Source: Schaalia odontolytica (GTDB taxonomy: Bacteria; Actinomycetota; Actinomycetes; Actinomycetales; Actinomycetaceae). From it: 32,000 nucleotides of DNA. The notes beneath the pieces were generated by a model. The model did no database searches and was not told where the DNA came from. It was given only the letters and a program-made list of their open reading frames with translations. Shown in pieces: positions 1-32,000 of this stretch. The stretch spans positions 600,001 to 632,000 of the forward strand of contig NZ_CP040006.1 of assembly GCF_005696695.1 (NCBI RefSeq), written 5' to 3'. Position numbers and translations under genes: made by a program. How positions within the stretch are numbered: position 1 is the stretch's first letter; each line of letters opens with the position of its first letter.

Positions 1-374
1 AGACCCTGCTGTCGGCCGGCGTCTCGCGCACACTCTCCCGGCTGGGGCATGCACTTACTGACGAGGGCATGGGTGAGCAAGTGCGGACGGCGCACGCTGC
101 AGACCGCGTCCTCACGGACATCCTCCAGGATGCCGCCGGCGACAGCGACGACGATGGCCACGGCACCGTCGACATGAGCGAGGAGGAGGTTGAGCGTTCC
201 TTCACGCGCGACCAGATCCGTGAACTGGCGCTGGAGGCCATTCACGCCCAGCGCGACGCCCTCCTGCAGGCCCGCGACGAAGGCATCTTCTCCTCGGCCG
301 CCCTGGAAGGCGCGCTCGCGCGACTCGACAACGAGGAAATCCTCCTGGTCTCGAGCAGCGGCGTCGGCCACTGA
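1..374 (+). CDS. 3' end of a cation:proton (Na+/H+) antiporter-like gene; 5' part lies outside the window
   Basis: Frame 3 is open from nt 3 (TLLSAGVSRTLSRLGHALTDEG...) to TGA 372-374, so the listed 69..374 ORF is only the tail of a longer gene. The helical acidic tail RDQIRELALEAIHAQRDALLQARDEGIFSSAALEGALARLDNEE resembles the cytoplasmic C-terminus of actinobacterial CPA1 Na+/H+ antiporters. This is recognition from memory only. Confidence 0.4.
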   Translation, partial: TLLSAGVSRTLSRLGHALTDEGMGEQVRTAHAADRVLTDILQDAAGDSDDDGHGTVDMSEEEVERSFTRDQIRELALEAIHAQRDALLQARDEGIFSSAALEGALARLDNEEILLVSSSGVGH

Positions 375-388
375 CCCCGGGGAGGGCG

Positions 389-961
389 TTAAACCGTCGT
401 CACCCGCGACGCGTACGCCGGGTCGTCGGTCACCGAATTGAGCGCCTCCTCCAGGCGCTGTGGGCTCACGATCCCGTCGCGCGCCAGGACCCGGTAGGTC
501 TGGTCGGCCTCGTGCGTGAGCATGTTCGTCACCGTAAAACCGTTGCGCTCGTAGAACTTCAGGCGACGCACGCGCTGCTGGTAGTTCCCGGCCTCGCGCA
601 CGACCGGCTCGATCTCGAGCAGCTGCGGCACGTCGCCGTAGCGCTCGCGGAAGTGGGTGAGGATGCGCGAGCCGTAGCCCGCGCTGCGCGTGCGCCCGTC
701 CACCGCGAGGAAACCCAGGTAGAACAGGTCGGGGAAGGCGAAGGAGAAGGTCAGGGCGACCACGTTGCCAGCCCCGTCCTCGCCCGCGGGCAGGGACGGA
801 TCGATCCACGCGAGGAAGGAGACCTGGTCCAACTGCGCGCTGTTCAACAACTCAGGGAGGGGGATCTGCTCCTCGGGCGGGAAGGAACGCTCGTAGATTT
901 CCTTGACTTTGTCAGTAATCGGCCCTTCGTTGGGCACGGGAATCTGGGTGAGGTCGGTCAT
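389..961 (-). CDS. GNAT family N-acetyltransferase
   Basis: 190-aa ORF with high GC3. It has an acetyl-CoA binding motif-A-like segment, FLAVDGRTRSAGYGSRIL, and a C-terminal KFYERNGF typical of GNAT folds. It is convergent with the upstream gene, 14 nt apart. Confidence 0.8.
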   Translation of the reverse strand: MTDLTQIPVPNEGPITDKVKEIYERSFPPEEQIPLPELLNSAQLDQVSFLAWIDPSLPAGEDGAGNVVALTFSFAFPDLFYLGFLAVDGRTRSAGYGSRILTHFRERYGDVPQLLEIEPVVREAGNYQQRVRRLKFYERNGFTVTNMLTHEADQTYRVLARDGIVSPQRLEEALNSVTDDPAYASRVTTV

Positions 962-1179
962 GGGATCAGTCTAGCCGCTCGGTTGTCCGCGCCCCTAGAG
1001 GCTGTTCGATGAACGAGGCCCGGGCTGGGTTTTGGGGCCCGCGATGTGACGCGGGAGATACGACTTCAGGGGCTTGTCAGGGGACGATCAGGGGTCAGTC
1101 AGTGAACACCGGCGGTCTTGGGCGATGGTCGCTCGCCTAGACTTGTATGCGGATTCAACAGCAGATGTGAGGATGAAGC

Positions 1180-4100
1180 GTGCTAGAGCTCAAGGAGATC
1201 GTCAAGGCCTATCAGACCGCCAACCTCGTGCAGGTGGCGCTCAACAAGGTCTCCGTGGCGTTCCGAGACAACGAGTTTGTGGCCGTGCTGGGCCAGTCAG
1301 GCTCCGGCAAGACGACGATGCTCAACGTCATCGGCGGCCTCGACCGCTTCCAGAGCGGCGACCTCGTCATCGACGGCATTTCGACGAAGGACTACAAGGC
1401 CCGCGACTGGGACGCCTACCGCAACAACCGCATCGGCTTCGTCTTCCAGGCCTACAACCTGATCCCGCACCAGAGTGTCCTGGCCAACGTCGAGCTGGCC
1501 CTGACCCTGTCGGGCGTCTCGCGCTCCGAGCGTCGCAAGCGCGCCCTTGACGCTCTTGAACGTGTCGGCCTGAAGGACCACGTCAACAAGAAGCCCTCGC
1601 AGATGTCGGGTGGCCAGATGCAGCGCGTCGCCATCGCGCGAGCCCTCATCAATGACCCCGAGATCCTGCTGGCCGACGAGCCCACCGGCGCCCTCGACTC
1701 CAAGACGAGCGTGCAGGTCATGGACCTGCTGCGAGATGTGGCCCGCGACCGCCTCGTCATCATGGTGACGCATAACCCCGAGCTGGCCCACGAGTACGCG
1801 ACCCGCATCGTTGAGCTGGCCGACGGCTGCATCGTCGCCGACTCTGATCCTTTCGTGCCCACCGCGCAAGACCGGCGCGAAGCCAAGCCCGCGCGCCGCA
1901 CCTCGATGGGCTTTTTGACGGCCCTGTCGCTGTCGGCCAACAACCTGATGACGAAGAAGGGACGCACCCTCATGACCTCCTTCGCGGGGTCCATCGGCAT
2001 CATCGGCATCGCCGCGATCCTCGCGCTGGCCAACGGCACCAACGCCTACATCGCAAAAACCGAAGAGGAGACGCTGGGCGCGTATCCGCTGACGATCCAG
2101 AAAACCGGTATCGACATGACGGCCGCGCTGTCCGTGTCGGCCTCGGACTCCAAAGACTCCCAGCCTGCGCCCGACGGCAAGGTCGGTGTCTCCAAGCTGC
2201 GCACCTTCGCCGACACGATCCGCGACGCGAAGACCAACGACCTGGCCTCCCTCAAGACCTACCTGGACAACAACGGCGGCGACATTAACACGATGGTCAA
2301 CGCGATCGAGTACGACTACGACATCGTCCCGCAGATCTACCAGTCCGACACGTCCAAGGCGACCGTGCAGGTCAGCCCCGACCAGTCGATGAAGCAGATG
2401 GAAGCGGGTTTCGGCTCCGGGGCCTTCTCTTCAATGATGGTCACCAATCCCTTCTACCAGATGCCCGCCACGACCTCGCTGTACACCTCCGCGTACGACG
2501 TGGTCGCCGGCTCCTGGCCGAGTGGCGCGAACCAGGTTGTCCTGGTCTTGGACGAGGATGGCAACATCCCCAACCTCTTCGAATACACCCTGGGTCTCAA
2601 AGACCACAAGGAATTCGACGACCTCATGCGCCAGTACTACCAGGGCGCCCTGGGGGATAAGAAGCAGTCCGGGACGCAGTCGGGCGCGCAGTCCGGGGCC
2701 AGTACCGCGACCTACGACTACTCCGCGATCCTGGGCACGACCTTCCGGCGCGTCAACGCCTTCGACAAGTACACGTGGGACGACACCTACAAGGTCTGGA
2801 CGGACCGCTCCTCCGACGCGGACTACATGAAGAAGCTCGTGGACGGCGGGCAGCAGCTGACGATCTCCGGCATCGTCAAGCCCAACTCCGACAAGGGCGG
2901 TGCCCTGCGCCAGGGCATCGCCTACACGCCCGCCCTGACCTACCAGATCATCGAGGAGGCGGCGGCCAGCCCGATCGTTAAGGCCCAACGCGCCAAGCCC
3001 GACGTCGATGTGTTCACCGGCAAGACCTTCAAGGAGCTGGCTGACAACCAGAAGAGCCAGTCCGGCGGCTTCGACATGTCCTCCCTGTTCACGGTGGACG
3101 AGTCCAAGCTCTCCGCTGCCTTCCAGATCGACCCCAGCAAGATGCAGATGGACCTGTCGGGCCTGGACTTTTCCGGCATGGACCTGTCCGGCCTCGATTT
3201 TTCCAACCTCGATATGTCGGGCATGGATCTGTCGAACATCGACCTGTCGGCCCTTGCCGCCCAGTCCGGCGCCCAGTCCGGCATGACCTTCGACCTGTCC
3301 GGCCTCGACTTCGGGGAGCTGAGCAAGGACCTGCCGCAGCTGGCCAACGTCGACTTCCAGACGATCATCCGCTCCGCCCTGGCCGACGGTGCCGTCAAGG
3401 ACGGTGCAGCCGACTACCTGAGCGCACAAGCCTCCCAGATCGCCCAGGGCTTCCAGGACTACGCCCGCGAGCAGATTGAGGCGGGCGGCACGACGGACTT
3501 CGCGACCCTGGCTTCGGCGTACTTCTCTCAGCCCGAGGTGCTCGAGCAGCTGCGAGCGGCCGTCTCCTCGGACAAGGTCGTCGACTCCGACAAGCTCGCC
3601 GCGAACCTGACGAAGGCCCTCGGGGACGACCCGGCCCTGGCCCAGATCGGCACCGACGTCTCCACTCAGGTCATGAACGCGATCTCCGCGCAGATCGCCG
3701 CCCAGCTGGGTCGCACTCTTACCCAGGGCGTGAGTGCCGTCATCGGTCAGGTCATGCAGGAAGCCATGACGAACGCGATGACCTCGATGATGACGCAGCT
3801 GTCGACCGCGATCGGCGACCAGATCGGCGCGACCATGGAGCAGTTCGCCACCAACATGTCCAGCGCTTTCTCCATGGACCCGCAGGCTTTCGCCGACGCT
3901 TTCCACTCCAACCTGGACGAGAAGTCCCTCGCGGCCCTCATGGCGACCATGTTCTCCACGAACGTGCCGACGTTGGAGACGAACCTGAGGAACCTGGGGT
4001 GGGCGGACATCGCGTCCCCGTCGAACATTTCGATCTACCCCAAGTCCTTCGCGGACAAGGACAAGGTGAAGGCCGCCCTGGACGCCTACAACGCCGACAA

Positions 4101-4590
4101 CAAGGCGGCGGGCGCGACAGATAAGGTCATCACCTACTCCGACGTCATGGGCGCGCTCATGAGCTCGGTGACCAAGATCGTCGACATCATCTCCTGGCTG
4201 CTCATCGCCTTCGTGTCGATCTCTCTCGTGGTCTCCTCGATCATGATCTCGATCATCACCTACATTTCGGTCCTCGAGCGCCGCAAGGAGATCGGCATCC
4301 TGCGCTCAATCGGTGCCTCGAAGGGCGACGTGTCCCGCGTGTTCAACGCCGAGACCGTCATCGAAGGCCTCTTGGCGGGCCTGATCGGCGTGGGCGTCAC
4401 CTACGGGCTGTGTGCGGTTGCAAACGGCATCGCGTACTCCTCGTTCAACGTGGAGAACATTGCCCAGCTCTCGCCGCTCACGGCCCTCACACTCATCGCG
4501 GTGTCCGTCGGCCTCACCGTGATTGCGGGCGTCATCCCGGCCTCGCGTGCTTCGCGCCAGGACCCGGTCGAAGCCCTGCGCTCCGAGTGA
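1180..4590 (+). CDS. Fused ABC transporter ATP-binding / FtsX-type permease protein (MacB-like) with a very large extracytoplasmic domain
   Basis: GTG 1180 follows GAGGATGAAG. The N-terminal ATPase has Walker A GQSGSGKTT, signature SGGQMQR and Walker B LLADEPT. A TM helix lies at about aa 265-290 (SFAGSIGIIGIAAILALA), followed by a ~650-aa ectodomain. The C-terminal FtsX-like 3-TM module contains ERRKEIGILRSIGASKGDV. Total 1136 aa. Confidence 0.9.
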   Translation: MLELKEIVKAYQTANLVQVALNKVSVAFRDNEFVAVLGQSGSGKTTMLNVIGGLDRFQSGDLVIDGISTKDYKARDWDAYRNNRIGFVFQAYNLIPHQSVLANVELALTLSGVSRSERRKRALDALERVGLKDHVNKKPSQMSGGQMQRVAIARALINDPEILLADEPTGALDSKTSVQVMDLLRDVARDRLVIMVTHNPELAHEYATRIVELADGCIVADSDPFVPTAQDRREAKPARRTSMGFLTALSLSANNLMTKKGRTLMTSFAGSIGIIGIAAILALANGTNAYIAKTEEETLGAYPLTIQKTGIDMTAALSVSASDSKDSQPAPDGKVGVSKLRTFADTIRDAKTNDLASLKTYLDNNGGDINTMVNAIEYDYDIVPQIYQSDTSKATVQVSPDQSMKQMEAGFGSGAFSSMMVTNPFYQMPATTSLYTSAYDVVAGSWPSGANQVVLVLDEDGNIPNLFEYTLGLKDHKEFDDLMRQYYQGALGDKKQSGTQSGAQSGASTATYDYSAILGTTFRRVNAFDKYTWDDTYKVWTDRSSDADYMKKLVDGGQQLTISGIVKPNSDKGGALRQGIAYTPALTYQIIEEAAASPIVKAQRAKPDVDVFTGKTFKELADNQKSQSGGFDMSSLFTVDESKLSAAFQIDPSKMQMDLSGLDFSGMDLSGLDFSNLDMSGMDLSNIDLSALAAQSGAQSGMTFDLSGLDFGELSKDLPQLANVDFQTIIRSALADGAVKDGAADYLSAQASQIAQGFQDYAREQIEAGGTTDFATLASAYFSQPEVLEQLRAAVSSDKVVDSDKLAANLTKALGDDPALAQIGTDVSTQVMNAISAQIAAQLGRTLTQGVSAVIGQVMQEAMTNAMTSMMTQLSTAIGDQIGATMEQFATNMSSAFSMDPQAFADAFHSNLDEKSLAALMATMFSTNVPTLETNLRNLGWADIASPSNISIYPKSFADKDKVKAALDAYNADNKAAGATDKVITYSDVMGALMSSVTKIVDIISWLLIAFVSISLVVSSIMISIITYISVLERRKEIGILRSIGASKGDVSRVFNAETVIEGLLAGLIGVGVTYGLCAVANGIAYSSFNVENIAQLSPLTALTLIAVSVGLTVIAGVIPASRASRQDPVEALRSE

Positions 4591-4597
4591 TGCACGT

Positions 4598-4624
4598 GGC
4601 CTCGTCCCACCTCGGGACGAGGCC
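4598..4624 (+). terminator. Hairpin downstream of the ABC transporter gene
   Basis: GGCCTCGTCCC (4598-4608) pairs with GGGACGAGGCC (4614-4624), an 11-bp GC-rich stem with a 5-nt loop, starting 8 nt after the stop. There is no U-tract, which is common in high-GC actinobacteria. Confidence 0.5.
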
Positions 4625-4704
4625 GTGGCGCATCCACAGGGCACGTGCGGCTGCGCTAACCTGGGAGTAACGCTTGTCGTAATAGCCGCGAGGAAAGAGG
4701 AATC

Positions 4705-5289
4705 ATGCCCACTCCCGAGAAGCTTGCCACCGACGCCACCGTCGCCATCATGCTGGCCGACGGCTTCGAAGAGGTCGAGGCCCTGGCCGTCGCCGACGTC
4801 CTGTACCGCGCCGGCGTGCGCTCCGACCTGATCTCCGTGACCGACGCCCGCCACGTGACCAGCTCGCACGGCATCCGCGTCGTCGCCGATCTCATGCTCG
4901 AGGACGTGGACCTGTCCACCTACACCGTCCTCTTCCTGCCCGGCGGCATGCCCGGCACCCTGAACCTGAAGGCCACGCCCGCGATCCAGGCCGAGGTGCT
5001 GCGCCGCTCAGACGAGTCCCAGCCCATCGCAGCGATTTGCGCGGCCCCCTCGATCCTGTCCGAGCTGGGCATCCTCGACGGCCGCCACGCGACCGCGAAC
5101 CCCGCGTTCGTTAAGGCCATCGCTGAGGGTGGCGCGATCGTCCACGAGAACCCGGTCGTCGTCGACGAGCAGATCATCACCAGCCGCGGCGCCGGCACCT
5201 CCCTGGAGCTCGGCCTCGAGATCGTTCGTCTCCTCCTCGGCGACGAGGTCGTTGACGAGGTCGCCCGCGGCGTCGTGCTCGCCCGCTGA
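4705..5289 (+). CDS. DJ-1/PfpI (ThiJ) family protein
   Basis: ATG 4705 follows GGAAAGAGGAATC. The sequence shows FEEVEAL..DVL.RAG, LPGGMPG and the nucleophile-elbow AAICAAP characteristic of DJ-1/YajL-type proteins. 194 aa. Confidence 0.85.
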   Translation: MPTPEKLATDATVAIMLADGFEEVEALAVADVLYRAGVRSDLISVTDARHVTSSHGIRVVADLMLEDVDLSTYTVLFLPGGMPGTLNLKATPAIQAEVLRRSDESQPIAAICAAPSILSELGILDGRHATANPAFVKAIAEGGAIVHENPVVVDEQIITSRGAGTSLELGLEIVRLLLGDEVVDEVARGVVLAR

Positions 5290-5338
5290 CGCGCGCCCGC
5301 CTCGTTCCCGTCCCTCCCCGAAAGGTCACTGCCCTCGC

Positions 5339-6250
5339 ATGAGCCCGCGTAAGCCTCGTCCCTGGCCCGACGCGCCCGCGCCCCTGGCGGCGCCCGTGGT
5401 AGACAACCACACGCACCTGCCCACCCACGTCGGCGAGATCCCCCGGCGCGAGGGCGTGGCGCTCAGCCTCGAGGAACAGCTGGATCGTGCCCGCGAGGTG
5501 GGCGTCACTCGGATGATCTCGAGCGCCTGCGAGCTGCCCGACTTCGATCCGATGATCGAGCTGGCGCGCGCTCACGAGGGCGTGCGCGTCGCGATCGCGA
5601 TCCACCCCAACGATGCGGCGCTGCACGCGGGCTGCGCGGATCCTTCGCCCGACGGTCTGGTCCCCGTTGTGCGTGACTACCACGTGCCCCTCGACGAGGC
5701 CCTGGCCGCCGTCGAGGCTCGGCTGGACGATCCGATGGTCGTCGCGGTGGGGGAGAGCGGCCTGGATTATTTCCGCACCGCCGACCCGGGCCGCGAGGCG
5801 CAGAAGGAATCCTTCCGCGCGCACATCGACATGGCGCAGCGCGCCGGCCTGCCCCTGCAGATCCACGACCGCGACGCCCACGAGGACACCCTCGCGATTC
5901 TCGGCGAGCGCGCGAGCGCGGACCAGCGCATCGTCTTCCACTGCTACTCGGGGGACGCGGCGATGGCCGAGCGCCTCGCCGAGCGCGGATGGTACGCCTC
6001 CTTCGCCGGCCCTATTACCTACCCCGCGAACTCCGACCTGCGCGCCGCGCTCGCGGTCCTTCCGCGCGAGCTCGTCCTGGTCGAGACCGACGCCCCGTAC
6101 CTGACGCCCGTGCCGTGGCGTGGCTGTCCCAACGCCTCGTACGTCATGGCGCACACCGTGCGTTTCATTGCGGATCAGTGGGGCGTCAGCGAGGCGGCGG
6201 CGTGCGACCAGCTGCGGGCGAACACCGAGGCGGTCTACGGCACCTGGTGA
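5339..6250 (+). CDS. tatD: TatD family metal-dependent hydrolase/DNase
   Basis: The internal ATG 5339 is chosen. The 5129 start would overlap DJ-1 and encodes Arg/Ser/Pro junk. The metal-binding N-terminus is VVDNHTHL, with later motifs AVGESGLDY, PLQIHDRDAHEDT, VFHCYSG and VETDAPYL. Its position upstream of an rpfB-like gene matches the mycobacterial arrangement. Confidence 0.85.
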   Translation: MSPRKPRPWPDAPAPLAAPVVDNHTHLPTHVGEIPRREGVALSLEEQLDRAREVGVTRMISSACELPDFDPMIELARAHEGVRVAIAIHPNDAALHAGCADPSPDGLVPVVRDYHVPLDEALAAVEARLDDPMVVAVGESGLDYFRTADPGREAQKESFRAHIDMAQRAGLPLQIHDRDAHEDTLAILGERASADQRIVFHCYSGDAAMAERLAERGWYASFAGPITYPANSDLRAALAVLPRELVLVETDAPYLTPVPWRGCPNASYVMAHTVRFIADQWGVSEAAACDQLRANTEAVYGTW

Positions 6251-6469
6251 GGGTATCTCTCCTGTGATGAGCGCGGGTTATCGGGCTTCGCGCGACCTTT
6301 CTGCGCGCGTTCTCTGACTGGTGAATTGCGTCAAAGTGGTCGCGCGACGGTAACAAATTGGTTACGGTGGGAGTGTCAGTCCGAATTGGCCTGCCCGTCT
6401 GATGCGCCCGCAGTCCGCGGGGATGCGTTGGCGCGGCCCCGAAACGGAACCTACAAAGTCTGGAGACAC

Positions 6470-7630
6470 GTGAGCTTTCAGCCCTCTCGTACAACCGTCA
6501 TTTCCGTCGCAGCCGCGACGGCCCTTGTCGTGGCCGGCACCGCGGCCACTGCCATTGGTACCTCCTATCGCCACGTCACCGTCGAAGTTGACGGCGTGCC
6601 CCACGATGTCTCAGGCTTCTTCACGACCGCCGGCGATGCTCTGCACAGCGCGGGCGTGACCGTCGGCGACCACGACCTCGTCGCCCCCGCCTCCAACCAG
6701 ACCGTCGCGAGCGGTGACACCGTCGTCGTGCGCACCGCGACCGAGTACGACGTGACGGTTGACGGCAACCAGACCACGGCGTGGTCCACGGCCTCGTCGA
6801 TTTCCGGCGTGCTCTCGGCCCTGCCGGCCTCCGCCGCGTCCATGGCGGCCGACCGCTCCTACACCCGCGCCGAGATGCCCGTCGCCGAGGCCGGCCAGAC
6901 CGTCCACGTCGTCGCCGACGGCACCACGACGGACGTCGTCGTCTCCTCCGACGAGGGCACGACCGCGATCCTCGAGAAGGCCGGTGTCAGCGCCGGTCCG
7001 ATCGACCGTGTGACCATGGAGCACAACGGCGGCGAGGCCACCCTGCGCGTTGCGCGCGTCGTGCGTGGCACCGTCTCTTCCACGACCGAGATCCCGTACG
7101 AGACCGAAGAGCGTGAGGACGCCGAGGCCGAAGAGGGTACCGAGAAGACCGTGCAGGAAGGCGTGGCCGGCTCCGAGGTGACCGAGACCTACCAGGAGAC
7201 CATCGACGGCAACGTCACCGTCTCCGCCGTCCTGTCCACGACCCGCACCGAGCCCACCAAGCGCATCGTCTCCAAGGGCACGAAGGCGAAGAAGGCCGAG
7301 GATACCTCGTCCAGCTCGTCGTCCTCGTCCGCTTCTTCGGGCTCCTCCTCGTCTGGTTCGTCTGCTTCTGCTCCCGCCGCCGTCTCTGGCGACGACGCTT
7401 CGATCTGGGCTGCCATCGCCCAGTGCGAGTCCGGCGGCAACCCGTCGATCAACACGGGCAACGGCTACTACGGCATGTACCAGTTCTCTCTGCCGACGTG
7501 GCGTTCCGTGGGCGGCTCCGGCCTGCCCTCCGACGCCTCCGTGGAGGAGCAGACCATGCGTGCGCGCATGCTCCAGCAGCGCTCCGGTTGGGGCCAGTGG
7601 GGCTGCGCCTACAAGCTGGGCCTCGTCTGA
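6470..7630 (+). CDS. rpfB: RpfB-like resuscitation-promoting factor (membrane anchor, DUF348 repeats, G5, Rpf transglycosylase-like domain)
   Basis: GTG 6470 is followed by an anchor segment, TTVISVAAATALVVAGTAATAIG. There are three DUF348-like repeats (VTVEVDGVPHDV, YDVTVDGNQTTA, VHVVADGTTTDV) and a G5-like segment (TEIPYETEE...VAGSEVTETYQETIDG). A poly-Ser linker precedes the C-terminal Rpf catalytic motif IWAAIAQCESGGNPSINTGNGYYGMYQFSLPTW. The start is uncertain (TTG 6326 is the longest option). Confidence 0.85.
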   Translation: MSFQPSRTTVISVAAATALVVAGTAATAIGTSYRHVTVEVDGVPHDVSGFFTTAGDALHSAGVTVGDHDLVAPASNQTVASGDTVVVRTATEYDVTVDGNQTTAWSTASSISGVLSALPASAASMAADRSYTRAEMPVAEAGQTVHVVADGTTTDVVVSSDEGTTAILEKAGVSAGPIDRVTMEHNGGEATLRVARVVRGTVSSTTEIPYETEEREDAEAEEGTEKTVQEGVAGSEVTETYQETIDGNVTVSAVLSTTRTEPTKRIVSKGTKAKKAEDTSSSSSSSSASSGSSSSGSSASAPAAVSGDDASIWAAIAQCESGGNPSINTGNGYYGMYQFSLPTWRSVGGSGLPSDASVEEQTMRARMLQQRSGWGQWGCAYKLGLV

Positions 7631-7640
7631 CGTGACATTG

Positions 7641-7676
7641 CACGCGGGCGCGGCCAGACCCTGGCGCGCCCGCGTG
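7641..7676 (+). terminator. Hairpin downstream of the rpfB-like gene
   Basis: CACGCGGGCGCG (7641-7652) pairs with CGCGCCCGCGTG (7665-7676), giving 12 bp, plus an inner CCAG/CTGG pairing. It starts 10 nt after the stop and has no U-tract. Confidence 0.5.
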
Positions 7677-7726
7677 CGTGCACGTTAAGCTGACCGGCAG
7701 TACCAATAGCGAGTAACTGGAGAATC

Positions 7727-9166
7727 GTGAACCACCACCTGAGCACCTCCCTGAGTGCGTCCGCCGCAAGCGCCCTGCACGTCCTGGGCGCCCACGTGCG
7801 TTCCTTCGCGCCTTCCCCGCGCATCGTCCTGAGTGTTGCCGCCCTCGCCTCGGCGGGTGTCCTCGGCGTCGCCGGCGTCGGTGTCGCCTCCTCGCACACA
7901 TCCGTCATGCTCGAGGTCAACGGCGTCTCGCGCCCCGTGACCTCCTGGGGTAACACCGTCGGCGACGCGCTGCATGCCGCGGGCGTGAGCGTTGGCAGCA
8001 ACGACCTCGTTCAGCCCGGCACCGGCGAGGCCGTGCGCGACGGCGACACGATCGTCGTGCGCACCTCCAAGCCGTACACGGTGACCGTCGACGGTCAGAC
8101 TCGTACCCTGTGGACTACGGCCTCGTCGGCCGATGCGATCCTCGCGGACGCCGCTCCGCTGGGCTCGGCCGTCAGCCTCGCCGCAGACCGTTCCTCGTCG
8201 CGTGACGAGCTCACCCCGCTCGTGTCGCGCGCCCGCAACGTCGTCGTCACGGTGGATGGCACCACGCGTGAGGTCGCCGCACGTCCCGGACAGGACGCCC
8301 GCGCGATCCTCGAGGCCTCCGGCGTCTCCGTGCACCCCCTCGACCGCGTGAACGTCACGACGGGCGAGGCCGGCGAGCTGTCGATCAACGTCAGCCGCGT
8401 GACCCGCGGTGAGGCCACCGAGACCGTCGAAATCCCCTTCAGTGAGACGACGACGACCAGCTCCGACCTCTTCGTCGGTGAATCCCAGGTGACGACGGTC
8501 GGCGTCAACGGCGCAACCACGTGGACCGTGTGGCAGGAGAAGAAGGGCGACGAGGTCCTGACCTCCGTGCCGATCACCGAGCACTCCACGTCCCAGCCTG
8601 TGACCCAGGTGCGCAGCGAGGGAACGAAGGAGGCCACCCCGGCCGCCCTCGTCGCCGCCGGCATTGACCCGAAGGCCACCCTCGAGGAAAAGGTTGAGGC
8701 GGACGGTACGACCTCCGTGCGCTACCGTGCGAAGCTCGGCACGATCTCCACGAAGGAAGAGATCGCCGCGATCGCAGCCGACACGAAGAATGCGGACGCT
8801 GCTACGGCTGCCGCCGCTGCTGCTGCCGCTGCTGCCGCCGGCGCCGTCCCCACGAACTACTCCGGTGAGGATCCGCGTTCGCTGGCCAAGCCCCTCGTCG
8901 CAGCCCAGGGCTGGGGCGACAGCGAGTACCAGTGCCTGGTCCTCCTGTGGAACCGCGAGTCGCAGTGGAACCCCTACGCTGAGAACGCCTCGTCGGGTGC
9001 GTACGGCATCCCGCAGTCGCTGCCGGGCTCCAAGATGGCCTCGGCCGGCGCCGACTGGCGTACCAACCCGATCACCCAGATCAACTGGGGCATTGGCTAC
9101 ATCAAGGGTCGCTACGGCACGCCCTGCTCCGCCTGGGCGCACTCGAATGCCGTGGGCTGGTACTAA
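7727..9166 (+). CDS. DUF348/G5 domain protein with C-terminal SLT-type lytic transglycosylase domain (paralogue of the preceding gene)
   Basis: GTG 7727 follows TGGAGAATC. The N-terminal anchor is IVLSVAALASAGVLGVAGVGVA, with DUF348-like repeats VMLEVNGVSRPV, YTVTVDGQTRTL and VVVTVDGTTREV. The G5-like segment is VEIPFSETTTTSSDLFVGESQVTTVGVNGATTWTV, followed by a poly-Ala linker. The C-terminal WNRESQWNPYAENASSGAYGIPQ matches the SLT ES...GAxGxxQ motif. Confidence 0.85.
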   Translation: MNHHLSTSLSASAASALHVLGAHVRSFAPSPRIVLSVAALASAGVLGVAGVGVASSHTSVMLEVNGVSRPVTSWGNTVGDALHAAGVSVGSNDLVQPGTGEAVRDGDTIVVRTSKPYTVTVDGQTRTLWTTASSADAILADAAPLGSAVSLAADRSSSRDELTPLVSRARNVVVTVDGTTREVAARPGQDARAILEASGVSVHPLDRVNVTTGEAGELSINVSRVTRGEATETVEIPFSETTTTSSDLFVGESQVTTVGVNGATTWTVWQEKKGDEVLTSVPITEHSTSQPVTQVRSEGTKEATPAALVAAGIDPKATLEEKVEADGTTSVRYRAKLGTISTKEEIAAIAADTKNADAATAAAAAAAAAAAGAVPTNYSGEDPRSLAKPLVAAQGWGDSEYQCLVLLWNRESQWNPYAENASSGAYGIPQSLPGSKMASAGADWRTNPITQINWGIGYIKGRYGTPCSAWAHSNAVGWY

Positions 9167-9184
9167 GCCTGAGAGCTAGTGAGG

Positions 9185-9226
9185 GCCGGGCCTGACAACG
9201 AGGGTTGTTGGGCCCGGCTTTTGTTT
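9185..9226 (+). terminator. Canonical intrinsic terminator after the second muralytic gene
   Basis: GCCGGGCC (9185-9192) pairs with GGCCCGGC (9211-9218), with an inner CAAC/GTTG pairing, followed directly by TTTTGTTT (9219-9226). Confidence 0.75.
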
Positions 9227-9321
9227 GTGTCTATGGGTAGCTGCCCGCCACGTGCTCCCGCCACAATTCCGCACGTAGGCCCGCTAATGCCAGTCTGGGC
9301 ATCCACGCCCGCGCTCACATG

Positions 9322-9785
9322 AGAGGGTTAACACACCAAATAGAGGGTTAACGTGCGCATTTCAGGGGCTAACGTGCGCGCGCCGCAGCGCCTTGCCGGG
9401 GTCGAGGCGCACGCCTGCGTTCGATGTGGGGTCTGGCGCTTGGGCCGAAGTGTCTCTTCGATGCTGCGTCGAGTCACTGCTCCGCGATGCGCCTTGTTGC
9501 TAAGTGGTGTAACACCACTTAGCGGCGTGTTGCACCAGTTCGGAGCTAGTGTAATGCTCCCTAACTGGTGTAATGCTCCCTAACTAGTGCAGCGCTGCCC
9601 GGCGGGGTGCCGATAAACGCCGGTGGGGCGTCGCCGGCTATGACGGGGGGAGGTCACGGGCGGTCAGCTCCGCGACGAGGCTTGTGACCGATGAGGTGTT
9701 ACACCCGATCGGGAAGATTCAACCTCTTCTGATCGGGTGGAATCTTCCCTAACAGGTTGAATGCTCCCGATCAGGTGGAATCTTC
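9322..9785. repeat. Non-coding low-GC array of degenerate ~19-21-nt direct and inverted repeats
   Basis: AGAGGGTTAAC occurs at 9322-9332 and 9342-9352. GGGTTAACGTGCGC (9345-9358) is matched by GGGCTAACGTGCGC (9366-9379). A hairpin/palindrome GCTAAGTGGTG-TAA-CACCACTTAGC spans 9499-9523. GTGTAATGCTCCCTAACT is repeated exactly in tandem at 9549-9566 and 9568-9585. GATCGGGTGGAATCTTC (9731-9747) is matched by GATCAGGTGGAATCTTC (9769-9785). GGGAAGATTC (9711-9720) is inverted to GAATCTTCCC (9740-9749). AGGTTGAATGCTCCC at 9754-9768 echoes the 9567-9580 unit. Confidence 0.75.
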
Positions 9786-9809
9786 GCGCTGGGGCGCATC
9801 CTGTCTCAG

Positions 9810-10016
9810 GTGCAGCGGCGCGAGGTCGGAGAGGTTACCACCTTCCTGGCGGATCGGGAAGCCGCCGCAGCAGACGAAGCTGTCTCCAAGGGCCTGCTTG
9901 ACAAGGCGCAGGGGCGTTTGGAAGACGTCGTGAAGAAGCAGGTCAACGCCGTTCTGGGCGAGCAGGCCAGCAAGTATGAGGTGCGCGTCGTCCTGCCGCC
10001 CGCCCCCGCCCAGTGA
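9810..10016 (+). CDS. Possible small protein (68 aa), function unknown
   Basis: GTG-initiated ORF with fairly high GC3 and a non-junk, charged/helical composition ([47 protein letters not shown]). No convincing Shine-Dalgarno sequence and no family recognised. Confidence 0.25.
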
Positions 10017-10080
10017 CGCTCTGAGCCTCACAGTGCCCCCAGCCCCGGCCTCGTCGGTCCCGTGCACTAGACTTGCCAGC

Positions 10081-11070
10081 GTGAGCCGATCCTCCAGCCC
10101 CCGTAACCAGCGCGACACGCGCCGCCGCCTCGACCCGACCCTGCCCGAGGGGGCCGTGCCCTCCGAGACGGGCCTGCTCGGTCCCCTTGAAGTCAAGGCC
10201 ATCTCCGAGGCGCTCGGTATCCGCCCCACCAAGGTGCTGGGCCAGAACTTCGTGCACGACGCGGGCACGGTGCGCAAGATCGTCGCAGCCGGTGGCGTCG
10301 AAGAAGGCGACGAGGTCGTCGAGGTCGGCCCCGGCCTTGGCTCCCTGACGCTCGCGCTCCTGGAAGTCGGCGCCCGCGTGCGGGCCGTCGAGATCGACCC
10401 GCCCCTGGCAGCGGCCTTGCCCGAGACCGTGCGCGCCCGTATGAGCGAGGCCGCCGACCGCTTCCACGTCGTCACCATGGACGCCACGGAAATCAGCGGT
10501 GTCGATGACTTCGGCGTGGACTGGCCCGCCCCCACCAAGCTCGTCGCGAACCTGCCGTACAACGTGGCCGTGCCGGTTCTGCTCAACATGCTCGAGGCCT
10601 TCCCCTCCATCCAGGGCGTCGTCGTCATGGTCCAGGCCGAGGTCGCGGACCGCCTGGCCGCCGGCCCCGGATCTCGCACCTACGGCGTGCCCTCCGTGAA
10701 GGCCTCCTGGTACGGCTCGGTTGAGCGCGCCGGGACGATCGGCCGCTCCGTGTTCTGGCCCGTGCCCGGCGTGGATAGCGCCCTCGTGCGCCTCACGCGC
10801 CTTGAGACCCCGCGCGGCGACGACGAGCTGCGCCGCGCCACCTTCGAGGTCACCGACGTGGCCTTCGGCCAGCGCCGCAAGACCCTGCGCGCGGCCCTCA
10901 AGAACTGGGCGGGCAGCCCCGAGGCCTCCGAGGCCCTCCTGTCGGCCGCCGGCATTGACCCGACGCGCCGCGGCGAGACCCTCTCGATCGACGAGTTCGT
11001 CGAGTTGGGACGCGCCGTCATCGAGGCCCGCGCCAACGGCACCCTCGCGGCGTCGACCGCGGCCCGCTGA
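10081..11070 (+). CDS. rsmA: 16S rRNA (adenine1518/1519-N6)-dimethyltransferase RsmA/KsgA
   Basis: Motifs seen: LGQNFVHD, the SAM-binding [12 protein letters not shown], and NLPYNVAVP. The C-terminal helical domain is RRKTLRAAL...[17 protein letters not shown]. The start is uncertain: GTG 10081 is preferred, GTG 10033 is possible, and the 9976 ORF start gives a Cys/Pro-rich extension. Confidence 0.9.
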
Positions 11071-11109
11071 GGGTTGTCGGTCAGACAAGCGGTAGGAAGA
11101 AGGAACGCC

Positions 11110-12084
11110 ATGCGTGAAGTGCGCGCCAGTGCGCCCGGAAAAGTCAACCTGACCCTGCGCGTCGGCGCGCCCACGCCCGACGGCTACCACCCCCTCGTCA
11201 CGGTCTTCGAGGCCCTGAACCTGCGCGAAACCGTCACCGTGCGCACCTCCAAGACACCCGGCGTGCGCGTCGAGACGATCGCGTACCTGCCCGACGGCAG
11301 CATCGACGAGGCCACGACCCGCGCCATGGCGGACGTGGACCCGCAGACCCACCTGGCTGTGCGCGCCGCGCGCGTCCTCCAGCGCCTCGCCGCCGCGGGC
11401 CCCTGGGCGTCTACCGCCGCGGGCCTGAGTATCCGCGTCGACAAGCGCGTCCCCGTCGCCGGCGGCATGGCCGGCGGGTCCGCCGACGCGGCCGCCGCCC
11501 TGGTGGCCTGCAACGAGCTGTGGGAGCTGGGCCTGGGCGACGAGCAGCTGCAGGCGATCGGCCGCTCGCTGGGTGCCGACGTCCCCGCCTGCCTGGCGGG
11601 CGGCATCGCGCTGGGAACCGGGCGCGGCGACCACATGAGCGTCCTGCGCGACGGGGACGAGGAGGGCCGCCACCACTGGGTCATGCTCCTGTCCCACGAG
11701 GGCTTGTCCACCCCCGAGGTGTTCCGCGAGTTCGACCGAGTCGACGCGGCGGGTGCGCCCGCCCTCGCCGAACCCGCGCCTGAGGAAGTCGCCGCCCTGT
11801 GCGGGGAACCCGAGGAACTGGGCCACTGCCTCGTCAATGACCTGCAGGCACCCGCCCTGCGCCTGCGCCCCGAGCTGGCCGAGACCATCGGTGCCGCGAA
11901 GGATGCGGGAGCCCTGGCCGTCACGCTGTCCGGATCCGGCCCGACCGTCGCGGCCCTCGTGCGCGACGCCGAGCACGCCCGCGCGCTCGCGGACGCCCTG
12001 AGCGAGGCTCCCACGGTCGCGCGCGCGATCCCCACCCACGGGCCCGCCTGCGGCGCCCGCATCGAATCGACGGAGGCCATCTGA
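11110..12084 (+). CDS. ispE: 4-diphosphocytidyl-2-C-methyl-D-erythritol kinase
   Basis: ATG 11110 follows GGAAGAAGGAAC. It has the N-terminal APGKVNLTLRVG and the GHMP kinase motif PVAGGMAGGSADAAAAL, plus TLSGSGPTV. It follows rsmA as in other actinobacteria. Confidence 0.9.
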   Translation: MREVRASAPGKVNLTLRVGAPTPDGYHPLVTVFEALNLRETVTVRTSKTPGVRVETIAYLPDGSIDEATTRAMADVDPQTHLAVRAARVLQRLAAAGPWASTAAGLSIRVDKRVPVAGGMAGGSADAAAALVACNELWELGLGDEQLQAIGRSLGADVPACLAGGIALGTGRGDHMSVLRDGDEEGRHHWVMLLSHEGLSTPEVFREFDRVDAAGAPALAEPAPEEVAALCGEPEELGHCLVNDLQAPALRLRPELAETIGAAKDAGALAVTLSGSGPTVAALVRDAEHARALADALSEAPTVARAIPTHGPACGARIESTEAI

Positions 12085-14018
12085 TGGCGCACCTGCTCGG
12101 AACCCAGAACGTCGGCGCCCTCGCGGGGTCGCGCAAGCTCCTCGAAGGGGTTACGGTCGGCCTCGACGACGGCAGCCGCGTCGGCATCCTCGGCCCCAAT
12201 GGCGCCGGAAAGTCCACGCTCCTGCGCATTGTCGCCGGCACGCAGGAACCCGACGGGGGAGTGGTGACCCGACGCGACGGCGTGCGCGTCGCCGTCCTCA
12301 CCCAGGCGGACACCCTCAACCCCGAGGACACTGTCATCCAGGCTGTTCACCCCGGCATGGAGGAATACGAGTGGGCCTCCAACCCGGCCGTGCGCGACAT
12401 CCACGCCGGACTCCTCGCTGACATCAACCCCGCCGCCCTCGTCGGCACGCTGTCGGGCGGTCAGCGCCGCCGCGTTGCGCTCGCCCGAGTTCTCGCGGCC
12501 ACCGCCGACATCGTGTGCCTGGACGAGCCCACCAACCACCTCGACGTCGAGGGCGTGGCCTGGCTGGCCGCGCACCTGAACGCCCGCTTCGCCCGCCCCG
12601 GCGCGTCCGGAGCGCTCCTGGCTGTCACCCACGACCGCTGGTTCCTCGACGCCGTGTGCGAGCACATCTGGGAGGTCGTCCCCGGCGTCGACCCGGGCGG
12701 CGACCGTCCGCAGATCGCCGGGCATGTCGAAATCTACGACGGCTCCTACGCCGCCTACACGCTGGCCCGCGCTGAACGCATGCGCCAGGCGGACGTGGCC
12801 GCCGCCAAGCGCGCCAACCTGCTCACCAAGGAGCTCGCGTGGCTGCGCCGCGGGGCGCCCGCCCGCACCTCCAAGCCGAAGTTCCACATCGCCGCCGCCG
12901 AGGCCCTCATCGCCGACGTGCCGCCGCCGCGCGACACCGTCGAGCTGGTGAAGATGGCGACCGCGCGCCTGGGCAAGGACGTCATCGACCTCGAGGACGT
13001 CTCCGTGTCCTTCACGCGCCCCGACGGCTCGCGCCTGGACATCCTCGAGGGCGTCACCTGGCGTCTGGCCCCCGCCGAGCGAGTCGGTATCGTCGGCGTG
13101 AACGGCGCCGGCAAGACGACGATCCTCAACCTGCTGCGCGGCGACCTCGAGCCCACCTCGGGGCGCGTCAAGCGCGGCAAGACCGTCCAGGTTGCGACCC
13201 TCTCCCAGGACACGCACGAGCTCGACGCCCTGGCCGACATGCGCGTCGTCGAGGCCGTCGCCGACGTCGCCCAGACAGTCGTCGTGGACGGCAAGGAGGT
13301 CAGCGCCTCCCAGATGACGGAGCGCATGGGCTTCACGCGCGCCCGCGCCTACACGCGCATCAGCGAGATTTCCGGCGGCGAGCGGCGTCGCCTCCAGCTC
13401 ATGCGCCTGCTCATGAGCCAGCCGAACGTGCTACTCCTCGACGAGCCCACGAACGACCTCGACACTGACACCTTGGCCTCGATGGAGGACCTGCTCGACA
13501 CCTTCCCGGGCACCCTCGTCGTCGTCTCACACGACCGCTACCTCCTCGAGCGCGTCACCGACCACCAAGTCGCCCTCCTCGGCGACGGCCAGATCCGCGC
13601 CCTGCCCGGCGGCGTCGAACAGTACCTGCAGATGCGCGCGTCCGGTGATTTTGGTGCTTTCGGACCGTCTTCTCGCGCCGACGAGGCCGGCTCCGCCTCC
13701 CGCTCCACCGCGCCCTCCGCGGATGCCTCCTCGGGTGAGGAGAGCGCGGGGCAGGGGAGCGCTCGCGGCGGCGTGAGCGACGCTGCGGCGCGGCGCGCGG
13801 CCAAGAAGGAAGTGGCCCGCATCGAACGCAAGTTGGAGCGCTTGCGGGCCGAGGCCTCGAACCTGGAGGCGAAGCTGGAGAAGCTGTCGATCCAGGTGGC
13901 GACGGATCCTGCGGCGGTGTCCGAGCTGACGAAGGTCTCGGCGGCCCACCAGGACATCCTGTCCGAGATGGATGAGCTGGAGGAGGCCTGGCTCGAGGCG
14001 GCGGATTTGCTCGAGTGA
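12084..14018 (+). CDS. ABC-F family ATPase (two ABC cassettes, no membrane domain, C-terminal coiled coil)
   Basis: The start overlaps the ispE stop (TGATG at 12082-12086). Cassette 1 has GPNGAGKST, LSGGQRRRVALA and LDEPTNHLD. Cassette 2 has GVNGAGKTT, ISGGERRRLQL and LLDEPTNDLD. The tail is KKEVARIERKLERLRAEASNLEAKLEKL. Confidence 0.9.
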   Translation: MAHLLGTQNVGALAGSRKLLEGVTVGLDDGSRVGILGPNGAGKSTLLRIVAGTQEPDGGVVTRRDGVRVAVLTQADTLNPEDTVIQAVHPGMEEYEWASNPAVRDIHAGLLADINPAALVGTLSGGQRRRVALARVLAATADIVCLDEPTNHLDVEGVAWLAAHLNARFARPGASGALLAVTHDRWFLDAVCEHIWEVVPGVDPGGDRPQIAGHVEIYDGSYAAYTLARAERMRQADVAAAKRANLLTKELAWLRRGAPARTSKPKFHIAAAEALIADVPPPRDTVELVKMATARLGKDVIDLEDVSVSFTRPDGSRLDILEGVTWRLAPAERVGIVGVNGAGKTTILNLLRGDLEPTSGRVKRGKTVQVATLSQDTHELDALADMRVVEAVADVAQTVVVDGKEVSASQMTERMGFTRARAYTRISEISGGERRRLQLMRLLMSQPNVLLLDEPTNDLDTDTLASMEDLLDTFPGTLVVVSHDRYLLERVTDHQVALLGDGQIRALPGGVEQYLQMRASGDFGAFGPSSRADEAGSASRSTAPSADASSGEESAGQGSARGGVSDAAARRAAKKEVARIERKLERLRAEASNLEAKLEKLSIQVATDPAAVSELTKVSAAHQDILSEMDELEEAWLEAADLLE

Positions 14019-14209
14019 GCGGATCTGTGGGTAGTAGTCGACGGCGGTAAGTGCCTCTAGAAACGCAGCAGTCGTGGCCTCGGTGCCTCGTCCTCAATTC
14101 CTTCCATGCTATCGGAATCTCAAATTCATATTTACAGTGCAAATATTGGTGCGCTGTGTATTCGTTGGTATTTCACGGTTCTTCACTGCGAAAATTTCCG
14201 AGCAACTCT

Positions 14210-14236
14210 TTGACAGTGGTCAGAATCCGCTACTAT
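14210..14236 (+). promoter_or_regulatory. Candidate sigma-70-type promoter for the glycanase gene
   Basis: TTGACA (14210-14215) and TACTAT (14231-14236) lie in an unusually AT-rich 300-bp intergenic region. The 15-nt spacer is shorter than optimal, so this is tentative. Confidence 0.3.
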
Positions 14237-14325
14237 GTGCCCGGGTTCCTTCCAACAAGTGGAACCTAGGAGCGAAGCGGCGCTTCGAGCGCCATTCAGG
14301 GCATGAAAAGAGGCTTGAGAGTCAG

Positions 14326-16323
14326 ATGAAACGCGGACCATTTATCGCCGGAGCAGGCCTGCTCGGCGTCATCGCGCTGGTGCCCGCACTGGTCCCCAGT
14401 GCGGTCGCGGCCGACGACCAGTACGGTGCGACCGTCCCCTACACGCGATACGAGGCCGAGGAGGCGAGCCGATCCGACGGGACGACGCTCGAGCGCTCCG
14501 ACGACATCGAGTCGACGGCCATCGAGGCCTCGGGCCAGTCCTACGTGGCCCTGAACGGCAAGAACTCCTCCGTGGACTTCACCGCGACGACCGCTGCCAA
14601 CGCCCTCGACCTGCGCTTCACCCTGCCGGATCACACCTCCGGTCGTGTCGACGTACGCGTGAACAACGAGACCGTCGCGACCCTCGATCTCTCCTCCGAG
14701 ACAGCCTGGCAGTACGTCGGCGGCGACCATGTGTACGACGAGCCGGGAGACGGCAGGAAGGCGCGCTTCCGTTTCGACGAGGTCCACACCCTCCTGGGCC
14801 GCCAGATCCAGAAGGACGATCATATTCAGATCGTCAAGGTTGGCGACGACCAGAATGCCTACGGCATCGACTTCATTGAGCTCGAGCAGGCTGCGCCCGC
14901 CATCGAGCGCCCCGAAGGCGCCGTGAGCGTGGCCGACTACCAGGGAGCCAAGCCCGGCGACGGCGTCGACGACTCCGACGCGCTCATCTGGGCCATGAAC
15001 CAGGCGGCGGCCTCCTCCAAGACCGTCTACATTCCCGCGGGCACGTGGGAGTTCGGCCGCAAGATCGGCCTGGACCATTCCGGCCTGACCATCCAGGGTG
15101 CGGGCATGTGGCACACCAACGTGCGCTTCACCTCCGACCAGGCTGGCGGCGGCGGTTTCGTCTTCAACCGCGGCGTGGGTGGCGTGACCATGACCGACTT
15201 CTACATGTCCTCGAACCTGAAGTCCCGCTTCGATGAGAAGGCTCAGTACAAGGGCTTCGCGGGTTCCGCCGGCGCGAACACCCGCGTCGCCAACGTGTGG
15301 GTCGAGCACTTCGAGTGTGGCTTCTGGATGGGCGACTACGTGGATGCCAGCCAGATGACCTACACCGACGGCATGGTCATCGAGAACGCGCGTATCCGCA
15401 ACAACTTCGCGGACGGTGTCAACTTCGCGCAGGGAACGGCGAACTCCACGGTTCGCAACTCCTCGGTGCGCGGCAACGGTGACGATGGCCTGGCCTCGTG
15501 GTCGAGCATCGACAAGTCCACCAACAGCCAGGCGCGCATCGCCGAGCACAACTCCTTCGTGGGCAACACTGTCGAACTGGGCTGGCGTGCCTCCGCCATC
15601 GGCCTCTTCGGCGGCAAGTCCCACGTCATCAAGGACAATCTCATCGTCAACAACTTCTCCGGCGCGGGGATTCGCCTGAACACCGTGTTCGACGGTCACA
15701 ACTTCGACCTGAACACGGACGGCGGCATCTCGATCTCGCACAACAAGCTCGTGCGCTCGGGCACCACGAACGACTTCTACGGAAACACGCGCGGCGCGAT
15801 CGACTTCCAGGAAGTGAAGGGCGACATCCGTAACGTCACCGTCTCGGACAACCTCATCGTGCGCCCCTACGCCGAGGAGATCCGCGCGGACTTCGGCCTC
15901 GACGCTTCCGCTCTGTCCCCTCGCGGCATCACGCTGCGCGACAACAAGCGCGACGACGAGGCCGTGGCCACCCAGCAGGAAAAGATCGTCAACCACGTGC
16001 TGGTGGGGGATCAGGTCGTGCGCACCGTCCCCGAGACGGAGAACTACAGCCTCTACTGGTACCAGCGCGACGAGCGTGGCGCTCACGGCACGATCAACCG
16101 CTACTGGGTCTCCAAGGCGGACGGCGTGGCCATCACGCCCGACATGGAGTACTCCGTCGAGGGTGGCAAGCGCGTCTACAACGTGACGCTCGCTGACCTG
16201 CCCCAGTACCTGCCGACGTCGACTGACTTCTCCGGCTCGTACGACTACGTCGCGGATCTCGAGCGCTCGCAGCCGGCCGACGATGGCACGACGATCGTGG
16301 TCCGTTTCTGGTCCGCGAAGTGA
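14326..16323 (+). CDS. Secreted CBM-like + right-handed beta-helix glycoside hydrolase; best guess GH87-type alpha-1,3-glucanase/mycodextranase-like
   Basis: ATG 14326 follows GAGAGTCAG. The signal peptide is MKRGPFIAGAGLLGVIALVPALVPSAVA-AD. An N-terminal YEAEEA... module resembles CBM6/35-like domains. Parallel beta-helix style repeats follow (IENARIRNNFADGVNF, VRNSSVRGNGDDGLASW, VIKDNLIVNNFSGAGIRL, ISISHNKLV, VTVSDNLIV). The 14074 ORF start gives an AT-rich junk leader and is rejected. The exact GH family was not verified. Confidence 0.6.
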   Translation: MKRGPFIAGAGLLGVIALVPALVPSAVAADDQYGATVPYTRYEAEEASRSDGTTLERSDDIESTAIEASGQSYVALNGKNSSVDFTATTAANALDLRFTLPDHTSGRVDVRVNNETVATLDLSSETAWQYVGGDHVYDEPGDGRKARFRFDEVHTLLGRQIQKDDHIQIVKVGDDQNAYGIDFIELEQAAPAIERPEGAVSVADYQGAKPGDGVDDSDALIWAMNQAAASSKTVYIPAGTWEFGRKIGLDHSGLTIQGAGMWHTNVRFTSDQAGGGGFVFNRGVGGVTMTDFYMSSNLKSRFDEKAQYKGFAGSAGANTRVANVWVEHFECGFWMGDYVDASQMTYTDGMVIENARIRNNFADGVNFAQGTANSTVRNSSVRGNGDDGLASWSSIDKSTNSQARIAEHNSFVGNTVELGWRASAIGLFGGKSHVIKDNLIVNNFSGAGIRLNTVFDGHNFDLNTDGGISISHNKLVRSGTTNDFYGNTRGAIDFQEVKGDIRNVTVSDNLIVRPYAEEIRADFGLDASALSPRGITLRDNKRDDEAVATQQEKIVNHVLVGDQVVRTVPETENYSLYWYQRDERGAHGTINRYWVSKADGVAITPDMEYSVEGGKRVYNVTLADLPQYLPTSTDFSGSYDYVADLERSQPADDGTTIVVRFWSAK

Positions 16324-16354
16324 TCGCTTCCTGACTGACTGCTCCGGTCCACAA

Positions 16355-16386
16355 TCGCCCGCGCTGCCCCTCGGTGGCGCGGGCGA
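16355..16386 (+). terminator. Hairpin downstream of the glycanase gene
   Basis: TCGCCCGCGC (16355-16364) pairs with GCGCGGGCGA (16377-16386), a 10-bp stem with a 12-nt loop, 31 nt after the stop. Confidence 0.4.
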
Positions 16387-16507
16387 GGTGCGTCTGTGTC
16401 TGTGCTGCTACCTGGAGAGCGAGGAAAGGTGACCGGCCTCGTGCCTGCTCGTCGCGTCAGCCGGTGCAGCCTACAATGGAGCCGATTGATTGCTCAAGGA
16501 GGGTCCC

Positions 16508-16966
16508 GTGTCATTCTCGGATGTTCCAGACGTTCATGCCCCCGGTTTCCGTGATACCGGTACTATCCGCTTCGTTCCCGACAGTGAGACGGTCCTCGCG
16601 CGCATGGATCGCTCGACGGTCGAGGTCTTCACCTCCTTGGAAGAATACGTCGAATCATACGGTTCCTACGTCGATCGTCTCGGATATCCTACGGGCAAGT
16701 ACTTCTGGCACATCCCCCTCGATCGTGAGGGGCAAGTCTATTACTTCGAGGAGCGAGCCCAAGACATTTTCGCGCTCCACGATCCGATATATGAGTATGA
16801 GATCAAGAGCCTGCCGCCGGGCTTTTGCATCCGAACGGGCATCAATGTTCCCCAGTTTGACCTGCGTGGCGGTGCTCGCCAGGTTCAATTTCTTGCGGGA
16901 GATACGCCCCTGACGGCCATCGAGTGTCTGAAACTGGGGATCCTTGGTGGGAAGGTGGTGCGCTGA
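16508..16966 (+). CDS. Stand-alone TNT (tuberculosis necrotizing toxin-like, DUF4237) domain protein; putative NAD+ glycohydrolase toxin
   Basis: GTG 16508 lies 5 nt after a perfect AAGGAGG. The 152-aa product carries YVDRLGYPTGKYF, EERA, YEYEIKSLP, TGINVPQFDLRGGARQVQF and IECLKLGIL. In order and spacing these match the TNT domain consensus as I remember it. There is no signal peptide or N-terminal delivery domain. About one third of codons end in A/T (53/152 by hand count). Confidence 0.65.
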   Translation: MSFSDVPDVHAPGFRDTGTIRFVPDSETVLARMDRSTVEVFTSLEEYVESYGSYVDRLGYPTGKYFWHIPLDREGQVYYFEERAQDIFALHDPIYEYEIKSLPPGFCIRTGINVPQFDLRGGARQVQFLAGDTPLTAIECLKLGILGGKVVR

Positions 16967-17481
16967 TGTGGGCACAGCCTGAACTCATGGACTTTGCGAT
17001 GAGCGCGGGAGCCCAGGTGCACCTGCGTGAGGGCGATGGTCTGGCGCTCACGTGGGACTGTGGCCGCAGCTGGCGACACGTGTGGAAGACGCATGGGAGC
17101 GACGCGCAGTCCTTCTACGGCGAGAGTGAATACGCCGAGGAGCGTTGGCCTCACTTCGTCAGCAACGACCATGACCTCATGCTCCGGTGGGCGATCGTGC
17201 GTATCGGCAGCGAAGCGCGGCGCCGACTGGAGTGGGCGCCGATTGTTGTACCTTCCGAGGCGGAGGGCCTCGATGGGCGTTGGGGCGTGGAACAACTCAG
17301 CCTCATCACCGGGCGGCTAACGATGGATGGTGTGCCCCTGCCGATGGATATGCGCACCATCTTCCCGGAGCATCATGAACTCAACCAGTTCGCTCGCGTG
17401 GCCCTCATGGACGTTGATGATCTGGTCGCGGCCTATCGCGATCCCTCGGGCGGTGCGCTCCTGGGGCGCTGGGTGCGCTGA
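16966..17481 (+). CDS. Hypothetical protein, candidate cognate immunity/antitoxin of the TNT-domain protein
   Basis: ATG 16966 overlaps the TNT stop (TGATG), with GGAAGG upstream. The 171-aa product is Trp-rich and acidic (MWAQPELMDFAMSAGAQVHLREGDGLALTWDCGRSWRHVWK...). No family was recognised. The role is inferred only from coupling, adjacency and shared low GC3. Confidence 0.5.
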   Translation: MWAQPELMDFAMSAGAQVHLREGDGLALTWDCGRSWRHVWKTHGSDAQSFYGESEYAEERWPHFVSNDHDLMLRWAIVRIGSEARRRLEWAPIVVPSEAEGLDGRWGVEQLSLITGRLTMDGVPLPMDMRTIFPEHHELNQFARVALMDVDDLVAAYRDPSGGALLGRWVR

Positions 17482-17580
17482 GGGACGAGGCCGGAGGGGC
17501 GTGCGGCGCGGGCGATTGCGTGCGTGAGAGCCGATCAGGGTAGGTTTGCCACACCCGCGCAGCGCAGGCTCACCTATCCG

Positions 17581-17618
17581 AATTACGCAAAAGAAATGCC
17601 GCATTTATTTGCGTAATT
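17581..17618. promoter_or_regulatory. 38-nt near-perfect palindrome (operator-like site or hairpin terminator)
   Basis: AATTACGCAAA (17581-17591) is the inverted repeat of TTTGCGTAATT (17608-17618). An inner pair AAATGC (17594-17599) / GCATTT (17601-17606) is centred on 17600. It is AT-rich and lies 100 nt after the cassette stop and 186 nt before the DUF1540 start. Confidence 0.5.
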
Positions 17619-17803
17619 AGTGATGGTGTGAGTGCGAAAATAGCCCCCGAACGACGCGCGAGCACCCTTGGAATTGCAACGAAAACTCGCCACGTTTTGG
17701 ATATGTTGCGAAAAGGCGTATCACTGGAGTCAACAGCGCGGCCAACCCGGTCGCGACCGGCTACAAAGAGGCCCCACGGGGCCACGTTGAAAAGGACACT
17801 CCA

Positions 17804-18079
17804 ATGGCAGATATGCCCCGCATCCTCGACTGCTCCGTCACCGACTGCTCCTACAACAAGGAGAAGAACTGCGGAGCCGCCGCTATCACCGTCGGCTACT
17901 CGACCTCCTGCACGACCTTCATCCCGCTGACCGTCAAGGGCGGCCTTGGCAAGGCTGAGACCTTCGTCGGCGCCTGCCAGAAGGCCGACTGCGCCCACAA
18001 CAACGCCCTCGAGTGCACCGCCGCCTCCATCTCGGTCGGCGCGGGCACCGCGGACTGCCTCTCCTACGAGGCGCGCTGA
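17804..18079 (+). CDS. DUF1540 domain-containing Cys-rich protein (two tandem DUF1540 repeats)
   Basis: ATG 17804 follows AAAAGGACACTCCA. There are two copies of the pattern C-x-V-x-x-C-x-(Y/H)-N-x(4-5)-C-x-A-x-x-I-x-V: CSVTDCSYNKEKNCGAAAITVG...CTTF and CQKADCAHNNALECTAASISVG...ADCLSY. GC3 is very high. Confidence 0.7.
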   Translation: MADMPRILDCSVTDCSYNKEKNCGAAAITVGYSTSCTTFIPLTVKGGLGKAETFVGACQKADCAHNNALECTAASISVGAGTADCLSYEAR

Positions 18080-18092
18080 GTCTGACTCATTA

Positions 18093-18129
18093 ACGAGGCC
18101 GTGGCTGGGAATACCCGCCACGGCCTCGT
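18093..18129. terminator. Bidirectional hairpin terminator between convergent DUF1540 and TetR genes
   Basis: ACGAGGCCGTGGC (18093-18105) pairs with GCCACGGCCTCGT (18117-18129), a 13-bp stem, with inner GGG/CCC pairing. Confidence 0.7.
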
Positions 18130-18149
18130 CGTATCTGCCAAAGATTAAC

Positions 18150-18782
18150 TCAGCGTCCTTCGCCCGAGCGCACCCGCAGCGTGGGGTGGGGGCGCAGGCC
18201 GCGCTGGCCGTTCCAGATGAGGTTGACGACGTGGGCGGCGACCTCGTCCTTCTTCATGCGGCGGTCATCCAGCCACCACTGGCCGACCTGCGCGATGAGG
18301 CCGACGAGCATCTGCGCGTACAGGGGAGACCAGGTGGTGTCGAAGTCCGAGCGCTTGAACTGCTCGGCGATGATGTGCTCGACGCTGGTCGCCACGTCGC
18401 CCATGACCGAGGAGAACGAACCCGCCGTGCGATCTGAGGGGGCGTCGCGCACGAGCACGCGGAAGCCGTCCGTGTTGCGCTCGATGTAGTCGAGCAGACC
18501 CAGGGTCGCGTTCTCCAGGATGAGGCGTGGGCGCTCCGAGGACTCCAGGGATGATTGCAGGGAAGAGATGAGTGCCTGCACCTCGCGGTCGACGACGACC
18601 GCGTACAGGCCTTCCTTGCCCCCGAAGTGCTCGTAGACCACGGGCTTGGAGACCTTCGCCCGGGCGGCGATCTCCTCGACGCTGGTCGCGCCGAAGCCCT
18701 TTTCTGCGAACAGGGAACGTCCCACGGCCACCAGCTGCTCGCGGCGCGCGAAGCCGCTCATTCGTGTCCTCTTCTCAGCCAT
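18150..18782 (-). CDS. TetR/AcrR family transcriptional regulator
   Basis: The N-terminal helix-turn-helix is RREQLVAVGRSLFAEKGFGATSVEEIAARAKVSKPVVYEHFGGKEGLY. 210 aa. A TetR gene next to glmU is also seen in mycobacteria. Confidence 0.9.
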   Translation of the reverse strand: MAEKRTRMSGFARREQLVAVGRSLFAEKGFGATSVEEIAARAKVSKPVVYEHFGGKEGLYAVVVDREVQALISSLQSSLESSERPRLILENATLGLLDYIERNTDGFRVLVRDAPSDRTAGSFSSVMGDVATSVEHIIAEQFKRSDFDTTWSPLYAQMLVGLIAQVGQWWLDDRRMKKDEVAAHVVNLIWNGQRGLRPHPTLRVRSGEGR

Positions 18783-18893
18783 GCCCCCAGTATCACACGA
18801 GGCGTGGGTCGGACTTCGCTCAGACCGCCCAGCGGGCGCGGGGTCGCGTTTGAAAGCCTGCGAGGGGTGCAGGTATCATCACAGTGGACGCAT

Positions 18894-18964
18894 TCCGCCT
18901 TGGTGTAACGGCAGCACAGAGGTTTTTGGTGCCTTTAGTCTAGGTTCGAATCCTAGGGGCGGAG
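18894..18964 (+). tRNA. tRNA-Gln (anticodon UUG); CCA not encoded
   Basis: Manual cloverleaf. Acceptor stem TCCGCCT (18894-18900) pairs with GGGCGGA (18957-18963). D stem is GTGT/GCAC. Anticodon stem is GAGGT/GCCTT with loop TT-TTG-GT (anticodon 18926-18928). T stem is CTAGG/CCTAG with T loop TTCGAAT. Discriminator is G at 18964. U1:A72 is typical of tRNA-Gln. Confidence 0.9.
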
Positions 18965-19004
18965 CGACCGGTCCCGATGGGACCGCAGACCCCCGAGGAG
19001 GAAC

Positions 19005-20054
19005 ATGTCTCGCCCCGCCGCCGTCATCGTCCTGGCCGCAGGTCAGGGAACGCGCATGAAATCTGCCCTCCCGAAGGTCGTTCACCCCCTGTCTGGCCTG
19101 TCCATGATCGGACACGCCCTGCGCGCCGCCCACGGCCTCGACCCCGAGCATCTGGTCGCCGTCGTGCGTCACCAGCGCGACGTCGTCGCCGCCGAGATTG
19201 AGCGCGTGCTGCCCAGCGCCATCATCGCCGACCAGGACGAAATCCCCGGCACCGGCCGCGCCGTCCAGTGCGGCCTCGAGGCCCTCGATAAGGCCGTCGA
19301 GCCCGTCTCCGGCACCATTGTCGTCACCTACGGCGACGTCCCCCTCCTGTCCACGGACACCCTGGCCGAGCTGGTCGCCACCCACGAGGGCGCGGGCCAC
19401 GCGGTCACCGTCCTGACCTCGCGCGTCGAGGACCCCACCGGCTACGGACGCATCATCCGTGACACCTCGGGCACGGTCACCGCGATCGTTGAGCAGCGCG
19501 ACGCCACCCCCGAACAGGCCGCGATCAACGAGATCAACGCGGGCATCTATGCCTTCGACGCGGACTTCCTGCGCACGTCCCTGGCTTCCCTGGGCACCGA
19601 CAACGATCAGGGCGAGGTCTACCTGACCGATGTCCTCGCAGCTGCGGCCCCTGCCGGGCGTACCGCGGGCGCCCTCGAGCTCACCGACCACTGGCAGAGC
19701 GCGGGCGCGAACGACCGCGTCCAGCTGGCCGAACTCGGAGCCGAGATGAACCGCCGTCTCTGCGAGGCCCACATGCGTGCCGGCGTGACGATCGTCGACC
19801 CGGCCTCCACCTGGATCGACGTCGACGTGACCGTTGGCGCCGACACCACCATCTACCCCGGCACCTGTCTGCGGGGGACAACCACCGTTGGGACCGGCTG
19901 TGAAATCGGTCCTAGCGCCACGCTGATTGATGCGGAAATTGGGGATCGCAGTGTGGTTCCCACCGCGTGGATCGGTCAGGGCTGCGTTGCAGCCGATACG
20001 ATGGTCACGCCATATAGCACCATCGGCACATTGATCGCGGCGCCTCGCGCCTGA
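19005..20054 (+). CDS. glmU: GlmU-like UDP-N-acetylglucosamine pyrophosphorylase, apparently truncated within the left-handed beta-helix (acetyltransferase) domain
   Basis: The N-terminal uridyltransferase motif is VIVLAAGQGTRMKSALPKVVHPL, and LbH hexapeptide repeats start near VTIVDPASTWIDVDVTVGADTTIYPG. The ORF stops at aa 349, whereas bifunctional GlmU proteins are roughly 450-500 aa. Only 24 nt separate the stop from prs, so the acetyl-CoA/active-site part is not encoded here in any frame. Confidence 0.8.
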   Translation: MSRPAAVIVLAAGQGTRMKSALPKVVHPLSGLSMIGHALRAAHGLDPEHLVAVVRHQRDVVAAEIERVLPSAIIADQDEIPGTGRAVQCGLEALDKAVEPVSGTIVVTYGDVPLLSTDTLAELVATHEGAGHAVTVLTSRVEDPTGYGRIIRDTSGTVTAIVEQRDATPEQAAINEINAGIYAFDADFLRTSLASLGTDNDQGEVYLTDVLAAAAPAGRTAGALELTDHWQSAGANDRVQLAELGAEMNRRLCEAHMRAGVTIVDPASTWIDVDVTVGADTTIYPGTCLRGTTTVGTGCEIGPSATLIDAEIGDRSVVPTAWIGQGCVAADTMVTPYSTIGTLIAAPRA

Positions 20055-20078
20055 TCCAACACAAGGAGAGACAACCGC

Positions 20079-21050
20079 ATGAGCGGACTGGTGACCACCG
20101 GAGAGAAGAACCTCGTCCTCGTTTCTGGACGAGCTCACATGGACCTGGCTCACGCCGTGGGCGAGGAAATCGGATGTGGGGTTTCGCCGGTGACGGCCTA
20201 CGACTTCGCCTCCGGCGAGATTTACGTGCGCTTCAACGAGTCCGTTCGCGGCGCCGACGTGTTCGTCCTGCAGTCCATCGAGGGCGACATCAACAAGTGG
20301 ATCATGGAGCAGCTCATCATGATTGATGCTGCCAAGCGCGCCTCCGCCAAGCGCATCACCGTGGTCGCTCCCTTCTACCCCTACTCGCGTCAGGACAAGA
20401 AGCACCAGGGTCGCGAGCCCATCTCCGCTCGCCTCATGGCTGACCTGTACCGCACCGCCGGTGCCGACCGCATCATGAGCGTCGACCTGCACGCCTCGCA
20501 GGAGCAGGGCTTCTTCGACGGCCCGGTCGACCACCTCTTCGCCATGCCGGTCCTCGTGGACTACGTGCGCGGCCGCGTTGACCTGGCCAACACCGCCGTC
20601 GTCTCTCCCGACGCGGGCCGCATCCGCGTCGCCGAGAAGTGGTCGAAGAAGCTGGGCGGTGCGCCCCTGGCCTTCGTTCACAAGACCCGCGACACCACCC
20701 GCCCGAACGTCGCCGTCGCGAACCGCGTCGTCGGCGAGGTCGCCGGCAAGGAATGTGTCCTGGTGGACGACATGATCGACACCGCCGGCACGATCACCGA
20801 GGCGATCAACGTCCTCAACAATGCCGGTGCCAAGAAGGTTATCGTTGTCGCCACGCACGGCATCCTCTCCGACCCCGCCGCGAAGCGTCTCTCCGAGTCC
20901 GGCGCCGCCGAGGTTGTCGTCACCGACACGCTGCCGATCCCCGCTGAGAAGCGCTTCGAGCAGCTGACCGTCCTCTCCATCGCGCCGCTCCTGGCCCGCG
21001 CGATTCAGGAGGTCTTCGAAGACGGTTCGGTCACATCGCTCTTTAACTGA
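20079..21050 (+). CDS. prs: Ribose-phosphate pyrophosphokinase (PRPP synthetase)
   Basis: ATG follows AAGGAGAGACAACCGC. Motifs: YSRQDKK, DLHASQEQGFF, VSPDAGRIRVAEKW, and the PRPP-binding loop CVLVDDMIDTAGTI. 323 aa. Confidence 0.95.
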   Translation: MSGLVTTGEKNLVLVSGRAHMDLAHAVGEEIGCGVSPVTAYDFASGEIYVRFNESVRGADVFVLQSIEGDINKWIMEQLIMIDAAKRASAKRITVVAPFYPYSRQDKKHQGREPISARLMADLYRTAGADRIMSVDLHASQEQGFFDGPVDHLFAMPVLVDYVRGRVDLANTAVVSPDAGRIRVAEKWSKKLGGAPLAFVHKTRDTTRPNVAVANRVVGEVAGKECVLVDDMIDTAGTITEAINVLNNAGAKKVIVVATHGILSDPAAKRLSESGAAEVVVTDTLPIPAEKRFEQLTVLSIAPLLARAIQEVFEDGSVTSLFN

Positions 21051-21066
21051 GCGGCTCCCGCTTCAC

Positions 21067-21118
21067 ATCCGCCCTCGCCGTGAGGTAACCTATTGGGGTT
21101 GCTCCGGCGAGGGCGGAT
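21067..21118 (+). terminator. Long hairpin after prs / in the rplY leader
   Basis: ATCCGCCCTCGCCG (21067-21080) pairs perfectly with CGGCGAGGGCGGAT (21105-21118), a 14-bp stem with a 24-nt loop, 16 nt after the prs stop and 100 nt before rplY. It could be a terminator or part of an r-protein leader. Confidence 0.45.
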
Positions 21119-21217
21119 CCGTATCCGCCGTTATCGACAGGGCCTGAATCGAAATGCCACGCGTTTCCTTCACTCTGCCGACACCGACGCCGGACCTGAG
21201 AAACGAAGGAAAGACAC

Positions 21218-21826
21218 ATGAGCGACAACCCCGTCCTGCTTGCCGAAGAGCGTTCCGAGTTCGGTAAGGGTGCTGCCCGCCGCGCCCGCCGCGCCGGTAA
21301 GGTCCCCACGGTCCTCTACGGCCACGGCGCCGAGCCCCGTCACCTGGACGTTCCCGGCCACGACCTCTTCCTCATCGTTCGCGGCACCAAGAACGCGCTC
21401 GTTGAGCTGAAGATCGAGGGCAAGACCCAGCTGGCTCTCGTCAAGGACGTTCAGGTTCACCCCGTGCGCCGCGACATCCTGCACGCCGACTTCCTGGCCG
21501 TCAAGGCCGGCGAGAAGGTCGATGTTGAGGTCCCCGTCGTCGTTGTCGGCGAGGCTGCCCCCGGCACCGTTCACTCGCTCGAGGAGTTCACCATCCTGGT
21601 GAAGGCCGCCGCCACCTCCATCCCCGAGAGCCTCGAGGTTTCCATCGAGGGCCTCGAGGCCGGCTCCGCCGTGCACGTCTCCGACCTGCAGCTGCCCGCC
21701 GGCGTTGAGGTCGAGCTCGACCCCGAGACGGTCGTCGTGTCCGTTCTGGAACCCGCCGCTGAAGAGGCTGAGGAAGCCGCTGAAGAGGCCGCCGCCGAGG
21801 GCGACGCCGAGGGCGACGCCGAGTGA
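21218..21826 (+). CDS. rplY: 50S ribosomal protein L25 / general stress protein Ctc
   Basis: ATG follows GAAGGAAAGACAC. The N-terminus is AEERSEFGKGAARRARRAGKVPTVLYGHG, followed by a two-domain Ctc-type length (202 aa) and an acidic Ala/Glu tail. Confidence 0.9.
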   Translation: MSDNPVLLAEERSEFGKGAARRARRAGKVPTVLYGHGAEPRHLDVPGHDLFLIVRGTKNALVELKIEGKTQLALVKDVQVHPVRRDILHADFLAVKAGEKVDVEVPVVVVGEAAPGTVHSLEEFTILVKAAATSIPESLEVSIEGLEAGSAVHVSDLQLPAGVEVELDPETVVVSVLEPAAEEAEEAAEEAAAEGDAEGDAE

Positions 21827-21850
21827 CACTCGCGTAGCACACGCTTTCCC

Positions 21851-21882
21851 CGAGGGGGCGAGGCTAATGCCTCGCCCCCTCG
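21851..21882 (+). terminator. Hairpin terminator after rplY
   Basis: CGAGGGGGCGAGGC (21851-21864) pairs with GCCTCGCCCCCTCG (21869-21882), a perfect 14-bp stem with a TAAT loop. Confidence 0.7.
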
Positions 21883-21905
21883 TCGTATCTGCGATACTTG
21901 GGGGC

Positions 21906-23024
21906 ATGAGTGACCTCCACGTGATCATCCCCGCCGGCGGTGCCGGTACCCGCCTGTGGCCGCTGTCGCGCCGCCGCCGCCCCAAGTTCCTCCTCGACCT
22001 GGCGGGTACGGGCCGCACCCTCCTGCAGGGCACGGTGGACCGCCTGGAGGAGTCGGCCTCGTCGGTGACCATCGTGACTGGCCAAGCGCACCGAGACGGC
22101 GTGCTTGCCCAGCTACCCGAGTTCGCCTCGTCGGATAATCGCACCCTCCTCATCGAGCCGTCGGGCCGCGATTCCATGGCCGCGATCGGCCTGGCCGCCT
22201 ACGTCGTGCGCGAACGCTTCGGGGACGATGCGATCGTCGGGTCTTTCGCGGCCGACCACCTGATCGCCCGCCCCGAGCTGCTGCGAGACGCCGTCGAAAC
22301 CGCGATCGGTGCCGCACGTGAGGGCTACGTCGTGACGATCGGCCTGACGCCCACCGAGGCCTCGACCGCCTACGGGTACATCGCGCCCGGTCCGGCCCTC
22401 TCTGACGAGGCTGGGGAAGCCGACGCTGAGCGCGGCGCCCGCCGGGTCGCCGAGTTCGTGGAGAAGCCGGACGCCGACACGGCTGCCCGCTACGTGGCGG
22501 CGGGCTACCTGTGGAACGCGGGCATGTTCATCGTGTCTGCGGGCGTGCTCGCCTCGCACCTGGCCCGTCTGTTGCCCGACATGCACGCGCGCCTGGAGAC
22601 CATTGCGCGCGCGTGGGGCACCCCCGGGTTCGACGAGGTGCTGGCGGACAACTGGCCGCACCTGACGAAGATCGCCATCGACCACGCAATCGCCGAGCCC
22701 GTCGCCGCCGACGGGGGAGTGGCCGTCGTTCCCGCCGACGCCGAGCTGGGCTGGACGGACCTCGGCGACTTCGAGGCCCTCACCGGCATCGTCGCGGAGG
22801 CAGGTAACCTGGGCGAGGTGCTGCGCGTCGAATCCGACGGCGCGGCGGTCTTCGGTGCCCTGGGCGAGGACGGTGAGGGGCCGCTCGTTGCGCTCGTCGG
22901 CGTCCCCGACGTGGCTGTTGCTCTGACCCCCGACGCGATCCTCGTGACGCGTCGCGACCGTGCACAGTCGGTGAAGGCCGTCGTCGACCAGCTCGCGGAC
23001 CAGGGGCGCTCCGACCTGCTCTGA
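21906..23024 (+). CDS. Mannose-1-phosphate guanylyltransferase-like NDP-sugar pyrophosphorylase
   Basis: ATG 21906 is chosen because earlier starts overlap rplY or the terminator. It has the NTP-transferase signature VIIPAGGAGTRLWPLSR. AYGYI, FVEKPD and YLWNAGMF are typical of ManC/GDP-mannose pyrophosphorylases. 372 aa. Confidence 0.8.
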   Translation: MSDLHVIIPAGGAGTRLWPLSRRRRPKFLLDLAGTGRTLLQGTVDRLEESASSVTIVTGQAHRDGVLAQLPEFASSDNRTLLIEPSGRDSMAAIGLAAYVVRERFGDDAIVGSFAADHLIARPELLRDAVETAIGAAREGYVVTIGLTPTEASTAYGYIAPGPALSDEAGEADAERGARRVAEFVEKPDADTAARYVAAGYLWNAGMFIVSAGVLASHLARLLPDMHARLETIARAWGTPGFDEVLADNWPHLTKIAIDHAIAEPVAADGGVAVVPADAELGWTDLGDFEALTGIVAEAGNLGEVLRVESDGAAVFGALGEDGEGPLVALVGVPDVAVALTPDAILVTRRDRAQSVKAVVDQLADQGRSDLL

Positions 23025-23195
23025 CGCGCCGCCGACGCGCGGCCTGACGCGTGCCCGGCGGGGCTCCCACGAGGGGGTCCGGCCTCGCCGCGTCCTGTTC
23101 GCTCTCGGGTGAGGTGCGCCGCCCCGCCCGCCGCGCAGGGGTGCGGGGCTGGTAGCGTGTTGGGCAGCAAGAAGCCCCGACGAAAGGCATCACAC

Positions 23196-24377
23196 GTGAA
23201 CAAGCGGACCATCGCCGCCCTCGCAACCACTGCGACCGCGGCCTCTTTGGCCCTTGGAGCTTGCTCGACCACGCCCGCCGCCACCCCCGCAGCCTCCGCG
23301 AAGGTCTGCGCCGCCATCTCCGGAGCCCACGGCGACGCCGCCACGGACCCCGTCGCGACCGCCCTCGCGGGTGCCGCGAACGACGCGTCTGTCGCCTTCG
23401 AGGCGGCCAGCGGGCAGGAGGCCCCGGCCTCGCTCGTGACCTCCGGCTGCACGCTGATCGTGGGCACGGACTCGACCATGGCCGCCTCGATCTCCGAGGC
23501 CGCACGCTCCAACCCGAAGGTCCGCTTCGCCCTCGTGGGCGCCTCCTTCGTTGACTCCAAGGGTGCCGCGACCTCCCTGAAGAACGGCTCGGTCGTCGAC
23601 GTGGACGCCTCGCAGGCCGCCTACCTGGCCGGCTACGCCTCCGCGGGCATGACGACTACGGGCACGCTCGCCGTCATCGGCGGTGAGCGCGACAACGTCA
23701 CCAGCTCGCAGATGTCCGCGTTCTCCCAGGGTGTGGACGCCTACAACCTGGCCAACGGCACGTCGATCACCGTGCTCGGCTGGAACCCCGTGACGAGCGA
23801 CGGCACGTACGCGGGCAGCGCCGACGAGGTGCGCGCGGCGACCGCCGACGCGATCTCTCAGGGCGCCGACATCATCGCCCCCTTCGCCGGTGAGGCCAAC
23901 GAGGGCGCAGCGCGCGCCGTCACCGAGGCCGCCAACCCGACCGTGCGCCTCGTGTGGTCGGGCCTGACGAAGAACGACCTGAAGGGCCTGACCCGCGACG
24001 AGGCCCAGTCGGCCGAGACCGCGCCGATGTCCGGCCAGTCCGGCGCGACGGTGACCCAGCAGGTGGACACGCAGTCATTCGCGGACGCGTTCAGCTACAT
24101 CCAGATCTCCGACGAGGTCCGCTCCGCCATCGGCGCTCCCGTGCTGACGGGCGTCGTCGTGGATTACAAGGCCGCGATGGACACCCTCATCGCCCAGGCC
24201 TCCGCGGGCGAGAAGGCATCCGTCGTCCCGGTGTCCCTGGCCTCGGGCGGCGTGATCCTCACGGGCTTTGGCGCCTACACGCCGATGCTGTCCTCCGAGC
24301 TCAAGCTGGGCCTGTCCGACATGGCCGGCCAGATCGAGACGGGTGGCATGGTCATCTCCACGCCCTTCGACGTGTGA
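23196..24377 (+). CDS. BMP family (PnrA-like) lipoprotein / ABC substrate-binding protein
   Basis: GTG 23196 gives the signal peptide NKRTIAALATTATAASLALGA-C with a lipobox; GTG 23157 is also possible. The body resembles basic membrane protein/nucleoside-binding lipoproteins (VRFALVG...AAYLAGYASAGMTTTGTLAVIGG). No ABC permease or ATPase genes are adjacent. Confidence 0.75.
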   Translation: MNKRTIAALATTATAASLALGACSTTPAATPAASAKVCAAISGAHGDAATDPVATALAGAANDASVAFEAASGQEAPASLVTSGCTLIVGTDSTMAASISEAARSNPKVRFALVGASFVDSKGAATSLKNGSVVDVDASQAAYLAGYASAGMTTTGTLAVIGGERDNVTSSQMSAFSQGVDAYNLANGTSITVLGWNPVTSDGTYAGSADEVRAATADAISQGADIIAPFAGEANEGAARAVTEAANPTVRLVWSGLTKNDLKGLTRDEAQSAETAPMSGQSGATVTQQVDTQSFADAFSYIQISDEVRSAIGAPVLTGVVVDYKAAMDTLIAQASAGEKASVVPVSLASGGVILTGFGAYTPMLSSELKLGLSDMAGQIETGGMVISTPFDV

Positions 24378-24398
24378 GCTGACGGTATAGACAGAAGT

Positions 24399-24422
24399 GC
24401 CCCGGGGACGCGTCCCCGGGGC
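24399..24422. terminator. Perfect 24-nt palindrome between convergent genes (bidirectional terminator)
   Basis: GCCCCGGGGACG/CGTCCCCGGGGC at 24399-24422, between the BMP gene stop (24377) and the stop of the minus-strand ORF (24437). Confidence 0.6.
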
Positions 24423-24436
24423 GCAACTGTTTGGTC

Positions 24437-25210
24437 TCAGGCTCCCAGCACTGCCAGCGTCGCGCCCGCGCACAGACCGTCCGCGTCCAACACGAAAGCC
24501 GGGTCCACGCAGTACAGGCCCGGGCCAGTGGGAGCGGCGGCAGAGGTGCTCAGCGCATCCGCCAGCGCGGCGCGGACCCGCTCCTCGGGCACAGAGGCGC
24601 TCAGGGCGCGCCCGTCCGAGGAAACGCTCAGGGAGAGCGCAGCGCCCTCCTCGACAACCGGCACGCCCAGACGCTCCAGGAGAGTCGCCAGGAGCCCCGA
24701 GGCCTCGTCGATCGACACGGAGGCCGCGCGTGCGCCGGAAGGCTCCAGCGAGGCAATACGCGAGGCGCAGCGGTCCACGTACGCGCCGATCATTCCGTCG
24801 CCTACCGACTCCCAGCCTCCCTGCGAACGGGGGAGGGACGAGCCGTCCCCGCATGTGGCCACGGCCTCGTTGATGAGGGCCAACTCAGCCTCGGGGGCCA
24901 GAGCACCCTCGCGCGAGCGGTCGATCGCGCGCCCACCCAGGTAGATGAGGGCCTCTCCCGACGCACGCACGTACACGGCGCCGTCCGCCATCACCATGCG
25001 CACCGAAAACGCCGTCAGGGGAGCGGGGAGTGCACGCGGCATGAGCAGGGCGTGCCCGCCGGACGCTTCGATGATCGCAGCGCCGTCGCGCGCCGCGTCC
25101 TGATTCTCAGGGGTTTCGTAGCCGATGATCAGGCGGAAACGGCCCCCGGTTCGCGCGGACAGGAAAGAAGCGATACCCGCAAACAGCAACGGGCTTGCAC
25201 AGCGTGTCAT
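24437..25210 (-). CDS. Hypothetical protein (257 aa)
   Basis: This minus frame has coherent GC3-rich codon usage and an ordinary amino-acid composition, unlike the Arg/Pro-rich overlapping plus-strand ORFs. No Shine-Dalgarno sequence is evident at ATG 25210 and no family was recognised. Confidence 0.5.
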   Translation of the reverse strand: MTRCASPLLFAGIASFLSARTGGRFRLIIGYETPENQDAARDGAAIIEASGGHALLMPRALPAPLTAFSVRMVMADGAVYVRASGEALIYLGGRAIDRSREGALAPEAELALINEAVATCGDGSSLPRSQGGWESVGDGMIGAYVDRCASRIASLEPSGARAASVSIDEASGLLATLLERLGVPVVEEGAALSLSVSSDGRALSASVPEERVRAALADALSTSAAAPTGPGLYCVDPAFVLDADGLCAGATLAVLGA

Positions 25211-25349
25211 GTGCTGAGGGTAACACCTTGGGTGGTCCGCGCAAAAACCGGTATCAGGAACGAGGCCGGGGCGCGCTCCCGGGAAACGGCGGAGGGACGC
25301 AGGTGGGGGAGTGCGCCGCTATCCTGGAGGCATCCATGAAGGAGGAACC

Positions 25350-26531
25350 ATGCAGCTGACGAACCTGACGGACCCGGTCGAGCTCACGCGCCAGATGATC
25401 GATATTCCCTCGGTGTCGGGAGAGGAAGGGCCCCTGGCTGACGCCGTCGAGGCGGCCCTGCGCGGTGCCGGATTCGGATCGGTCCCGTCCCTGGAGATCC
25501 TGCGCGACGGTGACGCCGTGTGTGCGCGGACCCGTCTCGGCCTCGACCAGCGCGTGGTTCTCGCCGGGCACCTCGATACCGTCCCCATCGCCGACAATGT
25601 CCCCGGTCGCTTCGAGGAGCGCGACGGGGCCGCGGTCCTGTGGGGTCGTGGGTCGGTCGACATGCTTGGAGGGTGCGCGGCGGCGCTCGCGCTCGCGTGC
25701 GAGGTTGGCGCTCTCCTCCGTTCCAGCGACGAGGCTGCGCTGAGCGCCGACGTCACCTGGATTTTCTACGATCACGAGGAGGTCGCCTCCCACCTCAATG
25801 GCCTGGGGCGTGTCCAGCGCAATCACCCCGAGTGGCTCGCCGGCGACCTGGCGCTGCTGGGTGAGCCGACCGCCGCCCACGTGGAGGGCGGCTGCAACGG
25901 CACGCTGCGCGTCATCGCGCACTTCCCGGGTCGGGCCTCACACTCGGCGCGCGCGTGGATGGGCGTCAATGCGATCCACGCGATGGCCCCCGTCATCGAG
26001 CGCATCGCTGCCTACGGAAACCCCGTCGTCACCGTCGATGGCCTCGAATTCCGCGAATCCCTCTCGGTCGTACGCGTCGAGGGCGGTATCGCCAATAACG
26101 TGATCCCCGAAGCTGCGTCGATGACCGTCAACTACCGCTTCGCTCCCTCCACGCGCGCGGATGACGCCCTGGAGTGGGTGCGCGGGCTCTTCGAGGGCAC
26201 GGGCGCCATGATCGAGGTCGACGACCTGTGTGAGGGGGCCAGGCCGGGAGCGGACTCTGACGTCGCCCAGCGCTTCCTGTCGGTCGCCCACCAGGTCGCG
26301 GCTTCGCGGGGCGAGGAGCTGCAGCTGAGCGCGAAGGTCGGCTGGACCGACGTCGCGCGCTTCACCCAGGTCGGCGTGCCCGCCATGAACTTCGGACCGG
26401 GCAACCCGCTGCTGGCGCACACGCGCGACGAACATACGCCCGTATCCGATATCGTGAAGGTGCACGACACGCTGCGAGCGTTCGTGCTCGCGCAGCCGAC
26501 ACCGACGCCGGCACCACATAGGGAGGCATGA
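25350..26531 (+). CDS. dapE: Succinyl-diaminopimelate desuccinylase (M20 family)
   Basis: ATG 25350 follows GAAGGAGGAACC. The N-terminus is LTRQMIDIPSVSGEEGPLADAVE, with the metal-binding LAGHLDTVP. The dimerisation-domain region and C-terminal GPGNPLLAHTRDEH are typical of actinobacterial DapE. Confidence 0.9.
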   Translation: MQLTNLTDPVELTRQMIDIPSVSGEEGPLADAVEAALRGAGFGSVPSLEILRDGDAVCARTRLGLDQRVVLAGHLDTVPIADNVPGRFEERDGAAVLWGRGSVDMLGGCAAALALACEVGALLRSSDEAALSADVTWIFYDHEEVASHLNGLGRVQRNHPEWLAGDLALLGEPTAAHVEGGCNGTLRVIAHFPGRASHSARAWMGVNAIHAMAPVIERIAAYGNPVVTVDGLEFRESLSVVRVEGGIANNVIPEAASMTVNYRFAPSTRADDALEWVRGLFEGTGAMIEVDDLCEGARPGADSDVAQRFLSVAHQVAASRGEELQLSAKVGWTDVARFTQVGVPAMNFGPGNPLLAHTRDEHTPVSDIVKVHDTLRAFVLAQPTPTPAPHREA

Positions 26532-27259
26532 CCATGACCAAGCCGACGCACACATACCGCCGCGGATCCGTCGTCCTGCGAGGGGACCAGATCCCGCGCA
26601 TGACCTCGGATGCATCGCTGCTCCAGTCCGACCAGAGCGCGGACTGGAAGCACGAGGACCCGTGGCGGGTCTTGCGCATCCAGTCCGAGTTCGTCGAGGG
26701 CTTCGAGGCCCTCGCGGAGGTCGGCCCCGCCATCTCGGTGTTCGGTTCTGCTCGCACCCGCCCCGACGATCCCCTCTACGAGTGCGCCCAGCGCATCGGC
26801 GAGCTCCTCGTGGATCGCGGCTACGCGGTCATCACGGGCGGCGGCCCCGGCATGATGGAGGCCGCGAACCGCGGCGCGTGGGAGGCTGGCGGAACGTCGA
26901 TCGGCCTGGGGATCGAGCTGCCCCACGAGCAGGGCTTGAACCAGTGGGTAAACCTGGGCGTCAACTTCCGCTACTTCTTCGCCCGTAAGACCATGTTCGT
27001 CAAGTACTCGCAGGGCTTCATCGTGATGCCCGGGGGTTTTGGGACCATGGATGAGCTCTTCGAGTCCGCGACCCTCGTGCAGACGGGGAAGATCCGTTCC
27101 TTCCCGGTGGTCCTTGTGGGGACCGACTACTGGTCGGGCCTGGTCGATTGGATCCGCTCCTCGATGGTCGATGCCGGCATGATTTCGCCCGGTGACGTGG
27201 ACCTGCTCCGCGTCGTGGACGACCCGGAGCAGGCCGTGCGTCTGGCAACGGGTGCCTAG
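26528..27259 (+). CDS. LOG family (TIGR00730) protein, cytokinin riboside 5'-monophosphate phosphoribohydrolase-like
   Basis: ATGA overlap with the dapE stop. Motifs: VFGSAR, TGGGPGMMEAANRGA and PGGFGTMDELFE. Confidence 0.9.
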   Translation: MTMTKPTHTYRRGSVVLRGDQIPRMTSDASLLQSDQSADWKHEDPWRVLRIQSEFVEGFEALAEVGPAISVFGSARTRPDDPLYECAQRIGELLVDRGYAVITGGGPGMMEAANRGAWEAGGTSIGLGIELPHEQGLNQWVNLGVNFRYFFARKTMFVKYSQGFIVMPGGFGTMDELFESATLVQTGKIRSFPVVLVGTDYWSGLVDWIRSSMVDAGMISPGDVDLLRVVDDPEQAVRLATGA

Positions 27260-27451
27260 TAGTTTCACACCCTTTATGCGGGTGCTATGTTCTGTCAAAC
27301 TCCACTTATTACAGGCCTAATTAATCGATTGGCTTATTTTTCTTTGATTACTCTTTGCGATGTGTTAAGGAAAAATGGCGCTTATCCGGTAAAATAGGTA
27401 TGTTACCCCGCCTGAGGAGGCGCGGGCATAACTCTGAGAAGGAGTACTCTC

Positions 27452-27616
27452 ATGGCAGCAATGAAGCCTCGCACGGGGGATGGACCCCTCGAAGTCAGCG
27501 CCGAAGGGCGCGGTATCGTCATGCGAATTCCCAGCGAAGGGGGCGGGCGGCTCGTCATTGAGCTGACCGCGCAGGAGGCGGCGGAACTCGCCGAAGCTCT
27601 CGGAGCGGCCATCTGA
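27452..27616 (+). CDS. DUF3117 family small conserved actinobacterial protein (54 aa)
   Basis: Not in the ORF track, whose shortest listed ORFs are about 60 aa. ATG 27452 follows GAGAAGGAG. The translation is MAAMKPRTGDGPLEVSAEGRGIVMRIPSEGGGRLVIELTAQEAAELAEALGAAI. The MAAMKPRTGDGPLEV...GRGIVMR.P.EGGGRLV.EL core is the near-invariant DUF3117 signature. Confidence 0.85.
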   Translation: MAAMKPRTGDGPLEVSAEGRGIVMRIPSEGGGRLVIELTAQEAAELAEALGAAI

Positions 27617-27627
27617 CAGATAGAGAT

Positions 27628-27663
27628 GAAGCGGCGGAACAGGATCTCCTGTTCCGCCGCTTC
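27628..27663. terminator. Bidirectional hairpin terminator
   Basis: GAAGCGGCGGAACAGGA (27628-27644) pairs with TCCTGTTCCGCCGCTTC (27647-27663), a 17-bp arm, between the DUF3117 stop and the convergent methyltransferase stop (27681). Confidence 0.7.
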
Positions 27664-27680
27664 TACGTAAATGGGGGTGC

Positions 27681-28310
27681 TCAGCGCTTGACGGCGACCG
27701 CCAGGCCGTCGCCGACGGGCAGCAGCGCGGGCACGAACTCATCGGAATCGCGCAGGTAGTTGACGACCTCGCGGGCGACCACGGTGAGCGCGTCGCGGCG
27801 CGCGGGGTCGGCGACCTGGTCGCGCCACAGGGCGTGCACGAAAGCGATCGTTCCGCCGGGGCGCAGGATGCGCACCGCGTGATCGAGGTACTGAGGGGTT
27901 TCCTCCAGGTCGCCGTCCAGGACGACCATGTCGTAGCCGCGGGCAGCCATGCGAGGCAGCACGTCGAGGGCGCGCCCGGCGATGAGGCGCGTACGATGCG
28001 AGGACAGGCCTGCGGCGGCGAAGTTGCGGCGCGCGTGGCCCAGCAGCTCAGACTCGGAGTCGATCGTCGTGAGGACGCCGTCGGCGGCCATGCCGTCCAG
28101 CAGCCACAGGCCGGACACGCCCGCGCCCGTGCCCACTTCCAGGACCGCGCGTGCGCCGGAGACGGCCGCCAGCATGCGTAGGGCAGCACCGGTACCGGCA
28201 GACACGGGGGAAGCGCCCATTTCGGTAGCGACGGCGCGTGCGGCGGTCAGCGCGTCGCTTTCCGCCACGTAGTCCTCGGTGTACACCCACGTCTGGGCCT
28301 TGTCCGCCAT
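27681..28310 (-). CDS. Class I SAM-dependent O-methyltransferase (caffeoyl-CoA O-methyltransferase-like)
   Basis: The internal ATG at 28310 follows GAGGATACGGCG. The product is MADKAQTWVYTEDY... with SAM motif I AVLEVGTGAGVSGLWLL and the DMVVLDGD acidic motif. The longer 28448 start encodes junk. Confidence 0.85.
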   Translation of the reverse strand: MADKAQTWVYTEDYVAESDALTAARAVATEMGASPVSAGTGAALRMLAAVSGARAVLEVGTGAGVSGLWLLDGMAADGVLTTIDSESELLGHARRNFAAAGLSSHRTRLIAGRALDVLPRMAARGYDMVVLDGDLEETPQYLDHAVRILRPGGTIAFVHALWRDQVADPARRDALTVVAREVVNYLRDSDEFVPALLPVGDGLAVAVKR

Positions 28311-28458
28311 CGCCGTATCCTCACTCGTGTTTGATCGCCTGGGTGAGGTACGCCTGCGCGTTGATGCCTCCCCAGGCATCAGGGTACAGGCGAGGATGCG
28401 CAAGGGCGCGCTGGCGCTCCGAAAATACTCGAAAACCTCACCTGACAAGCATGCGAAA

Positions 28459-28490
28459 CCCCGGCCTCGTCAATGGGGACGAGGCCGGGG
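28459..28490 (-). terminator. Intrinsic terminator after mrp (minus strand)
   Basis: CCCCGGCCTCGTC (28459-28471) pairs with GACGAGGCCGGGG (28478-28490), a 13-bp stem. On the minus strand it is followed by TTTCG. Confidence 0.7.
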
Positions 28491-28505
28491 CGAAGCCCTG
28501 AGGGC

Positions 28506-29636
28506 TCAGTGCTGGATGGGGGAGACCCCGAGGGGGCGGCCCGCCAGGCCGCGGTTCGCCGACGACAGCTGCTTGGCGAGGGCAGTGAGCTCCTCGGCGG
28601 CAGGGCCTGAGGCGACGGCGACGGGCTCGCCGCGGTCGCCGCCCTCACGCAGCGCGATGTCGAGGGGCACCTGGGCCAGCAGCGGCACGGAGTAGCCCAG
28701 CTGCGCGGTCAGGCGCTGCGAGACGGACTCGCCGCCGCCCGCACCGAAGATCTCCAGGCGCGAGCCGTCGGGCTGAGGCAGGAAGGACATGTTTTCGACG
28801 ACGCCGATGACCTTCTGGTTCGTCTGGGCTGCGATAGAACCGGCGCGCTCGGCGACCTCGGCGGCCGCGACCTGCGGGGTCGTCACGACGAGGATCTCCG
28901 AGTTGGGCAGCAGCTGCGCGATCGAGATCGCGACGTCGCCCGTGCCCGGAGGCATGTCGATGAGCAGGACGTCCAGGTCACCCCAGAACACGTCCGCGAG
29001 GAACTGCTGGAGGGCGCGGTGGAGCATGGGGCCGCGCCAGATGACGGCCTGGCCGTCGGGCACGAACATACCGATCGAGATGACCTTGACGCCGCCGGCG
29101 CCCACGGGCGGGATCATCATGCCGTCGATGACCTGCGGGTCGTGGTCCACGCCGAGCATGCGCGGGATCGAGAAGCCGTAGATGTCCGCGTCCATGACGC
29201 CGACCTTGAGGCCCTGCGCGGCCAGCGCGGCGGCCAGGTTCGCGGTCATGGAGGACTTGCCGACGCCGCCCTTACCCGAGGTGACAGCGATGACGCGCGT
29301 GAGGGAGTCGGGGCGAGAGAAGGGGATCTCGCGCTCGGGACGACCGCCGTTGAGCTTCTCGCGCAGCGCCTTCTTCTGGGCCTCGTCCATGACGCCCATC
29401 TCGACGGAGACGTTCTCGACGCCTTCGACGGCGCCCACGCGCTCGGTGACGTCCTTCGTGATCTGGGTGCGCAGGGGGCACCCGGCGGTGGTGAGCAGGA
29501 CCTTGACGGCGACGGAGGAGCCGTCGATCGTGACCAGGTCGGGGGTCACCATGTTGAGGTCGGTGATGGGGCGGCGGATCTCGGGGTCGATGACCTGGCC
29601 GAGAGCCTCCATGACGGAATCAAGCGTGACTGGCAT
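28506..29636 (-). CDS. mrp: Mrp/ApbC/NBP35 family Fe-S cluster carrier ATPase
   Basis: The N-terminal DUF59-like segment is ALGQVIDPEIRRPITDLNMV. The deviant Walker A is AVTSGKGGVGKSS, followed by LLIDMPPGTGD. ATG 29636 is preferred over 29666, which would overlap the upstream gene by 20 nt. Confidence 0.9.
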   Translation of the reverse strand: MPVTLDSVMEALGQVIDPEIRRPITDLNMVTPDLVTIDGSSVAVKVLLTTAGCPLRTQITKDVTERVGAVEGVENVSVEMGVMDEAQKKALREKLNGGRPEREIPFSRPDSLTRVIAVTSGKGGVGKSSMTANLAAALAAQGLKVGVMDADIYGFSIPRMLGVDHDPQVIDGMMIPPVGAGGVKVISIGMFVPDGQAVIWRGPMLHRALQQFLADVFWGDLDVLLIDMPPGTGDVAISIAQLLPNSEILVVTTPQVAAAEVAERAGSIAAQTNQKVIGVVENMSFLPQPDGSRLEIFGAGGGESVSQRLTAQLGYSVPLLAQVPLDIALREGGDRGEPVAVASGPAAEELTALAKQLSSANRGLAGRPLGVSPIQH

Positions 29637-29646
29637 GGACTCCACT

Positions 29647-30228
29647 CTACTGGCCGGTGTGCCCATCTTCTAGGGGACGAAAGGCACCGTCGCCCTCGGC
29701 CTCGGGCTCAGCCTCTGCCTCGTTCGACGAGGCGTTGGCCGCGTCCGCGGCGATCTCCGCACGCAGGTCTTCCAGCATGTCGCGCAGCTCGGAGCGCACG
29801 AAGTCGCGCGTGGCGACGTCCTGGAGCGCCAGGCGCAGGCCTGCGATCTCGCGAGCGAGGTACTCGGTGTCGGCGAGGTTACGCTCCGCGCGAAGGCGGT
29901 CCTGCTCGGCCACGACGCGGTCGCGGGCGTCCTGGCGGTTCTGCGCGAGCATAATCAGCGGGGCCGAGTACGAGGCCTGGGTCGAGAACGCGAGGTTCAG
30001 GAGGATGAAGGGGTAGGGGTCCCAGGCGGCTTCCTCGCTGATGCCGGCGAGCATCAGGTTCGCGCCGATCCACGCGATGACGAAGATCGTCATGTAGAGG
30101 ACGAACTTGGGCGAGCCCATGAAGCGGGCGGTGGCCTCGGCGAAGCGGCCGAAGCCGTCGCCGCTGCCCGACGAGCGGCGGAAGAACCACCGACGCTTGT
30201 CGATCGGGTTATCCAAACGATCAGCCAT
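29647..30228 (-). CDS. DUF1003 domain-containing membrane protein
   Basis: ATG follows AAGGAGCATCG. It has two TM helices (FVLYMTIFVIAWIGANLML, PFILLNLAFSTQASYSAPLIML), then AQNRQ and a coiled coil, as in DUF1003. Its start overlaps the stop of the upstream gene by 8 nt. Confidence 0.85.
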   Translation of the reverse strand: MADRLDNPIDKRRWFFRRSSGSGDGFGRFAEATARFMGSPKFVLYMTIFVIAWIGANLMLAGISEEAAWDPYPFILLNLAFSTQASYSAPLIMLAQNRQDARDRVVAEQDRLRAERNLADTEYLAREIAGLRLALQDVATRDFVRSELRDMLEDLRAEIAADAANASSNEAEAEPEAEGDGAFRPLEDGHTGQ

Positions 30229-31525
30229 CGATGCTCCTTGCCATCATGCGGTCGGTCACGTCGTCGTCGAAGTCTCGCCAGTCCTCGGGCAGCAGCTCGT
30301 CAAGGACGTCATCGACCGAGACGGCGCCGTGTAGGTGCCCGTCCTCGTCGACGACGGGCAGGACCGTCAGGTTGTAGGTTGCGAGCAGACGTGTCACGGT
30401 CGCGATGTGCGCGTTGGGGTCCACGGACTCGATGTCGCGGTCCAGGATCGTGCCGAGCAGCGTCTGAGGTGGCTCGCGCAGCGCGCGCTGGATGTGGACC
30501 ATGCCCAGGTACTGGCCGGTCGGCGTCTCCTGGGGCGGGCGTGCGATGAAGGCGACGGTCGCGATCGAGGCCGGGATGTCCTCGCGTCGCACGGCCGCGA
30601 GCATCTGCGCGACGGTCGCGTTGGGACCGAAAATGACGGGCTCGGTGGTCATGAGCGAACCCGCGGTCGACTCGTCGTAGGTCATGAGTCGGCGAACGTC
30701 CTCGGCCTCTTCGGGCTCCATGAGGGCGAGCAGGGACTGAGCCTTCGCGGCGGGCAGCTCGGCGACGAGGTCGGCCGCGTCGTCAGGCTGCATGACGTCC
30801 AGGACGTCGGCGGCTCGGGCGGCTTCCAGCGCGGAGACGATCGCGATACGGTCGTCGTTACCCAGCTCCTCGAGCACGTCGGCGAGGCGCGCGTCCGTCA
30901 GCTGCATGGCGACCGCCATCTTGCGATCCTGGGGGAGCGTGTGCATGAAGTCCGCCAGGTCAGCGGGGCGCATGTCCTCCGTGTACTGCAGCAGCGCGGT
31001 CGCCGCCTGGTTCGAGTCGGTCTTGAGCAGGCCCGACACCTCGGACACGTCGACCGTGAGGGTCTCTCCGCTGCGCGTGAAACCGAGGGAGGACGTACGC
31101 ACGCGCTGGACGTGCAGCGTGGAGATCACCCAGTCCTTGGGACGGCGCTGACGCATCGCGACGTCGAGGATACGCACCTGGCCCGAGCCGTCGTTCATGG
31201 TGACGACGCGGTCGAAGAGCTCGGAGAGTACGAGCGTCTCGATGGGACGCTGCGTGAACGAACGAATGTTGAGCAGGCCCGTCGTGATGACCGAGCCGGC
31301 CTCGATCGCGGTGACTCGAGTGAGCGGCAGGAAGACACGCTTACGCGGGCCGACCTCGACGACGAAGCCGATGACGTTGGCTTCGGATTTCAGCCGAAAG
31401 ATGACAACGACATCGTGGATCTTGCCGACTTGGTCGCCCAAAGGGTCGAAAACACTAGTGCCAGCGAGCTTTCCGATGTAGACGCGGCGGCCCTTGGTGC
31501 CTAGTTCAATAGATGCGATGCTCAC
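30221..31525 (-). CDS. MgtE N-terminal domain + CBS pair protein without membrane domain (N-terminal PRC-barrel-like region)
   Basis: GTG 31525. The MgtE_N-like helical region is EDMRPADLADFMHTLPQDRKMAVAMQLTDARLADVLEELGNDD, followed by two CBS motifs (...GSLMTTEPVIFGPNATV... and ...TYNLTVLPVVDEDGHLHGAVSVDDVLD). No TM segments. 434 aa. Confidence 0.85.
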   Translation of the reverse strand: MSIASIELGTKGRRVYIGKLAGTSVFDPLGDQVGKIHDVVVIFRLKSEANVIGFVVEVGPRKRVFLPLTRVTAIEAGSVITTGLLNIRSFTQRPIETLVLSELFDRVVTMNDGSGQVRILDVAMRQRRPKDWVISTLHVQRVRTSSLGFTRSGETLTVDVSEVSGLLKTDSNQAATALLQYTEDMRPADLADFMHTLPQDRKMAVAMQLTDARLADVLEELGNDDRIAIVSALEAARAADVLDVMQPDDAADLVAELPAAKAQSLLALMEPEEAEDVRRLMTYDESTAGSLMTTEPVIFGPNATVAQMLAAVRREDIPASIATVAFIARPPQETPTGQYLGMVHIQRALREPPQTLLGTILDRDIESVDPNAHIATVTRLLATYNLTVLPVVDEDGHLHGAVSVDDVLDELLPEDWRDFDDDVTDRMMARSIDG

Positions 31526-31624
31526 TCTTCCATCTTAGGCTGGTGACCACAGATGCGTACTGATGAGCCGGTCGCCGCATGAACAATGCGTTCCATGCCA
31601 CCGAGGCCGGGACGAAGGAGAAGA

Positions 31625-32000
31625 AATGGCTGTCGTGATGGACCCGCAGATGCCCACGGGCACCGAGGTCGCCTCGTACGAGACCTACGCGCAGGCGCGT
31701 GCGGGCGTCGACTTCCTGTCGGATGCCGGCTTCGACGTTTCCGCGATCACGATTGTCGGCTCTGACCTGCACCTTGTCGAGCGCGTCAAAGGGCGCCTGA
31801 CGATCGCCCGCGCCTCCCTCTCGGGTGCCTCCAGCGGCGGCCTGTGGGGAGCCCTGGGTGGCATGCTCATGTCCGCCGGGCAAAACGCGGGCGGAACGGG
31901 TTCGTGGGTCGTCGGCGGCATCATCGTCGGCGCCCTGATCGGCATGGCTCTGTCCGCTCTGTCCTTCATCATTCGCGGACGCAGCCGCGACCTCGTGTCC
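31625..32000 (+). CDS. 5' part of a conserved membrane protein (general-stress/glycine-zipper type); 3' end outside the window
   Basis: ATG 31625 follows GAAGGAGAAGAA, and the frame is open to the window end. The product is MAVVMDPQMPTGTEVASYETYAQARAGVDFLSDAGFDVSAITIVGSDLHLVERVKGRLT... followed by Gly-rich TM segments (GGLWGALGGMLM, WVVGGIIVGALIGMALSALSFI). Confidence 0.6.

Follow-up and report, generated by a model that had tools for sequence, protein, structure and literature searches.

Among the closest described counterparts of the locus analyzed here is the toxin–immunity pair of Mycobacterium tuberculosis, in which the immunity factor IFT (Rv3902c; structure 4QLP) binds the TNT domain of the CpnT toxin one-to-one and blocks its NAD+ site. 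In the corresponding operon (esxF-esxE-cpnT-ift), the toxin gene is followed by the immunity gene, and TNT is joined to an N-terminal secretion/channel domain. The roles of the NAD+-site residues in the TNT family (PMC8285248, PMC8092274) and the motifs (DRxxG, R, Y) of Ntox40 (PMC3482391) have been described. The pairing of Ntox40 with Imm61 in Actinobacteria, including solo cassettes as toxin–immunity pairs, was catalogued in 2012 (Zhang et al., PMC3482391), and orphan modules have been reported from loci of type VII secretion systems (T7SS) (PMC7790226). In Streptococcus suis, the MSE-ExT toxins lack the YeeF delivery domain and are exported by a non-neighbouring EssC, a process assisted by a region that is conserved at the C terminus of their immunity proteins (PMC12558993), and in Campylobacter jejuni a stand-alone minimal TNT ORF of 121 aa, CJ488_0988, is located in a variable region of toxin and immunity genes (PMC8285248).

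The window, that is, the entire 32-kb stretch of Schaalia odontolytica DNA that was analyzed, contains a two-gene cassette on the + strand, in which ORF1 (16508..16966) encodes a 152-aa candidate minimal NAD+ glycohydrolase of the TNT/Ntox40 family and ORF2 (16966..17481) a 171-aa IFT/Imm61-like putative immunity protein. Both products are homologous to the M. tuberculosis pair; the gene order, toxin then immunity gene, is the same, and so are the NAD+-site residues. Unlike CpnT, ORF1 (152 aa) comprises the core domain only, without the N-terminal secretion/channel domain, the position of TNT H792 is occupied by Tyr95, and the likely targets would be bacteria or epibionts rather than macrophages. 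The reading that we favor, and hold to be probable though by no means certain, is that ORF1 and ORF2 form a solo TNT (Ntox40)/IFT (Imm61) toxin–immunity cassette, of a polymorphic-toxin family found in the type VII (Esx) secretion toxin islands of oral Actinomycetaceae. The original prediction had been made in the belief that no stand-alone TNT module of this kind had been characterised; solo Ntox40–Imm61 cassettes in Actinobacteria are nevertheless on record since 2012 (PMC3482391), and the window pair seems to belong to this known kind rather than to a new toxin–antitoxin system.

Identity of the two encoded proteins

ORF1 begins with a GTG codon at 16508 and ends with a TGA codon at 16964-16966, within a maximal open frame of 158 codons, and is made up of a clade-specific N-terminal peptide of 39 aa followed by the core (residues 40-149). 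Its original assignment to the TNT family stands, although the Pfam evidence is weaker than had been implied: PF14021 (Pfam TNT) matched ORF1 with an E value of 4.8e-4 and 21 bits, under the gathering score of 27. A phmmer comparison with the M. tuberculosis TNT crystal structure (4qlp_B) gave an E value of 1.6e-9, orthologues clear the Pfam threshold, among them that in locus L017 (PF14021, 33.8 bits), and most of the 39 ORF1 homologues carry a precomputed PF14021 annotation. In the phmmer alignment, R57, Y65, R83 and Q125 of ORF1 correspond to R757, Y765, R780 and Q822 of TNT. R83 and Q125 do not vary among 24 aligned members of the ORF1 family, and R57 and Y65 hardly do; the Arg and Gln expected at the catalytic positions (R57, Q125) are both kept, in an intact Arg/Tyr/Arg/Gln site. 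CJ488_0988 of C. jejuni likewise keeps the Arg/Arg/Gln residues but has Phe at the position of TNT Tyr765, which is Tyr in ORF1; it is also T6SS-linked, belongs to a Gram-negative host and has no reported IFT-like partner (PMC8285248). The AlphaFold2 model of ORF1 (mean pLDDT 63) has a confident core, with the first 32 residues not confidently modelled and predicted to be disordered. The best PDB match of this model in a Foldseek search was again 4qlp_B (E 5e-8, TM 0.61, 117 columns, 28% identity in the structural alignment), followed by fungal TNT-type NADases, such as the A. fumigatus NADase. Judging from sequence and model, ORF1 is a TNT-family protein with its NAD+-site residues intact, and it would be expected to have NADase activity.

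The start codon of ORF2 (ATG, 16966-16968) shares the sequence TGATG (16964-16968) with the stop codon of ORF1, an overlap through which ORF2 appears to be translationally coupled to the toxin gene. The original prediction assigned ORF2 to no recognized family, and direct searches gave the same impression: no Pfam family, Imm61 (PF15598) included, matched at E <= 1, and nothing usable was found in Pfam, NCBIfam or PADLOC, the sole match of the family searches, to thiocyanate hydrolase (12 bits), being due to chance. No helix-turn-helix, ribbon-helix-helix or other DNA-binding domain was found in ORF2 with Pfam and NCBIfam. Profile and fold comparisons nonetheless point to a distant homologue of IFT/Imm61. 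The L017 orthologue of ORF2 matches Imm61 with an E value of 0.03 only, and 33 of the 40 members of an alignment seeded with ORF2 (A3) match this family (best E 1.7e-6), most of them being 175-211-aa relatives. When aligned by hhalign with the 166-aa immunity family, which consists of the genes directly 3' of the full-length toxin in relatives, the ORF2 family gave a probability of 95.5% and an E value of 1.6e-8 over 140 columns, and a joint profile of the two families matches IFT (4qlp_A) with an E value of 1.6e-6 over 142 of 176 residues as well as Rv3902c (4o6g) over nearly its full length. With the ORF2-only profile, hmmsearch against the PDB gave no hit, to IFT or otherwise, and hhalign against IFT gave a weak match (55%, E 1.2e-4) limited to the C-terminal 85 columns, so that the link to IFT depends on two intermediates, the 166-aa immunity family encoded nearby and the fold search. 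In the latter, the low-confidence predicted model of ORF2 (pLDDT 57) matched only 4o6g and 4qlp_A below an E value of 0.5 (probability 1.0, TM 0.54, about 170 columns), with about 12-13% identity to IFT in the Foldseek structural alignments. ORF2 is best described as a distant homologue of IFT/Rv3902c (Pfam Imm61), connected to it transitively.

The role of cognate inhibitor originally proposed for ORF2 agrees with the conservation of the gene pair and is retained here as a prediction. All 26 related loci first fetched have the stop/start overlap of the two genes (TGATG or TAATG), 24 of them with a full-length toxin ORF. The best 80 metagenome loci, retrieved by the ORF1 N-terminal peptide alone, include 76 with both genes and the overlap; 77 have a complete TNT ORF of 149-152 aa, and the other 3 a cut or truncated copy. 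Another protein, P0176 (1,225 aa), which matched residues 11-50 in 11 stretches, is an unrelated repeat protein, and its match is spurious. Under the favored reading, ORF1 would be an NAD+ glycohydrolase made in the cytoplasm, and ORF2, translated from the overlapping start, would bind it one-to-one and block its NAD+ site, as IFT does on the TNT of M. tuberculosis. Inhibition of ORF1 would thus come about through binding, and the same ORF2 could protect the cell from a matching TNT-type toxin delivered by neighbours.

Insertion site and composition of the cassette

The cassette occupies positions 16387..17515 (+ strand), a length of 1,129 nt that includes the right-hand copy (17505-17515) of the 11-nt direct repeat GGCGCGGGCGA. 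The left copy lies at 16376..16386, the two copies being 100% identical at a spacing of 1129, and the empty site of relatives has a single copy. The point of insertion is a GC-rich hairpin (16355..16386, + strand) directly after the alpha-1,3-glucanase gene, the arms of which (16355-16364 and 16377-16386) form a 10-nt inverted repeat with 100% complementarity. In the empty sites of L012, L020, L021 and L025, this hairpin is intact and uninterrupted, and the sequences corresponding to window positions 16000-16386 and 17505-18200 are contiguous, with 93-96% identity and a 10-nt overlap; the cassette is missing from an otherwise collinear glucanase–DUF1540 interval. The cassette in the window is, by these comparisons, a discrete 1.13-kb insertion at a site of its own and not the remnant of a deletion. 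The original prediction had called for a survey of related genomes for presence or absence of the two-gene unit between the ABC-F and TetR genes; the four empty sites lack the cassette at the hairpin, and relatives have toxin islands in that stretch. Under the favored reading, the cassette would have been inserted alone, as a 1.13-kb unit, in the hairpin behind the glucanase gene, in the same ABC-F/TetR stretch in which relatives have the complete toxin island.

The toxin–immunity pair is compositionally foreign. The GC content of the insert is 0.56-0.62, compared with 0.65-0.71 in its flanks; codons ending in A or T make up 53 of 152 in ORF1 (35%) and 41 of 171 in ORF2 (24%), compared with 7-16% in eight flanking genes, and GC3 is 0.66 and 0.74, respectively, compared with 0.85-0.93 in the flanking genes. 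The count of 53 in 152, obtained by hand in the original prediction, is exact, and the horizontally acquired appearance that it was taken to indicate agrees with both the composition and the discrete insertion. A 14-nt inverted repeat close to both insert ends (16433-16446 and 17481-17494) is one of eight similar pairs within 1.2 kb and is not considered meaningful.

Type VII toxin islands in related genomes

The cassette in the window lies in a variable interval bounded by the ABC-F and TetR genes, among housekeeping rather than defence genes. No full-length toxin, WXG-like gene or T7SS gene was found in the 32-kb window, nor, in agreement with the original prediction, any signal peptide, delivery domain or secretion gene. 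The further proposal that the pair represents a new, stand-alone kind of toxin–antitoxin or abortive-infection system unconnected to secretion is contradicted by comparison with relatives: of 20 genome loci with the cassette, 12 have it directly downstream of a toxin with T7SS signal and TNT domains and its IFT-like immunity gene; 2 more, on contigs ending upstream, show the end of the full-length toxin or its immunity gene. Many of the loci with a full-length toxin occupy the same ABC-F/TetR chromosomal site as the window cassette. The loci L012-L025 and L032/L033 begin with small helical genes, followed in order by the toxin, the 166-aa immunity gene, the solo TNT with the ORF2 homologue, and extra copies or fragments of immunity genes; the full-length toxins contain T7SS_signal (PF21725, E 1e-20) and TNT (E 4e-15) domains, and the flanks are the ABC-F and DUF1540/TetR/GlmU/Prs genes of the window. 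In its small helical genes, TNT-ended toxin and IFT-like gene, this full-length island parallels the cpnT operon. The 99-aa and 113-aa products encoded upstream of the full-length toxin in L017 have no significant PDB or Pfam match, a weak WXG100 mark being found only on the L029 and L030 homologues of the upstream small genes. T7SS toxins also adjoin the cassette in L001-L006 and L029-L031, and in another clade it lies in an island with a toxin that combines T7SS signal and ADP-ribosyltransferase domains. The selected role of the cassette would be interbacterial, combining immunity with a toxin that the cell either keeps in reserve or exports through a T7SS whose genes lie elsewhere.

The window pair resembles the described solo and orphan cassettes in consisting of the toxin domain only, in its toxin–immunity order and in its foreign composition, and its counterparts in relatives resemble them further in being located downstream of the full-length toxin, among duplicated immunity genes and gene fragments. 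It differs from orphan modules in several respects. No DNA homology handle linking the solo cassette to the full-length toxin was found (no direct repeats of at least 20 nt in L017:4500-9300), and protein homology of ORF1 to the full-length toxins is confined to the core, residues 40-149, the first 39 residues being unrelated. The cassette also has an N-terminal peptide, a ribosome-binding site and a -10-like box of its own, all conserved, belongs to a clade that is stably solo and subject to strong purifying selection, and occurs in the window without any full-length toxin. In an exhaustive phmmer search, all relatives of ORF1 at 44% identity or more were no longer than 219 aa (range of the short proteins, 133-219 aa); the closest long toxins with a C-terminal TNT are about 40-42% identical, and no full-length toxin in this search ended in the same toxin as ORF1. 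Two lineages have no nearby T7SS toxin in the 3 to 8 kb of flanks inspected in both: the window type (the window and L007-L009) and the A. graevenitzii type, which occupies one fixed site in 69 metagenome loci.

The N-terminal peptide, with M33, D34 and R35 fully conserved and the adjoining VLAR and ST residues nearly so, bears on another reading, distinctly unlikely in our judgment. In it, the weapon that is exported would be ORF1, as a minimal T7SS substrate that dispenses with the long helical delivery domain; a T7SS encoded elsewhere would recognize it by this peptide, by ORF2 or small helical partners, or by both. The fragmented NADase toxins of S. suis offer a precedent (PMC12558993): they too are short, lack a long delivery domain, and have a conserved N-terminal sequence and immunity partners. 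In addition, the Esx system of S. odontolytica is active (PMC13622651), and the purifying selection on the toxin described below would suit an exported weapon. The precedent, however, comes from another phylum and another type of system (Firmicutes T7SSb, not actinobacterial Esx), and the MSE marker is modular, occurring on 13 toxin clades, whereas the ORF1 peptide occurs on TNT alone, with other toxin domains attached to it in none of the best 80 metagenome loci, which speaks against a modular secretion marker; export of ORF1 by analogy with S. suis would be hypothetical. The predicted disorder of the first 32 residues, as opposed to a helical bundle, and the lack of a WXG-like partner gene in the window also argue against export.

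Expression signals, selection and the role of the cassette

All sequence features listed in the original prediction were present, namely AAGGAGG with its 5-nt spacer, TACAAT, TGATG, the ORFs of 152 and 171 aa, and the peptide motifs in the order given. The Shine–Dalgarno sequence AAGGAGG (16496..16502, + strand) precedes the GTG at 16508, and AAGGAGG, AAGGAA or AGGAGG is found before the start codon in nearly all related loci that keep the full-length toxin ORF. The -10-like hexamer TACAAT (16472..16477, + strand) lies 30 nt upstream of the start codon, and at the identical 30-nt distance there is TATAAT in L001 and TAGACT in L010/L011, that is, in three diverged clades, although the L001 and L010/L011 orthologues are 60-66% identical and located at other chromosomal sites. 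Homology between the cassettes of the window and L009 begins 3 nt before the hexamer. By itself, the hexamer is not significant; a scan of 16250-17850 for canonical sigma-70 promoters (-35 plus -10) gave 0 sites, and no -35 element was found.

Both genes are under purifying selection, which is strong on the toxin. Comparisons between clades gave a dN/dS of about 0.11 for each of ORF1 and ORF2; in A. graevenitzii, the toxin has a pN/pS of 0.083 and the immunity gene one of 0.153. Although the clades have diverged to saturation at synonymous sites, they have kept the stop/start overlap, the start codon and ribosome-binding site, the length and the catalytic residues. A cassette that has lost its function with a toxin island and has not yet decayed would fit the lack of a full-length toxin in this strain and the toxin copies that are truncated or frameshifted in L025, L026, L036 and L041, but the key features preserved despite saturation, the dN/dS of about 0.1 in both genes and the insertion at a separate site all speak against such a relic, which we regard as very improbable. 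Against the favored reading, a silent spare part does not account for how strong the selection on the toxin is.

An orphan cassette would not usually be expected to have its own ribosome-binding site and -10-like box, a clade-specific N-terminal peptide and strong purifying selection, and because of these three features an autonomous toxin–antitoxin or abortive-infection role and export through a T7SS are kept in consideration. RES-Xre and MbcT-MbcA are NAD+-targeting toxin–antitoxin modules, and NAD+-depleting toxin–antitoxin or defence systems of other folds are known, such as the RES-domain aRES. Like the window pair, these modules are cytoplasmic and consist of two genes, one for an enzyme that degrades NAD+ and one for the inhibitor that keeps it in check; they differ in their folds (RES and DUF1918-type, not TNT) and in their antitoxins, which have DNA-binding or other dedicated domains, and no sequence or profile match linked ORF1 or ORF2 to such modules in Pfam, NCBIfam or PADLOC. 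By this comparison, the pair might be an autonomous intracellular NAD+-depletion module (type II toxin–antitoxin or abortive infection) with its own promoter, in which a trigger (phage, epibiont or stress) would free the NADase from ORF2 and cause arrest or death, the T7SS-island context being its evolutionary origin only. We consider this unlikely. It is consistent with a two-gene unit with conserved ribosome-binding site, -10-like box and stop/start overlap, with the discrete 1.13-kb mobile insertion flanked by an 11-nt repeat, with strong constraint on the toxin also in the two lineages without an adjacent T7SS toxin (pN/pS 0.083), and with a predicted Imm-Imm-TNT fusion protein (P0168 in L027). 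Weighing against it, both families are defined by secreted polymorphic toxins and immunity proteins, most occurrences are in T7SS toxin islands, the neighbours are housekeeping genes and ORF2 has no DNA-binding domain. PADLOC has no model matching ORF1 or ORF2, and tblastn with ORF1 gave no matches in 50,697 phage records and 72,556 plasmid records, so that these searches provide no positive support for an intracellular role of this kind. It is similarly unlikely that the cassette is an autonomous, self-expressed, mobile unit whose NADase is used by the carrier itself, for example, against phage or Saccharibacteria epibionts; if it were, this carrier-used switch would be the first TNT-fold member of the toxin–antitoxin/abortive-infection class, recruited from a secreted polymorphic-toxin system.

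As a solo toxin–immunity cassette, the reading that we favor, the pair adds a well-defined actinobacterial TNT–IFT pair to the few outside M. tuberculosis, and a previously unannotated 171-aa protein family gains a family assignment. The ABC-F/TetR interval of oral Schaalia and related genomes emerges as a hotspot for type VII toxin islands. The wider question is why a delivery-less toxin with its own expression signals stays constrained in lineages without an adjacent secreted toxin. The Esx system of S. odontolytica is functional and defends against Saccharibacteria, with candidate substrates outside the core cluster, and genetic tools for this species have been described (PMC13622651). With both at hand, it should be directly testable in S. 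odontolytica whether the cassette provides immunity only, an exported mini-toxin or an intracellular suicide switch.

Predicted toxin and immunity genes of the cassette

Both the sequence and the structural model of ORF1 (16508-16966, forward strand), a solo gene for a 152-aa protein, identify it as a member of the TNT family, named for the NAD+ glycohydrolase domain of Mycobacterium tuberculosis CpnT. The Pfam TNT match was below threshold (21 bits, E 4.8e-4; gathering score 27), but phmmer against PDB sequences, the conserved pocket residues and the fold all agree with the TNT identity originally proposed. The phmmer hit was the M. tuberculosis TNT chain 4qlp_B (E 1.6e-9, residues 40-144), on which R57, Y65, R83 and Q125 align with R757, Y765, R780 and Q822, cited as the NAD+ pocket (PMC8285248). 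All four Arg/Tyr/Arg/Gln positions of the predicted NAD site are thus kept in ORF1. TNT H792 corresponds to Tyr95; H792N/Q822K is a detoxified TNT mutant (PMC8092274). The 39 homologues found are nearly all 145-150 aa long, most with pre-annotated PF14021. When 24 of them were aligned, R83 and Q125 did not vary at all and R57 and Y65 hardly varied. AlphaFold2 gave a model that is mediocre as a whole (pLDDT 63) but confident in its core; the closest fold in the PDB is again 4qlp_B (E 5e-8, TM 0.61), and the next is the TNT-type NADase of Aspergillus fumigatus.

The partner gene, ORF2 (16966-17481, forward strand; 171 aa), had first been read as an ORF of no recognisable family, and alone it matched nothing in Pfam, NCBIfam or PADLOC; only six close homologues were found. 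A chain of profiles and the fold nevertheless lead to IFT (Rv3902c), the immunity factor of TNT, and to Imm61, the Pfam family that includes it. Relatives carry a 165-172-aa gene directly 3' of a full-length TNT toxin gene, and hhalign joined this family to that of ORF2 (probability 95.5%, E 1.6e-8, 140 columns); the joint profile of the two matched IFT (4qlp_A, E 1.6e-6), and also Rv3902c (4o6g), over nearly the full length. Imm61, which was established in Actinobacteria as the immunity counterpart of Ntox40, a 'DRxxG, R, Y' toxin domain corresponding to TNT (PMC3482391), was matched by 33 of the 40 members of the ORF2-seeded alignment, mostly 175-211-aa relatives. The ORF2 model is of low confidence (pLDDT 57); below E 0.5 it matched nothing in the PDB but Rv3902c and IFT (probability 1.0, TM 0.54, ~170 columns). 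ORF2 is predicted on these grounds to be an IFT-like immunity protein, an assignment that is transitive and structural because the ORF2-only profile missed IFT in hmmsearch and reached it weakly in hhalign (55%, E 1.2e-4).

Sequence features and ordered peptide motifs were all found as first described: AAGGAGG (16496-16502) 5 nt 5' of GTG 16508, a TACAAT hexamer (16472-16477) and the TGATG overlap of the two ORFs (16964-16968). Recounting A/T-ending codons in ORF1 gave exactly the 53/152 counted by hand, compared with 41/171 in ORF2 and 7-16% in eight flanking genes; GC3 is 0.66, 0.74 and 0.85-0.93, respectively.

Insertion into a hypervariable interval

The window is an actinobacterial chromosome segment (67% G+C) with the gene order tatD, two rpf-like genes, ksgA, ispE, ABC-F, secreted alpha-1,3-glucanase, ORF1, ORF2, DUF1540, tetR, tRNA-Gln, glmU-like and prs; in Schaalia odontolytica-group assemblies, the proteins flanking the cassette are 97-100% identical to those of the window. 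Alignment to relatives showed that positions 16000-16386 and 17505-18200 are contiguous in four loci (L012, L020, L021, L025), and therefore the cassette (16387-17515) is a 1,129-nt insertion. The point of insertion is the 3' arm of a hairpin located just behind the glucanase gene, and copies of an 11-nt direct repeat, GGCGCGGGCGA, flank the insert (16376-16386 and 17505-17515). In L009, the same cassette type is located directly 3' of ABC-F, and the cassette evidently moves within the ABC-F/DUF1540-tetR hotspot.

In the Schaalia group (window 12084-18782 and L007-L025), this interval is hypervariable, with strain-specific mixes of T7SS toxin island, glucanase gene and solo cassette; a tRNA-Gln gene (18894-18965) is close by. 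The secreted, mutanase-like glucanase (14074-16323; CatAgl_D1/D2 and beta-helix domains), which may matter for oral biofilm glucan, is missing in L009, L013 and L018 and is 74-83% identical in several strains with flanking genes 95-100% identical. Two loci labelled 'Xylanimonas cellulosilytica 352_XCEL' (L008) and 'Sanguibacter keddieii 250_SKED' (L015) are of the Schaalia type, with flanking proteins 92-100% identical to those of the window, and these species labels look wrong. A perfect 11-nt inverted repeat, AATTACGCAAA ... TTTGCGTAATT (17581-17618, 16-nt spacer), in A+T-rich surroundings 5' of the DUF1540 gene, matched no Rfam family; its flank is 90-95% identical in relatives, and it may be an operator, for instance one bound by the divergent TetR. 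Elsewhere in the window, a 1,136-aa fusion (1180-4590) combines an ABC ATPase domain, pentapeptide repeats and an FtsX-type permease domain, and the GlmU-like ORF (19005-20054), merely 349 aa with a nucleotidyltransferase domain and few hexapeptide repeats, ends 25 nt before prs, a short form present in all relatives.

T7SS toxin islands in related loci

A genome-collection scan yielded 20 cassette loci, all in Actinomycetaceae; the content of related loci was read by panel tblastn and Pfam search. In L012-L025, the interval between ABC-F and DUF1540/tetR/glmU/prs, the same as in the window, holds a toxin island with all genes on one strand: three small helical genes, a ~600-aa toxin that joins a T7SS secretion signal at the N-terminus (PF21725, E 1e-20) to TNT at the C-terminus (E 4e-15), the IFT-like immunity gene for this toxin (166 aa), a solo 150-aa TNT gene with an ORF2 homologue, additional immunity copies and ORF2 fragments and, often, a glucanase gene. 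This layout resembles the M. tuberculosis esxF-esxE-cpnT-ift operon, and a full-length toxin accompanied by solo cassettes is the arrangement of polymorphic toxin systems (PMC3482391, PMC7790226). The cassette adjoins a convergent 944-999-aa TNT toxin gene with a T7SS signal in L001-L006 and likewise a T7SS toxin in L032 and L033; in L029-L031 the resident T7SS toxin has an ADP-ribosyltransferase domain and a 99-aa neighbour with a weak WXG100 mark. No full-length toxin gene is present in the 32-kb window.

Several of these toxins have features of their own. In the 944-999-aa proteins (L001 7670-10669), a Gly/His/Ser/Asp-repeat linker of ~400 residues separates the T7SS signal from TNT; its length differs among samples, and assemblies break the gene there. 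The 1166-1182-aa toxins of L029 (6912-10460) and L030 (6619-10119), with T7SS_signal and ADPrib_exo_Tox domains, adjoin the solo TNT cassette and arrays of at least five small immunity-like genes. A predicted 459-aa protein (P0168, L027 2274-3653), lying in the array TNT174 / fusion / Imm168, carries two IFT/Imm61-like domains and a C-terminal TNT that shares 42% identity with ORF1; it may represent a genuine autoinhibited NADase or else read-through in a contig of low coverage (~5).

We consider the cassette to be probably a solo toxin-immunity pair of the TNT/IFT type that belongs to the T7SS polymorphic-toxin family. ORF1 would be a cytoplasmically produced NADase that is neutralised at once by co-translated ORF2, and ORF2 would also protect the cell when neighbours deliver a toxin of this type. 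The Esx system of S. odontolytica is experimentally active, and genes for its candidate substrates lie away from the core cluster (PMC13622651). In the firmicute Streptococcus suis, NADase fragments without a delivery domain can be exported by a distant T7SS, assisted by their immunity proteins (PMC12558993). That ORF1 is itself an exported mini-substrate of T7SS seems unlikely, however: among the best 80 loci of a metagenome scan with its N-terminal peptide alone, no other toxin domain was attached, so that this peptide is not a modular marker.

The solo clade as a selected unit

Several features of the cassette fit poorly with a passive orphan. The ribosome-binding site, start codon and TGATG/TAATG overlap are retained in nearly all loci, and three clades only 60-66% identical and at different chromosomal sites share a -10-like TAnAnT hexamer exactly 30 nt 5' of the start. 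Homology of ORF1 to full-length toxins covers residues 40-149 only; the 39 N-terminal residues are peculiar to the solo clade and contain a motif of invariant M33, D34 and R35 with nearly invariant VLAR and ST residues next to them. When 1.84 billion cluster representatives were searched exhaustively with phmmer, relatives at least 44% identical were all short proteins, long toxins entering from ~42% downwards. The solo cassette shares no DNA repeat with the neighbouring full-length toxin gene. Purifying selection acts on toxin and immunity gene alike: the median dN/dS over sequence pairs is 0.11 in either family, and between the window and its closest relatives (L007-L009) it is 0.13-0.26 for ORF1 and 0.10-0.15 for ORF2. 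In A. graevenitzii (69 metagenome loci), the cassette occupies one fixed site beside a Fic-family gene, the 3 to 8 kb of flanking DNA inspected contain no T7SS toxin, and pN/pS within the population is lower for the toxin (0.083) than for the immunity gene (0.153). The fixed neighbours there are a Fic/DOC-family protein (L011 6793-7563) and a UvrA-like double-ABC ATPase (4015-6684), with ISL3 transposase remnants close by. Truncated copies are few (L025, L026, L036, L041), and a decaying relic is very improbable because of the sequence conservation and selection.

This autonomy and selection fit the original prediction of a stand-alone toxin-antitoxin or abortive-infection module and keep it alive. 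It is nonetheless doubtful, given that PADLOC matched neither ORF, ORF1 had no match in phage or plasmid records, ORF2 has no DNA-binding antitoxin domain, no defence genes surround the cassette in the window, and relatives carry T7SS islands. All of the components have precedents: the TNT domain, the IFT/Imm61 family, their actinobacterial pairing and solo cassettes are already known (PMC3482391), as are stand-alone TNT ORFs in toxin variable regions (PMC8285248). What is new is modest, namely, the assignment of ORF2 to a family, an insertion with defined boundaries, and sequence evidence suggesting that the solo clade is a predicted-expressed, selected unit and not a silent spare.
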